64,000 nt of DNA, taken from an uncultured Phycisphaerales bacterium. Lineage in GTDB: Bacteria; Planctomycetota; Phycisphaerae; Tepidisphaerales; Tepidisphaeraceae. Both the position numbers and the translations under genes were made by a program. Below, one piece after another: positions 1-64,000 of this stretch. The notes under the pieces were generated by a model that worked only from the letters and a program-made list of their open reading frames with translations, had not been told where the DNA came from and made no database searches. Location of the stretch: NCBI GenBank assembly GCA_963755915.1, contig CAVWLP010000002.1, positions 1,664,001 to 1,728,000 of the forward strand, in the 5' to 3' direction. Numbering within the stretch: position 1 is the first letter of the stretch; every line of letters begins with the position of its first letter.

Positions 1-2
1 GC

Positions 3-239
3 GGGGCGGCGCAGCTTGCGGCGTATCAGCGGGAAATGCGCGGCGGGGAGGCGGGGATGACGGTGGGGGATATTGAGGAGGCGATTGCGGCGACGATCGA
101 GCGGCTGGCGACGAATATCACGGTGCATAATGCGCGGAACCAGCTTGCGGATTTGCCTACGGATTTAACGGTGATTTCTGTGGAACCGATTGTGCGGAGG
201 GTGGGGCGGCGGGGGGAGTATTTGGTGGAGGGGGCGTAG
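3..239 (+). CDS. C-terminal fragment of an AAA+ ATPase, probably ARC/Mpa-like (gene starts upstream of the window)
   Basis: Frame is open from the window edge: GAAQLAAYQREMRGGEAGMTVGDIEEAIAATIERLATNIT...VISVEPI..EGA*. This resembles the final helical part of ARC/Mpa-type ATPases, and it lies directly upstream of dop/pup/pafA-like genes. Walker motifs are outside the window. Confidence 0.5.
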   Translation, partial: GAAQLAAYQREMRGGEAGMTVGDIEEAIAATIERLATNITVHNARNQLADLPTDLTVISVEPIVRRVGRRGEYLVEGA

Positions 240-313
240 ATGGGGATGACACGGGAAGCGCTCCCCTTCGGGTCGCGGCTAAACAAGAAGGGGGTGTGCG
301 AATGGAGATTTTT

Positions 314-2005
314 ATGTCGGGAGAATTGGAAAGGGAGATTGCGAGCGATGGGGTGGTGCCGAAGCTTTGCGGGTCGGATGTGGAGCTGGGGAACTTTATC
401 ATTGAAAGCGGGGGGCGTGGGGGGAATGAAACTGCTCCGGAAGCGGCGGCGGCGCTGCTGGCGCAGGTCAGGGGGCATGCACGGACGGTGGTGCGGAAGG
501 AGGGTTATTTTGCGGTGGGGAGGGATTGGTATGAGGATGGATATGCGTCAACGTCGCCAGGCGGGGGGTATCGGCAGTATGCGCAGGATTTTGGGAGGAA
601 GTTTCTGCCGAAAAATGGGGGGTGTGTTTATATCGATTTGAATCACCTGGAGATTTGTACGGCGGAGTGTTTTAGTGCGCTTCAGCATCTGGCGGCGTCG
701 CGGGGGATGCTGCTGGTGGCGCGGGATGCGATGGTGCGGGCGAATGAATTGATGGGGGATCGGGCCGTCATCAAGGTGCTGGCGAACAATTCGGATGGAC
801 AGGGGCACAGCTATGGGTCGCACGTGAATTACCTGGTGACGCGGCGGTGCTTCAACAACATTTTGTTTCGGAAAATGCACTACCTTCAGTTTTTGGCGTC
901 GATGCAGGCTTCGGCGATTGTGCTCACCGGGGCGGGGAAGGTGGGGGCGGAGAATGGGGAGGGGGGGGTGAAGTATCAGATATCGGCGCGGGCGGATTTT
1001 ATCGAGACGACGATTTCGGAGGCGACGACGTATCGGAGGCCGCTGGTGAATGCGCGGGATGAATCGCTTTCCGGGCCGCGGGACGAGCGGGAGGGGGGAT
1101 TGGCGCGGCTGCATGTGATTATGTTTGACAATGTGCTGTGTCATCACGCGGCGCTGATGCGGGACACGATGATGCAGGTGGTGCTGGCGATGATCGAGCA
1201 GGGGCAGGTGCCGACGAAATTTTTACTGGATGAGCCGGTGACGGCGGTGCACGCGTGGAGCCGGGATCCGGGGCTGAAGGCGCGGGCGCGGCTGGTGGGG
1301 GGACGGGAGTTTACGGCGGTGGAATTTCTGGGGGCGATTTATGAGAAGGCGCGGAGGTTTGTGGATGCGGGGAGAGCGGCGGGGCTGGTGGCGGATGTGG
1401 AGCAGAATATGCGGGTGTGGGGAGAGTGCATGGAGAAGCTGCGCACGGGGGATATGGATTATTTGGCGGAGCGGATTGACTGGGTGGCGAAGATGCGGCT
1501 GCTGGAGCGGGCGCCGGCGAAGCATGGGTGGGAGGAGAGGCGGATGAAATATCTGGACAATTTGTGGTCGAGCCTGGATCCGGGGGAGGGGCTTTACTGG
1601 GGGCTGGAGAAGGCGGGGGGGGTGAAGCGAGTTGTGGAGGATGCGGCGGTGGAGCGGCTGGTGAATGAGCCGCCGGAGGAGACGCGGGCGTGGCTGCGGG
1701 CGTGGGTGCTGCGGAATGCGGCGTCAATGGTGGACGACGTGGACTGGGACATGGTGCGGCTGAGGTCGAGCCGGTTTGGGGATCGGGGGTGGCCGACGTA
1801 TCAGACGCTGCGGATGAACAATCCGTTTGGGTTTACGCGGGCGCGGTGCGAGGGGATTTTGCAATCGGCGGCGTCGCCAATGGAGGGGCTGAGGAGGTTG
1901 TTCAAAGAGATTGGGGAAGTGAATTCGGAAGAAAAATTGGATCGAGAAAGCTGGTCGGCCGGGGTGGTCCCGGATCGATCGGGCGAGTCGGAAAATTTTT
2001 CGTAA
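314..2005 (+). CDS. dop: Dop/PafA2-like depupylase/deamidase (Pup-ligase family)
   Basis: Motifs KLCGSDVELG, NGGCVYIDLNHLEICTAEC, NNSDGQGHSYGSHVNYLV, GAGKVG, YQISARADFIE, RPLVNARDE, RLHVI, IDWVAK, PPEETRAWLR, VDWD. A long W-containing N-terminal loop is typical of Dop rather than PafA. GGAG RBS precedes ATG 314. Confidence 0.8.
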   Translation: MSGELEREIASDGVVPKLCGSDVELGNFIIESGGRGGNETAPEAAAALLAQVRGHARTVVRKEGYFAVGRDWYEDGYASTSPGGGYRQYAQDFGRKFLPKNGGCVYIDLNHLEICTAECFSALQHLAASRGMLLVARDAMVRANELMGDRAVIKVLANNSDGQGHSYGSHVNYLVTRRCFNNILFRKMHYLQFLASMQASAIVLTGAGKVGAENGEGGVKYQISARADFIETTISEATTYRRPLVNARDESLSGPRDEREGGLARLHVIMFDNVLCHHAALMRDTMMQVVLAMIEQGQVPTKFLLDEPVTAVHAWSRDPGLKARARLVGGREFTAVEFLGAIYEKARRFVDAGRAAGLVADVEQNMRVWGECMEKLRTGDMDYLAERIDWVAKMRLLERAPAKHGWEERRMKYLDNLWSSLDPGEGLYWGLEKAGGVKRVVEDAAVERLVNEPPEETRAWLRAWVLRNAASMVDDVDWDMVRLRSSRFGDRGWPTYQTLRMNNPFGFTRARCEGILQSAASPMEGLRRLFKEIGEVNSEEKLDRESWSAGVVPDRSGESENFS

Positions 2006-2017
2006 AGGAGTTGTGTC

Positions 2018-2212
2018 ATGGATACGGAGATGATGGTTCGGGAAATTCATCGTGAGGCGAATGTGGTGCAGGGCGGGCCGGAGGGTGGGGATTCGCAGAC
2101 GGCGGAACAGTGTCAGCGGATGCTGAACGAGGCGGATGCGATGATCGATCAGGCGCTTTCGGGGGATGCGGAGGCGTTTTTGAACGCGAACCGGCAGCAG
2201 GGAGGAGAGTAA
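2018..2212 (+). CDS. pup: Pup-like small protein modifier (64 aa, C-terminal GGE)
   Basis: Acidic, with a low-complexity N-half. The C-half LNEADAMIDQALSGDAEAFLNANRQQGGE mirrors the Pup pattern (D.LLDEIDDVLEENAE.FV..YVQKGG[QE]). AAGGAG RBS; lies between the Dop- and PafA-like genes. Confidence 0.85.
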   Translation: MDTEMMVREIHREANVVQGGPEGGDSQTAEQCQRMLNEADAMIDQALSGDAEAFLNANRQQGGE

Positions 2213-2214
2213 CC

Positions 2215-3842
2215 ATGCGGCGCCTGATGGGAAATGAGAATGAGTATGCGTTTAATGCGACGGGCCCGAGGGGAGGCGCGGCAGACCGCACGCGCGCACT
2301 GCATGAGCTGAATGCGATTGCGGCGAAAGAGCATGCGTGTCTGCCTAGCCTGGGGGGGAGCGGGATTTTTATGGGGAATGGGAGCCGGTCTTACGTGGAT
2401 GCGGGGGAGCACCAGGAGATGTGTACGCCGGAGGTGGATAATCCGTGGGACCTGGTGCGGTATCTGCTGGCGGGGGAGAAGATTCTGTTTGACCTGGCGA
2501 AGAAGCTGGTGGATCGCCGGAAGGTGGGGAGCGCGAAGTTTTATAAGGTGAACGTGGATTATTCGGGGATGGGGACGACGTGGGGGGCGCATGAGAATTA
2601 CATGCACCGGGCGGATGTTTCGAAGCTGCCGAAGGATATGATTCCGTTTTTGATTTCGCGGGTGATTATCACGGGGGCGGGGGGATTCGATCCGACGTCG
2701 GCTGGGAGCTGCCGGTTTACGCTTTCGCCGCGGTCGTTTCACATCAACGCGAGCGTATCGAGCTGTTCGACGGGGGGGCGGGGGATTTATCACACCAAGA
2801 GCGAGTCGCTGTGCAACGGGGGATATCAGCGGTTGCACGTGCTGGTGGGGGAGAGCAACTGCTCGCAGCGGGTGACCTGGCTGAAGGGGGCGACGACGTC
2901 GATGGTGGTGGCGATGGCGGAGGCGGGGTTGAATCCGGGGGAGGGGATGGGGCTGCGATCGCCGGTGGATGCGTACCGGATTTTCGCGTCGGATCCGACA
3001 TGTAAAGAGACGGCGGCGACGGCGGGGGGCGGGCGGGTGAGCGCACTGCAGATTCAGCGGCATTATTGTGAGATGGCGCGGCGGGTGGCGGGGGAACCGT
3101 TTATGCCGGCGTGGGCGCCGGTGGCGGTGGCGGAGTGGGAGGCGATGCTGACGCGATTGGAGAATGCGCCGCAGAGCGTGGCGACTTGCCTGGACTGGGC
3201 CATTAAGCACAGCATCTTCGAGTCGCGGATTCAGCGGCGGGGATTTTCGTGGTGGCTGGTGAAGCAGTGGAACAATTTGATGGGGCTGCTGCGGGTGTGC
3301 GGCGATCTTACGGCGCAGACGGAGCCGAGGCCGCAACTGAACGCGAAATTTGTGCTCGATCCGCAGGGTCCGCTGAAGAACGTGGTGAAGGAGATGACGC
3401 CGATTCTGGCGGCGCGGGGGATGAGCTGGGAGCAGATGGAGGCATTTTTGCAATTGAGGCTGGAGCTTTTTGAGCTGGACATGCGGTTTGGGGAGCTGGG
3501 GCCGGGGGGGATTTTCAATGGGCTGGATGCGGCGGGGGTTTTGAACCATCGGGTGGCGGGGGTGGAGGAGATCGAGCGGGCGACGAGGGAGCCACCGGCG
3601 ACGGGGCGGGCGAAAGTGCGCGGGGAGGCGATCCGGCGGCTGCATGGCGAAGCGCGGCGGTATGGGTGCGACTGGGCGTATATCGTGGATACGCAGACGC
3701 GGGCGGCGCTGGATATGCGCAATCCGTTCACCGACAGCGAAAAGTGGGTGGCGCACCTCAGCGCACGGCGGAGTTCGCGGCGCTGGGGCTGGGCTGGCTG
3801 CATGATTTGCGGACGAATATTGCTGAGAGGTGCTCGACATGA
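2215..3842 (+). CDS. pafA: PafA-like Pup-protein ligase (apparent 1-bp frameshift near 3760-3775)
   Basis: MRRLMGNENEYAF, NGSRSYVDAGEHQEMCTPEV, TWGAHENYM, GAGG, RLHVLVGESN, SALQIQ, LDWAIK, PPATGRAKVRG, DW..., LDMRNPF. An alternative frame ends TAEFAALGLGWLHDLRTNIAERCST* with TGA overlapping the next ATG (ATGA 3839-3842). Confidence 0.85.
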
Positions 3843-4992
3843 TCGTGTTACCAAAATCACTTTTGAAGGAATTGCAGCAGCGGAAGGTGGGGGTGAGGGT
3901 TCTGGATGCCGACACGCTGATGCTGCGGCAGGTGCCGATCAGGGAGGATATGTTCAGCAAGGGGACGACGAATCTGCTGGTGAAGCGTCCGTCGCCGGGG
4001 AAGCCGTATTTGGCGCTGGTGGATGAGGGGCTGAACTATATCGGGGCGGACCGGGATAAGCGGACGGTGCTGCCGGGCGATTGCGTGCGGCAGGGGTGGC
4101 GGGCGCTTTCGCTGGATACGGCGGCGGATCGGGATATGGCTAGCGTGGTGCAGAATGCGCTCAAGATTCTGGGGTTTGATGGGGGGGAATTTTCGGGATT
4201 ACTGGAGAGGTTTGGGAAGAGGATTGAGGGGGAGGTTCGAGAGGTGGTGGGGAGGGAAGAGCAGATCAATGAGGTGATGGCGTGTTTGTGCCGACGCGAG
4301 GCGTGTATGGGGCTGATTGGGGGGGGAGCGGGGGCGGGGAAGAGTTGTTTGTTACGGGGGGTGGCGAAGAAGGTAAATGAGAGTCCGAATTTGGTGAGGA
4401 TTTTTTCGAGGCCCTCACCCCTGCCCTCTCCCGGAGTACCGGGAGAGGGGGTAAGAGCGGGGATGATCGAAGTGAATCTTCTGGAGCTGCTTTCATCCAC
4501 CAGCGATGAGGCGGCGATCCGGTGTTTGATGGAATTGATGGAGGAGGCGGTCCAGAGGCGCCGGTTTTGGCGATTGAGCAGATTGAAATTCTGCTGAACC
4601 AGGTTGCCAATGGGCACCTGGTTTTGAAGCAGGGGATCGACCGGGGGGCGAAGATCGTGGGGACGGCGATGCCGGAGGGGGTGAAGCTGGTGGGGATCGG
4701 GGATCTTTTGCGGCGGGTGCAGGTGGTTTCGCTTCCCGAGCTTGGGCGCGGCGCGGTGATGCAGATTCTCGCTAAGGCGCAGGAGGGATATGGGGTGGAG
4801 ATTCATGAAACGGTTGCGGCGGCGTGCATCAAGGCGGCGAGGGAATTGCCGGGGTGTTTTCCGGGGAAGGCGCTAAGCTTGCTCGATGCGGCGGTAAGTT
4901 TGGCGGTCGTCGGCGGGGCGAAGGTCGTGGCTGCGGATGATATCTATGCGGCGGCGGCGCGGTTCTGGCCGGCGCAACGGGAGAAAGAATGA
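3839..4992 (+). CDS. Fusion of an N-terminal ~115-aa domain (possibly prokaryotic E2/UBC-like) and a single ClpA/B-type NBD1 AAA+ module (frameshift near 4550)
   Basis: ORFs 3830-4597 and 4522-4992 join into GLLERFGK..VVGREEQINEV..LCRR..GGAGAGKS (Walker A)..LAIEQIE (degenerate Walker B)..IVGT..LLRRVQVVSLPE..FPGKALSLLDAA, which matches the Clp D1 layout. There is no second NBD. Confidence 0.7.
4412..4457 (+). repeat. REP-like palindromic element, family A, in-frame inside the Clp-like gene
   Basis: ccctcacccctg-ccctctcccgg-agta-ccgggagaggg-ggtaagag: 11-bp stem; translated as PSPLPSPGVPGEG. Confidence 0.85.
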
Positions 4993-5870
4993 CGGATTCG
5001 AAATGCGGCGGCAGACCAGAGTGTATCCTGGATGTGTGGGATCAATCGGCGCACGATGATGAAATTTGCGCGAACGCGATCGGGACGCTGATCGTGTCGC
5101 GGACGGAATTGCTGAAGGAATTTGATTCGCTGGCGGCGGTGGAGGTGTGTTTGCTGGAGAAGATTCAGGTGATGCCGGATTGCGTGGAAGCGCTGCCGTG
5201 GCTGCTGGCGCTGTCGCAGATCATGGTGAAGACGGGGCGGGCGGAGGCGGGCGAAATGTTTCGCAATCAGGCCATCGAAGTGATTGCGAAAAGCGGGTGG
5301 AACTCGGAACAGATCTCGGAGCACGCGGAGAACCTGCGGGAAATGATCCAGAGCGCGGGGTCGGAGGCGGCCGCGAACAGCGTCCGCCGGCGATTGCGGA
5401 CTCGGGCGCTGATGGGGGACGAGGATGAGGTGGCGTATTTTGAGCTTCGCGAGCTGGCGTTTGAGGCATATAGCGATGGGGCGTTTGCAGATGCGGAGGA
5501 GATCTATCGGCATCTGCTTTCAAAGGATTACGAGAAGCCGGCGACGTTGTGCCACCTGGCGCGGGTGCTGGTGGGATTGGGAAGGGATGGCGAGGCGATA
5601 GAGGCTGTGGAGCGGGCATATTCACTGCGCTCGGAGGCGGAGGGGTATGTGATTGCGAGGATTTATTATCTGCGGGCGCTGCTGGCAACGCTGGGTGGGA
5701 GAGAGGCCCAGGGGCATGTGTCGGATTTGAAGCTGGCGCTGCGGATTGCGGAGAATCGGACGGAGTGGCTGCTGGGGCCGATGCTGGATGCGGTGCGGGG
5801 GAGGATGGAGGGGGGCGCATATGCGCGGTTTGTGGAGTTGGGGGAGATGTTTCGGGATGCGGAGGAGTGA
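4989..5870 (+). CDS. TPR-containing protein
   Basis: ATGA overlap with the upstream gene; TPR-like helices (AFEAYSDGAFADAEEIYRHLL; TLCHLARVLVGLGRDGEAIEAVERAY). Confidence 0.7.
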   Translation: MTDSKCGGRPECILDVWDQSAHDDEICANAIGTLIVSRTELLKEFDSLAAVEVCLLEKIQVMPDCVEALPWLLALSQIMVKTGRAEAGEMFRNQAIEVIAKSGWNSEQISEHAENLREMIQSAGSEAAANSVRRRLRTRALMGDEDEVAYFELRELAFEAYSDGAFADAEEIYRHLLSKDYEKPATLCHLARVLVGLGRDGEAIEAVERAYSLRSEAEGYVIARIYYLRALLATLGGREAQGHVSDLKLALRIAENRTEWLLGPMLDAVRGRMEGGAYARFVELGEMFRDAEE

Positions 5871-5990
5871 GTGTGAGCCCCCAGCTTTTCGCTCATCCGG
5901 ATTACCTGACGGCCCGATTTGTTTGCAATGACTCGACGCTTCAAATCCTAAACGATACAAATCTCCATGAGCTGAAATCGGGTGCAGGCT

Positions 5991-7979
5991 ATGGATGTCA
6001 GACAGGCGATGCTGGTGGCAGCAGCGATGGAGCGAGCGGGAAATTTTGCCGAAGCCGAGAGATTTTACCGCCAAGTGCTGAGTCACCAACCTGCTCATCC
6101 ACAGGCGCTTCACCGGCTCGGAGTATTGGCCTCGTGTGCCGGGCGGCTGGATGCGGGAATCGATTACCTTCAACAGGCGATTGCGATTGAACCAGAAAAC
6201 GCCTATTTCCACAGTGATCTCGGGAATGCGCTCTGCGACAAGGATCGAATGGATGACGCGATTTCCGAATTCCGTTGCGCACTCAGGCTTAATCCGAATT
6301 ATGCCGAGGCGCACAACAATCTTGGAGTGGCCTTAAGGGCGAAAGGATTGCTGAGCGAAGCTATCGGCGAAATTCGTCAGGCGATTGGCCTTAACGAAAA
6401 ATACCCAGACGCGCTAAATAACCTGGGAATCGCTCTTCGTGACGCAGGTCGCGTCGATGAAGCCATAGCCGCGTATCGCAACGCACTGCAAATCCGACCT
6501 GCCTTTCCCGAGGCACACAACAATCTTGGTGTCGCGCTTCGCGATCGAGGCATAATCAATGAGTCGATCGCGGCCTTTCGAACGGCTATTCGCCTGCAGC
6601 CACGTTTCGCCGAGCCGTACGCAAATTTAGGCAACGCGTTGTGCGACTTGCGATCATTCGATGAGGCGATTGATGCCTATAACAAGTTTCTTCGACTTCA
6701 ACCTCAAAACGCCGCCGGCTACAGCAATTTGGGAAACGCCCTGCGCGGCAAAGGTGTGCCTGACGAAGCGATAGCCGCCTACCTGCAAGCGTTGAAATTA
6801 AATCCGCGTTTTGCGGAGGCGCATAGCAATCTTGGCAACGCGCTGCGTCAAAACGGATCGCTCCAGGAAGCTGTCGCCGCTCACCGTCGCGCGATCGAAT
6901 TGAAGCCGGCCTATGCGGATGGCTACTCGAATCTGGCTGACGCTTTGCACGATCTGGGTCAAATTGACGAAGCCGTTTCGGCTTACCGCCAGGCAATTCA
7001 ACTCAATTCGAACCTGGTCGAGGCCCACTATGGGCTGGCGAATTGCCTGTTGCTCCGCGGAGAATTCAACGAGGGGTGGATCGAGTACGAATGGCGCTGG
7101 CGATGGAAGGACTTTCCGTCACAGGCTCGTCAGTTTGCACGGCCGCGTTGGGACGGATCACCTTTAAACGGACGGAAGATTCTGCTGCACAGTGAACAGG
7201 GATTGGGCGATACGATCCAATTCGTGCGATATGCGCTGCTGATTGTTCAGCGAGGAGGGAAAATCGTCATTGAGTGCCAGCCGGAACTCCACCGGCTTCT
7301 TGAATCTCTACCGCTGCCATGCGAGATCGCCACCTTCGGTCAAACCCTCCCGTCATTCGACGTTTATTGTCCGTTACTCAGCCTACCCGCAATCATGGGA
7401 ACCAGCTTGTCCACAATTCCCGCAGTGGTGCCGTACCTGAGCTGCAATCCGCGATTGGTTGAGTTTTGGAAATCCACCATCGAATGTGCGGATGCCAGTA
7501 TCAAAGTTGGTTTGGCGTGGGCAGGTAATCCTCGGTTCAAGGGGGACCGATCGCGGTCGATGAAATTGGCCTCATTGGCTCCGCTGGCGAATGTAAGGGG
7601 TGTGAAGTTTTATAGCCTTCAGAAGGGAGAGGCCGGTAAACAAGCCAACGACCCGCCCGCCGGCCTGCACCTCGTGGACCTGGGCGCTCGACTAACTGAC
7701 TTTGCTGATACTGCGGCAGCAATCTCCTTGATGGATTTGGTGATCACCACGGATACCTCGGTCGCTCATTTGGCCGGGGCAATGGGCAAGCCGGTGTGGG
7801 TGATGCTCGAACTTGTGCCGAATTTTCGATGGCTCCTTGAGCGGACGGATAGCCCGTGGTATCCGACAATGCGATTGTTTCGGCAAAATATCGCGGGCGG
7901 TTGGAATGAGGTTATCGATCGTGTTAGCTCTGAATTAAGTATTTTCCGATCCGTGATTGGCGACGCTTCTGGACGTTGA
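5991..7979 (+). CDS. Multi-TPR protein with C-terminal glycosyltransferase family 9-like domain
   Basis: About 10 TPRs (AEAHNNLGVAL...), then GWIEYEWRW, WDGSPLNGRKILLHSEQGLGDTIQFVRY, GLAWAG, DFADTAA..DLVITTDTSVAHLAGAMG, SPWYPTMRLFRQ. Confidence 0.9.
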   Translation: MDVRQAMLVAAAMERAGNFAEAERFYRQVLSHQPAHPQALHRLGVLASCAGRLDAGIDYLQQAIAIEPENAYFHSDLGNALCDKDRMDDAISEFRCALRLNPNYAEAHNNLGVALRAKGLLSEAIGEIRQAIGLNEKYPDALNNLGIALRDAGRVDEAIAAYRNALQIRPAFPEAHNNLGVALRDRGIINESIAAFRTAIRLQPRFAEPYANLGNALCDLRSFDEAIDAYNKFLRLQPQNAAGYSNLGNALRGKGVPDEAIAAYLQALKLNPRFAEAHSNLGNALRQNGSLQEAVAAHRRAIELKPAYADGYSNLADALHDLGQIDEAVSAYRQAIQLNSNLVEAHYGLANCLLLRGEFNEGWIEYEWRWRWKDFPSQARQFARPRWDGSPLNGRKILLHSEQGLGDTIQFVRYALLIVQRGGKIVIECQPELHRLLESLPLPCEIATFGQTLPSFDVYCPLLSLPAIMGTSLSTIPAVVPYLSCNPRLVEFWKSTIECADASIKVGLAWAGNPRFKGDRSRSMKLASLAPLANVRGVKFYSLQKGEAGKQANDPPAGLHLVDLGARLTDFADTAAAISLMDLVITTDTSVAHLAGAMGKPVWVMLELVPNFRWLLERTDSPWYPTMRLFRQNIAGGWNEVIDRVSSELSIFRSVIGDASGR

Positions 7980-8047
7980 AAGGCCATTGGACGTGGTCTG
8001 CCGATGCTGCACTCGCCTAAGAACAGGAGAGAAAGACCTCGCCCTTG

Positions 8048-8107
8048 CCCTCACCCCAACCCTCTGCCTGAGGGCTGCGCCCCGCGTACTGGGAGAGGGG
8101 GTAAGAG
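8048..8107 (+). repeat. Degenerate family A palindromic element between convergent genes
   Basis: ccctcaccccaaccctct...gtactgggagagggggtaagag. Confidence 0.7.
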
Positions 8108-8122
8108 GCGAATAGCTGGGAG

Positions 8123-9625
8123 CTACATCGCGACAGTGACGGTTTTTACTTCGGTGTAATTTCGCAGGGCGTATTCGCCCAGTTCGCGGCCGATGCCGCT
8201 CATTTTGAAACCGCCGAAGGGGGCGGCGGCGTCGAAGACGTCGTAGCAGTTGATCCAGACGGTGCCGGCGCGGAGTTCGGCGGCCATGCGATGGGCTTTG
8301 GAGATGTCGCGGGTCCAGACGGCGGCGGCCAGGCCGTAGAAGGATTTGTTGCCACGCTGGATGACTTCGTCGATGTCTTTGAAGGGGATGATGGACATCA
8401 CCGGGCCGAAGATTTCCTCCTGGGCGATGGGCATTTCGTCTTTGACTTTGGTGAAGATGGTGGGCTCGATGAAATAGCCGAGTTTGCCGTGGCGCTGGCC
8501 ACCGGTGACGCACTGGGCGCCGCCGGAGCGGCCGGAGTCGATATAGCCCATGACCTTGTCGAATTGTTCCTGGCTGACCTGGGGGCCCTGCTCGGTGTGG
8601 GGGTCGAAGGGGTCGCCGACTTTTACCTGCTTGACCTTTTTGAGCATGCGCTGGACGAATTCGTCGTGGATTTTGGATTCGACGAAGAGTCGGCTGCCGG
8701 CGCAGCAGCACTGGCCTTGGTTGAAGAAGAGTGCCAAGTGGGAGCCTTCGACGGCGGCGTCGAGATCAGAATCGGCGAAGACGACGTTGGGGCTCTTGCC
8801 GCCGAGTTCGAGGGTGACGCGTTTGAGGTTGGAGCGAGCGGCGGCTTGCATGATGAGCTTGCCGACTTCGGTGCTGCCAGTGAAGGCGACTTTGTCGACG
8901 TCGGGATGTTCGGCGATGGCGGCGCCGGCAGTTTCACCGAAACCGGGGACGACGTTGATGACGCCGTTGGGAAAGCCGGCTTCCATGGCCAGGTCGGCGA
9001 CGCGAAGTGCGGAGAGGGGCGTTTGCTCGGCGGGCTTGAGGATGATGGTGCAGCCGGTGGCGAGGGCGGGGCCCCATTTCCAGGCTTGCATGAGGAGGGG
9101 GAAATTCCAGGGGATGATCTGGCCGACGACGCCGACGGGCTCGTGGCGGGTGTAGCAGAAATAGGGACCGTTGATGGGGATGGTTTTGCCTTCGATTTTG
9201 TCGGCCCAGCCGGCGTAGTAGCGGTAGCAGTCGATGACCAGCGGGAGGTCGGCGGCGCGGCTGTCGCGGATGGGCTTGCCGTTGTCGAGGGTTTCGAGGA
9301 GGGCGAGCTCTTCGAGATTGTCTTCGATGAGGTCGGCGAGCTTGTTGATGAGGCGTCCGCGCTGGCGGGCGTTCATCTTGCGCCAGGGGCCGGAGTCGAA
9401 AGCCTTGCGGGCGGCGCGGACGGCGAGATCGATATCGGCTTTTTCGCCCTCGGCGACGTTGGCGATGACTTTGCCGGTGGCGGGGTTGATGGTTTCGAAG
9501 GTTCGCCCGCTGACGGAGCCGACCCATTTGCCGTCGATCAGCATTTTGGTCTGGCGGATTTTGACGGGGGAGCCGTTCTTCTTGGAATCGTGGGCGTGGG
9601 ACGATTTGAGCGTGGCTGTGGACAT
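8123..9625 (-). CDS. NAD(P)-dependent aldehyde dehydrogenase (ALDH1/2-like)
   Basis: [23 protein letters not shown], catalytic [34 protein letters not shown] before MSTATL. Confidence 0.95.
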
Positions 9626-9972
9626 GGAGACCTCCGCGAAAAGGTTGGATGAGACGGGGATGGTGTCGCGGGGAGCGACATTGTTATCTCTATTGTATGC
9701 GCGGGAGGGGAGGGGGAGAAAGGCGGAGATGCGATTTCCCGACAAAAATCGGAAGCGACCTCGGGTACGGCAAGCGCCGTTTGCCAGCCCTATTCGCGAC
9801 CGAGCTTCAGGGCAACGGGAAGACCCGGGGCCAGACATGAGCGACATGCTTAGAACTCGCAACTGCATTTTTGAATGCCCTTCGTGGATTGCCGTTCAAA
9901 ATGGCCGAAGGCTTGGTATTGTTATGCTGTGAGGGCTGCCAGATTCCAGGCGATAATGCAGATGGCGGAAGC

Positions 9973-11589
9973 ATGACCACGACACGTCTCGGTTGGGTTT
10001 TTATCGCCGGGTTTCTGACATGCATCGCGCTCGGTTTACCCGCAGCATCACAGGGTGCGCCCGAAAATACGTCCAACGGTAACTTCACCGTCGGCCAATG
10101 GGGCATGTACGAAATCGCCCTCCACGGCCCCGCCGGCGGCAACCCGTTCGACGATGTCTCCCTCTTCGCTTCATTCACCTCCGGCTCCAAGACGATCGAC
10201 GCAAACGGCTTTTACGACGGCGACGGCACCTACCGCATCCGCTTCATGCCGATGACACAGGGATCATGGTCGTACGAAACTCACAGCAACATCCCCGCCC
10301 TGGCCGGAAAAACCGGCCATTTCTCCTGCGGCCCGCCCGATCCGGCAAACCATGGCCCCGTTGGCGTCACCAACCATTTTCATTTTGTCTATGCCGACGG
10401 CACCCCCTATTTCGAATGCGGCACTACCGCCTACGAGTGGACCAGCCAGCCCACCACGCGCGAATCCCAAACGCTGCAAACCCTGCGGAACTCTCCCTTC
10501 AACAAAGTGCGCATGTGCGTCTTCCCGTCGGAATTTAAGCCGGACAATATTCCGGCCCGCTGGCCCTTTGAGCCGGCCGATCCAAAATCGGATTACACAA
10601 AATTCAGCACCGACAAGAAGCAGTGGAATTTTGCGCATATCAATCCCGCCTATTTTCGGAACTTTGAGCGGCAGGTTCAGAGCCTTGCCGACGAAGGAAT
10701 TGAAGCCGATGTGATTCTTTTTCACCCCTATGCCAAGACGCTCGGCTTCGCGACGATGCCCGCCGATGCCGACGACCGATACCTACATTATGTCATCGCG
10801 AGACTGGCCGCATATCACAATGTCTGGTGGTCGGCGGCTAACGAATATGACCATCTCCACGCGAAGACAACGGCGGATTGGGATCGTTTCTTTCAGATCA
10901 TCGTCAAAGATGATCCCTACGGACACCTGCGCAGCATTCAACAGGACCGCATCGTTTACAACAAACCCTGGATGACGCACGCCTCCATTCAGGGAACCCC
11001 GCAGCAAAGCGCGGCGAAGAATCGCCGACTATACAACATGCCGATCGTGTTCGATGAGATCAAGTACGAAGGGGACATTCCCCCAGCCTGGGGCCACCTG
11101 CCGGCGGAAGACATGGTGGATCGATTCTGGACCGCCACGGTCCTCGGCGTCTATGCCGGCCACGGCGAGACATTCATGAAAAATGGGTGGACCGGCGTCG
11201 GGGGCGTGCTCATCGGGAAAAGCCCGGCACGACTCGCGTTCTATCGCCAGATCATGCAGAGCAGCCCGCCGGAGGGAATCGAACCGATCGATGAGAGCGA
11301 CGAAGCCACCGTCGGCGGTAAAATCGGCGCGTTTTATTTCGTCTACTTCGGGCGCCATCAACCCCCGAAAAATTGGGTCCTCAAGTTACCCGCCAGGGGC
11401 CTGACGCCCGGCACACAATTGCACGTCGATGTCATCGATACCTGGAACATGACGATAGCGCCGGTGAATCAGGTCTTCACCATGAGCAGCTTAATGGGCA
11501 ATGATCTCACGGCAGAAAATAACACGATCGTTTCGATGCCGAATCAACCTGCGATTTTGCTCCGCGTAACAAAAGTTTCATCGAAGTAA
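9973..11589 (+). CDS. Secreted DUF5060/DUF4038/DUF5605-type (apiosidase-like) putative glycoside hydrolase
   Basis: Signal peptide; GNPFDDV..GFYDGDGTYRIRFMP, HFVYADGTPY..GTTAY, PFNKVRMCVFP, WWSAANEYD, DEIKYEG, YAGHGET, DTWNMT. Confidence 0.85.
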   Translation: MTTTRLGWVFIAGFLTCIALGLPAASQGAPENTSNGNFTVGQWGMYEIALHGPAGGNPFDDVSLFASFTSGSKTIDANGFYDGDGTYRIRFMPMTQGSWSYETHSNIPALAGKTGHFSCGPPDPANHGPVGVTNHFHFVYADGTPYFECGTTAYEWTSQPTTRESQTLQTLRNSPFNKVRMCVFPSEFKPDNIPARWPFEPADPKSDYTKFSTDKKQWNFAHINPAYFRNFERQVQSLADEGIEADVILFHPYAKTLGFATMPADADDRYLHYVIARLAAYHNVWWSAANEYDHLHAKTTADWDRFFQIIVKDDPYGHLRSIQQDRIVYNKPWMTHASIQGTPQQSAAKNRRLYNMPIVFDEIKYEGDIPPAWGHLPAEDMVDRFWTATVLGVYAGHGETFMKNGWTGVGGVLIGKSPARLAFYRQIMQSSPPEGIEPIDESDEATVGGKIGAFYFVYFGRHQPPKNWVLKLPARGLTPGTQLHVDVIDTWNMTIAPVNQVFTMSSLMGNDLTAENNTIVSMPNQPAILLRVTKVSSK

Positions 11590-11629
11590 TGGTTTAGTAT
11601 GCCTAGAGTTTTCTGAAAGAATTGCTTAT

Positions 11630-12022
11630 TTATCGTCCGTGGGTCAATGCGGCGGTCAAAACGGCTACGGCAATATCTCGGCCAGTCTTTCCTAGCTCTT
11701 TGAGCGATGCGACGGTTATCTTTCGAGCAATCCCAGGTTGAGCTTCAAGCTCCCGCATAAAATTCTCTCCCTTGCCGGTCAGCCAGACGCCAATGATTCG
11801 ATGCTTTTGTCCCGTCTGCATCGTCGAAACATCTATCGTCTTAATCCCAGCTAGATCGTGTTCAACGAGATAGCTGATGTGCTTTACGAAATTTGGATCG
11901 TCCAATTTAAGGGCTTGCATAATCTCCTTTGGCTCAAATCGGCCGTGTTCGCCAAATGCTTTCGCGCACTCGTGGAGATAAGCGAGGATACTCAATTCAT
12001 CGTCATTGATGTTGGCGTTCAT
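11630..12022 (-). CDS. Hypothetical protein, possibly winged-helix
   Basis: ELSILAYL..HISYLVEHDL..WLTGKGENF pattern; its start overlaps (ATGA) the stop of the upstream IS-disrupted gene; low GC. Confidence 0.6.
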   Translation of the reverse strand: MNANINDDELSILAYLHECAKAFGEHGRFEPKEIMQALKLDDPNFVKHISYLVEHDLAGIKTIDVSTMQTGQKHRIIGVWLTGKGENFMRELEAQPGIARKITVASLKELGKTGRDIAVAVLTAALTHGR

Positions 12023-12448
12023 TTGAAACCGTAAAACAATTTGATGCTCTTTAAGACGATTGCGATCGGGGCGCGAAACATGCTGGAGACCATGTTCAGC
12101 CAAAATTCATGGCCATCAAATCTCGTCGGATTCGTCAAATGCAGGCTTGCCGCCTCAAGGGCTATAAAAATTATTGAGCCGTGTTCTCGTTTACGAGCTA
12201 GATTTGAAAGAGCAATCTCAGCCAAATCTGCGTTCTCAAAACAAAGTTCGATCAAGGCTCCGCGAGTATTACGAGCGGCAATTTGAAGCTTACCCTTGTC
12301 CCTTAGCCCGCGCGAATAATCTCGGTATTTGTTCCCCGTCTTGTCTCTTGGAAAAAGTAAATGTTTGAGTTCACGGACACGTTCGCCGCATTCCGTTGCG
12401 GTATACACCGAAGTGACCTTCCCCACGTTCGGTGGCGCGGCCAAATCG

Positions 12449-13309
12449 TCAGTTCAGGCTGGCCTCGAACGCTTCGGGGCTTTGGTAGCCTATCGCCGAG
12501 TGACGTCTCTGGCGATTGTAAAACACTTCAATGTACTCAAAGATCGAACGCCGAGCCTCCGCTTGCGTTGCGTAGTGCTCGTGATAAATGAGCTCCGTCT
12601 TCAGCGTGCTGAAAAAGCTCTCCATCACCGCGTTGTCGTAGCAATTGCCGGTGCGGCTCATGCTCCGCTCCATCCCATGCTCCGCCAGCATCTGTCGATA
12701 AGTCTCGCAGGCGTATTGGACACCGCGATCGGAGTGGTGCAGCAAACCTCGCTCCGGTCGGCGATGTGTCAGCGCCATCGATATCGCTTCCAGACACAGC
12801 TCACTTCGCAGATGATCGGCCATCGACCAGCCGACTATTTTCCGACTGCACAGGTCGATCACGGCCGCCAGGTATAGGAATCCTTCATCCGTCGGAACGT
12901 AGGTGATGTCGCAGCACCACTTGCGGTTGGGCGCCTCAGTTGCGAACTGGCGGTCCAGCACATTGGCCGCGACCGGCTCATCGTGATTCGAATCGGTGGT
13001 ATGGACGACGAATCGCCGGCGAATCCGCGATTGCAATCCGGCCTGTTTCATCAGACGCGCCACCGTGTTCACGCAGACGCTCACCTGCCGATCCGCCAGC
13101 TCCGCGTGCACCCGCGGGCTGCCGTAGGTATAGCGACTCTCCTCATGAACCTCGCGGATCTTCTCAGTCAGCTCTTCCCGGCGCTTGTGCCGCGGGCTGG
13201 CTGGACGTTTCAGCCAGGCGTAATACCCGCTGCGGCTGACTTCCAGCGCATCGCACAATGCGGCCAGATCGAACGGGTCCCAATGTTCTTTGATCCAGGC
13301 GAATCTCAT
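12449..13309 (-). CDS. IS3 transposase OrfB (DDE/rve)
   Basis: WCCDITY, HHSDRGVQY, GNCYDNAVMESFFSTLKTE, YNRQRRHSAIGYQSP. Confidence 0.97.
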   Translation of the reverse strand: MRFAWIKEHWDPFDLAALCDALEVSRSGYYAWLKRPASPRHKRREELTEKIREVHEESRYTYGSPRVHAELADRQVSVCVNTVARLMKQAGLQSRIRRRFVVHTTDSNHDEPVAANVLDRQFATEAPNRKWCCDITYVPTDEGFLYLAAVIDLCSRKIVGWSMADHLRSELCLEAISMALTHRRPERGLLHHSDRGVQYACETYRQMLAEHGMERSMSRTGNCYDNAVMESFFSTLKTELIYHEHYATQAEARRSIFEYIEVFYNRQRRHSAIGYQSPEAFEASLN

Positions 13310-13608
13310 GGGTTCTGGCTGGCGAAGTAGGCCGTCGCTTTTTTTAAAATCTCCTTCTCGGTTTCGACCCGCCGCAATTGCTTTTGCAACTCGCGGATGC
13401 GGGCCTTGAGCAGCGTCGGATCGTTGGTGTCTGGAAACGCGGGCTCCTCAGCCGCGGGCTTGATCAGTCCACGTTTTTTCATCCAGTGATGCACGATGTG
13501 CACCGGAAGGCCCAGTTCCTGGGCCGCTTTCCTTTGTGTGTAGCCTTGATCGGTGACGAGTTTGCAGGCTTCGTCCTGAAACTCCCTGGAATAATGTTTG
13601 CGTCCCAT
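13306..13608 (-). CDS. IS3 transposase OrfA (HTH plus leucine zipper)
   Basis: YSREFQDEACKLV..AAQELG..ELQKQLRRVETEKEILKKATAYF. Confidence 0.95.
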   Translation of the reverse strand: MGRKHYSREFQDEACKLVTDQGYTQRKAAQELGLPVHIVHHWMKKRGLIKPAAEEPAFPDTNDPTLLKARIRELQKQLRRVETEKEILKKATAYFASQNP

Positions 13609-13812
13609 GGCAATTCGCTCCTTCAGCCGGATTATCCGGCTTCAGGCCGCGCCCACCAAACGTGGGGAAGGTCAAAGCAATGGCTGACATTGAACCTCCC
13701 TATTCTATGGGATGTTACCAGAATAGCTGGTACGAAAAAAAATGTACGGGATTTTCTCCGAGGCGCGTTCCGTTTGAGGGATATCCAGGCTAGAAAAGGA
13801 ACTAAGCGCTGA

Positions 13813-14511
13813 CTAACGCGCCGATTTTGAACAGGGCGTTACGAGACAACCGGTTAATTTCCCAAATTCTTTAATAAAGCTATCGGTAAACTGGCTCATC
13901 ACGGGAACCCAAACGAGTTGTGGTACTCTATTCGAGGTCGGAGCTGCGAGCCGTTGAAGCTGGGTAATTACTCCGATCAGATATCCATTGGAAGTAAATA
14001 CCGGGCTGCCGCTAAAACCTTCCTCGGCGAATCCTGCCGAGAGCGCCCAGTGATATTTCTTCGTTGTAAATGAGATACTCGCGTTGGCAAAGAATGACCG
14101 ACTGCTGTTCTGTTCGAGAAATATAGTACCAAAGTAACCAATGTTTAGACCCCAACTAACTCTTGAACCTCCAAGGTTCGGGAACTGTATCGCCGCTTCC
14201 GCGTTCGCAACATCATCAATTTGTTCGCTGAATTTCAGTACCGAAATATCGAGCTCATTGGAGCTGTAAATCTCCTCGCAAATCCAGCGCCCTCGATCAT
14301 TGACAACCGCTGGTATAGCAACGCTGGCAACATGCTTCGCGGTAATCACTAGATCATGCCCAATCTGACATCCGATTCCCGCGGTAAGGATTTTGTCGTT
14401 CGCTCGTTTGTCGCCTATCACACAAATATAAGGGTGAATTGCATCACAGGCGTCTTGAAACATGCATTGATTATCGGCATACCGGCAAAACTGGCATAAG
14501 CCGATATCCAT
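13813..14511 (-). CDS. Trypsin-like (S1) serine protease, no signal peptide
   Basis: Catalytic triad motifs ITAKHVA, ELDISVL, GFSGSPVF..G.LIGVI; low GC. Confidence 0.8.
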   Translation of the reverse strand: MDIGLCQFCRYADNQCMFQDACDAIHPYICVIGDKRANDKILTAGIGCQIGHDLVITAKHVASVAIPAVVNDRGRWICEEIYSSNELDISVLKFSEQIDDVANAEAAIQFPNLGGSRVSWGLNIGYFGTIFLEQNSSRSFFANASISFTTKKYHWALSAGFAEEGFSGSPVFTSNGYLIGVITQLQRLAAPTSNRVPQLVWVPVMSQFTDSFIKEFGKLTGCLVTPCSKSAR

Positions 14512-14857
14512 CTAAAAGCCCAGGTTAAGCTGCATCAAACCATCAACCGGATTGTCTTGCCGATCTAAACTTTCCAGAAGTCAGCCCATCTTTTTTGACG
14601 TAGTCTTATGAATTCCAAAACTCCAGGTGGTTCAGATATTAAGCATGGAAATGCCTTGCGATTGATATCTGGAGTCGAATCGAGCCAGCGGGATTTCAAG
14701 GTCAATCCCCCGGCTCAGCGAGAATCCCTGATCGCCCGCGCCACGGATCGGCGTTTTCTGCAAGGCTACAATCGCATACACGATATGTCAATCGCCCCCA
14801 AAAAGAGCGATTTTGGCTTACCTGGATCACCCAAACCATCCAGTTTGTTGCGGAGTG

Positions 14858-17608
14858 TCAAGTTTTGTATTGGAGTCCCCGCCGGCGAATCATCAGCAAA
14901 CTCCCGGCGCATGCGAGCGCTGCCAGAGAAGTCGGCTCCGGCACATCCGCCATCAAACCGTTCACCGCCGCAAATGCGTCCAGGGCGACAAAATCGGCGG
15001 GGGTGACGTCAACCGCGGCGCCGCTGTCGCCCTGGCCGAAGTTCGCGGCGAGGGCGCTGAAATCAGAGCCATTGACGGAGGAGCCAAAGAGGAAATTTCC
15101 CTGGTCCCAGTTGGTGGCGCCGGTGCCGAAGTTGGCGGCGAGGATGCTGAAGTCACTGCCGTTGACAGTGCCGTCGAGATTGGCGTCACCAAGCAATGTG
15201 TATTTCAGTTCGATTTGGCCGGAGGAGAGATTGCTGACAACGCCGTCGTTTCCGTCGGCGAAGCCGACGCCGTAATTGAGGCCGTTGGTGGGAGACTGCG
15301 CCGTGGAGGAGATGATGCCGGGGCCATTCCATGAGCCGTTGTTGAAGCCAGATTTTAAATAACCGTAGATCGTGCTCATCGGATCGCTGGCGGCGTAGGT
15401 GATGAAGATGTGGTTGTTTGTGATGTCGAAGACGCCGTTGCCGGTGATGGAGAGGGGGCCTTCCGCGAAAGCGGTGGGGGATTTGATTTGGAGCAGGCCG
15501 GCAGTGACGGTGGTTCCACCAGTGTAGGAATTTGCGCCGCCGAGGATGAGGGTTCCGGGTCCGGATTTTGTGAGGGATCCGCCCAGGCCGCCGGCGATGC
15601 CGCCATCGACGAGATCGCCGTTGAATGTGGTGGCGCCGGAGATGTTTACGGTGAGGGTGTTTGCGCCGAGGTGGACGGTGCCGGTCGTATCGCCGCTGAG
15701 GGAGGCAATGGTTTGGTTGCCGGATTGGGAGATGTCGAGATTGGGGGAGCCGACGGTGACGAAGTTGGTGTTGGAGGAGCTGTATGGGGCGGCGACCAGC
15801 GCGGAGCGGGCGGAACTCGTGAGGGTTTGAAGGGTGACGCCGGAGGAAGAGGCGAGGGATGCGCCCGAGGCGAGGGCGAGGGTTCCACCGTCGATCGTGG
15901 TTGCGCCTGTGTAGGAGATATTGGGGCCGAGGGTGGTGGTGTCGGCGCCGGTTTGGATGAGTTGTCCTGAGCCGCTGAGATTGGAGAGGAGCGTGGGTTT
16001 GACGTTGTCGACGATGATGGTGCCGTTGTTGACGGTCTGGCAGGCGGTGGTGCCGGTGGAAGTGGAGGAGTGGCCCAATTCACCGGTGGTGTCGGTGACG
16101 GAGACGGTTTGGCCGGACTGCATGATGTCGCCATCGCCGGCGGAGGTTTGGTAGGAGATTTCACCGGAGGTGGTTTGGGTGTCGCCGGTGGTTCCGTCGC
16201 CAAGCTGGAGGGTTGCGGCGGAGTCGATCTGGGTGACGCCGTCGTAATACTGCTGCTGGGTGACGACGATGTGTCCCTGGTGAAATAGGACCGTGCCCGT
16301 TCCGGCAGAGGCGAGCGATTCCTGCGTATCGGAGTTCCCACTCGGTCCGCCGGCGATGATGGTGTTGACGTAGGTGGGGCCGGAGTTGCTGTAGTCGAGT
16401 GAGAGGATGCTGTCTTGTTCGAGGGAGATGTAGGTGGTGAGGGGGTTGCCGGGGAGGAAGAAGTTGGTGGAGGTTCCGTTGCCGAGCTGGAGGACTGCGC
16501 CGGCGGGATTGGAGCTGCCGGTTCCGGCGCTGATGCCGATGTTGAGCCCGCGGCGGTTGTCGATGACGCCGAGCTCGTTGGTAAAATTGTCCTGGGGATT
16601 GGAGAGGGTGGGGTCCATCTGGGCGGCGGGGTCGTTGCCGTTGTTAGAGTTGTCGGTGTAGGTGTTGACGCCGGCGAGGACGACGAGGCCTCCGAAGCCG
16701 TCGATGTTGATGTCGTTGCCGAAATGGTTTTCGTAGATGTTCTGGGTGATGGTCATCGTTTCGTTGGCGGGCGTGTTGTAAGGCGTGTCGAGGATGAAGG
16801 TGCCGTTGTTGAAGATGGTGCTGGCGTCGGGGACGGAGCCGATGATGTGATCGGAGCCGAGGATGCCGGTCATGTTGTTTTCGATGAGGAGGGGTCCGGA
16901 GAAGGTGTTGGCGTTGTAGAGCTGGAGGATGCCGGCCTGGATGACGACAGCACCGCTGCCGGAGATTTGCCCATCGACCTGGGTGGTGGCGAAGGAGTTG
17001 CTGCCCTGGTAGGTGAGGGTTCCGTTGTCCTCGATGTTGTCGAGGTTCATGCCGGAGGAGTTGGGGTTGGTGACGTTTCCGAGGGTGACGGTTCCGCTGC
17101 CGGTGTGGAGGTTGGTGTTGGTTCCGAGCTGGACGTCGACGCCGGAGTCGATGATGAGGGCGGGCGCGTCGGGCTGTCCGGAGGTGCCGTCGTTGAGGGT
17201 GTAGATCGGGCCGTTGAATCCGCCGGTGTCGGTACCGTCGGGCGGGGAGATTAGCGTGGTGTATCCCTCGTAACTGTAGAATTGCTTGTTATTACTATTG
17301 ACGAAAAATTCGCTGACGGTTTCGGTGACGGTGGGGAGGGTATAGGTGTTGATGTTGTTGAGGGTGAGGGTGCCGTTGCCTTCGGCTTCGAGGGTTCCGT
17401 CGCCGGACATGACGCCGGTATAGGTGATGGGGGAGCTGGAGGCGGTGGTGACGGTGTAGCTGCCGCCGGTCATGGAGTAGTTGGAGTTGGCCTGGAGGGT
17501 GGCGGTGATGTTTTGGGCGAAGGCAGCGGCGGGGCAGGCGGCAAGCAGGAGAATCGACCTGGGGACTCGGCGATTACGGATGGTGCCGATTCGACGTCGC
17601 GATTTCAT
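14858..17608 (-). CDS. Secreted PEP-CTERM protein with autotransporter-associated beta-strand repeats and dockerin-like C-terminal module
   Basis: Signal peptide (AAFAQ); repeats LTKSGPGTLILGGANSYTGGTTVTAG; GDANLDGTVNGSDF twice; VPEPTSLAALACAGSLLMIRRR. Confidence 0.9.
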   Translation of the reverse strand: MKSRRRIGTIRNRRVPRSILLLAACPAAAFAQNITATLQANSNYSMTGGSYTVTTASSSPITYTGVMSGDGTLEAEGNGTLTLNNINTYTLPTVTETVSEFFVNSNNKQFYSYEGYTTLISPPDGTDTGGFNGPIYTLNDGTSGQPDAPALIIDSGVDVQLGTNTNLHTGSGTVTLGNVTNPNSSGMNLDNIEDNGTLTYQGSNSFATTQVDGQISGSGAVVIQAGILQLYNANTFSGPLLIENNMTGILGSDHIIGSVPDASTIFNNGTFILDTPYNTPANETMTITQNIYENHFGNDINIDGFGGLVVLAGVNTYTDNSNNGNDPAAQMDPTLSNPQDNFTNELGVIDNRRGLNIGISAGTGSSNPAGAVLQLGNGTSTNFFLPGNPLTTYISLEQDSILSLDYSNSGPTYVNTIIAGGPSGNSDTQESLASAGTGTVLFHQGHIVVTQQQYYDGVTQIDSAATLQLGDGTTGDTQTTSGEISYQTSAGDGDIMQSGQTVSVTDTTGELGHSSTSTGTTACQTVNNGTIIVDNVKPTLLSNLSGSGQLIQTGADTTTLGPNISYTGATTIDGGTLALASGASLASSSGVTLQTLTSSARSALVAAPYSSSNTNFVTVGSPNLDISQSGNQTIASLSGDTTGTVHLGANTLTVNISGATTFNGDLVDGGIAGGLGGSLTKSGPGTLILGGANSYTGGTTVTAGLLQIKSPTAFAEGPLSITGNGVFDITNNHIFITYAASDPMSTIYGYLKSGFNNGSWNGPGIISSTAQSPTNGLNYGVGFADGNDGVVSNLSSGQIELKYTLLGDANLDGTVNGSDFSILAANFGTGATNWDQGNFLFGSSVNGSDFSALAANFGQGDSGAAVDVTPADFVALDAFAAVNGLMADVPEPTSLAALACAGSLLMIRRRGLQYKT

Positions 17609-17644
17609 CCCGTCCTCCTCAGTCTCCGCCGACTGAAACAAATA

Positions 17645-18709
17645 TTACGTCGCAGCAATGACCCGCCTCGCCTGCTTCGCCGCCGGCCCGGTGGTAACTG
17701 TGATCGGCCGGTGGCAGGAGTATTGAGCCAATTCAGGGGTTACCGCCCAGCGTAGCGGTTCATTTCGCACAAATCGCTCGAGCTCTTCGACCATAAACCG
17801 CCCCATGCGGCGGCATTCGTCGCCCACGGACCCGGCAATGTGCGGCGTTAGTACGACGTTGGGAAGCTCGAAGAGCGGCGAGCGCGGATCGATCGGCTCG
17901 GCTTCGGTGACGTCCAGAACCGCCTGGAGATCGGGCCGCGCTTCGAGCGCTTCGTACATCTCCTTCTCACGAACGACGGCGCCGCGCGCCGTGTTGATGA
18001 AGGTCGCGCCGCCCTTCAAGCGGCTAAAGTGGGGCGCTCCGATCATCCCGATGGTTTCGGAAAGCTGTGGTGTGTGGAGGGAGACGACGTCGGCGCGGTC
18101 GAAGATTTCGTCGAGGGAAACAAGTTTCACACCCAGCATTCGCGCCGTTTCGGGCGAGACGTAAGGGTCATACGCCAGAATGTTCAGGTCGAATGATCGA
18201 AGCAATTCCGCCAGGGTTCGGGCGATGACGCCCAGCGAGATCAGTCCGACGGTGCTTCGATAGCACCCGAAGGCGGTGTTTCGGTCTGGGGCGTGGGGGA
18301 AATTGCGCAGCTCGCGCATCATCCGCCAGCCGTGCTTGAGGGAGAAGAGGATCATGGCAAGCGTGTACTCGGCGACGGGGATGGCGTTGGCCGCGTAGGC
18401 GCTGGTGACGATCACGCCGCGGTTCCACGCCGCGTCGGTCACAAAATTTCCGGTAGAGCCGGCCGCATAGAAGACGACCCGAAGCTGCGGCGCCGCGGCG
18501 AGGAACCGCTCGTCCAGCACCGGGGCCTTCCAGCCGGAGAAGATGACCTGAACGCTGGAAAGCAGGTCCATCCGCTGCGCGATGGAGTGAACGGTCTGTG
18601 GCGGGGCGACGAAGTCGACGTAGCGGGCGATTGTGTGCCGCTCGTCGGGTCCGTACGCCATCTCATAGGCCTCTTCGTCGAGGATGAAGAGGCCGCGCAG
18701 CTTTTCCAT
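17645..18709 (-). CDS. D-isomer-specific 2-hydroxyacid dehydrogenase
   Basis: NAIPVAEY, VGLISLGVIA, YDPY, DVVSLHTP, FINTARG, LDVTEAEP, TPHIAGS. Confidence 0.92.
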   Translation of the reverse strand: MEKLRGLFILDEEAYEMAYGPDERHTIARYVDFVAPPQTVHSIAQRMDLLSSVQVIFSGWKAPVLDERFLAAAPQLRVVFYAAGSTGNFVTDAAWNRGVIVTSAYAANAIPVAEYTLAMILFSLKHGWRMMRELRNFPHAPDRNTAFGCYRSTVGLISLGVIARTLAELLRSFDLNILAYDPYVSPETARMLGVKLVSLDEIFDRADVVSLHTPQLSETIGMIGAPHFSRLKGGATFINTARGAVVREKEMYEALEARPDLQAVLDVTEAEPIDPRSPLFELPNVVLTPHIAGSVGDECRRMGRFMVEELERFVRNEPLRWAVTPELAQYSCHRPITVTTGPAAKQARRVIAAT

Positions 18710-18770
18710 AACTACCTCAGTCGGGCCAGGCGGCGGACGGGGTGTACGACGCCTGTCCTTGAACAGCAGT

Positions 18771-20012
18771 ATGTTTCCAAATCCTTCTGGAAGTTACCCC
18801 CTTTTGCGTTATATTCTTGTCGCTTTGCGAAGTGATGGAATTCCCGCAATAACGCTGAATCGGCCAAGGGTCGGGCTGCTGATCGACGGGTTCAGCGCCT
18901 ATGGGCGGACGATCCTGCGGGGGATCTCCCGATACGCCAATTTGCAGCGCCGGTGGCTGCTTTTTAAGGAATTGCAGCGGTTCATGAACGACCGCAGCGC
19001 CTGGCCGCAATTTGACGGCATTATCGTCGCCGGCGCCCCGCCGGATGTCTTTCTATTTGCCCGGGAACATTGTAGTAACGTGGTAATGTGTTCGGGGGGC
19101 GGGGATCCAAAAGTGACTCCAGTCGTCGCGTTGGATGAAGACGCCGGGGCGGAAATGGCCGCAAAACACCTCATTGAGTGCCGCCTGGAGCGGTTTGCTT
19201 TCTATGGCAACAAGAGCCACGTGGTTTATCCGGTGCGCTTCGGCGGGTTTCAGAAGGCCCTGGAGGCCGCCGGATATACCTGCCTCGAATGCCCCGTCAG
19301 TGCCCCCGGCCCCGACGACTGGATGATGCACGCCGGCCGCCCGGCCCTTATGCGCTGGCTCCTGGAGATCCCCAAACCCATCGGCATTATGGCCCTGGAT
19401 GATTCTTGCTCCCACGATTTGGCCGAAGCTTGCCTCGAGGCCGACATCGCCGTGCCCGAGCAGGTGGCGATCATCGGGTTGAACAATGACGAACTCATGT
19501 GCGAATGCGCATGGCCGCCGCTTTCAAGCGTTGACCCGGATTATTCGCGGATCGGATATGCCGCCGCCAAGATTCTCGATCGCCTTCTGGCCGGCGAGAA
19601 GCTGGGAGAAGACGAACGGATGACCCGTTTCCCCCCCATCGGCGTGGTGGCGCGGCAGAGCACGAATGTGCTGGCGATCAGCAATCCAAACCTGGCGCTG
19701 GCGATGCGTTTCATCCGCGAACACGCCTGTCAGCGCTGCACGGTCAGGGATATTTTGCAGGTGGTTCCGGTGGGTCGGCGGTGGCTGGAGCAGCAGTTTA
19801 CCCGGCACCTGGGGCGTTCGCCGCATGATGAAATTACCCGCATGCGGATTGAGACGGCCGAGCGGCTGCTCATGGAGCCCGATCTGACGGTTGACGAGGT
19901 GGCCGGCCGGTGCGGTTACGCGGAGATCAAAAGCTTCTACACCGCCTTTCGCAAAGTCACCAAAACGACGCCCGCCGCCTATCGCCGGGCCAGGATTACA
20001 CAGGCGAAATAA
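18771..20012 (+). CDS. XylR-type regulator (periplasmic-binding-protein-like sensor plus C-terminal AraC HTH); start uncertain
   Basis: YGRTILRGISRY, PKPIGIMALDD, VPEQVAIIG.NNDE..C..PPLSSV, VVARQST, RRWLEQQF..GRSPH, CGY..SFYTAFRK..TPAAYR. Confidence 0.9.
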   Translation: MFPNPSGSYPLLRYILVALRSDGIPAITLNRPRVGLLIDGFSAYGRTILRGISRYANLQRRWLLFKELQRFMNDRSAWPQFDGIIVAGAPPDVFLFAREHCSNVVMCSGGGDPKVTPVVALDEDAGAEMAAKHLIECRLERFAFYGNKSHVVYPVRFGGFQKALEAAGYTCLECPVSAPGPDDWMMHAGRPALMRWLLEIPKPIGIMALDDSCSHDLAEACLEADIAVPEQVAIIGLNNDELMCECAWPPLSSVDPDYSRIGYAAAKILDRLLAGEKLGEDERMTRFPPIGVVARQSTNVLAISNPNLALAMRFIREHACQRCTVRDILQVVPVGRRWLEQQFTRHLGRSPHDEITRMRIETAERLLMEPDLTVDEVAGRCGYAEIKSFYTAFRKVTKTTPAAYRRARITQAK

Positions 20013-20380
20013 ACGCCGGCCTGGGGATGGAGCGATTCATCCGGCCCACCGGATCTGGGGCGTTATCGGACCTCAAACACCTGATTTTTGGTGACGATGG
20101 GTCTGGTAACTCAAGGAATTGCCGCCAAAGGGGATGCCGGAAAAATAGGGTATAAAGTAATACAGGCGGGTACGCGCAGGCCGTGCGCATTTGCACCAAG
20201 AAAGCGGCGCTATATGACGTGGAAATTGCCGGGCTGGACACGCATACTCTGAGACTGGCGAGACGGCGTGTTGGAGGCTGAGACGCTCAATGGGCGGGCC
20301 AAATCACACCGCTGGAAACGAGCCCCAGCTCTTTCAACCCGCCAGACATTTCGCAGCGGAGAAACAAATTGGAGGAGAGT

Positions 20381-23300
20381 ATGGCGATGTCACCTGCCCG
20401 GACGGAAAAGATGCGACGAGGTTCCCGGAAAAATCGCGGTCGGCTTGCAGTGGCGGGCACGCTGGCGGTGGCAGCACTGACCTCGGCCGGCATCAGAAAC
20501 GCCTCTGCCCAGGAAGCCCCGGCCGATGTTCCCAACGGAACCACCGACCTCACGACCGTCGGCAATTCGACCAGCGATGCGACGTTTACCAACATCACCT
20601 ACTCCCCCACCGCCTTCACGATCGACACCCCCATCACCTGGGACACGCTGAACGATCTCGACTCCACGCAGTCGCTGTCGATCACCAACCAGAACGCATC
20701 GGCGACCAGCACGCTGACCCTCAGCGGCGGCAGCAACACGGTTGCACCGAATCCCGCCGATCTGATTTACGTCGCCGCCGGCGGGAGCCTGGCCATCGAC
20801 GGAGCGCCGGTCGCCGGCCAGAGCACCATGCAGTTGGTCCTCAACCTCGCGAATACCAGCACCGACAATTTCGACGTGGCCGGGTCGCTGACCATCAGTT
20901 CCCAGATCGTCGGCTCCGGCTCCATTGAGATTAAAAGCGGCGGGACCGTGACATTTGCTCCCTCCCCCGCGGCGGATAACAACGCTTCCTACACCGGGAC
21001 CGTGACCATCGAAAACGGAACCGTCGATCTCACCGGCGCCACCAATGCCGCCAACGCCGACCTCGGCGCCACCGGGGGCACAGTGTTCTTTGGCGTGGAT
21101 TCGAACAATGTCAATCTGAATGTCACGGCCACCAGCAGTGGAATATCCCCGAACTTTGTGGTCGGCGGCACCGGCGTCGACACCATCACCAGCAGCGCCG
21201 CGCCCTCGGGCGTGAATGCGGCGATTTTTCAGTCGACCAACACGTTTACGCTTTCCAACAACCTGGTGGTGTCGAATCTTTATCCGGAGGCTTCGGCTGG
21301 CGCGGACGTGCTGGGATTCCGCGGTGCGATCGGCGCTACCAATTCGAGTTACGGCATCACGGTGGCCGCTAATAACGCCGGAGATGTCGATCTGCGCGGC
21401 GCCAATACGTTTGGCGGGGGCGTGACCATCGACGGCGGTATCCTTTCCTTCAACGCCAGCTCCTCCCCCTCATCGGCCGGATCGTCGGTGACCTCCGGCC
21501 CATTCGGCACCGGCACGGTGACGCTCGGCGGAATCGCCGCCGACTCGGCGACGCTGGCCGGCGGGGGCGCGTTCAGCGTCGCCAATCCCATTGTGGTCGC
21601 GGCCGAAACCGGGTCCGGCACCCGCACCATCGAGGAAATCGGAACCGGCACCGCCAGCTCGATCAACGGCCCCGTGACCCTCGACGCGCCGCTGATCCTC
21701 ACCGCGCTTAACAACATCAACAGCGGCGCCGGCAACGGCGGCGACCGCCTGCGCATCGGCGCCGGCGGAATCACCGGCAGCTTCAACATTATCATCAACA
21801 ACCCCTACACCTCCACCGTACTTGCCTCGCGCGATGTGATCCTCCTCACCGGAAGCGGAACCGCTACCGGCTGGACGGGAAATCTGATCATCGAGGCCGG
21901 CGACGGTGCGCTTGGGCTGTCCACCGGAAATACGGCCACCGGCGCCGGCAACATCGTGGAGATCGGGTCGGGGGCATCCTTCGATTTCTCCAGCAACGTT
22001 TCCGGGATTGCCGGATTTTCACCGACGGTCGCGGGGCTGGAGGATTACTCGACCATCAGCTCGCCCAGCACCGTCTATGAATCGGTGACCAACAACGAAA
22101 CGCTGACCCTCGCCGGCAGCGGCGCCTACTCCTTCTCGGGCTCGATCCAGAATTCCAGCAATACCAGCGGCAACGTCGCCCTGACGGTGGCGCTGACCGC
22201 CGGCGGAACGCAGACCCTCACCGGCTCAAGCACCTATACAGGTCCAACGACCCTCACCTCTGGCACGCTGGTTGTCGGCGGCTCGGGCTCCGCCACCGGG
22301 ACCAGCACCGTCACCCTCAACGGCGGCACGTTTGCCAGCCTTGCCGGCGCAAATGTGACCCTGACCAGCACCCTCCTTGCCGGTTCGGGCGCTCACACCA
22401 TCGTCCCCGGTGGAGTCGATGGCGTCGGAACCCTTGGCGTCGCGGGCATCTCCACCAGCAGCCTCACCACCCTCGAATTCCAGCTCGGAACCGGCTCGGG
22501 AACCATCACCAACGGCAGCCAGTTGATCCTCACGGGATCGCCCGGCAGTGCGACCATCGGGTTCGGCACAAACCTCGCCTTCACCGGCACAACCGCCGCC
22601 GGCAACGATTACGAATTGATCGGCGACACCAGCAGCGGCAGCGTGGTCTCCGGAATCACCCTGGCCGATTTCTCCCTCCCCGCGGTGCCGGCTGGGCAGA
22701 CCTATTCGCTGGGCCTCGTCGGCGGTTTCATCGACCTGGTCGTCGGTTCGACCGGACCAGCTTCGCTTTACTGGGATAATGGCGCTAATACCGGGCTTTG
22801 GAATACGACCGACAGCAATTGGAACAGCGGATCCGGCAATACAAAGTATTCCGATGGCTCGAACGTGACATTCAATGACTCGAACGGTGGAAATTATGCC
22901 GTTACTCTGAACACCACCGTCAGCCCCGGATCCGTGACCGTCAATAGTTCGGGGAATTATTCGATCACAGGCGGCGGAACGATCGTCGACACTGGCGCGT
23001 TCACCAAGACCGGCACGAGCACACTCACCCTGGGCGTCGGCCTGACGGCCAGCAGCCTGGCGATCAGCGGTGGGAATGTTGTGCTCGCGAGCAGCACCAC
23101 CGCCGGCACCGGCTCCGCCGGTCATCCCGCCAGCAACATCAACGTCACCTCGCTGACGATCGCCACCAACAGCGTCCTGGATATCACCAACAATCACATC
23201 ATCATTGACTACACCTCCAGCGACCCGATCTCCACGATCTACGGCTATCTCAAGACCGGCTTCAACAACGGCGCCTGGAACGGAACCTCCGGCATCATCT

Positions 23301-23797
23301 CCAGCACTGCGCAAAGCGCCACCAACGGCTTGCACTATGGCGTCGGCTGGGCCGATGGGGCGGATGGCACGAAGAATGTCTCGGGACTCAGCAGCGGGCA
23401 GATCCTGCTCAAGTACACCCTGCTGGGGGATGCGAATCTCGACGGCACCGTCAATGGCTCCGACTTCTCGATCCTGGCCGCCAACTTCGGCCTCGGCGTC
23501 ACCAACTGGGACCAGGGGAACTTCCTCTTTGGAAGTTCCGTAAATGGTTCAGACTTCAGCGCCTTGGCCGCCAACTTCGGTCAGGGCGACAGCGGGGCTG
23601 CGACGGTAACCCCGGCGGATATCGCCGCACTGGATGCTTTCGCGGCAGCGAATGGCCTGCCGCAGCCGACGATCGATGCGGTGCCCGAGCCGGCGGCAAT
23701 TGGGCTGGCAGTGTGCGCGGGGATGGGGGTTTTGGGTCGGCGACGGCGAAAGGCCCTTGCGCTTCTCCCCGCCCCCGGTACCCCGGGGGAGGGATAG
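20381..23797 (+). CDS. Large secreted PEP-CTERM protein with beta-strand repeats and dockerin-like module
   Basis: Signal peptide (ASAQ); G/S/T/N-rich repeats (GANTFGGGVTIDGG; TYTGPTTLTSGTL); GDANLDGTVNGSDF; VPEPAAIGLAVCAGMGVLGRRRRK. Confidence 0.9.
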   Translation: MAMSPARTEKMRRGSRKNRGRLAVAGTLAVAALTSAGIRNASAQEAPADVPNGTTDLTTVGNSTSDATFTNITYSPTAFTIDTPITWDTLNDLDSTQSLSITNQNASATSTLTLSGGSNTVAPNPADLIYVAAGGSLAIDGAPVAGQSTMQLVLNLANTSTDNFDVAGSLTISSQIVGSGSIEIKSGGTVTFAPSPAADNNASYTGTVTIENGTVDLTGATNAANADLGATGGTVFFGVDSNNVNLNVTATSSGISPNFVVGGTGVDTITSSAAPSGVNAAIFQSTNTFTLSNNLVVSNLYPEASAGADVLGFRGAIGATNSSYGITVAANNAGDVDLRGANTFGGGVTIDGGILSFNASSSPSSAGSSVTSGPFGTGTVTLGGIAADSATLAGGGAFSVANPIVVAAETGSGTRTIEEIGTGTASSINGPVTLDAPLILTALNNINSGAGNGGDRLRIGAGGITGSFNIIINNPYTSTVLASRDVILLTGSGTATGWTGNLIIEAGDGALGLSTGNTATGAGNIVEIGSGASFDFSSNVSGIAGFSPTVAGLEDYSTISSPSTVYESVTNNETLTLAGSGAYSFSGSIQNSSNTSGNVALTVALTAGGTQTLTGSSTYTGPTTLTSGTLVVGGSGSATGTSTVTLNGGTFASLAGANVTLTSTLLAGSGAHTIVPGGVDGVGTLGVAGISTSSLTTLEFQLGTGSGTITNGSQLILTGSPGSATIGFGTNLAFTGTTAAGNDYELIGDTSSGSVVSGITLADFSLPAVPAGQTYSLGLVGGFIDLVVGSTGPASLYWDNGANTGLWNTTDSNWNSGSGNTKYSDGSNVTFNDSNGGNYAVTLNTTVSPGSVTVNSSGNYSITGGGTIVDTGAFTKTGTSTLTLGVGLTASSLAISGGNVVLASSTTAGTGSAGHPASNINVTSLTIATNSVLDITNNHIIIDYTSSDPISTIYGYLKTGFNNGAWNGTSGIISSTAQSATNGLHYGVGWADGADGTKNVSGLSSGQILLKYTLLGDANLDGTVNGSDFSILAANFGLGVTNWDQGNFLFGSSVNGSDFSALAANFGQGDSGAATVTPADIAALDAFAAANGLPQPTIDAVPEPAAIGLAVCAGMGVLGRRRRKALALLPAPGTPGEG

Positions 23798-23805
23798 GGA
23801 GGGGG
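23765..23805 (-). repeat. Family A palindromic element (reverse orientation) forming the 3' end of the PEP-CTERM gene
   Basis: Reverse complement ccccctccctatccctcccccggggtaccgggggcggggag; adds LPAPGTPGEG* after the basic tail. Confidence 0.7.
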
Positions 23806-23849
23806 CCGATCTCTCCAGTGGACGGGAAAATGCGCTGCGAGGATGCAAT

Positions 23850-24941
23850 ATGAATTGCAAACCACTTAATTACTCTAAAGTCTCTTTTCCGCCCTCACCC
23901 CTGCCCTCTCCCAGAGTACTGGGAGAGGGGGAAAAGGCGTTTACCCTGGTCGAGTTGCTGGTGGTGATTGGGATTATCGCTCTACTGATCTCAATACTCC
24001 TCCCCGCCCTCAACAAAGCGCGCGAGCAGGCGAAGCTGACGCAATGTGCTTCGAATATGCGTCAGCTTGCGGCGGCCGTTTTCATTTACGAGGCGGAGAA
24101 CAATGGGTCTTTCCCACCAGCGTGGTCCGCGTGCCCGGCGACGTCGCCGACCGCGACAAACCTGAGCCAGGTAGTACCGCCGTGCCTCTACACTTTGCTC
24201 CTGGGGCTGCCGCAAAGCGCTCCACAGTTCAATAATGTGCGGGTGTGTCCGGCCGTGCTGGATGTCTTCGGCGGGATTCCCTCAGGCTTTGTGAATAACA
24301 ACCCAGCGGCCGGTCAGGCGGTTTACTCTTACAAATACAATTTCATTCTTGCCGGGTGTGACACGACCAGTCTTAGCAGCACGTCCGGGCCAGCGTCGAA
24401 TGTTGGACATCCGGTTTACAATCCCGCTAACACCACGTTTTACCCCAGGCCATTGCGCCGGGTTCCCAGTTCCACGGACACCGCAATGTTCATCGATTAC
24501 CCGCAACTTCAGGTCTGCGCACTTTCGACGGAGACAACGGGCTCTGGGCCCGACAACCGCGGGTTCAAAGAGGGTACCGGGGTGTTCCGTATCTTCCCGG
24601 GCACGCCGGCTCCCGGATTCCTGGAGAAGATCCCCGGGGATCCGGACTATCACCAGACCATCGGCGACATCAACCCAGTGCATTTCGTCAGGAACGCGAC
24701 CAACGTTCTGAGCCCGCAGATAGGTTCATTCCCGGCGCTCACCGGTGTTATTAATGTTGCCTATTGCGATGGGTCGGTTCGACCCGCGACGGTTACCCAG
24801 GGACAAACACCCGTCAGCAATTCAAACAATATAAAAAATGCGTTCGTTGAAGACCCGAGCAGCGGCGGAAATGGATTCGTTCTTCAGGGAGTCGATGGAA
24901 TTATTCCTGCGACGAGGTTTGATCCTACGCAACCTCCTTGA
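23850..24941 (+). CDS. Prepilin-type N-terminal cleavage/methylation protein (DUF1559 / H-X9-DG-like)
   Basis: AFTLVELLVVIGIIALLISILLPALNKAREQA...CASNMRQL; C-terminal INVAYCDGSV. Confidence 0.92.
   Translation: MNCKPLNYSKVSFPPSPLPSPRVLGEGEKAFTLVELLVVIGIIALLISILLPALNKAREQAKLTQCASNMRQLAAAVFIYEAENNGSFPPAWSACPATSPTATNLSQVVPPCLYTLLLGLPQSAPQFNNVRVCPAVLDVFGGIPSGFVNNNPAAGQAVYSYKYNFILAGCDTTSLSSTSGPASNVGHPVYNPANTTFYPRPLRRVPSSTDTAMFIDYPQLQVCALSTETTGSGPDNRGFKEGTGVFRIFPGTPAPGFLEKIPGDPDYHQTIGDINPVHFVRNATNVLSPQIGSFPALTGVINVAYCDGSVRPATVTQGQTPVSNSNNIKNAFVEDPSSGGNGFVLQGVDGIIPATRFDPTQPP
23892..23931 (+). repeat. Family A palindromic element, in-frame in the prepilin leader
   Basis: ccctcacccctg-ccctctcccag-agta-ctgggagaggg; compensatory stem change relative to the 4412 copy; encodes PSPLPSPRVLGEG. 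Confidence 0.85.
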
Positions 24942-24987
24942 CGATTGAGGCCTTGGTCACGACAAACATCAATCAAGGCAGGTACTC

Positions 24988-25476
24988 ATGGGTCTTCGTG
25001 AAACCTTGGAAAAGCGCAGGGGCGTGGCGTCGGCCTTTGGATTCGCGGCGATCGCACTGGCCGTCTTCCTCATCGTCATCGAAAGCCGCTCGAGCCGTCT
25101 GACCAAAATAGACCGGGCTTTTTATAGCGATGATGATGGACAAACGTATTTCGTTGATTCCGTGGACAAGCTTTTTCCGTTTGACCATAACGGAAGACAG
25201 GCATATCGGGCCTATGTATTTAGATGCAGCGATGGGACCGAATTCGTGGGATACCTCGCTCGGTACACTGATAGCACTAAAGCAAGACTCGCCGAGCTGA
25301 TGGCACAACCTTACAATCAGGTGGCGCAGCAAATCGCGGATGCGGAATCTGCCGGAACCGAGATAAAGAAACCCGGTGATTCGCGGTGGTATCCCCAGGC
25401 TTCACCTCAAGCGGCCGCCATGCTCATGCCGACATGCCCCAACGGCGGTACATTGGTGGGCGGCGTCATGCCCTAA
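24988..25476 (+). CDS. Membrane-anchored hypothetical protein
   Basis: One N-terminal TM helix, then AFYSDDDGQTYF..PFDHNGRQAYRAYVFRC..FVGYLARYT. Confidence 0.8.
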   Translation: MGLRETLEKRRGVASAFGFAAIALAVFLIVIESRSSRLTKIDRAFYSDDDGQTYFVDSVDKLFPFDHNGRQAYRAYVFRCSDGTEFVGYLARYTDSTKARLAELMAQPYNQVAQQIADAESAGTEIKKPGDSRWYPQASPQAAAMLMPTCPNGGTLVGGVMP

Positions 25477-25478
25477 AT

Positions 25479-25548
25479 CCCCCAGACTACCCATTTTGTT
25501 GCGGAGTGTTACCTTTTGTACCGCGTGCCCCAAGCCAAAAAATTCATC
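25479..25548 (+). repeat. ~70-bp dispersed intergenic repeat (copy 1 of 2)
   Basis: Colinear with 63599-63668; first 19 bp identical (cccccagactacccatttt). Confidence 0.75.
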
Positions 25549-25602
25549 ACCCCACGGAGGATAATAATCTCCCGCAGCGAATGAGCTGAGGCGAAGTCGA
25601 AG

Positions 25603-27408
25603 ATGGTCACTCGCTACGACAAATTCATCATCGCCTTCTACGTCGTCTTCATGTTGGCCATCGGCCTGCTCCTGCGCCGGCTGAGCCGAAATACTTCGGA
25701 TTATTTCCGCTGCGGCGGGGCGATGCCGTGGTGGATCACCGGCACCTCGGCGTGGCTCGCCACCTTCAGCGCCTGGACCTTTACCGGCGCCGCCGGCGCG
25801 ATCTATAGCTCCGGCTCCCTGGTCCTCTGCCTGTACTACAGCAACGCCCTGGGCGCGGTGGTGCTGATCCTCTACACCGGCCTGCGCTTCCGCCGGATGC
25901 GGACCGTGACCTGGATGGAAGCCGTCCGCGGCAGGTATGGCCCGTTTACCGAGCAGTTCTATACCTGGCTGAAGATTCCAATCCTCCTCTTCATCGCCGG
26001 CGTGGCGCTGAACTCCATCGGCGTCTTCATGGCGGCGGTGTTTCACACCAACGTCACCGTCGTCATGGTGATCCTCGGAACGCTGGTAACCATCGTCTCC
26101 TTCGCCGGCGGCGCCTGGGCGGTTCTGGCGAGCGATTTCGTGCAGTTGTGCCTGATCATGACGATCAGCGTGGTGACGGCTTTCCTCGCGGTGCATCAAC
26201 CCGCGATCGGCGGGCTGGCCCAACTCTGGCAGCGGATTCCGGCGAGCTATTTCCACTGGTCGGATCATGCCCATTTGGCGGTCGTCTTTCCGTGGATTGC
26301 GGTGATGCTCTGGTTCGGCTTCTCCGCCGCGAACAACATGGAAAACTCAACGATGTTCCTGATGGCCCGCAGCGACCGCGATGCGCGGGGGATGGCGATC
26401 ATTCCGCTGCTCGGCTGCCTGATCGGGCCGCTGATTTTCTTCATCCCGCCCACGGTGGCGATCCTCACCCACCCGCATCTTGGCTCAGAATTTCCGCAGC
26501 TCAAGAACCCGCAGGAGGCGGCGTTCGTGGCCGTCGCCGGCGACGTGATGCCGCAGGGATTGATGGGGCTGCTGCTGTGCGCGATGCTTGGGGCAACGCT
26601 GACGAATATGGACGCGGCGGTGAATAAGGGGGTGGGCATCTTCGTGCGCAGTTTCTGGAAGCCGATGATCTCGCCGCAGGCATCTGAAAAATATCTTCTG
26701 CTGCTGGGCAAGGCGTGTACGCTGATCTTCGGGGCGATCATCGTGGCGCTGGGCGTGATCATCGGAATGTATCGCAAGGTGGAGCTGTTCGACCTGACCA
26801 ACCAGGTAGCGGCGAGCTTGCTGGGTCCGATGCTGGTGCCGCTGGTGTGGGGGATGTTCGTGAAGAAGACACCGAGGTGGACGGCATGGAGCACGGCGGT
26901 GCTGGGGTTTGCGATTGCGCTGGGAATTCAGTTTGGATTTCGGCCCCAGTATTTCCAGCATTGGATGGGGTGGAAGGGGCCGCTGAACAGTTTGGAGACG
27001 GCGGACATCAACCTCGCGGCATCCGGGCTGGGGATCGTGGTGATCTGCAGCGCGTGGTACTTCGCGTCGATGCTGTTTTACGATGAGAGGAAAGACCCGG
27101 AAAACGCGCGGCGGAACGAGGAATTTTTCCGCAGCCTGCGGACGCCGATCGACGCGAAACGGGATGGGGTGGCGGATTACGGGCAGCTCGTTTACCGCCT
27201 GATCGGAGGGCTGTGCCTGTTTTATGGCGGGTTCATTCTGCTGCTGATGATGATACCGAATACGGGGACGGGGCGATTGTGTTTCCTATTCTGCGGCGGG
27301 GTGATCTTTGCACTTGGGGCGTCGCTGTTCTTGAAGGCGGTGGTTTCTTCGCACCGCGGCAAGGCGCTGGAGATTGAAGCGGTGGCGGTAGTAGCTTCGG
27401 AGAAGTGA
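25603..27408 (+). CDS. Sodium:solute symporter family transporter
   Basis: SDYFRCGGAMPWW..GTSAW..FSAWTFTGAAG, GGAWAVLASDFVQ; many TM helices. Confidence 0.93.
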   Translation: MVTRYDKFIIAFYVVFMLAIGLLLRRLSRNTSDYFRCGGAMPWWITGTSAWLATFSAWTFTGAAGAIYSSGSLVLCLYYSNALGAVVLILYTGLRFRRMRTVTWMEAVRGRYGPFTEQFYTWLKIPILLFIAGVALNSIGVFMAAVFHTNVTVVMVILGTLVTIVSFAGGAWAVLASDFVQLCLIMTISVVTAFLAVHQPAIGGLAQLWQRIPASYFHWSDHAHLAVVFPWIAVMLWFGFSAANNMENSTMFLMARSDRDARGMAIIPLLGCLIGPLIFFIPPTVAILTHPHLGSEFPQLKNPQEAAFVAVAGDVMPQGLMGLLLCAMLGATLTNMDAAVNKGVGIFVRSFWKPMISPQASEKYLLLLGKACTLIFGAIIVALGVIIGMYRKVELFDLTNQVAASLLGPMLVPLVWGMFVKKTPRWTAWSTAVLGFAIALGIQFGFRPQYFQHWMGWKGPLNSLETADINLAASGLGIVVICSAWYFASMLFYDERKDPENARRNEEFFRSLRTPIDAKRDGVADYGQLVYRLIGGLCLFYGGFILLLMMIPNTGTGRLCFLFCGGVIFALGASLFLKAVVSSHRGKALEIEAVAVVASEK

Positions 27409-27415
27409 GCGATCG

Positions 27416-30400
27416 ATGCGGATGAGATTTTGCTTTGTGGTTTGCGTGGTGATTTTTGGCGTTTGTGCGCGAGGATGGGCTGACGCGGCATGGATGGAGC
27501 TCGGGGGCGATGCGACGCTGGCGATTCCTGGAAGAACGGAGTTTCGATATCCGGATGGGCCACGGGGATTTTTTAATCATGGGTTTCGGCTCGAGAACGA
27601 TGGGACGGTGGATTGGAGCGAATTTTATGGGGTGCAGTTTCAGGCTGGGTTGGCGGACGATCGGGATGTGGAGCTGACGGTAACGCTGATGGCGGCGCGG
27701 CCGGGGGGCGGGGATACGCGGGTGGGCGCGACGGTGGGGGTGAGCGGGAAGGGGTGGCATTTGGTGACGCTGCCGTGGTCGGCGTTTGGATTTGATCAGG
27801 CGGGGAATTCTTTTTTGCGGTTTGGGAAGGGGGTTACGATTGATGTGCAGGGAAAGGGGGCGGGGGCGATTCAGTTGCGCAAGCGCGGATCGTGCGCGGG
27901 GCGGCGGTGGCGCTGCAGTGCGAGGTGCGGGGGAAATCGGCTCCGCGCGGCGGGGAAGTGGAATATGACGTTCGGGTGAGCAATTGCACGGATGAGCCGG
28001 AGGCGGTGTCGCTTTCGTTTGTGCGGTATGGGTGGGAAGTGATGGAGGCGAAAGTTGAGCCGGCGGAGGTGTTGCTGGCAGGGGGTGCGTCAGCGGATGT
28101 GATCGTGCGAGTGAACGTGAGCGATCGGGTGCCGCCGGGTGGGCACGAGGGGCAGGTGCTGCTGGCGATTGCGAATGGGAATGCGGCGGCGGGGGAGCAG
28201 ATTTCGTTTATCACGACCAGCAAGCTGGCGCATCCGTATATCCTTCATACCGCGGCTAGATGGGACGAGGTGCGGCAGAAGGTGAAGAACTATGCGTGGG
28301 CGAAGTCGGCGGCAGAAGTTTATATCGATAGGGCAGATCGGTGGCGGGTGCCGGAAGTCGCGCAGGCGCCGGGGAATGATCCGAACGATAATTACGGGCC
28401 GTTTGTTTTCCGTACGACGGAAGAAACCAACGTGCTCGCGAGCGCGTTTTCCTGGGAACTGACGGGGCAGAAGCGGTATGCGCAGAAAGTGGCGACGTTT
28501 CTGCTGCGATTGTCCGATCCGCGGATTGGGTATCCCCAGACGTTGCGGGCGTGCAACCAGAGCCTGGTGCAGGAAGGGCATTTTTTCCAGCAGATGGCGA
28601 TGGCGTATGACATTGTTCTCGACTCGGGAGTATTGAGCGATTCGGATCGGCAGCAGATTGAGACGACGTTTCGGATGCTGCTGGGGACGATCGAGCGGTC
28701 GAGCGAAGGGGGATCGATCAACAACTGGAATCTGGCCGAGGACTGTGGGGCGTTTTACTGCGCGCTGTCGATGCAGGACCTGGTCTGGGCGGAGCGGTTT
28801 TTCGCGGGGCCGTCGGGAATTGAGGACCAGCTTGCCAAGGGGACGATGGATGACGGGTGGTGGTACGAATGCTCGATCAGTTACAACATGTGGTGCGCGA
28901 GCGAATTCACGCAGGCGGCGATTGCGTATGAGCCGTTTGGGTTTAATTTTCGGACGGCGTGGGTGCCGGCGAGTTATTCTTCGAACGCGCTGCTCAGTGC
29001 GCAGTTGAACGGGGGGAATGGGGTGGAGAGTGCGCAGCCGTGGATGAAGGGGAAACCGTTTGGGATGGATCCGACGTTGTATGGCCCGATCCGGCGGCCG
29101 TATCGGACGATCACGAATTTGTGGAACAGCATGCTGCCGTTTGTGGATTATCGGGGGGTGATGTTTGGGCTGAATGATTCGACGGAATCGCGAGTGGCGG
29201 GGAGTCGCATTGAGGTGAGCGCGGCGCCGTTTGAGATTGCGTATTGGGCTTATCGCGATCCGCGGTATGCGGAGATGATCAAATTGGGGGGCGGGCAGAG
29301 GGATTTGCTGTATGGGGTTGTGGATTTGCCGGCGAAGACGCCGGAGGAATTTCGCGGCAGTGCATATGCGGACAACGTGGGGCTGGCGATGCTGCGTTCG
29401 CAGACACTGGGGCGGCCGATGCGCGAGCAGATTCAGGCGGCGCTGCACTATGGCACGCATGGGTGGGCGCATGGGCATTTTGATCGGACGGATTTAGTTT
29501 CCCTGATGCGGTATGGGAGGAGTTTCTGGAATCCGGAATCGGTTTTTTACGTGTATGAGCCGTTCATGTACAAGTTTTTCACGCAGACGAGCGTTAACCA
29601 CAACATGGTGGTGGTTGACCAGAAGATGCAGCAGGCGACGCCCGGGGAGCGGCTGCTGTTTTATACGGGCTCGCTGATGCAGGCGACGGCGGTGCAGACG
29701 GTGGCGCGGTGGTCGAATCCGCCGTATGGGGGGATGGTTTATGACTATGTGCCGGTAAAGACGTTTGAAGAGAAGACGTGGCGGGAGGGGAGGTATGTGC
29801 CGATTCCGAAGAATCCGCCGGCGTATGGGACGCTGACGGATTTCACGGAGCCGATTTTGCAACGGCGGCTGATGATCGTGACGGACGATTACGTGCTGCT
29901 GGCAGATTATCTGAAAGCCGATCGGGCGCATACGTTCGACAACCTGCTTCAACTGCGCGGGTTTCTGGGGCTGAGCGGAGGGGACCAGAAATTTCTCCGG
30001 CACGATGCGCAGTGGAATCCCGATCCGCTGGGGAGCGGCCAGTTTGTTACGGATTGCAACTGGTATAGCGTGAGTGCGCCGGCACTGGCCCAGTTTTCCG
30101 AGCGGTTTGGGGCGAATCCGGATAAGGAGGAGGGGTCGCGATCAATTGGGAATGAGCCGGGGATGCTGAATCTGAATGTATTTTCACTTTGGCCCCCGAG
30201 ACAGGAGATCATGATCGCGACGGCGCCGGAGCAGCATGATGTGGAGAAGCGTTTGTTTTATACGGTGAGCGGGGATGGAAAGGTTCTGGCGCAGGGGAAA
30301 TTCGGAGCGTGGATTCTGGGCGAGGGGGATGTTGATGTGCCGGTGGAGGGCGTGAAAGAGTTGCGGCTGGAGACGCGGACGGAGCTTTCCAAGCGGCCTA

Positions 30401-30951
30401 CGCTTTTCTGGGCGGGGGCGCGGATTACGACAGCCGGCGGGAAGCAGATTCCGCTTGCGGATTTGCCGATGAAGTTCAGCAATGTGACGCCGGCGCCGGG
30501 GAAGGATACGGATTATCTGGGTGGGCCGGTGAAGATCGCGGGGAATGCGTACACGGATGACGTGGCGGCGGAGCCTGCGGATTCGGCGGAAGCGGGGGTG
30601 GTGACGGTGGATTTGACGGGGGTGGACGCGAAGCGGTTTACGGCCGTGGTGGGGAGCGATTATCCGCTGGGGGACGAGTTTCAGCGGCGCAAGACGTATG
30701 CGGTGCGCAGCGAAGGGACGGAAGCGAATTTTCTGACGGTGATTGAGCCGTTTGAAAAATCGCCGATGGTGAAATCGGCATCGGCGACGGGGCCGGGGGA
30801 ATTTGAAGCGGACCTGGCGGATGGGAGGGTGCAGAGGATCGAGATTCAGAATTTCCAGGGAGACGGTAAGAATATCGGGATAACGCTGACGCAGAGCGAA
30901 GGGGGAAAAACGGTGACCGAGAGTTGTAATTCGGCGACTTCGAATCCGTGA
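27416..30951 (+). CDS. Secreted alginate lyase/heparinase II/III-like polysaccharide lyase with accessory beta-sandwich domains (frameshift near 27885)
   Basis: Signal peptide in ORF 27416-27979 continuing into ORF 27892-30951; QEGHFF, INNWNLAE, DDGWWYECSISYN, HGWAHGHFD, HNMVVVD. Confidence 0.8.
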
Positions 30952-30965
30952 ATTGGAGTATTGAG

Positions 30966-33674
30966 ATGAAGCTGGTCATTTTTCTGATTCCGGTGCTGAT
31001 GGCGGGTTGTGCGGCGGCGGCAGAACATCCGGAGGTGCTGGTGAACCCGGGGGATCGCGAGGCGATCGTCGCGAAGATTCAGGATGACGACTGGGCGAAG
31101 CAGAAGTATGAGAAGATCAAGGCAAACGTGGATGAGCTGATGCGCGAAAGCGGGGGCGATCAGCAGTGGCTAACGTCGCGGCTGGCGATGAACTGGCAGA
31201 CGCATTTTACCACGGCGGATTGCGTGATGGCGCGGTTTGCGGGGGGCGAAGGGCATGCACCGATTCCCACGCCGCGGTTTGCGGGAGCGAGGGATTGGGC
31301 GACAATTTACACGGCGCCGGTAAGAATCGGGGATTTTCGGCCTTGGAATGATGATGCGAAGGGTCAGATTTTTCTGCACGATCGGGAATCGAACCGGGAT
31401 GTGTGGGTGCAGCCGGGTTTGACGGGGCGGACGATTGAATCGATCAACCAGCGGGTGATGGAGGCTGCGGAAGATTCGGCGTTTGTTTACTGGATTACCG
31501 GCGACAAGAGGTATGCGCATTTCGCGGCGGGGGCGTTGATGACGTATATGCAGGGGTTTGCTTACGTGACCCCGCCGAAGGTGCCGGCGGGGGATCGGAC
31601 GATTCCGCCGATCATCGGGATGACGTCGTTTGAGGTGATTCACGAGGATATCGTGACGCCGCTGGCGCTGACGTATGACTTTCTTTACGAATATCTGAAG
31701 GGCGACGGGCAGGATGTGACGGTGGTGCAGAGCGGGTTGAAGCGGATGATTCAGCGGGTGATCGACGGGGGAATGCGCGAGGGGAACTGGAATCTGAACA
31801 AGGCGCGGATCATTGCCTATGGGGCGCTGGCGCTGGAGGACGATAGGGCGTATGCGGATCGGCGCGGGCGGGAGTATTTCGTGAACATCGTGCTGAATGC
31901 GCAGTTGCCGCATCAGTATGGGATCACCCATGTGATTCATCATGCGTTCGACGAGGCGACAGCGATGTGGCCGGAGGCGTGCGGGTATGGGTTTGGCGCG
32001 GCAAAGGACATCACGCTGATCGCGTCGCTGACGGGAAATACCGCGGAGGGAAAGGCGGTTTTGAGTGATCCGATCCTGCAGCGGAACGTGCTGGCGCAGG
32101 CGAACCTGACTTTTCCGAACGGGATCGCGGCGGGGCTGGGGGATACGACCGACACGCGGGTGAATGCGGAGCAACTGGAGCTGCTGATCGCGGCAGCGCG
32201 GGCGCGCGGGGATGCGGAGATGGAGGGGCGGTTTACTTCGATCCTGCGCGGTGAGATCGATTCGGGCAATGATGTGCGGGCGAATTCGCCGGACGATCTG
32301 GTGGCGCTGACGAAGTTTGTGGGGGAGCTGAAGTCGGCGCCGGCGGGGCAATTGCCGCTCGTGAGAGCGTTCTTTGGAAGGCCGCTGAATGTGCTGATGC
32401 TGCGGAATCTGACGGGGGATGTGCAGACATCGCTGGCGGCGGCGATGTATGGGACGGCGGGGGGGCATGTTCATGCCAATGGGCTGGCGATTGAGCTGTT
32501 TGGCGCGGGATTGAAAATGGGGTGCGATCCGGGGCGGGGGGAGAGCTACTGGACGAGGGACCATGCGGAGTATTACAGCCAGCCGCCGGCGCATAACACG
32601 GTGATCGTGGATGGGGTTTCGGATTATCGCGTGACGCCGCAGGAGCAAATCGGGATGACGGTGGAGCATTCGGAGCCGGCGTATTCGCTGACGGCTGAAT
32701 CGTCGCCGGGGTTGTGCGCGAATATCGGGTTTGCGCAGTGCGGGTTTGAATATGACTCGCCCCCGGCGACGCAGCAGCGGACTTTGGCGCTGGTGCGGCC
32801 GATGGAGGGAACGGGCGGGTTTTATTTCGACGTGTTTCGGTCGCGGGCTCAGCGGGGCGGGGCGCAATTTCATGATTATCTTTATCACGATATCGGGGAG
32901 CTTGAGTCGCTGACGGATTCGGGAGGAAATCCGCTGCGCGTGGAGGCGACGAATCAGCTTCAGCATGACGGGAATCTGTTGCGGGGCTACAACTATTTTT
33001 CGAGGGAAAGGTCGATCAGGACGGAGGCGGGTTGGCGGGCGCGGTTTGGCATAGATGTCGGCGGCGTTGAGCGGCGGATGGATTTGTGGATGCCGGGGCA
33101 GGAGGGGCGGACAATTTTTTCGGTGGATGGGCCGGCGAACCATGAGATGCGGGACAATCAGAATGTCATGACCGCGCCGATGCCGACGATGATCGTTCGG
33201 CAGGAGGGGAGCGCGTGGGATCGGCCGTTTATCGCGGTGTATGAGCCTTCGACGGAGGAGCATCCGGCGAGCATCGGGGCGGTGGAGCTGGCAAAGATTT
33301 CGCCGCAGGATGGGGGGCTGGCGGCGTGTGTGGTGCGGGGGAAATCGTCAGCCTATAGAGCGGTTTTGTTGCAGGATGATCGCGCAGAGAGAAAACATGA
33401 AAACGTGGAGGGGGTTTCGTTTGCGGGAAGTTTTGGGGCGGTGATTCGGATCGCCGGGCAGGCGCCGGAGGTTTATCTGGGGAGTGGGACGATGATTTCT
33501 GATACAGGTGTCGCGGTGGAGGCGGCGGATCCAAAGGGAGGTGCGATTGGGGCGGCAGTTTGGCACGATGGCGACGGGTGGAGGTATTCGGCGACGGGGC
33601 GGGTTCGGGTGACGTTGGGTGTGGCGACGGTGATTTTGCCCGCGGCGGTGGATGGGAAGATTTCGGGGCCATAG
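30966..33674 (+). CDS. Heparinase II/III-family lyase, putative lipoprotein
   Basis: MKLVIFLIPVLMAGC lipobox; GNWN, WPEACGY, GGHVHANGLAIELFG, AHNTVIVDG. Confidence 0.82.
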   Translation: MKLVIFLIPVLMAGCAAAAEHPEVLVNPGDREAIVAKIQDDDWAKQKYEKIKANVDELMRESGGDQQWLTSRLAMNWQTHFTTADCVMARFAGGEGHAPIPTPRFAGARDWATIYTAPVRIGDFRPWNDDAKGQIFLHDRESNRDVWVQPGLTGRTIESINQRVMEAAEDSAFVYWITGDKRYAHFAAGALMTYMQGFAYVTPPKVPAGDRTIPPIIGMTSFEVIHEDIVTPLALTYDFLYEYLKGDGQDVTVVQSGLKRMIQRVIDGGMREGNWNLNKARIIAYGALALEDDRAYADRRGREYFVNIVLNAQLPHQYGITHVIHHAFDEATAMWPEACGYGFGAAKDITLIASLTGNTAEGKAVLSDPILQRNVLAQANLTFPNGIAAGLGDTTDTRVNAEQLELLIAAARARGDAEMEGRFTSILRGEIDSGNDVRANSPDDLVALTKFVGELKSAPAGQLPLVRAFFGRPLNVLMLRNLTGDVQTSLAAAMYGTAGGHVHANGLAIELFGAGLKMGCDPGRGESYWTRDHAEYYSQPPAHNTVIVDGVSDYRVTPQEQIGMTVEHSEPAYSLTAESSPGLCANIGFAQCGFEYDSPPATQQRTLALVRPMEGTGGFYFDVFRSRAQRGGAQFHDYLYHDIGELESLTDSGGNPLRVEATNQLQHDGNLLRGYNYFSRERSIRTEAGWRARFGIDVGGVERRMDLWMPGQEGRTIFSVDGPANHEMRDNQNVMTAPMPTMIVRQEGSAWDRPFIAVYEPSTEEHPASIGAVELAKISPQDGGLAACVVRGKSSAYRAVLLQDDRAERKHENVEGVSFAGSFGAVIRIAGQAPEVYLGSGTMISDTGVAVEAADPKGGAIGAAVWHDGDGWRYSATGRVRVTLGVATVILPAAVDGKISGP

Positions 33675-33705
33675 ATGAGAAATCGGAATTTGTGGGGATC
33701 CGAAA

Positions 33706-33733
33706 ACGCGCCCCGCAAGCGGGGCGGCTACAC
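33706..33733 (+). repeat. Family B short hairpin repeat
   Basis: acgcgccccgcaagcggggcggctacac; copies at 48032 and 51204. Confidence 0.8.
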
Positions 33734-33765
33734 AGGGAGATGGACGAGCTTTGCATCTTGGGATG

Positions 33766-34619
33766 TCATCTGGAATGCGGGACGCGGATTTTGATTTCGT
33801 AGTCGGAGCCGCCGTTGGTGTCGCAGAAATAAATGTTCAGGGCGTTGTCGGCTTTTTCCATGACGAGGGTGTCGCGGCCGGTCTGGGATTCGATTTGGGC
33901 GGAGGTGAAATCGAGGTTGGTGAAATCGATTTCATTGAAGGTGTGGGTTGCGTTGATGTCCCAGGGGTGATTGTTGATCTGGATGTTGGATGGCCAGTTT
34001 TCGGCGACGTGATTCCAGGTTGCGCCGGTGGGGGAGATGGTGAGAATGTCGCTGCCGTTGCCGATGGAGGCCTTGATGTCGAGGAGGGTGGAATCCGCGG
34101 GAAGGGTTGCGGGGGATGACGGGTTGGCTGCTGTGATTTGGGGAGGAAGATGAGGGCGATTCGATAGGGTGCAGCGCCGCTCTGGGGGTCGGCGAAGTGA
34201 ATGGCGATGCCGGTGGAGGTTTTTTCGAGGGCGACGGTGCCGCGGCCGTGGCGGCTTACGACGGTTGCGGTGGAGAGATCGGCATCGGAGAGGCCGACTT
34301 GGGCAAGCGTGCGGTGTGAGTCGGGATAAAAGCGTTTGTCATTGAGGGTCATAAATGGGGGAGGCTGCCAGGAGATGTGCCTGAGGGTGACGCCGCTGGG
34401 GGTGATGTTCAGGACGTCGCTGCCGTCGATCATGGCTTGAATTTCCAGGGGAATGAGCTGGTTTTCGGGGGTGACGGTTGCCTGGGCGGGGGACGGGGGC
34501 GCGGAGGGGTTTGAATTTTCGCCGAGGAAGAACCAGGCGATCAGAACGACGCAGAGTGCGCAGGCGAGGATCAAGGCGCTGATGGCGGCGGCGAGGAGGA
34601 GCTTTCTTTGGGAGGACAT
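33766..34619 (-). CDS. Membrane-anchored hypothetical protein with two tandem homologous domains (frameshift near 34110)
   Basis: N-terminal TM helix; domain 1 LEIQAMIDGSDVLNITPSG..GRGTVALEK..FAD; domain 2 in another frame LDIKASIGNGSDILTISPTG..GRDTLVMEK..FCD, ending VPHSR*. Confidence 0.7.
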
Positions 34620-34644
34620 GGAGCGGTCGATGGCGGTTTTTAGT

Positions 34645-36795
34645 TTACGACTCTTTCATCAGTAACAAAATTCTTGCGCTGAAAGGTTGGGGGGAATTCC
34701 AGGTGAGGGTTTCGTGGTCGAGAGAGATGGTTCCGTCTGTGCCGAAATTTTCTGCCATGCGCCAGTTTGCGGCGGGCAGGGGGACGTGAAGGGGTGAGGA
34801 TGGAGGGGAGGCGAATGTGTGCATCACCACTAGTGCGGATTGGTTGGCCGCGGATATTCGGCGGATCGCCTGCCAGCCGGTGGGGTGACGCCAGCTTTGG
34901 CCGATTTCGCCGAAGCGGTGGGAGATGCCGTCGCGGATGATCGTGGCGGCGCGGCGATAGATGTTCATCGCTTCCTGGACGCGTTGCCATTGGGCGGGCG
35001 TGAGGCGATCGATTTCGCCGCTGAGGCACATTCGGCCGAGGAAGGCAGCGGCGAGGCTGAAGTCGAGCCGGCGCGGGGAGTCGGCGGCGTGGAGGACGGC
35101 CCAGATCTGGCTTTGGCGCGGGAGCATCAGACGGTGCAGGTTGGCGGCGATGAGGGGGATTTCGGGAAGCTCATGGGCGTCGGAAAAACTGCTCATCGCG
35201 GTGCGCACCATCATGCCGGGCTCGAGGCGGTGGCCGCCGCTGGAGCAGTTTTCGATGACCAGGTCGGGAAGCTCGGCGCGGATGCGCTCGAAGAATTTAT
35301 AGACGGCGTCGATCTGTCGGCGGAGGGCTTCGCCGGGGCTTTCAGCGCCGTCGCAACCGAAGCCGATGGTTTCGTTGTAATCGACTTTCAGATAGCCGAA
35401 GTTGCAGTCGCGCAGGAGGGCGATGACGTGCTGGGAGAGGTAATCGACGGCGGCGGGGTTTTGCAGGTTCCAGAATCGGCGGTTGCGGACGGTGATGGGA
35501 ATGCCGTCGCGGTGAAGGAGCATGTCGACGAGTGAGAAGGCGGCGGAGCAGTCGCCGACGGTTTCCATTTCGAACCAGAGGCCGGGGATGAGCCCGCGCT
35601 GGCGGATGGCGGCGGCGGTGGTGGCGAGGCCTTCGGGGAAAAGTTTGGGGCTGGGGATCCAGTCGCCATGGCCGGTGGACCAGTCGCTGCCTTCGGTTTT
35701 GTACCAGCCGGCGTCGATGACGAGATATTTGATCGGCGAGCCCGCGAGGCGATCCGCGATGGCGACGAGTCGCTGGTGGCTTGGGTCGCCCCAGGTGGTG
35801 CACCATTCGTTGAAGACGATCGGCAGGTCGTGCTCGACCGCCGGCTGAGATTTGAGATGGCGGGCCTGGGCGGCGGTAAGGCGGTCGCAGAGGTCGTCGA
35901 GCGTGCCGGCGACGCAGGCGACGGTTGCGGGGGGAGTGGTGAAGGATTCGCCGGGGGAGAGGGTTTTCGTCCAGTGGCCGTATTCGCGATCGGCGATTCC
36001 GCCGCTGATGGAGAGGTCGTCATTCTGACGGGAGATTTCGAGTTGCCAGGAGCCTGCCCAGGAAAGCTGCGCCCCAGAGGACGCCGGCGGCGAGGTCTTC
36101 GACGGCGACGAAGGGAAACCAGCCGCGGACGGGCATGGAGCCGATCTGTCCGAAGCGTTCGCTGAAGAGGCCGGAGCCGCTCCAGCTTCGTTCGAGGTGG
36201 AGCTGTTCGATCGTTTGCGAATCGAGCCGCCCTTCGGCCTCCAGACGCTGCGGAAGCGGTGGACGCGGAGGCGGTTTGGGGCGTCGGCCGGATCGAACGG
36301 CGTGATTCCGCCGAGGGAGAAGGTGGTGAGCATTTCGAGGGTGACGGGCTTGGGGGACGCGTTGGAAATCGTCGTGTTGATTTGGGCGGCGGATTCGTTT
36401 TCGTGCCAGGTGAGGCGATGTTGAAGCGTCACAGCTTCGGGGGATCGTAATTCGGTGAGGATTGTGGTGACGCCATCTTTTTCGATGCGCTGCTGGTTGG
36501 CGAATTTGAAGCGATCGTTGGAGGGCGCGCTGCGCATGGTTCGGCCCTGGGCGAAAGCGCCGGGGTAGGGGTCGCCGACGATTTTTAGATGGACGAGTGG
36601 ATCTACGGCGATGGCCGGAGGCGGATTGGGATCGGGCAGGGCGTCGATGAACGGTTCACCGCGAAGGGTCTGCCGGCGCGAGGCGAGCTGATTGGCTTTG
36701 AATTTTGGGAAGAGGGTCAGGCCGACGCGGCCATGGGAGTCGGTGAGATACTGCGCCACGGTGTCGGCGAAGGGGAAGGAGGAGAGGGTTTGCAT
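34645..36795 (-). CDS. GH36 alpha-galactosidase (compensating frameshifts near 36070-36240)
   Basis: IVFNEWC, YLVIDAGWY, GLWFEME, YLKVDYN, IENCSSGGHR, SFSDAHE. Confidence 0.9.
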   Translation of the reverse strand: MQTLSSFPFADTVAQYLTDSHGRVGLTLFPKFKANQLASRRQTLRGEPFIDALPDPNPPPAIAVDPLVHLKIVGDPYPGAFAQGRTMRSAPSNDRFKFANQQRIEKDGVTTILTELRSPEAVTLQHRLTWHENESAAQINTTISNASPKPVTLEMLTTFSLGGITPFDPADAPNRLRVHRFRSVWRPKGGSIRKRSNSSTSNEAGAAPASSANASDRSAPCPSAAGFPSSPSKTSPPASSGAQLSWAGSWQLEISRQNDDLSISGGIADREYGHWTKTLSPGESFTTPPATVACVAGTLDDLCDRLTAAQARHLKSQPAVEHDLPIVFNEWCTTWGDPSHQRLVAIADRLAGSPIKYLVIDAGWYKTEGSDWSTGHGDWIPSPKLFPEGLATTAAAIRQRGLIPGLWFEMETVGDCSAAFSLVDMLLHRDGIPITVRNRRFWNLQNPAAVDYLSQHVIALLRDCNFGYLKVDYNETIGFGCDGAESPGEALRRQIDAVYKFFERIRAELPDLVIENCSSGGHRLEPGMMVRTAMSSFSDAHELPEIPLIAANLHRLMLPRQSQIWAVLHAADSPRRLDFSLAAAFLGRMCLSGEIDRLTPAQWQRVQEAMNIYRRAATIIRDGISHRFGEIGQSWRHPTGWQAIRRISAANQSALVVMHTFASPPSSPLHVPLPAANWRMAENFGTDGTISLDHETLTWNSPQPFSARILLLMKES

Positions 36796-37159
36796 TCGTC
36801 GGGTGCATTCTAATGGATTCGCGGCCACAGTCTGTGCCGGGCCTGGTCTCCATTTATGTTGTATAGTGGTTCGTCTCTGATTGCGGCATAAAGGGCGGGG
36901 ATTGCGTCAAAGGTTTCCGGCTACTTTCACTATTTGCCACATGGTAAATACGCGGTAGTTCTATGACGCATGCGACAGGTTTCTTTATATAAGTTGTTTA
37001 TTTAAAGAGTATTATAATTTTAACATCGTCTTTATCTATTAATTACCTCACATATCCCATAGATTATTGTTCAGATCAGGGCAGAATTTATTTGCAATTT
37101 GTAAAAGGCTGTGAGATAATCGTTTTAAGCATATAGGTCTCATCTAATTGGAGGGCAAA

Positions 37160-38995
37160 ATGTCGAATACTGGGCGCGTTGTCGCGTGCAATTCCGGGAA
37201 GAAATCGAATCGGTTCAGTTCATCGGGCAAGTGGCTTGCGGCTGCTGCCGGCGCGGCGTGGGTGCAGATTTTGCCTTCGTCGCATGGATGGCAGACAGCT
37301 CGGGCCGATGTGGTCGTTTGGACGGCCGCGAGCAGCACTAGCTGGGACGGTACGAGTTCGAACTGGAACGATCTTACAAATCCGCCCACGACAACTTACG
37401 CGGATGGTGATGCGGTGCAGTTTTCAGGGTCGTCGCCTGGGGGAAATGTTGTCATCGGCAACGTAACGGGATCAACCCCCAATGGCGTTTCGCCGGCTTC
37501 AGTTGAGTTCACCTCCGGAAGTGACAGCTACACCTTCACCAACGCCAGCGGGGATACAAATGGTATCCAGGGCGCCGCGACCGTGACTCTCGATTCGGGG
37601 TACAGCGGAACGGCGTTCTTCAACAATACAAACACTTATACCGGTCAAACCACGATCGATGGCGGCTCACTTGAGATAAACGGTAGCATGACGGCGCCTT
37701 ATGGCGTCGGCAATAGCCCTATCGTGCTTGGCGGCGGAACACTGGCGCTTCATCAATCGGGCACCCTCAACTCAAACAATTCGATTACGGTCACTTCCGG
37801 AACCACCACGAGCGCAATTGCCGCGGGATCGACCGGGTATAACTGGGTCTATTCGGGCGCAGTGTCGAGTTCCGCCGGCGCGACCGCAACCAATACCGTT
37901 CTGAATTTTCTAGGTGGCAATACCAATACCCTTTCGACTCTGTCCGGCTTTACCGGCACGGTCGAACTTGGCGGCGATGGCGGTGGTTCCGTCCGCCTGA
38001 ATGACGGCGCGGCGACTGCTGCCGCGGGCGGCAGCGCCACGGCGATCTTCGATCTCGGCACCAGCACCGCGACCCTCGCATCCTATAACGGCGGAGGCGC
38101 CGCTCTGGCCGACGCGATTCCGCTTGGTGCTATCGAGGGAAGCGGCGCTAGCTTCCTCAGAGGCGCCGGACACTCCGGCAGCACGGTTTTTGCCATCGGC
38201 GGTTTGGGGCTGACCACCAGCTTCTCCGGCACGATTGAAAACGGTAGTGGCAGTGGCTCGCCTCCCCTAGGTCTCGAAATCGTCGGCGGTGCTTTGACGC
38301 TGACCGGCAATAACACCTACGGCGGGCTTTCGGGTCTCGTGGGCACCAGCATCGAGAACGGGGCACTCTACGCCAACAACACCACCAGCTCGACAGGAAC
38401 CGGCGGCGTCCTCGTCGCCGGCAAAACCGGCATCGGCGCCGGCTACGGCATCCTTGGCGGCAACGGAACCGTACTCGACGGCACCACCGTTAACAGCCCC
38501 ACCGCAGGCGTCTCTTCATTCGCAGAAGGTGGCCTCATTGCTCCAGGCGTTTCGGGCGTCTCAGGACCGGTCGGAACGCTCACGCTCACCGGCGGCCTGA
38601 CCCTCAACGACTGGACGAATCTGGCCTACACCCTCAATGACACGAACGCTTCCGGAAACGATCTGATTTCAACCCTCAACACCAACCTGACTCTTTCCGG
38701 CAACAGCCTGACGCAGGTCGCCTTCGCCTTTGATAACGGCGACCCGGCACTTGGTGTTCCCTACGATCTCATCAACTACGGTACGGGCACTCTCGGCTAT
38801 GTCGCCGGGGGCAGCAATGCAAGTGTTTCCGGCTGGACTGCCACGGGCGTGCCAGGCGGCGATACCGCCACATTCAGCACCCCGGGCAACGGACAGGTGG
38901 ACGTTACCTTCACTCCGGTGCCGGAACCGGCGACAATCGGAATGCTGGGCATCGCTTCACTTGGCCTGATGCGTCGCCGCAAAGCCCGGGCATGA
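37160..38995 (+). CDS. Secreted PEP-CTERM protein with beta-strand repeats
   Basis: NTYTGQTTIDGG, LTLTGNNTYGG repeats; VPEPATIGMLGIASLGLMRRRK; GGAGG RBS. Confidence 0.9.
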   Translation: MSNTGRVVACNSGKKSNRFSSSGKWLAAAAGAAWVQILPSSHGWQTARADVVVWTAASSTSWDGTSSNWNDLTNPPTTTYADGDAVQFSGSSPGGNVVIGNVTGSTPNGVSPASVEFTSGSDSYTFTNASGDTNGIQGAATVTLDSGYSGTAFFNNTNTYTGQTTIDGGSLEINGSMTAPYGVGNSPIVLGGGTLALHQSGTLNSNNSITVTSGTTTSAIAAGSTGYNWVYSGAVSSSAGATATNTVLNFLGGNTNTLSTLSGFTGTVELGGDGGGSVRLNDGAATAAAGGSATAIFDLGTSTATLASYNGGGAALADAIPLGAIEGSGASFLRGAGHSGSTVFAIGGLGLTTSFSGTIENGSGSGSPPLGLEIVGGALTLTGNNTYGGLSGLVGTSIENGALYANNTTSSTGTGGVLVAGKTGIGAGYGILGGNGTVLDGTTVNSPTAGVSSFAEGGLIAPGVSGVSGPVGTLTLTGGLTLNDWTNLAYTLNDTNASGNDLISTLNTNLTLSGNSLTQVAFAFDNGDPALGVPYDLINYGTGTLGYVAGGSNASVSGWTATGVPGGDTATFSTPGNGQVDVTFTPVPEPATIGMLGIASLGLMRRRKARA

Positions 38996-39032
38996 TTTGA
39001 AGTGCCTGAGACTCCTCCGATTAGACAAATTT

Positions 39033-39073
39033 CTGCCCGGCTTGCTTCGGTAAGCCGGGCAGTTTTGTTTTTT
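39033..39073 (+). terminator. Rho-independent terminator
   Basis: ctgcccggcttgc-ttcg-gtaagccgggcag followed by a T-rich run. Confidence 0.85.
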
Positions 39074-39184
39074 GGGGTACCGCGCCATTTGCAGGCCGTC
39101 CGCATTCAGACAAAGGTCAACGGACCATCGGAGATGAGACGCTGATTGGTTGGGATTGCTGCGGCGGCTAAGATTCTATCGGGA

Positions 39185-41352
39185 ATGCCCGGTACGCGAA
39201 TCGAAAATTTGTTTGATCTGGCGCTTCAGCACCAGCGAGCCGGCCGGCTGAAAGAGGCGGAGGCGGCCTATCGGCAGGTTCTTGCCGCAGCGCCCCAGCA
39301 CGTCGATGCCCTTCAAAACCTGGGGCTGATCGTGCAGCAGACGGGACGGATGCAGCTTGCGGTGGATTTGATCGGCAAAGCCGTGCAGTTGCGGCCGGGG
39401 TATGCCCGTGCGGTGAGCAATCTGGCCCGGGCGCTACAGGACAATGGACAGATTGATGAAGCGGTTGCGACGGCGCGGCGTGCGATTGGGCTCAAGCCGG
39501 CGCTCGGCGAGGCGTTTAATAACCTGGCGAGCGCGCTGATTGCAAAAGGAGAATTCGATGAGGCGATTTCAGCCTGCCGGCAGGCGATTGCCATCAATCC
39601 GAAATTGTTTCAGGCGTATGGAAATCTTGGCACGGCGCTTACCGCCAGGGAACAATTTGCAGAGGCGATTGGGGCCTATCGGCAGTTGATCGCGCTGAAG
39701 CCTGACGTTGCCCAGGCGCATTTTAATTTAGGGGATGCGCTAACAAAAACCGGTCGGCTTGATGACGCGATCGCGGAATATCGCCGGGCGGTTGAATTGA
39801 AGCCGGATTACGTCGAGTGCCTGACCGAACTTGGATGTGCTTTGCAAACCAAGGGATTTGTGGGTCTGGCCATCGAGGCTTACCGCAAGGCGCTGGCGCT
39901 GAATCCGGAGCTCGGCGAGGCGCATGGCAATTTGGGCAACGCGCTGCGGGATAAGGGTGAACTGGACGAAGCCATCGCGCATCATCAGCGGGCGATTGTT
40001 CTTATGCCCAATTCTGCCCTGGCGCAAAACAATCTGGGAAGCGCGTTGCTGGGCGCGCAGAGCTTGATGACGCGATTGCCGCCTACAAGCGGGCCCTGGA
40101 GCTGAAGCCCGGTTATGCGGATGCGGACAGCAATCTGATTTTGGCGCTGCTTTATCGAAGCGGAGATGACGATGCGCTGATTGCTTCGCAGTGCCGCGCG
40201 TGGTCGGACGCGCATGTTCAGCCGCATCGATTTGAGATGGTTGGACATGCGAACGAGCGATTGCCGGAGCGGCGGCTGCGGATTGGATATGTTTCGGGGG
40301 ATTTGCGAAGGCATCCAGTCGGATATTTTTTGCAGCCGTTGCTGGAGCATCATGACCGCGGAAATTTTGAGGTTTACGGTTACTCGAACTCGAGAATTTC
40401 GGATGAGCATACGAAATGCCTAAGGGCATTTTGCGATGTGTGGCGCGATGTTGTGGACTTGCCGGATGAACAGGCGGCTTCGCAGATAAGGGAGGATGCT
40501 ATAGATGTTCTGATCGACCTGGGTGCGCATATGCGCGACAACCGCCTGATGGTGCTGGCGCGGAAGCCCGCACCGGTGCAGGTTGCGCATCTGGCGTACC
40601 CGGCGAGAATCGGGCTGGAAAGCATCGACTATCGGTTTACCGATCCGTATCTGGATCCTCCCGGCGAGGAGCCGGCGGGGGAACGAATCTTTCGCCTGCC
40701 GCATACTTACTGGTGCTATGTGCCGCCAATGGAGGCGGGGGAGATCGCTGAGCCGCCGATGTTGCGCGCGGGATTTGTCACCTTCGGGTGCCTGAATAAT
40801 TTTGCCAAGGTTTCGCCGGCGGCGCTGGAGGTGTGGAGGAAAATCCTTGTCGCTGTTCCGGAATCCCGTCTGCTGCTGCACGCGCTGGAGGGAAGTCATC
40901 GTGATCGAGTGTGGGAAATGTTTTTACAAGCGGGAATCGATCGTGGACGAGTGAGTTTCGTGGGGTGGATGAGTTCGAAGGAGCACATGGATCAATACCA
41001 GCGGATCGATATCGCGCTGGATCCGTTTCCCTTTGCCGGAGGGACGACGACGTGCAACGCACTTTGGATGGGCGTCCCGGTGGTGACTCTTGCCGGGCGA
41101 ACCTCCATCGGACGAGGGGGAGTAAGTATTCTGAGCAATGTGGGGCTTACGGAATTGATCGCGGGGAACCGGGAAGAATATGTACGGATCGCCGCGGAGC
41201 TGGCGGGCGATGCGCGCCGGTTGAATGAATACCGTGTGACGATGCGGGAGAAAATGCGGCAATCGCCGCTGATGGATGGGGAGGCGTATGCCCGGGGAAT
41301 TGAGGGGGCGTATCGGGAATTGTGGCGGAGATGGTGCTGCCGGCAGCCATGA
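39185..41352 (+). CDS. TPR plus GT41 (SPINDLY/OGT-like) protein O-glycosyltransferase (frameshift near 40060)
   Basis: About 9 TPRs, then RLRIGYVSGDLRRHPV, IDVLIDLG, KPAPVQV, TFGCLNNFAKV, DIALDPFPFAGGTTTCNALWMGVPVVTL. Confidence 0.92.
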
Positions 41353-41397
41353 TTTGGAGCACTCGCCGTTGGGCGAGCGGGTATCTACAATAACGTC

Positions 41398-42102
41398 GTG
41401 AAATCAACGCCTGAGGAAATCCGCGCCGGTTCGATCGGGAAGTCGAGCGTTTTTCGGTGCTGGAGACGGGGCAGACCGCGACCATGGATGCGCCGCTGGT
41501 TCTGGAAATGATGACTGCGGCCGCGGCATCGGTGTCTCCGGCTGCGAAGCGCCTGCTCGATGTCGGTTGCGGGGCGGGAAATTATTCGCTTAAGATGCTT
41601 GGGCGCCTGCCGAAGCTTGACGTTACGCTGGTTGACCTCAGCAAGCCGATGCTGGACCGGGCACGGGAGCGAATCTCGGCCGCGGGGGCCGAAAAAGTTG
41701 AGACGATCCAGGGCGATGTGCGCGAAATCGAGCTGGGGGAGAAGCGCTTCGACATCATTCTCGCGGCGGCCGTGCTGCACCATCTGCGCGAGGAAGCGGA
41801 GTGGCGATCCGTCTTCGCAAAATTTTATCGCGCTCGCGCCGGGGGGATCGATCTGGATTTCGGACATGGTCCAGCACACGTTTGCGCCGGTGGAGGCGGA
41901 GATGAAAAGGCGCTATGGGGAATACCTGGTGAACCTCAAAGGGGAGCAGCATCGCGACGCGGTTTTCGCATATGTTGAGAAGGAGGATTCGCCGCGCAGC
42001 CTGGTTTTTCAGATCGATCTGCTTCGCGAGGTGGGGTTTAAGAAGGTGGAAGTGCTGCACAAAAACGCCATCTTCGCGGCGTTTGGGGCGCTCAAGGAAT
42101 AG
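41398..42102 (+). CDS. Class I SAM-dependent methyltransferase (two apparent frameshifts)
   Basis: MKSTPEEIR..., LLDVGCGAGN, VDLSKPML, FDIILAAAVLHHLR, PGG..WISD, EDSPRSL. Confidence 0.85.
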
Positions 42103-42107
42103 ATTGG

Positions 42108-42368
42108 TTATTGCTGCTCGCTGGCGGATTGGGTGAGGATGGTGAGCTTGTTGTCCTTCATCTGGGCGACGCCGCCGCTGATCTGAAACATTTTCCGCTG
42201 CCCGGAGGCGAGATCGAGGCGCAGCGGGCCTTTGCCAAGCTTGGCAAGGAGGGGGGCGCGGTTGGTTAGGATGCCCAGCAGGCCGTCGACGGCGGGGATG
42301 ATCGCCTGGGTGAGGGACTTATCCAGCAGTTGTTGTTCGGGGGTAACCAGGACACAGGAAAAGGCCAT
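42108..42368 (-). CDS. atpC: F0F1 ATP synthase epsilon subunit (beta-sandwich only)
   Basis: VLVTPEQ, IPAVDGLLGILTNRAPLLAKLGKG, ISGGVAQMKDNKLTIL. Confidence 0.85.
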   Translation of the reverse strand: MAFSCVLVTPEQQLLDKSLTQAIIPAVDGLLGILTNRAPLLAKLGKGPLRLDLASGQRKMFQISGGVAQMKDNKLTILTQSASEQQ

Positions 42369-42562
42369 AAATCGCTCCAATACGAGGCACAACAGCGGGA
42401 AAAGAGTTTAGAGGTAGGGAGTCTTTAGGTCAATTTGGCGGCGGAAAAGGCGTTGCCAAAGCCATCGGTTGATATATGATTATGCCTACAGGATTTGACC
42501 ACCGCGCGGCATTACGCGGTGGTCCGTGTTTTTTTGGCAGGCATCGGACAGGAGCCGGCATC

Positions 42563-43030
42563 ATGCAGTTCGTCAGTGCGCAGGAAAAACAGGCCATGGA
42601 GCAAAAGCGCGAGGAGCTTTACAAGGCTCAGATCGACGTTCAGGATCGGATTCGCAAAGCGGCCAGCCTGGGGGACCTGTCGGAAAATGCCGAGTATCAC
42701 TTCGCCAAGGAGGAGAATCGCAACATCCAGCGGCAGCTTGCCGAGCTGGAGGCGAAGATCAAGAACATTTCGGTGGTCTCGAACGACGCGGTTCCGGACA
42801 ACATGGTTTTCATCGGGCACATTGTGAAGCTGATGGACCTGGACGATGAGAGCCAAATGATGGTGCGGATTGTGGGCGAAGCGCAGCCGGCCGCCGGTGC
42901 AGATATTACCAACGTGAGCGCGAACAGCCCGATGGGGGAGGCGCTGATCAAGGCGAGGGTTGGCGACACAGTGAAGGTGAGGGCGCCGCGCGGGACGATG
43001 GAATTCAAGATCCTCGAAATTGCGGGATAG
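42563..43030 (+). CDS. greA: Transcription elongation factor GreA
   Basis: AASLGDLSENAEYHFAKE, SPMGEALI..VGDTV.V.APRG. Confidence 0.95.
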   Translation: MQFVSAQEKQAMEQKREELYKAQIDVQDRIRKAASLGDLSENAEYHFAKEENRNIQRQLAELEAKIKNISVVSNDAVPDNMVFIGHIVKLMDLDDESQMMVRIVGEAQPAAGADITNVSANSPMGEALIKARVGDTVKVRAPRGTMEFKILEIAG

Positions 43031-43063
43031 TTGGGCTGGCGCTAGTTGTCGCGGGCTTTCATC

Positions 43064-43136
43064 GCCACCTTAGCTCAGTTGGTAGAGCAGCAGTTTTGTA
43101 AACTGCGGGTCCCCAGTTCGAATCTGGGAGGTGGCT
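43064..43136 (+). tRNA. tRNA-Thr(TGT)
   Basis: Cloverleaf: GCCACCT/AGGTGGC acceptor stem, anticodon loop TTTGTAA, TTCGAAT T-loop; CCA not encoded. Confidence 0.97.
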
Positions 43137-43281
43137 TTTGGCTGTACCGATTCCGCCGTGTCGGTTCCCACAAATAATGTGTCGGACCATCCCTTCCCGT
43201 CACGGTAAAAGTGTTACTCACGTTCGAATTTATGGATTCGTATTTCAATGTTCTATGATCTCCTAGCCCACTAACATCCCA

Positions 43282-43632
43282 ATGAGCAAGCCCACGACCT
43301 ACATATCGCTTGGCCTGGCAATCCTTGCTTGGGTAAATTTCATCATCACCCAGTTCCTCTACCGCCCGGCCGACCCCATGCTCTTTATTTTGACTTTGGG
43401 CTGGCCGTGCTATTACGCCGTTCTTTTTGGCATCACGCGTGTTATCGCATGGCAAGCTACGCAGGCAAATTCCCCTGCTTGGTACCCCGCCCCGGTGGAG
43501 CGCGCATTTCCCTGGACCATCCGCCGCCGATTTCACGCCGCGATCGCGCCCGTTGCATTGATTAGCTTTTCTGTGATTGCTTTTTCAATTTCGATCGTTG
43601 CCGTCACCACCACGCTTCTCCATCACCGGTGA
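43282..43632 (+). CDS. Small membrane protein (about 3 TM helices)
   Basis: Three hydrophobic segments; no recognised family. Confidence 0.6.
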   Translation: MSKPTTYISLGLAILAWVNFIITQFLYRPADPMLFILTLGWPCYYAVLFGITRVIAWQATQANSPAWYPAPVERAFPWTIRRRFHAAIAPVALISFSVIAFSISIVAVTTTLLHHR

Positions 43633-43748
43633 CCGCTCTCCAAAAAAGTTACAAATCGGAGGTGAATTTTACCTTCAAGGTGGCTTGCATACTTGGGCAA
43701 AACGGTCGATGCGCTGGTACAATCGTCTACGCCGGCCGGCAGATTGCG

Positions 43749-44057
43749 ATGAAACTCAAGAACATGGAAATCCCCGCGGATCAAATCGAAGCCTTCTGCC
43801 GCAAGTGGAAGCTGAAGGAGCTTTCGCTCTTTGGTTCGGTGCTTCGGGACGATTTCGGCCCGGAGAGCGATGTAGATGTTCTGGTCAGTTTCGTGCCCGG
43901 CGCCGAAATGACCTTCGAGGGTTTTATCGAAATGCGCGAGGAGCTTTCCGGGCTGTTTGGCGGGCGGCCCGTCGATCTCGTGGAAAAGCGGCTGGTGCGC
44001 AATCCGTTCAGGCGATATGAGATTCTGACCACGCGAGAGGTTGTGTATGCCGCGTGA
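43749..44057 (+). CDS. Minimal nucleotidyltransferase (MNT/MntA-like antitoxin)
   Basis: LSLFGSVLRDDFGPESDVDVLV..LFGGRPVDLV. Confidence 0.92.
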   Translation: MKLKNMEIPADQIEAFCRKWKLKELSLFGSVLRDDFGPESDVDVLVSFVPGAEMTFEGFIEMREELSGLFGGRPVDLVEKRLVRNPFRRYEILTTREVVYAA

Positions 44058-44103
44058 CCGCAGTGACGCGGCGCTGTTGCTGGACATGTTGAACGCCGCC
44101 GAA
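44047..44103 (+). pseudogene. Truncated HEPN/DUF86 toxin remnant
   Basis: Overlaps the MNT stop; MPRDRSDAALLLDMLNAAE is a typical DUF86 start, then similarity is lost and the pectinesterase gene begins. Confidence 0.7.
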
Positions 44104-44134
44104 GTGCCATTCCTTGTAATCGAGGGTGAAATTG

Positions 44135-45190
44135 ATGATACAAAGGATTCTCGTTCTGTTTGTTGCAGCGGTGAGTCTCGCCGTTTGTGATGGCGCGTTG
44201 TCCCAGACTAGCCCGTCGAATGTCGCCGGGTCCGCTGCCACGACGGCTCCGACGACGCTGCCGTCGGTCATCACCGTGGCTGCGGATGGTTCGGGGATGT
44301 TTAAGACCGTGCAGGCGGCGGTCGATGCGATTCCGGCATATCCGCGTCAGGTCTATGAGATCCACATTCTGCCCGGAACTTATTTCGAGCACATCACGGT
44401 TCCGCGGATCAAGCCGTTCATTCGTTTCCAGGGCGACGACCCGGCGAAAACGATATTGACGTTTAACCTTGGCGCACCGATGCGCGGGCCGGATGGGAAG
44501 CCGATCGGCACATTCGCCACTCCCAGCGTCAGCATTCTTGCCGACGATTTCACGGCGCAAAACATCACGTTTCAGAATACGTTTGGCCCGCATGGACAGG
44601 CATTGGCGATCGAGGTGGCGGGGGACCGCGTGGCGTTCGACAATTGCCGGTTTCTGGGGTGGCAGGACACGATGTTTGCCGACAGCAGCGGGCGGAATTA
44701 TTTCCATAAGTGCTACATCGAAGGGCATGTGGATTTTATTTTTGGGAAGTCGACGGCCGTTTTCGATTCGTGTGAGATTCGCAGCAAGCAGAAGGGATAT
44801 CTGACCGCCGCTTCGACTGAGCAGGGGAAGCTGTATGGGTATGTTTTTCTGCATTGCAAGCTGACGGCCGATCCCGACGTGAAAGCCGGGACGGTTTATC
44901 TTGGCCGGCCGTGGCGGTCGCATGGGGCGACGGCGTTTATCGAATGCCAGATGGGGCCGCAGATCCGGCCCGAGGGATGGTTTAACTGGAAAAATCCGGC
45001 GAATGAAAAGACGGCGCGGTATGCGGAGTTCGGGAACACGGGCCCCGGGGCGGAGACGAGCCAGCGCGTGAATTGGGCGCATCAGCTTAGCGCCCAGGAA
45101 GCCTCGCAATACCTGGTGACGAATATTCTTTGTGGAACGGACGGATGGATTCCGCCGTTTTTCATGGGGGAGACGCCGCCGGGTAAGTAG
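44135..45190 (+). CDS. Pectinesterase (CE8), secreted
   Basis: VAADGSGMFKTVQAAVDA, QALAI, GWQDTMF, YIEGHVDFIFG, YLGRPWR, YAEFGNTGPGA. Confidence 0.93.
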   Translation: MIQRILVLFVAAVSLAVCDGALSQTSPSNVAGSAATTAPTTLPSVITVAADGSGMFKTVQAAVDAIPAYPRQVYEIHILPGTYFEHITVPRIKPFIRFQGDDPAKTILTFNLGAPMRGPDGKPIGTFATPSVSILADDFTAQNITFQNTFGPHGQALAIEVAGDRVAFDNCRFLGWQDTMFADSSGRNYFHKCYIEGHVDFIFGKSTAVFDSCEIRSKQKGYLTAASTEQGKLYGYVFLHCKLTADPDVKAGTVYLGRPWRSHGATAFIECQMGPQIRPEGWFNWKNPANEKTARYAEFGNTGPGAETSQRVNWAHQLSAQEASQYLVTNILCGTDGWIPPFFMGETPPGK

Positions 45191-45202
45191 TGGCGGATCA
45201 AC

Positions 45203-45787
45203 ATGGGTTCGATGGCTGCGATGATTCTGGCCGCGGGCGGCAGCACGCGGATGGGGCGGGCAAAGCAGCTTCTGCGGATTGGGGGGGAATCGCTGGTTCA
45301 TCGAACGGCGCGGGCGGCGGTGGAGGCGGGGTGCGGGCCGATTTTTGTGGTGATGGGGGCGGGCGCGGACGCCATTGCGTCGGAAGTTTCGGATTTGCCG
45401 GTGAAGTGTGCCTTGAATGCGGATTGGGAGAAGGGGATGGGGGGAAGTATTCGGGTGGGGTTGCGAGCGATATTGGCGAATGATCCGAGGGCCGAGGCGG
45501 CGGCGATTTTGCTTTGCGATCAGCCGGGGGTTGAATCGGGGGTTCTTCGCGAATTGTTCGCGGCGTTTTCGGACGGTGGAAAGCCGATGGCGGCGTGTCG
45601 GTATGGGGGGACGCTGGGGCCGCCGTGTTGTTTTGCGGAATCGATGTTTGAAGAGTTGCTGCAACTTGGGGACGGCGAGGGGGCGAAGCGGTTGCTGGTG
45701 AAAGATTCGTCGCGGGTGACGGTGATGGAATGGGCGGGAGGGGAGAGTGATTTGGATACGCCGGGGGATTGGGAGCGGTTTCGATAG
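45203..45787 (+). CDS. MocA/MobA-like nucleotidyltransferase (NTP_transf_3)
   Basis: ILAAGGSTRMGRAKQLL, W.KGMGGSI, LCDQP, GDGEGAKRLL, DLDTPGD. Confidence 0.9.
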   Translation: MGSMAAMILAAGGSTRMGRAKQLLRIGGESLVHRTARAAVEAGCGPIFVVMGAGADAIASEVSDLPVKCALNADWEKGMGGSIRVGLRAILANDPRAEAAAILLCDQPGVESGVLRELFAAFSDGGKPMAACRYGGTLGPPCCFAESMFEELLQLGDGEGAKRLLVKDSSRVTVMEWAGGESDLDTPGDWERFR

Positions 45788-45810
45788 GGTTCGACTGGCA
45801 GTCGTGAACG

Positions 45811-45859
45811 GCCCCCTCCCTAACCCTCCTCCGGATTACCGGGGGCGGGGAGAAGAGGG
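45811..45859 (+). repeat. Family A palindromic element variant
   Basis: gccccctccctaaccctcctccggattaccgggggcggggagaagaggg. Confidence 0.7.
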
Positions 45860-45907
45860 ATTGGGAGCGGTTTTGCAAAACTTGTCTGCTTCGCGAGAAT
45901 CGGCGCG

Positions 45908-48016
45908 ATGAGGATATTCCTCGCGGTGGTGCTGGGCGCTTTGATTGGCACGAGTTCAATTTCACGTGGTTCGGACACCGATGATTCCCGCATCGAGAAA
46001 CTCATTTCGCAGATGACGCTGGCGGAGAAGATCGCGATGGTGCACGCGGACACGCGATTTTCCGCGGGGGGCGTGCCGCGGCTGGGGATTCCCCGGCTCT
46101 GGATGAGCGATGGACCCAACGGCGTGCGCGAGGATATCCAGGCCAATAGCTGGAATCCGGCCGGGAGCACGCAGGATTATTCAACCTGCCTGCCGCCCGA
46201 GCTTTGCCTCGCGGCGACCTTCGACACCAGCATCGCCAAAGACTACGGCGCTGTCATCGGTCAGGAGGCGAAGGAGCGGGGGAAGAATATCATGCTGGGG
46301 CCGAGCCTCAATATTCAGCGCACGCCGCTTTGCGGGCGGAATTTTGAATACCTGGGTGAAGACCCGTTTCTCACCGGGCAGATGGCCGTTGCCTATATCC
46401 ACGGAGTGCAGGGCGAGGGGATCGCCTCTTGCGCGAAGCATTTTGCGGCGAATAACCAGGAGACGAACCGCGACTCGATCGACGTGGAGATGGACGAGCG
46501 CACGCTGCGGGAGATTTATCTGCCGGCGTTTAAAGCCGCGGTGCAGCAGGGGGGCGTCTGGTGCGTGATGGGGGCGTACAACCAGTTTCGCGGCCAGCAT
46601 TGCTGTCATAACGATTATCTGCTTAATAAAATCCTCAAGGAGGAGTGGGGATTCAAAGGGATGGTGATTACCGACTGGGGCGGCGCCCACGACACCCGGC
46701 AGGCCGCGTTCAATGGGCTGGACCTGGAGATGGGAACCAGGGGAGCGTACGACACCTATTTCATGGCAACCGCGCTGATGCAGATGGTCGAATCGGGGCA
46801 GGTGCCGGTCGCCCTGCTCGATGACAAAGTCCGCCGGCATCTTCGCGTGATGGAAGCGATCGGGCTGCTGGACAACAAATTCGCCGGGGGCTCGCTGAAC
46901 ACGCACGAGCACCAGATGACGGCGCGGCGCGTGGCCGAGGAGGGGATCGTCCTGCTCAAAAACGACGCGAACGTGCTGCCGCTGGATTCGAGCAAAATTC
47001 ATTCGATCGCCGTGATCGGCGAAAACGCGGTTCGGCTGATGGCGCACGCGGGCGGAAGTGCCCAGATCAAATCGCTGTACGAAATCACGCCCCTGGCCGG
47101 GATTATTCAGCGGGCCGGGCCGAATCAGAACGTCACTTTTTCGATGGGGTACTCGCAGAAGGGTGGGAGCGACGACATGGCCGCCCGCGCCGTGCAGGCG
47201 GCGCGACAGGCGGATGTGGCGATTTTCGTCGCGGGGTTGCCGCATACGCGGTTTTATGACAGCGAAGGGACCGACCGGAAGGACCTGAAACTTCCGTTTG
47301 GGCAGGATGAATTGATCGAGAAAGTCGTCGCGGCGAATCCGCGAACGATCGTGGTGCTGATCGACGGCGGGGCAGTGGAGATGCCGTGGGTGGACCAGGT
47401 TCCGGCCATCGTGCAGGCGTGGTATCCGGGAATGGAAGGGGGGAATGCGATCGCGGGGGTTTTGTTTGGCGATGTGAATCCGTCGGGGAGGCTGCCTTGC
47501 ACGTTTCCGAAGAAGCTGGGCGATTCGCCGGCGCATGCGCTCAATGCGTTTCCCGGGGAAAAGGGCGTGGTGCGGTATACCGAGGGGATTTTTGTGGGGT
47601 ATCGCTGGTTTGATGAGAAGAATATCGAGCCGCTGTTTCCGTTTGGGTATGGGTTGTCGTATACGACGTTTGGATATTCGAATTTGAAGCTGACAGGGCA
47701 GGGGGGCTCGAAGGATTCAGTCAGCGTGCAGTGCGATGTCACCAACACCGGCTCGCGTGCGGGGGCGGAAGTGGTGCAGGTTTATGTGGGGCAGGCGCAT
47801 CCGAAGTTGCCTCGTCCGCCGAGGGAATTGAAGGGTTTTGCGCGGATCTATCTGAAGCCCGGGGAGACGGGGAGCGTTTCGATACCGCTGAATTTCAGCT
47901 CATTTGCTTATTACGACTCGGATCAATCGAAATGGGTGGCGGATGAGGACGATTTCAATATCGAAGTGGGGAGCTCGTCGCGGGATATTCGACTCACGGA
48001 TGTCTGGAAGCGCTGA
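45908..48016 (+). CDS. GH3 beta-glucosidase, secreted
   Basis: MTLAEKI, SDGPNGVR, GRNFEYLGEDP, KHFAANNQE, VITDWG, PLFPFGYGLSYT, Fn3-like C-terminus. Confidence 0.95.
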   Translation: MRIFLAVVLGALIGTSSISRGSDTDDSRIEKLISQMTLAEKIAMVHADTRFSAGGVPRLGIPRLWMSDGPNGVREDIQANSWNPAGSTQDYSTCLPPELCLAATFDTSIAKDYGAVIGQEAKERGKNIMLGPSLNIQRTPLCGRNFEYLGEDPFLTGQMAVAYIHGVQGEGIASCAKHFAANNQETNRDSIDVEMDERTLREIYLPAFKAAVQQGGVWCVMGAYNQFRGQHCCHNDYLLNKILKEEWGFKGMVITDWGGAHDTRQAAFNGLDLEMGTRGAYDTYFMATALMQMVESGQVPVALLDDKVRRHLRVMEAIGLLDNKFAGGSLNTHEHQMTARRVAEEGIVLLKNDANVLPLDSSKIHSIAVIGENAVRLMAHAGGSAQIKSLYEITPLAGIIQRAGPNQNVTFSMGYSQKGGSDDMAARAVQAARQADVAIFVAGLPHTRFYDSEGTDRKDLKLPFGQDELIEKVVAANPRTIVVLIDGGAVEMPWVDQVPAIVQAWYPGMEGGNAIAGVLFGDVNPSGRLPCTFPKKLGDSPAHALNAFPGEKGVVRYTEGIFVGYRWFDEKNIEPLFPFGYGLSYTTFGYSNLKLTGQGGSKDSVSVQCDVTNTGSRAGAEVVQVYVGQAHPKLPRPPRELKGFARIYLKPGETGSVSIPLNFSSFAYYDSDQSKWVADEDDFNIEVGSSSRDIRLTDVWKR

Positions 48017-48031
48017 GATGAGGGACGGAAG

Positions 48032-48059
48032 ACGCGCCCCACAAGTGGGGCGGCTACAC
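48032..48059 (+). repeat. Family B short hairpin repeat
   Basis: acgcgccccacaagtggggcggctacac, with a compensatory G-C to A-T stem change. Confidence 0.8.
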
Positions 48060-48067
48060 GGGGAGTT

Positions 48068-48910
48068 TTAGGCCGATAATACGTCGAGGAGTTGCTTGAG
48101 ATCTGTGCGCTGTGGATCGTCGGGATTATCGCGGAGATAGGCGTCGAGCCAGAGGCTTGCCGGACGCGACATTCCGATCCGCGCCAGCACCAGGGCCAGG
48201 TCGCGCTGGAGGTGGCCCTGATCGGGCCAGAGGATCATTTCCATTTCCAGGGTGGCGGCGACGTCGGCGTATTGGCCGTTGGTTCCGAAAATGTGCAGCA
48301 GGTTCTGAAGGATTCGCGTCAGCCAGTGGCGGTGCGAGGCGGGGCGGAGCATGTCGTCCGACCAGTGCATATCCGGGCCAAAGAGTTCCTGGAGCCGCTC
48401 GTTGGCTTCTTCGCGGGTCATGACCCGGCCGGCGGAGAAGGGGTCGACCAAAAGGATCGTCTCCGGACGCTCCTCGACGGCCACCAGGAAATGGCCCGGC
48501 AGGCCCACGCCCCAGCAGCGAAGACCCAGCCGCTCGGCGACGATTTTGTAGATGAGGCTCAGCGTGATGGGCAAGCCGCGCTTGGAGGACAAAACCGCTG
48601 GGAGATAGCTGTTGGCGGGGTTGTAATAATCTTCAGTGTTTCCGGTCAGGCCACCGGTGTCGAAAAGGACGTCGTGGAGATGGGCGAGGATCGCCTGGGG
48701 CTGGTCGCCCCGCACGCGTTTGCGGACGGCGGCGACGTAGCTCTGGATCTGGCGGTCGACGCGGCGGGGGTCGGCCGTCGGCATGAAGTTCATCGCAACG
48801 GCCACGGCGCCGTTGAGGAGGGCATCGCTGGACTGTAGCGACGACACCTGCCGGGCGAGCACTTTAAATGCCTCTGGGGAGCAGCATTGGGGCAGTTGCG
48901 GTTCGGACAT
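48068..48910 (-). CDS. SirB1-family transglutaminase-like plus TPR protein
   Basis: GNTEDYYNPANSYL..VL..KRGLPITLSLIY..GVGLPGHFLV..VDPF..RILQNL. Confidence 0.88.
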   Translation of the reverse strand: MSEPQLPQCCSPEAFKVLARQVSSLQSSDALLNGAVAVAMNFMPTADPRRVDRQIQSYVAAVRKRVRGDQPQAILAHLHDVLFDTGGLTGNTEDYYNPANSYLPAVLSSKRGLPITLSLIYKIVAERLGLRCWGVGLPGHFLVAVEERPETILLVDPFSAGRVMTREEANERLQELFGPDMHWSDDMLRPASHRHWLTRILQNLLHIFGTNGQYADVAATLEMEMILWPDQGHLQRDLALVLARIGMSRPASLWLDAYLRDNPDDPQRTDLKQLLDVLSA

Positions 48911-49083
48911 CACGGCCTCCCGTATTCGACCGAGGCTTATATCGGTCAAAGCTATGTTTCCTCTATGCAGAATATGTGCCACATCGCCTTAGAGTGCGGT
49001 CTGAATGCCGCAGGGCGTCAAGTTGGCGGGCTGGGGCGGTTTTGAGGTATCGTTTGGCTCGACTTGCTGGGAATATGGTGAAA

Positions 49084-49461
49084 ATGGCCCGAAAAGTTAA
49101 TGGATTTCCCCGCCAACACCGCCTGGGCGGGCGGGGCGTCTTCGCGGCGATTTATGCCCGGGGTTCACGGCAATCGGCGGGTCCGCTGCTGGTTTACAGC
49201 GTGCCGAATTCCCAGCCTTTTAACCGCTGGGGACTGAGTGCCGGGCGACGGATTGGTATAGCAGTGCGACGTAATCGTCTTAAGAGACTGATCCGTGAAA
49301 GTATTCGCTTACTTAAATGTGAGGTTGCTGGAGGATACGATGTGGTGATCGTGATCCGTCCCCATGAGCCGCTGACGGTTGGCCAATACAGACTGCGATT
49401 GAAAACGGCCATGACCCACGCGCATGAGCACTGGTCGAAGGTCGGGCCTAAAATCCCCTAG
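49084..49461 (+). CDS. rnpA: Ribonuclease P protein component
   Basis: FPRQHRL..F..IY, GLSAGRRIGIAVRRNRLKRLIRE, DVVIV. Confidence 0.92.
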   Translation: MARKVNGFPRQHRLGGRGVFAAIYARGSRQSAGPLLVYSVPNSQPFNRWGLSAGRRIGIAVRRNRLKRLIRESIRLLKCEVAGGYDVVIVIRPHEPLTVGQYRLRLKTAMTHAHEHWSKVGPKIP

Positions 49462-49466
49462 CAAAA

Positions 49467-49673
49467 ATGCGCTGGCTCCTGGTTCAACTTGTGATTCTCT
49501 ATCGCGGAACGCTGGGGCAGTTTCTCGGCGGGCAGTGCCGGTTTACGCCCTCGTGCAGCCAGTATGCGATTGATGCAATCAACAAATATGGCGCCCTGCG
49601 CGGATCGTGGAAAGCGCTGCGGCGGATGCTGCGGTGCCATCCCTGGGGGGGACGGGGGTATGACCCGGCGTGA
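49467..49673 (+). CDS. yidD: Membrane protein insertion efficiency factor
   Basis: CRFTPSCSQYAIDAI.KYG..RG..RMLRCHPWGGRGYDP. Confidence 0.95.
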   Translation: MRWLLVQLVILYRGTLGQFLGGQCRFTPSCSQYAIDAINKYGALRGSWKALRRMLRCHPWGGRGYDPA

Positions 49674-49683
49674 CGTAAAAATC

Positions 49684-49715
49684 CCTCTTTCCCCCTCTCC
49701 CGGTACCCCGGGAGA
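49684..49715 (-). repeat. Partial family A element
   Basis: cctctttccccctctcccggtaccccgggaga. Confidence 0.6.
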
Positions 49716-49803
49716 TCAGAGGCTGAGCGAAGCGAAGTCCCGACTTGTCGGGAGTCGGGGCGGGCCTAAAAAAAATCTGATGCGCCAGCGAGTCTCGAGA
49801 ACA

Positions 49804-50894
49804 TTACTCCGCCAAAAATCTCTGAAGCTTTTTGAACCTCTTGAGCACCCTCGCCCGCAGCGCCGCATGACCCGGTTTGAACTGGTGCCCATGCTCGGCG
49901 AGCCGCACAAATAGCTTCACCATGTTTTGCCAATCGGAGCGGTCGATATATTCGGGGCCGATTTTTTTGCGCTTTACATCCATGTTGTGATAGTTGCCCT
50001 GCGCGACGCAGAGTGAAGCGGCGGTGTACCCATAGACGTCGTAGACGGTTGCCTCGCACACGCCCCCGGGCATAAGGGCGCGCTGGTGGCGGAAGGCGCG
50101 GTCGTTTTTTTTCAATTCGTCGGCCTGCTGCCCGAGAAAATAGGTGAGTGCGGAGTTGAAGATGCTGGCGCGGTCGCCGACGCGGATGATGACGCCGTCT
50201 CCCTGCCGGGCCACCGGCTGCTCGCTGCTGCACTCGATGGCGATGACGCGGTCGGTTCCTCGCAGCAGCGTCCGATGCTCGCACGCGGCAATGCAGCCGA
50301 TGAAACCCTCCTCTTCGGCACGCGTGAGAAGGACGGCGACAGGGGATTTCAGTTTTCGCCCTTTCAGGCGGTCGAGCATCGCCAGGCAGGCGGAGGCGCC
50401 GCCGAGATCGTCGCACCCCCGGCAGAAGAATTTCCCGCCGACGTAGCGGCCGACGCCCTGGTCGAACATTCCGGGAGATCCGGGGGCCACGGGGCGGGAG
50501 ATTCGAACCGTCACCTCGTGCGGGACAGCGCGCTGGTCGTAATCGGCGACGGTGGCCTGGGTGACGACCCCGGCGGCTTCGCCGGCATCGTCGAAAAATC
50601 GCACGCGGGTGCCCTGGACGAAGTCGACCTTCACCCACCCACGGAAGTCGGCCCTGAGCGTCCGATCGTCGAGCATTTTCCGCGCGATAAAGCCGGGATG
50701 ATCCATATGGGCGGTGAAAACCCACCGCGGCAGGCGGGATCGCGATTTCAATTCGATGAGCAGATTCCCAAAGCGATCCTGCCTCATCGCCAGGTATTTC
50801 CGTGCCGCGACGAACCGGCGCCGAAATCGATCACGCGATGTTCGGCAAATGGAGCGGTCGGAACGGAGCAAAGCGTTTTGAGCAGGTCGGACAT
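49804..50894 (-). CDS. M20/M25/M40/M42-type metallo-hydrolase (indels near the N-terminus)
   Basis: QDRFGNLL, TAHMDHPGF, CDDLGG, TRAEEEGFIG, GGVCEAT, NYHN. Confidence 0.85.
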
Positions 50895-51203
50895 TGATGA
50901 GGCTCTATCTTCTTTCAGTCATTGTCCCGGCAAAGGGTCTCGCGGTCGAGATCGGGGTCTTTGGCGATCTGGGACGATCGAGTAGTTCCCACATTTTCCC
51001 AAAATTTCTCACTTTTGGGGTGTGTTACCTTGTCTTGCCCGCGATTCGTTGGGGCGGTGAAGATTGCTGATTGAGGAGGCACAGGGAAAAATAGTGGGCG
51101 TCTATATACAGGTCCAAAAGGTGTACGTTTCGTACCTATTTTCGGGAATCCGGAGATTTTTGGGGTGAGATTGTTGAAGTTCGAAAGAATCTGCAAGTGG
51201 GGG

Positions 51204-51231
51204 ACGCGCCCCGCAAGCGGGGCCGCTAAAC
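51204..51231 (+). repeat. Family B short hairpin repeat
   Basis: acgcgccccgcaagcggggccgctaaac. Confidence 0.75.
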
Positions 51232-51267
51232 GTGGGGATTGGGGCTGCGTTGATATTCGCAGCACTT

Positions 51268-52461
51268 TCAGGACGCCTGGGCCTGGGCTTCGTCGCCGAT
51301 GGCCAGTTCGCGGAGCTTGGGCAGGAGGGTTTTGAGCGTCTCCGCCTGCGGGGAACTGGGGAAGCGCTGGAGAAGGTCCTGGGCTAGGTCGATGGCTTCG
51401 AAGAATTGGCGGCCGCGGATCAGCTCCTGGATGCGGCGTTCCTGCTCCTGTCGCTCTTCGATTTCCGCGTTTTCGCGGATGGTTTTGAGCTGGCTGCGGA
51501 TGGCGACGCTGCGCTTATGGCCGGGGGCGCATTCGAGAAGCTTGACGGCGTTTTCCATGGCCCGCCGCCAGAGGCGACGATCGATGTCGAGGCGGATCTC
51601 CTCGTAAAGCCGATTGGCGGTGTTTTCGACGTAGTTCTCGCGCTCGGCCATCACCCGCTGGAGCAATTGCCTGCCTTCTGCGTGGTTGGGGTAATTCTCG
51701 ACGAAGCGCGCCGTCTCGCTGTAAGCCTGGTCCCACGCCCAGACCGCCATGAGATTCTCGACGCGCTCCCGCAACTGCTCCATCGCCCCGACCTCGGCTT
51801 CCTTTTTGCCGGCCTCAAGCTGGGCCTTGAGCTGGGGAAGATCGGGATGATTGGGAAATTCGGTTTCCAATGAGACCAGCGCGTTTTCAACTGCGGCCCA
51901 TTCCTTGAGTTCGAGCAGCCGGCGCGTTTCGGTGAGATAGAAATTCTGTTTGTGCTTTTGCGACTCCGCGAAGCGCTGCTGCCGCTGGCTCTCATTCATC
52001 AGCGCCAGCTCGCGGATTTCGTGCAGGAGCGTCATCACCTGGTGAACGGTTTCCGGCATCGTCGCGCCGTGCATGGTGTCGGCCGGCGCCATGTCGGCGA
52101 GATTGGCCGGGCCATGGGCGGCCGCATCGCGCTGGCGATCGAGCAGGTCTTCGATTCCCGATTGCAGCCGCTGCATCGACTGGCGAAGCTCGGCAAGCGA
52201 TTGGTTGGTCTCTTTTGTGGCTTCGTCGGAGGGCCGGGCGGACATCAGCTCGGCAATTCCATACATCAGGACGCCGATGCCGATGAGGCCGAGGACGATC
52301 GCGACGGCTTCCATGAGCGCTGGAAGCCGGGCGGCGAGGGATTCATCGGGCCCGACCGGCATTCTGGCGACGCCATAGGCATCGAGAATCCCCAGGATCA
52401 CCCCGCCGATCAGTGAAAAAATCGCAAGCAACCGGAGAATGCCGGGTAGTTCTGGCTTCAT
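51268..52461 (-). CDS. Two-TM membrane protein with coiled-coil/TPR-like cytoplasmic region
   Basis: Two N-terminal TM helices; repeated W..A...L...FP.H helical units. Confidence 0.8.
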   Translation of the reverse strand: MKPELPGILRLLAIFSLIGGVILGILDAYGVARMPVGPDESLAARLPALMEAVAIVLGLIGIGVLMYGIAELMSARPSDEATKETNQSLAELRQSMQRLQSGIEDLLDRQRDAAAHGPANLADMAPADTMHGATMPETVHQVMTLLHEIRELALMNESQRQQRFAESQKHKQNFYLTETRRLLELKEWAAVENALVSLETEFPNHPDLPQLKAQLEAGKKEAEVGAMEQLRERVENLMAVWAWDQAYSETARFVENYPNHAEGRQLLQRVMAERENYVENTANRLYEEIRLDIDRRLWRRAMENAVKLLECAPGHKRSVAIRSQLKTIRENAEIEERQEQERRIQELIRGRQFFEAIDLAQDLLQRFPSSPQAETLKTLLPKLRELAIGDEAQAQAS

Positions 52462-52601
52462 GGGAACTTCCTTTCGGAAGGGGATTATAGCGGTTGGCGG
52501 GAAATTGTTTCAGGTCTAAATTTTGGCGAAGGGATTTAAGCTTATTTCAAATCGGGTCTACCCCGTATTGCGGGAGTGCACTGATTTTCGGCGCATCAGC
52601 G

Positions 52602-52740
52602 CCTTTTCCCCTCGCCCTGTACTCAGGGAGAGGGCAAGCGGGCGCAAGCCCGCGCGGGTGAGGGCCATGTGTACATCAGATTTCTTCCAAGGCCCTCACC
52701 CCGACCCTCTCCCGGAGTACCGGGCGAGGGGGTAAGAGGG
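52602..52740. repeat. Inverted pair of family A elements downstream of dnaB
   Basis: cccctcgccctgtactcagggagaggg...gggtgagggcc, then ggccctcaccccgaccctctcccggagtaccgggcgagggggtaagag. Confidence 0.85.
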
Positions 52741-52757
52741 AACATGCGATCTCCCTG

Positions 52758-54116
52758 CTATTGGAACGGATCCACCGCCCGGCTCAGGTTCTCAAACCTC
52801 GTGGTTTTGCTCGAGAACGTCAGCTTGATCGTCCCCGTCGGCCCATTGCGCTGCTTGGCGACGATGACCTCCGCGATGTTATCCGGCTGGAAATCCGGCT
52901 CGCTCATGCGGTAATAATCCTCGCGATGCAGCAGCAGGACCACGTCCGCGTCCTGCTCGATGCTGCCCGATTCGCGCAGGTCGCTCATGCGCGGCCGATG
53001 GCCGTCGCGGCCTTCGGTGGCGCGGTTAAGCTGCGAGAGGCAAATCACCGGCACGTTCAGCTCGCGGGCAATCGATTTCATGGCGCGGGAGATTTCGCTG
53101 ATCTGCTGCTGGCGGCTCTCGGAGCCGGGGTTGTGCATGAGCTGCATGTAATCGACCATGATGCACTTCACGTCGTGCTTGAGCTTCAGCCGGCGGGCCT
53201 TGGCGCGAAGTTCCAGGGGCGTCATGCCGGCCGAGTCGTCGACCCAGATCGGGGCTTTGGAGAGTCCCTCGACCGTCTGGGCGAGCTGATGATATTCCGG
53301 CGCGCTCAGCATCCCCCGCCGGACCTTCTGCGCGTCGATGTTCGCCCGCGAGCACATCAAGCGCTGGGCCAACTGCTGCTTGCTCATTTCCAGCGAGAAA
53401 ACGCCGCAGCAAATCTGCGTGTTGGCGGCGATGTGCTCGACGATGTTCATCGCGAAGGCGGTTTTTCCCATGGAGGGGCGGGCAGCGACGATAATCAGCT
53501 CGCCGTTTTGCAGGCCGTTGAGCATGTCGTCCAGCTCGAAGAATCCGCATTCGACTCCGCGGCGGCCCTTATCTTCGAGCATTTCATAAACTTCGTGGGC
53601 GATTTGCCCCAGGCTGCTGATCGATCCGGAGGCTTTTTTTTCGGCGATCTGGAAGATCCGCCGCTCGGCCTTGTCGAGGACCAGGTCGGCTTCCTCATGC
53701 GGGGCGTAGGCGTCGCGAAGGATTTCGTTGCTGGCTTCGATCAGTTGCCGGAGCACCGACTTTTCGCGGACGATTCCGGCGTAGTGCATCCCATGGGCGG
53801 CGGAGGGAACGCTGTTGAGAATCTGCGCGATGTATTCGGCTCCGCCGACTTCTTCCAGCAGGTGGCGCTTGACCAGCTCCTCGAAGAGGATCACCGAATC
53901 GATCGGGCGATTGGCTTCATAAAGCTTGAGCAGCACGTCGAAAATGATCTGATGATCCGGCTGGCAGAACGAATCCCGCGTGATAACCGCGAGCGCCTGC
54001 CCGATCATGTCCTTGTCCAGCATCATGGACGCCAGGACGCACATTTCGGCTTCGATGGAATGGGGAGGCAGGCGATCGAACTGACGTGCTACCGAAGGAT
54101 CAATTAACTGGCTCAT
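52758..54116 (-). CDS. dnaB: Replicative DNA helicase
   Basis: PPHSIEAE, AARPSMGKT, FSLEM, DYMQLM, SQLNR, SDLRESGSIEQDAD, KQRNGPTG. Confidence 0.98.
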   Translation of the reverse strand: MSQLIDPSVARQFDRLPPHSIEAEMCVLASMMLDKDMIGQALAVITRDSFCQPDHQIIFDVLLKLYEANRPIDSVILFEELVKRHLLEEVGGAEYIAQILNSVPSAAHGMHYAGIVREKSVLRQLIEASNEILRDAYAPHEEADLVLDKAERRIFQIAEKKASGSISSLGQIAHEVYEMLEDKGRRGVECGFFELDDMLNGLQNGELIIVAARPSMGKTAFAMNIVEHIAANTQICCGVFSLEMSKQQLAQRLMCSRANIDAQKVRRGMLSAPEYHQLAQTVEGLSKAPIWVDDSAGMTPLELRAKARRLKLKHDVKCIMVDYMQLMHNPGSESRQQQISEISRAMKSIARELNVPVICLSQLNRATEGRDGHRPRMSDLRESGSIEQDADVVLLLHREDYYRMSEPDFQPDNIAEVIVAKQRNGPTGTIKLTFSSKTTRFENLSRAVDPFQ

Positions 54117-54226
54117 TGCAGGATTCCCTTCCCGTTGCGAAATCCGTTCAAATTTTTACAACCTGAAAATATGGTAACCGTCGATGGGCGGTTTACAAGA
54201 TTTTTGAACAGCCAATAAAGAGTGAG

Positions 54227-54303
54227 AACCGCGGATTACGCGGATGGGCGCGGATTTAAAAGGCGTTTTCCGTTATCCGTGCCCATCCGTGTAATCCGCG
54301 GTT
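54227..54303. repeat. Long imperfect palindrome built from CGGAT/ATCCG units
   Basis: aaccgcggattacgcggatgggcgcggat ... atccgtgcccatccgtgtaatccgcggtt. Confidence 0.85.
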
Positions 54304-54336
54304 TTATTCTTTTCGCAGCCCATTCAGCCGGCACCA

Positions 54337-54385
54337 TAAAACAAAAATGCCGGCGGAAGCAGAAGTTGCTTCGCAACCGGCAAGT
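54337..54385 (-). terminator. Probable terminator after rplI
   Basis: Minus strand tgccggttgcgaagc-aacttct-gcttccgccggca followed by tttttgtttt. Confidence 0.6.
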
Positions 54386-54431
54386 TTTGCACCGGCGATT
54401 AACAATCCGGCCTTGAAACAATTCAACAGAT

Positions 54432-54971
54432 CTATCGCCGCACGTTCTCGAAATTGCTCGGCGCCGGCGGTTCCGCTGCCTTTGCCTTGGCTGACGCGTC
54501 GATGGCGGCCTTGCTCTCCGCATCGGGGGCGACCCAGACTTTCAGGTCGCTCTCCAGCCCCTCCGCCAGATGAATCTTCACGACGTATTTTTCGATCCGA
54601 TCGAGCTTGCCGGGCAGATAGACGTCGTCGGGATTGATATTGAATCCCTGGCCCTGCAGCGCCTTGGAAATATCGGTGGCGGTGACGGAGCCGAACAGAT
54701 GCCCCTGCTCGTTGGCCTTGCGTTCCAGCGTCACCTCGACGCCGACGAGCTGCTTGATGAGGGATTCCTGCTGATCGCGGCGTTCGCGCTCCTGCCGCTC
54801 GATCTCTTTTCGCCGGGCCTCGATCCGCTTCATGTTGGCCGGTGTCGGTTCGACCGCCAGGCCCTTGGGCAGCAGGCAATTCCTGGCATAGCCGGGCGAG
54901 ACTTCGACCACGTCGCCGACTTTGCCGACGTTCTTAATGCTTTCGTTGAGCAACAATTTTACGTTTGGCAT
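54432..54971 (-). CDS. rplI: 50S ribosomal protein L9
   Basis: GKVGDVVEVSPGYARNCLLPKGLA, GHLFGSVT. Confidence 0.97.
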   Translation of the reverse strand: MPNVKLLLNESIKNVGKVGDVVEVSPGYARNCLLPKGLAVEPTPANMKRIEARRKEIERQERERRDQQESLIKQLVGVEVTLERKANEQGHLFGSVTATDISKALQGQGFNINPDDVYLPGKLDRIEKYVVKIHLAEGLESDLKVWVAPDAESKAAIDASAKAKAAEPPAPSNFENVRR

Positions 54972-54982
54972 GGTTAGATCCT

Positions 54983-55504
54983 TTAAAACGGGATATCGCT
55001 ATCGTTGAAATGCTTTTCGTCCCCCATGGGCGGCTCTTGGGGCGCCGACTCTTCCGCCGGGGGCGGCGCCGGCCGCTGACCGCGCTGGGGAGGCCTGCCG
55101 GCCGGGCGGCTTTGATCGTCCCCCGAATCGGGGCCACCGCCACTTGCGCCGCCACCTCCACCGCCGCCTTCGCGTCCGCCGAGAAATTGAAAATTCTCGA
55201 CGACGACCCTCAATTTGCTGCGCTTTCCGCCGCCCTGCTTGTCTTCCCATTCATCCAGCTTCAGCCGGCCCTCGACGTAGAGCAGCTTTCCCTTCTGGCA
55301 ATACTGATTGATGACTTCCGCGGTTCGGCCGAAGGCGTTGCAATCGACGAAGCAGACCTCTTCGCGGTCCTCGCCGCTGGCGGCCTTGAACTTGCGATTC
55401 ATCGCCAGCCCGAATTCCACGACCGCCGTCTGGCTCGGCAGATATTTAAGCTGCGGATCGCGGGTGAGGTTTCCGACGAGGATGACTTTATTAACACTGG
55501 CCAT
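54983..55504 (-). CDS. ssb: Single-stranded DNA-binding protein
   Basis: VNKVILVGNLTRDP...DIPF. Confidence 0.97.
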   Translation of the reverse strand: MASVNKVILVGNLTRDPQLKYLPSQTAVVEFGLAMNRKFKAASGEDREEVCFVDCNAFGRTAEVINQYCQKGKLLYVEGRLKLDEWEDKQGGGKRSKLRVVVENFQFLGGREGGGGGGGASGGGPDSGDDQSRPAGRPPQRGQRPAPPPAEESAPQEPPMGDEKHFNDSDIPF

Positions 55505-55526
55505 AGATCACCTGATTGTGTGAATT

Positions 55527-56018
55527 TTATTCCTTGCCGACGGCTTCGGGCGATTCCTCGCCCCGGCCGCTGCGCGGCGGCCGATCCCGGTCGCGGCGCG
55601 GGCCCGACGGGCGGTCTTCCCATTGCGGGCGGTCCCAGGGATTCCGCTCTTCGCGCGGAATGATGGGCTGCGGTTCGACGGCCGCCATCTCATCGGCGTT
55701 GAGATGATCGGCTTTGGTGACCATCACGCGAAGGATGTCGTCGCTGAGGTTCACGTCGCGCTCGATTGCGGCGATGGCCGGCGGCGGCGCCGTGAAAAAC
55801 GCGATGATGTAGAGCCCGCGCTTTTCCCCGCGGATCTCATACGCCAGCTTGCGCTCGTCCCATTTCTTGAGGACGATGACCTTGCCCTCGTGCCGCTCGA
55901 CGATGCCGCGGACGACTTTCGTCGCCGCATCGATGTCGGTCGCGTGCGCCGAGCCGAGCAGGAACATCGCCTCGTAGGTACCCGCGGCTTTTTCTTCTGT
56001 CTTCTTCGCTTTCGCCAT
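55527..56018 (-). CDS. rpsF: 30S ribosomal protein S6
   Basis: YEAMFL, WDERKLAYEI..EKRGLY, ILRVMV. Confidence 0.95.
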   Translation of the reverse strand: MAKAKKTEEKAAGTYEAMFLLGSAHATDIDAATKVVRGIVERHEGKVIVLKKWDERKLAYEIRGEKRGLYIIAFFTAPPPAIAAIERDVNLSDDILRVMVTKADHLNADEMAAVEPQPIIPREERNPWDRPQWEDRPSGPRRDRDRPPRSGRGEESPEAVGKE

Positions 56019-56022
56019 AAAA

Positions 56023-56647
56023 TCACGACTCCTTATTGTCGCCTGAATCAGCGTTAAATAAACTCATGACCGTTTCAATATCTTTTTCAATCCATGTCAA
56101 AATTGCCGAAGCCGCCCGTGGCAGCGCCGCATCGACGGCCTTCCGCTGCTCGGGGCTGAACCTTCCCAGGACATAATCGCGTCCCGGAATCCGCGGGGGC
56201 GCCGGATCAATCCCGATCCGCAACCGCGGGTAGGCATCCGTGCCGACGGCCCGCTCGATGTCCTTCAATCCGTTGTGCCCGCCGCTGCTGCCGCCGGAAC
56301 GAATCCGAATCTTCCCGGCCGGCAGGGCCAGATCGTCGAGCACTACCATCATTTCCTTCGGCGCGAGCTGATAAAACTGCCATCGCCGCCTGCACCGATC
56401 GGCCGCTGTCGTTCATATAGGTCGTCGGCTTCAGCAGCAGCAGTTTCTCATATCCGCCGCTGTGAACCGGCGCCGATCCATCCAGCGCCAGTCCGTTGAA
56501 ATTACTTTTTCCCAGTCGGTTAAATTCCTCTTTCTTCGAAATCCATCCGAGCCGAACGGCCAGTTCATCCACGGCTTCCCAGCCAATGTTATGCCGGGTG
56601 CCGTTAAACTCACTGCCCGGATTACCAAGACCGACGACCAGGCGCAT
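56023..56647 (-). CDS. pth: Peptidyl-tRNA hydrolase (frameshift near 56375)
   Basis: VVGLGNPG..TRHNIG, KPTTYMNDSG, DDLALP, SSGGHNGLK, RLRIGI, DYVLGRF. Confidence 0.95.
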
Positions 56648-56650
56648 CGC

Positions 56651-57334
56651 TTACTTCTTTTCCTTGCGGCTTCCGCGGCCGGCGCTTCGCCCGCGGCCGC
56701 CTCACCTTCCTCGCCTTCAGCCGGCTTGCGGCCGATGACTTCAGGCTCCGCCGCCCCTTCCTCAGGCGCCGCCACAACCACTTCCAGGATCTCCTTCACC
56801 GTGGCGACGATCAGATCGCCATCCTGAAGCACGCGCACGCCCTCGGGAAGCTTCAGATCCTGAATGTGAACGACGTCGTTCAGCGCCATCTCCGAAACAA
56901 TGTGGCGGATCACCTCGGGGATTTCCGTGACCAGGCATTCCACTTCCAGCGAATTGATGATCTGTTGAAGCACCCCGCCGTCGGCTTCGCCCTTGGGCGT
57001 CCCCTTGAGCTCCACCGGAACAGTCACCTTCACCTTTTCGTCAAGGCTCACGCGCGCGAAATCGACGTGGATCACCTCGATGCCCAGGTGATCGAACTGC
57101 ACTTCCTTCACCAGCACCTTTTCGCTTTTGCCGTCGAGAGCCAGATCGAACAGGTGCGCCCCGTGATTCAGATGATCGACGACTTCCTTTCGCGGAAGAC
57201 GTCACGGGAACGATGGCTTCCTTGTGCCCATAAATCACGCCGGGAAGAACGCCCGACTCCCGCAAACGTCGGTTGGCCCGGCTTCCCAGCTCGCTGCGGG
57301 GCTTGGCGGTCACTTGTGCGCTTTTTACTGCCAT
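56651..57334 (-). CDS. rplY: 50S ribosomal protein L25/CTC (frameshifts)
   Basis: GSRANRRLRESGVLPGVIYGHK, VKEVQFD..IHVDFARV, EPEVI. Confidence 0.93.
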
Positions 57335-57358
57335 TGCTGTCTCCTCGAAAAAACTCGC

Positions 57359-58337
57359 TTAAAATCCGTTGGAATCCTTCTTGAACAGTTCGCTGATGCT
57401 CTGGTTGTGGTGAATACGCTGGATCGCCTCGCCGACCAAACCGGCAACGCTCAGCTCCACGAGCCGGTCCTTGATCGTGTCCGCCCGGCTTCCCAGCGGG
57501 ATGGTGTCGGTGACCGCCAGCTTGGTGAACTGGCAATCCGCCAGCCGCTCCATCGCCGGCGGGGCGAAAACCGCGTGCGTCGCCGCGATGTAGATGTCCT
57601 TCGCGCCGTTCTGGCGGAGCACCTGGCACGCGGTCGTGACGGTGCCGCCGGTGGTGATCATGTCGTCGACGATGAGTACGTTTTTGCCCTGCAACATCGC
57701 CGATGACGTGCTTGGCTTCGGTGACGGTGCCGCTCTTGCGGCGTTTATCGATGAAGCAAAGTTCGCCGTTGAGAAGCTCGGCATAAACCTGCGCCCGCTT
57801 CACGTTGCCCACGTCCGGGCTGACGAACACGCGATTGGCGAGCTTCAAGCTCCTGAACCATTTTCCCAGCACCGGCCCGGCGTTGAGATGATCGACGGGA
57901 ATATCAAAAAATCCCTGCACCTGCGCCGCATGCAGATCGACCGCCACCACGCGATCGGCCCCGGCGCGCTCGACAAGATTGGCCACCAGCTTGGCGGTGA
58001 TCGGCGTGCGGCCGGCATGCTTCTGGTCCTGCCGGGCATATCCGAAATACGGAATCACCGCCGTCACCCGCTGGCGCTGGCCCGGCGAAGCGTGTCGATC
58101 CAGATGAACAGCTCCATCAGGTGCGCATTAATCGGATGACACGTCGGCTGGACGATGAAGCAGTCGCGGCCGCGCACGTCTTCCTCCACGCGAACGATCA
58201 GCTCCCCGTCCGGAAACAGTTCCGTCCCCCCTCGGCCAAGCGGAATCTGCAGATAGTCGCAGATCTTCTGCGCCAACTGCGGATTGGCCCGGCCGGTGAA
58301 AACTTTAAGACTGGTCTGGATCGGCTTTTGTTCCCAT
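57359..58337 (-). CDS. prs: Ribose-phosphate pyrophosphokinase (frameshifts)
   Basis: FPDGE..VRGRD, LMEL, VIPYFGYARQD, DLHAAQVQGFFD, VSPDVG, IVDDMITTGGT. Confidence 0.95.
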
Positions 58338-58350
58338 GGTCGTTTCCGCG

Positions 58351-59302
58351 TCAAATGCTTCCAGTGACCCTGGTTCCCTCCGGCACGATGCTCCCGCGCG
58401 GCAAATTGGCGAACGGGCCGATCACGCAATCGGCGCCGATCGTGCTGTCGCGGCCGATGAACGAGAACGGCGCGAATCACCGTATCCGGGCCGACGCTGA
58501 CGCCCGCCTCGACATACGTATTGAAGCTGCTGACAATCGTCACGCCGCTTTCGCGAATGGCCCGCTGAATGCGTTCCTGCATGGCGGCGTCCGCCTCCGC
58601 AAGCTGCTGCCGCGTATTGGGTGCGATCACATCTTCCGCCGTGACGGCCTGCACCGCAATCACTTTTTTCCCCGCCTTGCGCAGGATGGCGTAAATATCC
58701 GTCAGGTAATATTCGCCTTTCTTATTCGTGGTTTGTCAGCTTCGACAGCGCCAGCAGCAGGTCCTCGGTGCGGACGCAGTAATAGCTGGGGAAAACCTCG
58801 CGGATTTCGCGCTGCTGGTCGGTGCAGTCGATCTGCTCGACGATTTCGATGAATTCCCCTTTCTCGTCGCGGATGATCCGGCCATAGCCGGTGGGGTCGT
58901 CGAGGATCGCCGTCGCCATGCTGGCCGCGGCCCGGTCGTCATGATGGGCGGCGACCAGCGTCCGCAGGATTTCCGCTCGGATCAGCGGCGTATCGCCGGC
59001 CAGCAGCAAAACGTCCCCACTGTGGCCGCGAAGCAGCGGCTCGCACATCCGGGCGGCGTGCCCGGTGCCAAGCTGCTCAGTCTGCTCGACGAAATGAATC
59101 CGCTTGTCCTTGCCAAATTGCTCGATAATTTCGTCCTTGCCATGCCCGACCACGACCAGAGCGCGACTGACATCCGCCGCGAAGCACGCGTCGAGGATCC
59201 ACCCCAGCATCGGCTTGCCGCACACTTCATGCAGCGGCTTGGGCCGCGCGATTTCATCCGCGTGGATTTGCCCGCGGCGAGGATGATGGCTGTTAGACTC
59301 AT
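58351..59302 (-). CDS. glmU: Short GlmU-like protein: uridyltransferase plus brief hexapeptide stretch (frameshifts)
   Basis: ILAAGKSTRMKS, EQLGTGHA, GDTPLI, DPTGYGRIIR, EYYLTD, NTRQQLAEA, GVTI..VSVGPDTVI..CVIGPFA..; stop at 58351. Confidence 0.85.
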
Positions 59303-59307
59303 AAAGC

Positions 59308-59434
59308 GAAAATCCGAAATCCGAAACCAGAATTCCGAATCAAATCCGAATGACGAAACCCGAATTGGTGGCATTCATTCGGTTATTCGGGTTTCGGGTT
59401 TGATTCGTCATTCGAGTTTCGGGCTTCTGGTTTC
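59308..59434. repeat. Heptamer-based (GAAATCC/TTTCGGG-like) inverted repeat array
   Basis: gaaatccgaaatccgaaaccagaattccgaatcaaatccgaatgacgaaacccgaa ... ttcgggtttcgggtttgattcgtcattcgagtttcgggcttctggtttc. Confidence 0.8.
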
Positions 59435-59454
59435 CCGGCCCGGTCGGCCGGTCT

Positions 59455-59525
59455 CTACCCGGCCTGGATTCGAACCAGGACAAAGAGAACCAAAATCTCT
59501 TGTGCTACCGTTACACCACCGGGTA
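59455..59525 (-). tRNA. tRNA-Gln(TTG)
   Basis: TACCCGG/CCGGGTA acceptor stem, anticodon loop TTTTGGT, TTCGAAT T-loop. Confidence 0.97.
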
Positions 59526-59616
59526 ATAAGCGAATGGCGACAACCGGACCGGGGGATCGGACGCTAAAATGGCCCAACCTCGGGATTCGACGTGACCGTT
59601 CGCGGAAAATCGCAGA

Positions 59617-59725
59617 CTTCTCCCAGGAGCACCCGCCGGTTTAAACCGCGAATTCCGGCCGGTTACGTCTACCCATCCGGCAACGCGCCGGACCTCTCAA
59701 CGAACGCCCCATCGTGGGGGAGAAA
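59617..59725 (-). ncRNA. Candidate structured RNA (6S-like or leader) upstream of tRNA-Gln
   Basis: Long closing stem UUCUCCC..GGGGCGUUCGUUG / CGGCGGGUGCUCC-UGGGAGAA with internal hairpins; begins just downstream of a sigma70-like promoter. Confidence 0.5.
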
Positions 59726-59730
59726 CCGGA

Positions 59731-59758
59731 ATGGTACGGGTAGCCCTTCCCGTGTCAA
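59731..59758 (-). promoter_or_regulatory. Sigma70-type promoter
   Basis: TTGACA-16 nt-TACCAT on the minus strand, heading the tRNA-Gln/glmU cluster. Confidence 0.7.
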
Positions 59759-59838
59759 GGTTGGCTAATTACCCAAAAAATGCCATCCCCCCGTTTGACT
59801 CCTCGTCAAATCAATGCCGATATGCTAGTTAAATAGCC

Positions 59839-60366
59839 ATGAAAGGCATCGCATTAACGCTATTGGCCGCGCTGCTTCTCGCCCCCGGCGGGGTGGTGCG
59901 GGGGGATGACGATTCGTCGGTTACCTTTAAGAGCTCCAATGGGCAGGTCCAGCTCACCATGCCCGAGGGATGGGTCCAGCAGCAGTCGAGCAATTCCACC
60001 GCGGCCATCGAAGCCCGCAACGACGATTACGACGCCTTCGTGATGGTCCTCATCGAGGACCGCGACGATCCCTACGCGGCACTGGAGGATTACGCCAACA
60101 GCCGGCGCGATGAGGTGCTCTCGCACCTGGTCAAGTCGAAATGCTCAGACGCCGAGTCGCTTGACATGAATGGCAACAAGGCCATCCGCTTCGAAATCCA
60201 CGGCACTTCCGCCAAATCGCAGGAAGACTTCGGGTATTTCCTGTGCATCGTTCAGATGCGGCATCATTACGTGGAAGTGGTTTCCTGGTCGCCGGAGAGA
60301 AGCTTCCCGGCCAATGCCCCGGTGCTGAGGTCGGCGGTGAAGAATGTGGGGTATAACGAGCAGTAG
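59839..60366 (+). CDS. Secreted hypothetical protein (possibly PsbP/DcrB-like fold)
   Basis: Signal peptide; QLTMPEGW, NGNKAIRFE patterns. Confidence 0.75.
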   Translation: MKGIALTLLAALLLAPGGVVRGDDDSSVTFKSSNGQVQLTMPEGWVQQQSSNSTAAIEARNDDYDAFVMVLIEDRDDPYAALEDYANSRRDEVLSHLVKSKCSDAESLDMNGNKAIRFEIHGTSAKSQEDFGYFLCIVQMRHHYVEVVSWSPERSFPANAPVLRSAVKNVGYNEQ

Positions 60367-60387
60367 GGGTGGGGTATACTATAGATC

Positions 60388-60489
60388 ATGTCGTCAACGA
60401 TCAGACAGACTGTGACGGTTCAGCCGGGCGGTTTGGTCGAGATCCGTTCTCCCGAACTTCGCGAGGGGGACCAGGCCGAAGCCCAGTAG
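60388..60489 (+). pseudogene. Truncated small gene (antitoxin-like N-terminus) cut by a GTAG element
   Basis: MSSTIRQTVTVQPGGLVEIRSPELREGDQAEAQ*; the stop TAG is the GTAG of the repeat. Confidence 0.55.
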
Positions 60490-60599
60490 GGTGGGCGTAC
60501 TCGCCCATCGTCTCAGTGCGCATTGCGCCCGAAATGCCGTCCGACGAAATTGCAAAGTCCGCGGCCGAGTAATCCAAACGGCCGTTACTCCCACCCTAC
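60486..60599 (+). mobile_element. REPIN/MITE-like GTAG element, copy 1
   Basis: GTAGGGTGGGcgtactcGCCCA...ttactCCCACCCTAC terminal inverted repeats. Confidence 0.8.
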
Positions 60600-60670
60600 A
60601 TGACCGGCTTGATCGCGAAAACGTACACGAATATCGCGTGCCCGCCATAGCTAGCGGAAACAAAGACGGC

Positions 60671-60979
60671 TTATATCTTCAGATAAGCCGCTTGCTCCTT
60701 ATCCGGAACCATCCCACATTCCGGACACCGACCCGGCGAACCGCGCAAATCATATCCACAGCCCACGCACTGCCCCGCGTAAAACCGCCGCCAAATTCGC
60801 CGCCGCTGAATCCCCTTCATCGTGCCCACGATGATCAAGGCTGAGATCACCACCCAGATCAGGGCAAAGCCCGCACCGAGTGTCAGGCGCGATCGGAACC
60901 TCTGCGCCACAATCGCAACCGCGATTACCGGCAAATAGACCAGCAGCCATCGAAACGGATATTGCGACCGAGTCCTCAT
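60671..60979 (-). CDS. Small 2-TM protein with C-terminal Zn ribbon
   Basis: GQCVGCGYDLRGSPGRCPECG. Confidence 0.75.
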   Translation of the reverse strand: MRTRSQYPFRWLLVYLPVIAVAIVAQRFRSRLTLGAGFALIWVVISALIIVGTMKGIQRRRIWRRFYAGQCVGCGYDLRGSPGRCPECGMVPDKEQAAYLKI

Positions 60980-61035
60980 CCCCGGCGATTATACCAGCGG
61001 GCGATTACCGGGGGCCGAGAAGAGCGGGCAGCCCA

Positions 61036-61154
61036 GTACGGTGGGCGTACTCGCCCACCATCTCAGGGCACGCTCTGCGGCCGAAATGCCGTTCGGCGAG
61101 ATTGCAAAGTCCGCGGGCGAGCAATCCAAACGATGGGCGATTACGCCCCCCTAC
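61036..61154 (+). mobile_element. REPIN/MITE-like element, copy 2
   Basis: gtacggtgggcgtactcgcccacc..gaaatgccgt..attgcaaagtccgcgg..aatccaaacg..gcccccctac; direct repeat of copy 1. Confidence 0.8.
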
Positions 61155-61250
61155 GGGGCTTACCACTAAGAGAAATTTTTCTACGCACGCACAAATACCG
61201 GATCAGCGCCGCGGCCCATGTTCCGAACCTACGAACATCGAGGTTCGTTC

Positions 61251-62669
61251 ATGCGGTCATATACCCGGCCATTCATGTTGCTGGAGCCCCTGGAAAGACG
61301 GCTCCTTTTATCGTCGGGCGGTCCCGCTTTCGCTCACATTGTCGTCCTGCTGGAAGAGAACCACGCCGCCGCGGAAATCTACCCCATTACCGACGCCCCC
61401 TATATAAACTCCCTCGCTGCCGGCGGCGCGGAATTCACCCAATCTTACGCCATAACCCATCCCTCCGAGCCAAACTACCTCGCACTCTTCTCCGGCTCCA
61501 CGCAAGGCGTCACCGACGACGGAAACTACTCATTCAACGGCCCAAACCTCGCCACCGAACTCCAGGCCGCCGGCCTCGGCTTCACTGGCTATGCCGAATC
61601 CCCCAGCGTCCAAAAACACGACCCCTGGCAAAGTTTTCCAAGCTCCGCCAACGACGGCGAAGACTTTTCCGATTTCCCCTCAGACTACTCGCAGCTCCCC
61701 GCTTTAAGCTTTGTCGTCCCGGATCTGAATGACGATATGCACGATGGCAGCGTCGCCCAGGGCGATGCCTGGGCCCAGGCCAACATCAACGGCTACGCCC
61801 AGTGGGCCAAGACCCACAACAGTCTGCTCATTGTCTACTGGGATGAAGACGACTACGAACATAACAACAATATCCCCACCATATTTTATGGCGCCGACGT
61901 GGTCCCCGGCGTCTATTCAGAAACATTCAACGACTACGGCGTTCTGCGTACGATTGAAGCTGCTTTTAACCTGCCGCTACTCGGCAACTCAGCCAACGCG
62001 ACCCCGATAACCGACGTATTCCAAACCGCGCAACCGACACCCACGCCTACGCCCACTCCAACACCAACGCCAACTCCGATCCCTACTCCAACACCGACTC
62101 CAGCGCCAACACCGACGCCGACTCCAACGCCGACTCCAACACCTGCTCCAACGCCCGCGCCCACTCCAACACCGACGCCGAGTCCAACACCGGCGCCCGC
62201 GCCTACTCCGCCGCCGCCTGCTCCGGCGCCAAATCCCACTCCGACCCCGGTATCCACGCCGACGCCGACGCCAACGCCAACGCCCGCGCCGCGTCCAACG
62301 CCGATATCGACTCCGACCCCGCCATCCCCTCCCGCGCCCAAGACGAAATCGGGGCATAAATCCGCTGCCCCAACTCGCCCGGTTCCAGTGGCTGCCCCAT
62401 TCAAAAACGTCGGCAATCCGCAAGGTTCCAGCACATCGCCCTGGGCGCCTCTTAATCAGAATCCGCCGCTGAATTACATCCTCCAGACCGGCACCCCATG
62501 GACGCCCGTGCCGTTCAATTTCGGTCCCGCTGGCGGCAACACAACCTGGCTGCTGGCGTACGGAAATCCGCCGACGAGCGGAAACTCCTCCACGCAAGGG
62601 CTGTACACCATTCCGGCCCTATTTCTGAACGGTTCGGAGCAGAGCAATATGTGGGGAACCGGCAACTAG
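61251..62669 (+). CDS. Phosphoesterase/acid phosphatase with LEPLExRxLL N-terminus and long Pro-Thr linker
   Basis: LEPLERRLLLS; HIVVLLEENH, THPSEPNYLALFSG, KHDPW, DDMHDG, WDED; about 100-aa PT-rich tract. Confidence 0.88.
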   Translation: MRSYTRPFMLLEPLERRLLLSSGGPAFAHIVVLLEENHAAAEIYPITDAPYINSLAAGGAEFTQSYAITHPSEPNYLALFSGSTQGVTDDGNYSFNGPNLATELQAAGLGFTGYAESPSVQKHDPWQSFPSSANDGEDFSDFPSDYSQLPALSFVVPDLNDDMHDGSVAQGDAWAQANINGYAQWAKTHNSLLIVYWDEDDYEHNNNIPTIFYGADVVPGVYSETFNDYGVLRTIEAAFNLPLLGNSANATPITDVFQTAQPTPTPTPTPTPTPTPIPTPTPTPAPTPTPTPTPTPTPAPTPAPTPTPTPSPTPAPAPTPPPPAPAPNPTPTPVSTPTPTPTPTPAPRPTPISTPTPPSPPAPKTKSGHKSAAPTRPVPVAAPFKNVGNPQGSSTSPWAPLNQNPPLNYILQTGTPWTPVPFNFGPAGGNTTWLLAYGNPPTSGNSSTQGLYTIPALFLNGSEQSNMWGTGN

Positions 62670-62703
62670 AAACCGGAGCGCAAAACCGGGACGAACGCGA
62701 AAC

Positions 62704-62738
62704 GGGGACGCAGCTAGTTAAAAACTAGCTGCGTCTCC
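62704..62738. terminator. Strong hairpin after the phosphoesterase gene
   Basis: gacgcagctagtt-aaa-aactagctgcgtc. Confidence 0.55.
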
Positions 62739-62865
62739 GTTTGCCGTTCCGCATCAGCGCAGCGGTGCGGCGAGAGTGTCGCTTGCGGAATTATATAAGA
62801 CCAATTTTGCGTCCCGAACCGCGCAGGATTCGCTGCGCATCGGCTGTACAATACCCCTGTCAGGG

Positions 62866-63489
62866 ATGATGAGGCTTCTTAGACATGGATTTTCCCTTCT
62901 CCTCGCGTTGGCGTCCTTCGTCAGCGCCTCACTGGCGATCTATTCCCATAGCACCCCAACGTACATTGCTCTCGCAACCGATATTCATGGCTCCTTCAAC
63001 CAGCAGCCCGTCATCCTGGGCGAGGCATATGCCGGCCTCTACGCCGGGGCTGGGGCCATCGGGTTCATACATCATTCCGAAGTAATCAACGACCCCGAAA
63101 ATGCATCCAGCGCCGCTCTCCCGCCGCGTTCGCCGCATCTGATATGGGACCACTCCGCAAACCCGGCCGCCACCCTTCAGGGCAGCGCCAGCCTCGACGA
63201 ACTATCCTACGCCAAAACTTACTGCAGCTTCGGCATGACTCTATATGACGGAGACGACGACTGGCTTGGCGGATCCCAAAATAATCGTGGCTGGCTCATA
63301 AATGTCTGGATGTTTATCCTCGTTCCGCCCCTTCTCATTTTTCTTCTCTTTGCAATCCCGAGCCTTCCTTTTCGTCGCACTCGTGTTCCTGGCCTCTGTC
63401 CAAATTGCCGATACGACCTTCGCGTTCAACTCGAAGGCCGCGCCGGCGCCAATTGCCCGGAATGCGGTCGAGCCGTGCGGTCCGCGTAA
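62866..63489 (+). CDS. Membrane protein with C-terminal Zn ribbon
   Basis: N- and C-terminal TM helices; GLCPNCRYDLR..CPECG. Confidence 0.75.
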   Translation: MMRLLRHGFSLLLALASFVSASLAIYSHSTPTYIALATDIHGSFNQQPVILGEAYAGLYAGAGAIGFIHHSEVINDPENASSAALPPRSPHLIWDHSANPAATLQGSASLDELSYAKTYCSFGMTLYDGDDDWLGGSQNNRGWLINVWMFILVPPLLIFLLFAIPSLPFRRTRVPGLCPNCRYDLRVQLEGRAGANCPECGRAVRSA

Positions 63490-63598
63490 CTGACACGACC
63501 AAGTGACGGACACCGGCGAAAAGGAGGCATTCGCTTGAATAGAAAATCTACGTATGATTACCAAAGGCACCAGCTCCACGAAATATAATACCCCAAAA

Positions 63599-63668
63599 CC
63601 CCCAGACTACCCATTTTATAGCGGCCTGTAAAGTTTTGTAAACCCTGCCCCCAGGACAAAAATCCATC
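63599..63668 (+). repeat. ~70-bp dispersed intergenic repeat (copy 2 of 2)
   Basis: Colinear with 25479-25548. Confidence 0.75.
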
Positions 63669-63774
63669 GATCGCCCCCGGCTCAACACTGGAGACTAGAA
63701 ACTCGAAGGTTCGTCGGTATATTCTACGCCAGCGTCGGCAGGATGCCGGCGGGTTCAACCAAGGATGGTGCTCC

Positions 63775-64000
63775 ATGCTCGGGCGGAAATCCCTTTTAGC
63801 TTTGGTATCGGGTTTTGCACTCATGGCCGGATGCTCCCAGTCGCATCCGCCGGTCGAGGGTACGGCTGCGCAGATTCCGCAGCGGCATTATTTGCCGCGC
63901 GAGGACGCTTCGCAGAAGCAAGCGCAGACGGCTGCGCCCACCGACACCGATTCCCAGGCCGATGATGCGGCGCTGCTGGCGCAGAAGACCTCGGAATATG
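63775..64000 (+). CDS. Putative lipoprotein, runs off the window
   Basis: MLGRKSLLALVSGFALMAGC lipobox; frame open to the window end. Confidence 0.7.
   Translation, partial: MLGRKSLLALVSGFALMAGCSQSHPPVEGTAAQIPQRHYLPREDASQKQAQTAAPTDTDSQADDAALLAQKTSEY

Follow-up and report, generated by a model that had tools for sequence, protein, structure and literature searches.

The six genes at the beginning of the window (the whole 64,000-nt stretch of DNA analyzed) probably form, at a likelihood that we put at about 60%, the distal half of a single operon of 12 genes, in which two tagging systems surround a single Mpa/ARC-type unfoldase. The operon spans approximately 11.8 kb (window -5931 to 5870) on a single strand, with tight or overlapping junctions. 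Upstream, the same strand-skewed block encodes, in order, a RING-like protein, an E1, an E2, a tandem secretion-chaperone-like protein, a ubiquitin-like protein (Ubl), and a JAB peptidase, whose stop codon overlaps the start of the full Mpa-like ATPase gene. The two predicted tagging systems appear complete and are chemically unrelated. They are of known kinds, namely the Pup and the E1/E2/Ubl/JAB systems; their joining in one operon appears to be new, and our literature search found no published description of the joined cassette. The composition is read directly from the genes, and each catalytic and binding step proposed below is predicted from sequence. The host is a planctomycete, as had been suspected: its near homologues are named Tepidisphaeraceae at their source.

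All six window genes lie on the + strand. The preliminary description reported them as co-oriented and mostly coupled, and every gap and overlap that it gave was confirmed in the sequence: 12 nt at 2006-2017, 2 nt at 2213-2214, and ATGA overlaps at 3839-3842 and 4989-4992. The first gene contributes the last 78 codons of a Mpa/ARC-type AAA+ ATPase (3-239), assigned from its ORF and from profile matches of its orthologue in a congener; the full gene begins upstream of the window, at -1435 (L006 14565). It is followed by Pup-ligase-family paralogue 1 (302-2005, starting at ATG 302 or 314), a Pup-family tag of 64 residues with a GGE end (2018-2212), Pup-ligase-family paralogue 2 (2215-3842), an N-terminal domain joined to a Clp/Hsp100 D1-like AAA+ module (3839-4992), and a TPR-like protein (4989-5870), with which the operon closes in this genome. 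The family calls made in that description (Pup ligases, tag, Clp D1, and TPR) held up in HMM searches, with the tag and TPR matches below cut-offs.

Read literally, the deposited sequence does not preserve all of these frames. Paralogue 2 reads on past 3842 as far as 4026, the Clp-like gene is divided into two ORFs (3839-4597 and 4522-4992), and the ATPase gene has one inserted nucleotide at window -281/-280 (L006 15719-15720). In all, six frame breaks are found across the operon in the assembly, as might be expected of a decaying, frameshifted relic; however, five of the six are corrected in short-read contigs (public runs from one study), and we therefore consider the operon genes intact. 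At the ATPase site (L107 6719), contigs from three runs have one base fewer. In paralogue 2, the assembly is one base short at about 3765, where a run X3 contig supplies a further C along with an A>G change (L107 10765), and the restored frame terminates at TGA 3840-3842. The Clp-like gene lacks one G at about 4561, which is present in the contig of run X1 (L107 11561). The extra bases at 3765 and 4561, each from one run, recreate exactly the frames that the preliminary description had assumed. The sixth break, outside the five corrected, is a G-run in the front part of the JAB gene (L107 about 4630). Splits of this kind also affect G006 and G012, congeneric genomes that likewise have few contigs and low completeness. 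A relic is thus extremely improbable.

The ATPase resembles that of the actinobacterial Pup-proteasome in its coiled-coil, double OB, and single AAA module. Several profile scores for this protein and for the upstream genes were taken on orthologues from the congener genome G010; there, the best NCBIfam match of the ATPase was TIGR03689 (233.4 bits against a cut-off of 504.75), accompanied by PF16450 (2.1e-10) and PF17758 (3.5e-4) for the double OB region and PF00004 (1.5e-30). Both ligase paralogues matched PF03136 (4.3e-92 for paralogue 1 and 2.1e-83 for paralogue 2). The names "Dop-like" and "PafA-like" that they had been given did not survive phylogenetic analysis: in an 81-row FastTree phylogeny, a canonical Dop plus PafA group (support 91) excluded both cassette paralogue groups, as has been described for planctomycete paralogues (PMC7947786). 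Paralogue 1 scored 254.4 bits with TIGR03688 (Dop) and 229.1 with TIGR03686 (PafA), all such scores were far below the equivalog cut-offs, and the preference of paralogue 2 flipped between this genome and G010. Given the tree position and these scores, we rejected orthology of the pair to Dop and PafA. Weak, sub-cut-off TPR matches were seen in the C-terminal extension of four of the five long forms of paralogue 2, which come from other lineages. The tag itself fell below the thresholds of the Pup models (PF05639, E 0.085, 14.2 bits against 27; TIGR03687, E 0.0065, 16.5 against 41.45), and all 17 aligned orthologues share a G[EQ] end (7 E, 10 Q) following a common ...RQxGG motif, with GGE here and GGQ in others.

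Matches of the upstream RING, E2, Ubl, and JAB proteins were, like those of the tag, all under curated cut-offs. The RING-like protein is of C4HC3 type with an FHA-like front; six cysteines are invariant, one further cysteine is present in 11 of 12 sequences, and a His pair in most (Prok-RING_1, E 0.015, 15.7 bits against a cut-off of 29.1, G010 orthologue). The E1 is of ThiF type (PF00899, 3.6e-21, G010 orthologue). The E2 keeps H93-P94-N95 and C102 invariant across 15 sequences, while PF00179 reached just E 0.033. Between E2 and Ubl lies the chaperone-like protein, a tandem type-III-secretion-chaperone/YbjN-like protein whose model (pLDDT 87, pTM 0.87) has single domains resembling VecA, YbjN, ExsC, and SigE at a TM score of 0.6. 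The Ubl, with a weak match to YukD (E 0.098, G010 orthologue), has P-x-[IV]-x-A-G in all 16 mature forms, giving a mature Ala-Gly end; the stop directly follows AG in six of 17 genes, and the other 11 carry tails. The JAB/JAMM peptidase retains HxH...SxxD in 22 of 22 ORFs (PF01398, 21.4 bits against a cut-off of 22.5).

The order of the operon is repeated in four congener genomes (G010, G003, G012, and G008) and recurs across no fewer than five other phyla, and so the arrangement is not a product of chance. E2 and Ubl genes lie upstream in 12 of the 13 distant loci with at least 5 kb of upstream sequence, the complete order was found in all five E2-centred loci with sufficient flank, and no ubiquitin-type genes were detected at any of 60 canonical pupylation loci. 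These data bear on the proposal, put forward when only the window was considered, of a self-contained six-gene module restricted to pupylation, comprising a writer, an eraser, a tag, AAA readers, and a TPR adaptor. In its favour, all six genes exist in tight coupling, and one locus (L027) has the Pup genes with RING-like, chaperone-like, and ATPase genes but without an E1, E2, or Ubl match, indicating that the halves of the operon can separate. L027 nonetheless keeps its RING-like and chaperone-like genes, and the ubiquitin-type half immediately precedes the distal half, co-oriented with it, in this genome and nearly all relatives; self-containment is accordingly very unlikely, as RING-like, E1, E2, Ubl, and JAB genes precede the ATPase. 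Other elements of that interpretation stood, namely the planctomycete host, the missing prcBA, and the recurrence of the Clp and TPR genes; the Dop/PafA names, the self-containment, and the feeding of ClpP did not.

The two distal genes are a lineage-specific accessory pair. A survey of neighbourhoods found their linkage to recur: the Clp-like gene lies downstream of paralogue 2 in G010, G003, and G012 and in five of the 12 distant loci whose downstream DNA reached far enough (L028, L031, L034, L037, and L038). In the same three congeners, TPR orthologues (36% identical) come after paralogue 2 but before the Clp-like gene, so that the order is swapped there. The TPR protein matched TPR_12 (1.4e-5) and TPR_19 (1e-4), both sub-cut-off, and its G010 orthologue matched TPR_12 above cut-off (3.5e-12). 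The Clp-like protein begins with a conserved domain of unknown family and has 110 homologues of about 380 aa, among which AAA_lid_9 is found. It matched TIGR02639 (ClpA, 1.9e-6), and the AlphaFold model of the G010 orthologue (pLDDT 91.8) retrieved the D1 domains of ClpC, ClpA, ClpB, and Hsp104 in Foldseek (2.8e-14 to 6e-12). Walker A is retained, whereas the Walker B column, aligned by eye, carries E and then H, Q, or R where DE would stand, in nearly all of 49 sequences; the protein probably does not hydrolyze ATP, judging from these residues. It stops after the D1 lid at 373 aa, with no Clp_N match, D2, or ClpP-binding loop. The ClpP-docking loop of Clp ATPases sits in D2; because both D2 and the Walker B glutamate are lacking, delivery of substrates to ClpP, which had been suggested earlier, is unlikely. 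A palindromic REP-like repeat lies in frame inside this gene (4410-4451); its 26-nt core has 258 genomic copies with at most four mismatches. It gives the protein approximately 15-20 residues that are missing in orthologues (the stretch is not in that of G010), and short-read contigs break, and read depth peaks, at its edges (L107 11410/11451).

The cassette can be set beside three known kinds of system. Like the actinobacterial Pup-proteasome, it has the order ATPase, enzyme, tag, enzyme, with two Pup-ligase-fold enzymes flanking a small GG[EQ] tag; unlike it, the cassette lacks prcBA and a terminal GQYL, has a tag below Pup cut-offs and enzymes outside the Dop/PafA split, and carries an attached E1/E2/Ubl/JAB/RING set. 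A proteasome-less form of the Pup system exists in Corynebacterium. With prokaryotic E1/E2/(RING)/Ubl/JAB operons (the Caldiarchaeum type and Bil), it shares a separate ThiF-type E1, an HPN...C E2, a small putative Ubl whose Gly end is probably trimmed, a JAMM peptidase, and a small, putatively binuclear zinc protein; it differs in the Ala-Gly end of its Ubl, the inserted secretion-chaperone-like gene, and the presence of an unfoldase and a Pup system further along the operon. A list of bacterial E1/E2/Ubl/JAB operons was reportedly given by Burroughs, Iyer and Aravind in 2011. Finally, a JAMM deubiquitinase gene translationally coupled to that of a PAN/Rpt/Mpa-type ATPase, near E1/E2/RING and Ubl genes, recalls the base and lid of the eukaryotic 26S proteasome (Rpt ring, Rpn11), but there is no 20S core, the ATPase is a single gene, and a JAB seated on the ring is hypothetical; the likeness is a resemblance only. 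A Pup/PafA pair without linked proteasome genes was noted in a planctomycete in 2008, as a membrane-anchored variant known from Rhodopirellula and Plesiocystis (PMC2588565). Four transmembrane segments are inserted in its ligase, and a membrane protein is linked to it; neither feature was noticed on reading the cassette sequences.

The tag and paralogue 2 are 2 nt apart with no prcBA between them, as originally reported, and the upstream contig holds no prcAB with ordinary actinobacterial synteny. TIGR03690 and TIGR03691, models of the 20S genes, had no match in this genome (81% complete, 3 contigs), where PF00227 matched HslV and a weak beta-like ORF only. Both occur in all six cassette-bearing genomes of the family that were searched, and a basic-aromatic ...HR[YF]L motif is found in many cassette ATPases 2-8 residues before the end, where it could still dock on something. 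Such observations favour degradation after all, with tagged proteins passed to an unlinked HslV, beta-like Ntn protein, ClpP, Lon, or FtsH. However, the motif never stands at the very end in the 25 cassette ATPases, linked peptidase genes were absent from every locus examined, and the Clp-like protein has no ClpP-docking D2. The beta-like ORF is present in three of five cassette-free relatives as well, and thus is not tied to the cassette (the five include G014, an unpublished genome used solely in this tally). We consider degradation improbable.

Terminal GxYL was likewise found in 0 of 25 cassette ATPases compared with six of six canonical ones, and the protein encoded here ends in ...EYLVEGA rather than GQYL. 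Because no 20S partner was found for the ATPase in the 81% complete genome and it lacks a terminal GQYL, we postulate that it would unfold or dismantle its targets rather than deliver them to proteolysis; on the sequence evidence, the operon most likely serves to unfold or take apart doubly controlled targets without a proteasome. One of the paralogues would join the terminal glutamate of the tag to target lysines, a task that most likely falls to paralogue 2 and its TPR partner, and the other would deamidate GGQ tags and strip tags. The coiled-coil/OB front of the ATPase ring would grip the tag, as Mpa grips Pup. E1, E2, and RING would attach the Ubl, and JAB would trim the Ubl tail and strip the Ubl, in the manner of Rpn11 on the proteasome lid. 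More speculatively, and with considerable doubt, the cassette may be a "regulatory particle without a core", in which one Mpa-type ring with a JAMM enzyme reads both Ubl and Pup-like tag and unfolds or dismantles only those targets bearing both marks, or those passed along an Ubl-then-Pup relay. If so, the cassette would be a two-key switch at the protein level, spread by gene transfer and perhaps directed against invaders.

A mobile conflict or anti-phage cassette, in which invader proteins are tagged, in the way that Bil systems mark the tail proteins of phages, and the marked assemblies pulled apart by the ATPase, is a possible, though unlikely, biological role, and one compatible with the tagging-unfolding mechanism. 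The spread of the cassette is patchy (six of 12 other genomes of the genus, one of 12 in the family's other genera), paralogue 1 is merely 53-57% identical to its congener orthologues, and none of five genes flanking the cassette here accompanies it in G010, G003, G012, or G008. The closest relatives, at 40-47% identity, belong to Acidobacteriota, Myxococcota, Omnitrophota, Gemmatimonadota, and Verrucomicrobiota. PADLOC matched the E1 to CBASS E1-E2 and BilD and the ATPase to TRIP13 and IetA; these domain matches are generic, however, and E2, Ubl, tag, paralogue 1, TPR, RING-like, and chaperone-like proteins had none; no integrase, phage, or other defence genes were seen in the flanks examined. 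E1/E2/JAB operons have been viewed as mobile conflict systems (PMC3417536; 10.1101/2023.09.26.559546).

Membership in the Bil (BilABCD) systems was considered and rejected: PADLOC gave only a weak BilD match for the E1 (1.1e-6), its Bil models matched neither E2 nor Ubl, and the JAB fitted the generic CBASS-type JAB model only. A second-tier E2 family without a Pup half occurs in approximately 52 of 401 Planctomycetota genomes, including this one (C2:1803953).

Ubiquitin-type and Pup-type tagging are a textbook case of convergent evolution, and the prevailing view places them in different organisms; here, both tag types are wired into a single operon around one unfoldase, and this operon is conserved across many phyla. 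Its downstream half opens the window, where positions 1-5870 of the forward strand hold one gene tail and five entire genes: (i) the C-terminus of an ATPase (an ORF of 78 codons, 3-239), (ii) a Pup_ligase protein (paralogue 1; 302/314-2005; PF03136, 4.3e-92), (iii) a 64-residue tag with a GGE end (2018-2212), (iv) a second Pup_ligase protein (paralogue 2; from 2215; 2.1e-83), (v) a Clp-like protein whose middle part matches ClpA D1 (from 3839; TIGR02639, 1.9e-6), and (vi) a TPR-like protein with a weak match (4989-5870). The preliminary description had treated this set as a self-contained module; its gaps of 12 and 2 nt and two ATGA overlaps agree exactly with the sequence, and all of its genes are present, but they constitute only half of an operon that is twice as long, with ubiquitin-like genes upstream. 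In L006, a stretch around the operon whose coordinates are those of the window plus 16000, the same strand carries genes for a RING-like protein (10069-10544), an E1 (10541-11614), an E2 (11622-12167), a chaperone-like protein whose family was initially unrecognised (12154-13134), a ubiquitin-like protein (Ubl; 13106-13384), a JAB protein (13499-14575), and the ATPase whose tail was the first gene of the preliminary description (14565-16239). The junctions of these seven genes are overlapping or tight, and all are co-oriented with those in the window. A scan for promoters and terminators gave no signal (promoter-like sites, 1 against 2.9 expected; terminator-like sites, 12 against 8.8 expected), although its sole promoter-like site is situated in the upstream spacer; an Rfam search of that spacer matched nothing.

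The genome under study, G000, is an assembly of 6.6 Mb in three contigs with a completeness score of 81%; the window corresponds to C2:1664001-1728000. Read literally, its frame continues paralogue 2 to window position 4026 with a junk tail and breaks the Clp-like gene into 3839-4597 and 4522-4992. Comparison with intact orthologues placed six frame breaks within the 13.5-kb stretch L107: one each in the RING-like, ATPase, paralogue 2, and Clp-like genes, and two in JAB. We checked these breaks by aligning to L107 the contigs from four publicly available soil runs, all from a single study. The contigs carried an additional G at L107 1481 (two runs), an additional GC at 5480 (one run), one base less at 6719 (three runs), an additional C at 10765, which is window 3765 (one run), and an additional G at 11561 (one run); all five differences bring back the reading frame of the relatives. 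Informative contigs cover these five breaks only, the sixth being a G homopolymer near L107 4630. Together, these data show that the operon genes are intact and that the frame breaks are assembly errors, five of the six being corrected in the contigs. The soil runs may include the source sample, and are therefore no independent proof of the organism's existence. Splits of like kind occur in G006 and G012, two assemblies of the same genus with few contigs and low completeness.

Family assignments for the ubiquitin-like half were made with the intact orthologues of the congener G010. The E1 matched ThiF (3.6e-21) and the JAB protein its family (2.2e-4), while the HMMs gave only hints for the E2 (UQ_con, 0.033), the RING-like protein (Prok-RING_1, 0.015), and the Ubl (YukD, 0.098). 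The weak E2, JAB, RING-like, and Ubl calls are made firmer by alignments that reveal conserved motifs: an invariant HPN with a Cys seven residues downstream in the E2; HxH...SxxD in 22 of 22 JAB sequences; the pattern C-x2-C ... C-x2-C ... H ... C ... C-x-C in the RING-like zinc protein, the front of which, judged from motifs only, appears FHA-like; and ...P-x-[IV]-x-A-G in the Ubl. Six of the 17 Ubl genes, including that of G000, end at this motif and 11 continue into short tails, giving the tailed forms the look of a precursor that would be cut back to a reactive Gly. The chaperone-like protein yielded a confident model (pLDDT 87, pTM 0.87) comprising two copies of the type-III-secretion-chaperone/YbjN fold, with single domains matching VecA, YbjN, ExsC, and SigE at a target-normalised TM of ~0.6. 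Kinship of this protein with ARPC2 was considered and not accepted, as the full-length matches had an rmsd of 17 Å.

In the Pup-like half, the 17 tags that we aligned all end in G[EQ] (7 E and 10 Q) after a common helix and ...RQxGG. They resemble Pup in helix and terminus, though the tag scores below the cut-offs of the Pfam and NCBIfam Pup models; the Q-ended tags would imply a deamidase. A FastTree phylogeny of 81 sequences separated the cassette paralogues cleanly into two groups (each with support 100) that branch outside the canonical Dop+PafA group (support 91, with a midpoint root and long branches flagged by the tool). HMM scores for paralogue 1, labelled Dop-like, slightly favoured Dop in both G000 and G010, and those for paralogue 2, labelled PafA-like, favoured PafA in G000 but leaned to Dop in the G010 protein. 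In PMC7947786, planctomycete paralogues likewise served as an outgroup to Dop and PafA. The ATPase of G010 has an AAA match (1.5e-30) and two proteasomal-ATPase OB domains (2.1e-10 and 3.5e-4), and among NCBIfam models it scores best against that of the Pup-system ATPase (TIGR03689; 233 bits, below cut-off). The tail of the protein differs from that of canonical ATPases: a G[QTH]YL end was found in 6 of 6 canonical loci versus 0 of 25 cassette ATPases, most of which read ...HR[YF]L followed by 2-8 further residues; the G000 protein terminates ...EYLVEGA.

The preliminary description held that the system lacks a proteasome, and a search of G000 (81% complete) with bacterial 20S alpha and beta models indeed returned no match to prcA or prcB. 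Canonical loci, in contrast to the cassette, have their paralogue 2 some 3.2-3.5 kb or more past Dop, leaving room for pup-prcB-prcA. A general proteasome model matched HslV (NF003964, 1.5e-78) and, weakly, a beta-like ORF in G000; both matches are common to all five cassette-bearing relatives searched, and the beta-like ORF also occurs in three of five cassette-free relatives, a tally that includes the unpublished genome G014. Five cassette genomes of other phyla had one or two matches each to the general model.

The Clp-like family consists of 110 proteins of ~380 residues. The model (pLDDT 91.8) has a front domain of ~110-115 residues, a disordered linker, and an AAA+ module that superposes on D1 of ClpA, ClpC, ClpB, and Hsp104 (Foldseek, 3e-14 to 6e-12). 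Walker A is intact, the position of the Clp DE is taken by E and then H, Q, or R (aligned by eye), and the chain stops after the D1 lid; the ClpP docking loop sits in D2. Because of these features, sequence and model suggest a protein that probably binds ATP without hydrolysing it and has no means of docking to ClpP. The front domain is modelled as a helix, four strands, and helices, with about a dozen invariant residues. A UBC/RWD/UEV-like fold had been guessed, and comparison with the operon's own E2 in hhalign gave a probability of 0.1; the domain's profile had no matches among PDB sequences at E up to 10, Pfam found nothing meaningful in eight family members, an Atlas feature search scored below 0.9, and Foldseek with the whole model returned Clp D1 matches only.

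Of 12 distant loci with sufficient sequence 3' of paralogue 2, five carry the Clp-like gene there; it is missing at that place from all of three E2-centred loci, and also from the congener G008. Where it is missing, paralogue 2 ends the operon and is often long; in four of five long forms, it has an additional 200-350 residues with weak TPR matches. From such fusions, the separate TPR protein of G000 may be a partner of paralogue 2. Similarity between the stand-alone protein and the TPR extensions was generic (best blastp E, 6e-4), and an HMM built from four TPR orthologues found nothing in those extensions. We also observed a 42-nt palindromic REP-like repeat lying in-frame within the Clp-like ATPase module (window 4410-4451), the 26-nt core of which has 258 copies in the genome. 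A second such repeat is in-frame in the chaperone-like gene (window -3757 to -3715; L006 12243-12285), and in G010 a similar element lengthens the ATPase ORF at its 3' end.

Among 41 related genomes, the Dop-like protein was found in eight: G000 itself, six of the 12 further members of its genus, and one of 12 from the family's other genera. Gene order from the RING-like gene to paralogue 2 is identical in the congeners G010, G003, G012, and G008; the first three also carry the TPR and Clp-like genes, arranged in the reverse of the G000 order, together with a second small TPR gene, while G008 is without both and has a paralogue 2 of 853 residues. A wider scan, across species-representative genomes, yielded 80 loci, of which the 20 nearest (40-56% identity) belong to Planctomycetota (Thermoguttaceae, Phycisphaerae), Acidobacteriota, Myxococcota ('Deltaproteobacteria'), Omnitrophota, Gemmatimonadota, and Verrucomicrobiota, with some on short contigs whose binning is uncertain. 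E2 and Ubl genes lie 5' of the ATPase in 12 of the 13 distant loci with at least 5 kb of upstream sequence. The exception, on a Thermoguttaceae contig (L027), has no E1, E2, or Ubl match; of the genes scored, its reduced cassette retains those for the RING-like and chaperone-like proteins, the ATPase, paralogue 1, the tag, and a paralogue 2 fused to TPR, which suggests that the RING-like and chaperone-like proteins serve the Pup half as well. The remaining 60 loci, which are canonical and more distant (Actinomycetota, Nitrospira, Poribacteria, and others), all lack the five ubiquitin-side genes. In three Acidobacteriaceae loci (L030, L031, and L037), the opposite strand near the cassette encodes a third Pup_ligase paralogue, 650-730 residues long, whose sister in the tree is the paralogue 2 of those genomes.

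In the reverse test, an E2 profile run over 401 Planctomycetota genomes gave seven strong matches (>170 bits, G000 counted) and ~52 weaker ones. The whole cassette was present in 5 of 5 strong loci with enough flank (a sixth is truncated by a contig end), and none of six weaker loci examined, including G000 C2:1803953, had ATPase or Pup genes; this E2 lineage is therefore tied to the Pup half, and its sister lineage is not. A second ubiquitin-like set in G000, located outside the window (L114, C2:1797001-1816000), has E1, JAB, and E2 matches without ATPase or Pup genes, and falls in the weaker E2 tier. Among 1.84 billion cluster representatives, 1,589 are related to the chaperone-like marker protein at E ≤1e-3 and 841 at ≤1e-30; given such numbers, the cassette is common in metagenomes. 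Its patchy, cross-phylum spread, the identity of just 53-57% to the congeners' copies, and the lack of the G000 flanking genes beside those copies would fit, without proving, a mobile conflict or stress cassette.

As for how the cassette might work, we propose that one ligase paralogue, assisted by the TPR protein in target choice, would join the tag's terminal glutamate to lysines, and that the other would be both deamidase and eraser. An Mpa-like ring would catch the tag and then unfold or dismantle the target, a role proposed for ARC in actinobacteria that have no proteasome. The Ubl would be attached by E1, E2, and RING, and matured and stripped by JAB, the gene for which overlaps the ATPase start. 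The operon makes a division of labour between two tags testable with a dozen soluble proteins, along with the role of a proteasome-type ATPase without a proteasome and the question of whether the JAMM-plus-ATPase pairing predates the eukaryotic lid; if the cassette is a defence system, it would bring a new logic to bacterial ubiquitin-like immune pathways. Elements of each half have precedents: Iyer et al. (2008; PMC2588565) predicted Pup ligases and described proteasome-free Pup/PafA in Rhodopirellula and Plesiocystis, though in the form of a membrane-anchored variant, and E1/E2/JAB operons, some with RING, appear in PMC3417536 and 10.1101/2023.09.26.559546. Our literature search found no publication uniting both tagging systems, though Burroughs et al. 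(2011, 2012) may already show the neighbourhood.

The operon is contained in a block with a GC skew of +0.4 to +0.5, extending from ~6.4 kb 5' of the window to window 5900 (C2:1657600-1669900). At residues identical between G000 and G010, G occupies 509 of 583 four-fold sites (87%) in G000 versus 160 of 583 in G010 (where C occupies 317), and 113 versus 67 of 130 purine-ending two-fold sites. Genome-wide, strongly skewed neighbour genes on opposite strands had the same sign by DNA strand in 68 of 69 pairs and by coding strand in one of 69, ruling out a codon dialect of the operon as the source of its G-richness. Blocks with |skew| ≥0.25, of either sign, add up to 966 kb out of 6.6 Mb, and the skew is absent from the congeners' orthologous loci. 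Short-read contigs confirmed the letters at ≥99% identity. At six sites (L107 8445, 9298, 10765, 12053, 12819, and 13281; window 1445, 2298, 3765, 5053, 5819, and 6281), the assembly has A and the contigs have G; these may be either errors made systematically in the consensus or differences between strains that raise G further. The next gene (window 5982-7979), encoding TPR repeats and a glycosyltransferase-9-like end, has no strand skew and lies between two strongly skewed blocks; it might be a later insertion. Approximately 390 nt 5' of the first operon gene is a 46-nt element (window -6363 to -6318; L107 637-682) consisting of TATATA, a hairpin of 9-10 bp, and a T-run, without an Rfam match or a copy in the relatives' loci examined. 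It has 42 genomic copies at ≤8 mismatches, 36 of them on the G-rich strand and one in L114, and could serve as a common promoter, leader, or terminator module; at 40 nt 3' of it is a sigma-70-like site.

What the first reader, a model, noticed from the sequence alone, without database searches (positions are those of the whole stretch)
2018..2212. Lysine-free, ready-to-conjugate Pup-like tag distinct from UBact
Seen: the 64-aa protein has no Lys, one Cys, and ends NRQQGGE. Established: mycobacterial Pup contains lysines including QKGG[QE], UBact ends R[ST]G[EQ], and a terminal Glu needs no deamidation. Inference: it cannot form Lys-linked chains, so tagging would be mono-tagging, and the Dop-like partner would act only as a depupylase. 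It may represent a separate tag subfamily that small-ORF callers miss.
Basis: partly seen in the sequence, partly recalled or inferred. Interest (0 to 1): 0.75.

Follow-up and report, generated by a model that had tools for sequence, protein, structure and literature searches.

The report
Divergent Pup tag, two-tag operon
This small gene is real and encodes a distant relative of the bacterial protein tag Pup, likely attached to other proteins by the enzyme next door, inside a conserved gene cluster that also carries a ubiquitin-like tagging kit and an unfolding motor but no proteasome; its missing lysine and terminal glutamate are quirks of this strain, not features of the family.

Summary
The 64-codon ORF is real: no Lys, one Cys, ends NRQQGGE. 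It has its own ribosome-binding site and 164 database homologues. It misses the Pup and UBact cut-offs but is homologous to Pup by profile (E 3.4e-6), so 'separate subfamily' holds.

The headline traits do not define it. All 4 closest relatives (83-95% identical) carry Lys, and 2 of them end in Gln. Of 119 homologues, 85 end in Gln and 30 contain Lys. Glu-ending Pups and mono-pupylation are already normal in Actinobacteria. The Dop-like partner therefore likely also deamidates across the family.

The context is the stronger finding. The tag lies in a conserved operon: RING, E1, E2, X, Ubl, JAB, ARC-like ATPase, Dop-like, tag, PafA-like. E1-E2-Ubl-JAB-ARC precedes it in 12 of 16 relatives. No 20S beta gene was found in 20 operon genomes, and the ATPase lacks a terminal HbYX tail.

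This Ubl+Pup coupling is mentioned in one sentence in print (Kaur 2020); I found no bench test of it. This scan reported it on other DNA at least six times. Verdict: a new variant of Pup, of moderate interest.

The parts
2018..2212 (+). Pup-like tag, 64 aa, low-confidence N-terminal region plus predicted helix 26-61, ends GGE
2005..2010 (+). AAGGAG ribosome-binding site of the tag gene, overlapping the Dop-like stop
314..2005 (+). Dop-like paralogue (Pup_ligase family). Has a Dop-loop-sized insertion and Dop-type D-x-x-H-x-E spacing; lacks the Dop His95/Ala96 pair
2215..3842 (+). PafA-like paralogue with PafA-type D-x-G-x-H-x-E spacing, no Dop loop and a family-specific helical insertion (about residues 346-420). 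A one-base indel near 3765, absent in related strains, shifts the C-terminus (542 aa in the 94% identical P0005)
1..239 (+). C-terminal end of an ARC/Mpa-like AAA ATPase. Ends GEYLVEGA with no terminal HbYX-type tail; the gene starts upstream of the window at G000:C2:1662565
3830..4992 (+). ClpA/B-like single AAA-module protein, split by a one-base indel near 4561 (likely assembly error). Found downstream in 6 of 16 relatives
4989..5870 (+). TPR protein. A similar TPR gene lies next to the pafA-like gene in relatives, and TPR domains are fused to the C-terminus of 9 of 26 PafA-like homologues scanned

Best explanation
The gene encodes a divergent Pup-family tag that the downstream PafA-like enzyme likely ligates through its C-terminal Glu to lysines of target proteins, that the upstream Dop-like enzyme likely removes (and, in Gln-ending relatives, likely first deamidates), and that likely hands targets to the operon's ARC-like ATPase for unfolding or disassembly without a 20S proteasome. 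Shown: the gene, its homology to Pup, the conserved gene order, the motifs of the two enzymes, and that no 20S gene was found in the genomes searched. Inferred: every catalytic step, which paralogue does what, and cooperation with the co-encoded RING/E1/E2/Ubl/JAB cascade. The lack of Lys and the terminal Glu are strain-level states of labile traits, on top of a mild family-wide preference for Arg over Lys. The patchy distribution suggests an accessory stress or conflict system rather than housekeeping.
For: Tag profile vs actinobacterial Pup profile: probability 87.7%, E 3.4e-6 over the last 29 columns, with I(-22), L(-18), E(-13), F(-11), Q(-5) and GG[EQ] in register. The tag HMM scores 120 Pups 17.0-27.6 bits, against at most 7.5 for shuffled and 3.6 for reversed Pups. 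A GG[EQ]-ending small ORF lies directly before the PafA-like gene in 16 of 16 close-subfamily loci. The downstream enzyme has the PafA insertion plus Gly, and F47-, H174-, S180- and S181-equivalent residues of Table 1 of PMC7947786. Its model (pLDDT 95.4) matches Dop/PafA structures at TM 0.66-0.74. The upstream enzyme has Dop spacing, with the first two motifs 65-121 residues apart against 49-57 in the downstream enzyme. No TIGR03690 match over cut-off in 20 of 20 operon genomes; the 5 weak hits read as HslV. Four operon genomes of 89-94% completeness have no proteasome-fold match at all. Proteasome-free pupylation with ARC is known in C. glutamicum (PMC12288473, PMC8223512).
Against: No biochemical data exist. 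Both paralogues form their own clades, and the quick tree does not join the upstream one to actinobacterial Dop. The upstream enzyme replaces Dop His95/Ala96 and the first Glu of GhExE (Asp here) and has a PafA-type Asp at the S452 position, so its hydrolase role is only moderately supported. Both paralogues are far below the NCBIfam cut-offs. The window's genome is 81% complete and carries indels. It also has HslV and an Anbu-like gene (identified by me from their sequences) that could serve as a downstream protease.
Confidence: 0.72

Rival explanations
1. One reading: a specifically lysine-free, pre-activated tag that is built for mono-tagging, with Dop acting only as a depupylase.
For: True of this strain's sequence. 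The family is Lys-poor: 89 of 119 have no Lys; Lys 0.6% vs Arg 13.1%; none of 121 has the Pup-type Lys at -4. In 15 loci the tags hold 14 Lys against 27.5 expected from neighbouring genes, or 6 against 24.1 without the one AT-rich locus.
Against: All 4 nearest relatives have 1-2 Lys and 2 end in Gln. 85 of 119 end in Gln. Lys-free and Glu-ending are independent (26/10/64/21, Fisher p 0.82) and only 26 of 121 have both. After de-duplication the depletion shrinks (22 of 37 Lys-free at 60% identity; 5 of 13 and 1.55% Lys at 50%, vs 1.85% in PafA-like proteins). The tag of the 45% GC locus has 8 Lys and ends QKGGE. Related sequences are not independent, so the Poisson figures overstate.
Confidence: 0.1
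2. Two-tag relay: the RING/E1/E2 cascade would select targets and attach the Ubl, and the PafA-like enzyme would then add the Pup-like tag (possibly to the Ubl's conserved Lys) as the unstructured handle that ARC needs.
For: Strict gene order, one ATPase for two tagging kits, in 12 of 16 relatives. The Ubl ends in invariant AG, often with a removable tail, and most have Lys in the SGQK hairpin. The PafA-like enzyme has a conserved family-specific helical insertion. A Lys-poor tag would escape modification by either kit. Kaur 2020 proposes a link of these Ubls to target degradation.
Against: No interaction data. The SGQK Lys is replaced by Arg, Asn or His, or lost, in 6 of 32 Ubls. One locus (L040) has a Dop fragment, tag and PafA with unrelated genes upstream, and L081 shows ARC-Dop-tag-PafA with no E1/E2 match.
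Confidence: 0.2
3. The tag does route targets to proteolysis, through HslV, Anbu, the downstream Clp-like protein or an unassembled 20S core.
For: HslV-like and Anbu-like genes occur in the window's genome and most family genomes. A ClpA/B-like gene follows the operon in 6 of 16 relatives.
Against: The same HslV/Anbu-like matches occur in the 8 genomes without the operon. Four operon genomes have none. ARC C-termini lack a terminal HbYX-type tail in the own genome and 11 in-frame relatives.
Confidence: 0.2
4. Roles of the two paralogues differ from the Dop/PafA assignment (both ligases, a heterodimer, or reversed).
For: The tree does not resolve orthology. The downstream enzyme scores higher to Dop than to PafA in PDB sequence and fold searches (158 vs 126 bits). 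The upstream one lacks His95/Ala96.
Against: Diagnostic spacing and loop split cleanly between the two clades. Gln-ending tags need a deamidase. The order arc-dop-pup...pafA matches Actinobacteria (arc-dop-pup seen in L090).
Confidence: 0.15

Closest known systems
Pup (PF05639, TIGR03687) with PafA, Dop and Mpa/ARC of Actinobacteria
   Same: Size, C-terminal helix with I/L/E/F/Q pattern in register, GG[EQ] end with both Glu and Gln forms, and position between Dop-like and PafA-like genes after an ARC-like ATPase.
   Different: Below both curated cut-offs. Consensus AIxRALSGDSExFLRAxRQEGG[QE] is Arg-rich and lacks the QK lysine. Ligases form separate clades, and the PafA-like one has a helical insertion and often a TPR tail. 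No 20S genes were found, and the operon carries a full ubiquitin-like cascade.
Proteasome-free pupylation of Corynebacterium glutamicum (ARC disassembles pupylated ferritin)
   Same: Pup, Dop, PafA and ARC without a 20S core; non-degradative use of the tag (PMC12288473 and PMC8223512 passages).
   Different: No E1/E2/Ubl/JAB in that system as described there; different phylum and tag subfamily.
[quoted passage not shown]
   Same: Almost certainly this operon type: Ubl cascade plus Pup system in planctomycetes.
   Different: One sentence only. In the passages and two supplementary files I could search, there is no tag sequence, gene list or test.
UBact (NCBIfam NF033388)
   Same: Small Pup analogue outside Actinobacteria with Dop/PafA partners (recalled; the original paper was not held). 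Shares RQ at -6/-5 with the UBact tail as I recall it.
   Different: No NF033388 match at E<=1 for 18 tags. 114 of 119 have Gly, not Ser/Thr, at -3. UBact loci are proteasome-linked (recalled); this one is not.
Membrane-inserted Pup ligase plus Pup of Rhodopirellula/Plesiocystis (Iyer 2008, PMC2588565)
   Same: Planctomycete, proteasome-free, G[EQ]-ending tag.
   Different: Single ligase with four TM segments, a separate clade in the tree, with no ARC or Ubl cascade described.

Membership tests
Pup | 50-90 aa with C-terminal G[EQ] (Iyer 2008) | tested here: met
   64 aa, GGE; 119 of 120 listed homologues end G[EQ]
Pup | Score above PF05639 / TIGR03687 curated cut-off | tested here: not met
   14.2 vs 27 bits and 16.5 vs 41.45; best of 18 members E 0.085 and 0.0039
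Pup | Detectable homology of the C-terminal core | tested here: met
   hhalign 87.7%, E 3.4e-6; cross-HMM 17-27.6 bits vs shuffled max 7.5. The Pup set is narrow (80%+ identical to one Nonomuraea Pup)
Pup | Unstructured N-terminus, helical C-terminal part | tested here: inconclusive
   Model has coil 1-25 and helix 26-61, but mean pLDDT 69.8 and pTM 0.37
Pup | Adjacent to PafA/Dop genes | tested here: met
   own locus and 16 of 16 close-subfamily loci
Pup | QKGG[EQ] tail lysine | tested here: not met
   0 of 121 homologues have Lys at -4; 1 of 16 genome-derived tags (L080) does
Pup | Ligated to substrate Lys by PafA; removed by Dop | not testable with these tools
   needs biochemistry
Pup | Binds the ligase groove as in PDB 4BJR | not tested
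Pup-proteasome system | 20S alpha/beta genes and ATPase with terminal HbYX/GQYL tail | tested here: not met
   0 of 20 genomes over TIGR03690 cut-off; PF00227 matches are HslV/Anbu-sized or none; ARC tails. Genomes are 59-95% complete
UBact | Match to NF033388 | tested here: not met
   no match at E<=1 for 18 tags. No positive control was available: the model matched nothing in 201 genomes or 14 controls
   position -3 is Gly in 114 and Ser in 5 of 119; four deeper relatives end SGE, PGE, SGQ, SGE
Dop (upstream gene) | Dop loop and D-H-A-H-x-E site without the PafA insertion | tested here: inconclusive
   loop-sized insert and spacing present; His95/Ala96 replaced (DLNHLE); TIGR03688 254 vs cut-off 492
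PafA (downstream gene) | No Dop loop; insertion plus Gly after the catalytic Asp; F47, H174, S180, S181 | tested here: met
   YVDAGEHQE, GIFMGNG, FHINASVSSCST; but TIGR03686 219.5 vs cut-off 551

The most novel reading that the evidence does not exclude
The tag is the second step of a bacterial two-tag relay. A eukaryote-like RING/E1/E2/Ubl cascade picks the target, the PafA-like ligase recognises the Ubl (through its family-specific helical insertion or TPR tail) and adds this Lys-poor Pup-like tag, and a single ARC-like motor then unfolds or disassembles the doubly marked protein without a proteasome, possibly in defence against invaders.
Probability: 0.2. Interest if true: 0.85.

Novelty: new variant of a known kind. 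Interest (0 to 1): 0.5.

Why it matters
The tag itself is a Pup subfamily that standard annotation misses (164 hits, none of the 120 listed with a Pfam label), found in planctomycetes and at least one acidobacterial record. Its operon joins the two chemically unrelated protein-tagging systems of bacteria around one unfolding motor, with no proteasome found. If the two halves cooperate, it would be a natural hybrid of ubiquitination and pupylation that can be reconstituted from about ten soluble proteins, and it would bear on what tagging does without degradation. The Lys-free, Glu-ending state of this strain is of practical value only: it is a convenient chain-free, deamidase-independent reagent for such assays.

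Tried and rejected
- The search for related loci with the single Dop-like protein gave only one spurious 29-residue match.
- In one search my E2 and ARC-N queries were out of frame; they were corrected, and only the corrected rows are used.
- Complex prediction of tag with ligase was not available, so no result either way.
- The protein Atlas could not read gene X or the N-terminal part of the Clp-like protein. Pfam and PADLOC give nothing for X, so it stays unassigned.
- PADLOC matched only generic E1, JAB and AAA models, not a known defence system.
- No RNA holder was listed for window 1-4000; this says nothing on expression.
- The promoter scan found 1 site vs 3.5 in shuffles: not evidence.
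- No member of the subfamily covering at least 80% of the PafA-like query in plasmid or phage records; only actinobacterial-type Dop/PafA matches.
- The UBact model matched nothing in 201 phylum genomes or controls, so it is uninformative about absence.
- GC content does not track tag Lys count among the 16 loci (Spearman -0.03), apart from the single AT-rich locus. So GC alone is not shown to explain the Lys scarcity.
- 27 Glu/Gln changes on a FastTree of 121 short tags suggest a labile trait, but the tree is weak and no shuffle control was printed.
- Literature searches with no hit: UBact+Pup+PafA; pupylation/JAB domain/E2-like/operon/Pup ligase, 4 of 5 terms (39); Pup+Pirellula+RING finger+JAB+proteasom (41); pupylation+bacterial ubiquitination+operon+JAB since 2022 (111). 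One search returned only Kaur 2020.
- Burroughs 2011 (Mol BioSyst), Burroughs 2012 (Front Biosci) and the UBact paper were not held and may say more about this operon.
- The held part of PMC7203096 had no UBact passage.
- Rejected: sequencing error at the terminal codon; antisense ORF as the real gene (no tag-like features; the + strand ORF is the conserved one); membership in UBact; lysine-free as a defining trait.

Full report
Observation. Window 2018-2212 encodes 64 residues with no Lys, one Cys and the end NRQQGGE. It has an AAGGAG site 7 nt upstream and sits between two Pup_ligase-family genes: 12 nt after the stop of the first and 2 nt before the start of the second. The tag profile finds only this locus in the genome (E 1.3e-19; next 0.36), and only 11 of 22,773 comparable frame ends finish in GG[EQ]. 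A contig from run X1 covers the last codons unchanged. In two related-strain runs the seven listed differences inside the gene are four synonymous changes plus E4Q, N37D and E38K (that table shows 40 rows and leaves out 147). The gene and its terminal Glu are real.

Family. An alignment of 18 tags retrieved 164 proteins, of which the best 120 were listed and analysed; none has a Pfam label. 119 of 120 end G[EQ], with consensus AIxRALSGDSExFLRAxRQEGG[QE]. The tag scores 14.2 bits on PF05639 (cut-off 27) and 16.5 on TIGR03687 (41.45); none of 18 members matches the UBact model at E<=1. That negative lacks a positive control. Profile against profile, the family matches actinobacterial Pup at 87.7% probability, E 3.4e-6, over the last 29 columns. 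The tag HMM gives members 58.9-97.5 bits, 120 Pups 17.0-27.6, shuffled Pups at most 7.5 and reversed Pups at most 3.6. It is therefore a Pup homologue but a separate subfamily. A low-confidence model shows coil 1-25 and helix 26-61 (pLDDT 69.8). Tags identical to those of same-genus and same-family genomes are named Tepidisphaeraceae by NCBI, so the host is likely a planctomycete of that family. One homologue is from a Thermoanaerobaculia record.

The two headline traits. The four nearest relatives all contain Lys: P0156 (95%) and P0155 (94%) have Lys38 and end GGE; P0166 (86%) and P0167 (83%) end KQQGGQ. Among 119 homologues 85 end in Gln and 34 in Glu, and 89 have no Lys. Among 121 (adding the window's tag and P0156), only 26 are both Lys-free and Glu-ending, and the traits are independent (p 0.82). 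Among 16 genome-derived tags, 13 end in Gln.

The effect weakens after de-duplication (1.0% at 60% identity, 1.55% at 50%, against 1.85% in PafA-like proteins). A single Lys-free 64-mer is expected about 7% of the time in this operon.

The consequences drawn are not new either. A 2025 minireview states that there is no evidence of polypupylation in bacteria, that one Pup appears sufficient, and that many species encode Pup-Glu (PMC12288473, passages). Chains through K7/K31 were reported for M. smegmatis PafA self-pupylation (PMC4783102, abstract). 56 of 120 Pups retrieved end KGGE.

The enzymes. Using the diagnostic positions of Hecht et al. (PMC7947786; passages and section 6), the downstream gene is PafA-like: no Dop loop, D-A-G-E-H-Q-E with the extra residue and Gly, and F47/H174/S180/S181 equivalents. 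Its model (pLDDT 95.4) matches Dop and PafA structures at TM 0.66-0.74, with Dop ranked first, and has a helical insertion around residues 346-420. The upstream gene has a Dop-loop-sized insert and Dop spacing (DLNHLE) but lacks His95/Ala96. In a quick 50-row tree each paralogue forms its own starred clade, apart from 3 actinobacterial-type Dop, 2 PafA and 9 membrane-type ligases, and orthology is unresolved. Matched regions under 280 residues would have been skipped (none was), and loci L040, L042 and L043, with split or truncated genes, were left out. The role assignment rests on motifs. The window copy of the PafA-like gene and the Clp-like gene after it carry one-base indels near 3765 and 4561 that related strains lack; run X1 also lacks the second.

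The operon. Upstream of the window, on the same strand (G000:C2:1658024-1664239), lie a Prok-RING_1-like zinc finger, a ThiF/E1 with CxxC and a further conserved Cys, an E2-like protein with HPN...C, an unassigned gene X, a YukD-like Ubl ending DAG, a JAB protease and an ARC-like ATPase with proteasomal OB domains. The RING, Ubl and JAB Pfam matches are below cut-off, and E2 has only a weak UQ_con match in one relative. Pup_ligase matches occur in 10 of 141 family genomes (6 of 12 other same-genus genomes), and 7 of 400 phylum genomes have the close subfamily (E<1e-79).

Of these 16 relatives, 12 show E1-E2-Ubl-JAB-ARC in order before Dop-tag-PafA (10 with RING; 2 cut by contig ends). One contig starts inside JAB, two end just upstream (one of them rearranged tag-PafA-Dop), and one (L040) has unrelated genes upstream of a Dop fragment. 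Four deeper relatives have tags ending SGE, PGE, SGQ and SGE, and two of them show E1 and JAB. The Ubl has invariant terminal AG, with a short tail in 10 of 32 that JAB would remove.

No 20S beta match exceeds cut-off in 20 of 20 genomes; the five weak hits read as HslV. Four operon genomes of 89-94% completeness have no proteasome-fold match. ARC ends without a terminal HbYX-type tail in the own genome and 11 in-frame relatives; one relative is frame-shifted at the end.

Mechanism. Most likely (0.72) the PafA-like enzyme ligates the tag to target lysines, the Dop-like enzyme deamidates Gln forms and removes the tag, and ARC unfolds or disassembles tagged proteins, as in proteasome-free C. glutamicum (PMC12288473 and PMC8223512, passages). 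All catalytic steps are inferred. Whether the Ubl and Pup halves act in series (0.2) or in parallel is open.

Prior knowledge. Iyer 2008 (PMC2588565, parts 1-2 of 3 read) defined Pup as 50-90 aa with G[EQ] and noted non-actinobacterial and membrane-type forms, not this operon. [quoted passage not shown] Five other searches found no further description, but three relevant papers were not held. Earlier notes of this scan describe the same operon or tag on other DNA six times; one of them led me to check the Kaur sentence. I had reached the operon reading before opening them (notes).

Verdict. Observation confirmed; interpretation partly supported. This is a new variant of Pup in a once-mentioned, apparently untested hybrid operon, and the lysine-free, pre-activated state is incidental. 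Interest 0.5.

Noticed in passing
window 4397-4460; also G000:C2:1660241-1660291, window 23891-23934 and 52636-52738: A palindromic repeat of about 60 bases with 211 matches in the genome (184 of 35 bases or more). It sits in frame inside the Clp-like gene and inside gene X of the operon; related strains have about 60 other letters in place of 4344-4466. It looks like a coding REP-type insertion.
   Followed up: partly
window 3830-4992; L038:15680-16801; L037 (reversed) 10033-11163: ClpA/B-like single AAA-module protein with an unassigned N-terminal region of about 120 aa, which to my eye resembles an inactive E2-like domain (recalled resemblance, untested). It follows the operon in 6 of 16 relatives, with a TPR gene before or after it.
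   Followed up: partly
P0006-P0154, L035, L040: Many PafA-like homologues are 700-900 aa, with C-terminal TPR or unassigned helical extensions (9 of 26 scanned have TPR matches). These are possible substrate-selection modules. P0064 (1028 aa) has three matched stretches and may be a fusion of two ligase domains.
   Followed up: no
L004:10154-11134 (G000:C2:1660154-1661134): Conserved gene X between E2 and Ubl, about 300 aa, with no Pfam or PADLOC match.
   Followed up: partly
L041 (G096:C3), between E1 and E2: About 3.5 kb separates E1 and E2, which are adjacent in other loci; probably an insertion.
   Followed up: no
L080 (G213:C63): AT-rich (45% GC) locus with rearranged order tag-PafA-Dop. 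Its tag ends YVMQKGGE like canonical Pup and has 8 Lys; its PafA-like enzyme lacks the insertion after the catalytic Asp.
   Followed up: partly
G116, G120 vs G000, G115, G117, G119, G122 (same genus): Two clearly different versions of the operon occur within one genus, and 6 of 12 other genomes of the genus gave no match. This suggests repeated transfer or loss.
   Followed up: partly
L007 (G000:C2:4949425-4950342) and L006 (G000:C3): The genome's only proteasome-fold matches are an Anbu-like and an HslV-like gene, unlinked to the operon (identified from sequence).
   Followed up: partly
window 12449-13608 (-): IS3-family-like transposase pair (two ORFs); recognised from the translation, not searched.
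   Followed up: no
L004:156-7314 (just upstream of the operon): Ammonium transporter, PII-like and amino-acid-permease-like genes, several split by apparent frameshifts. This fits an indel-prone assembly (names from my reading of the translations).
   Followed up: no
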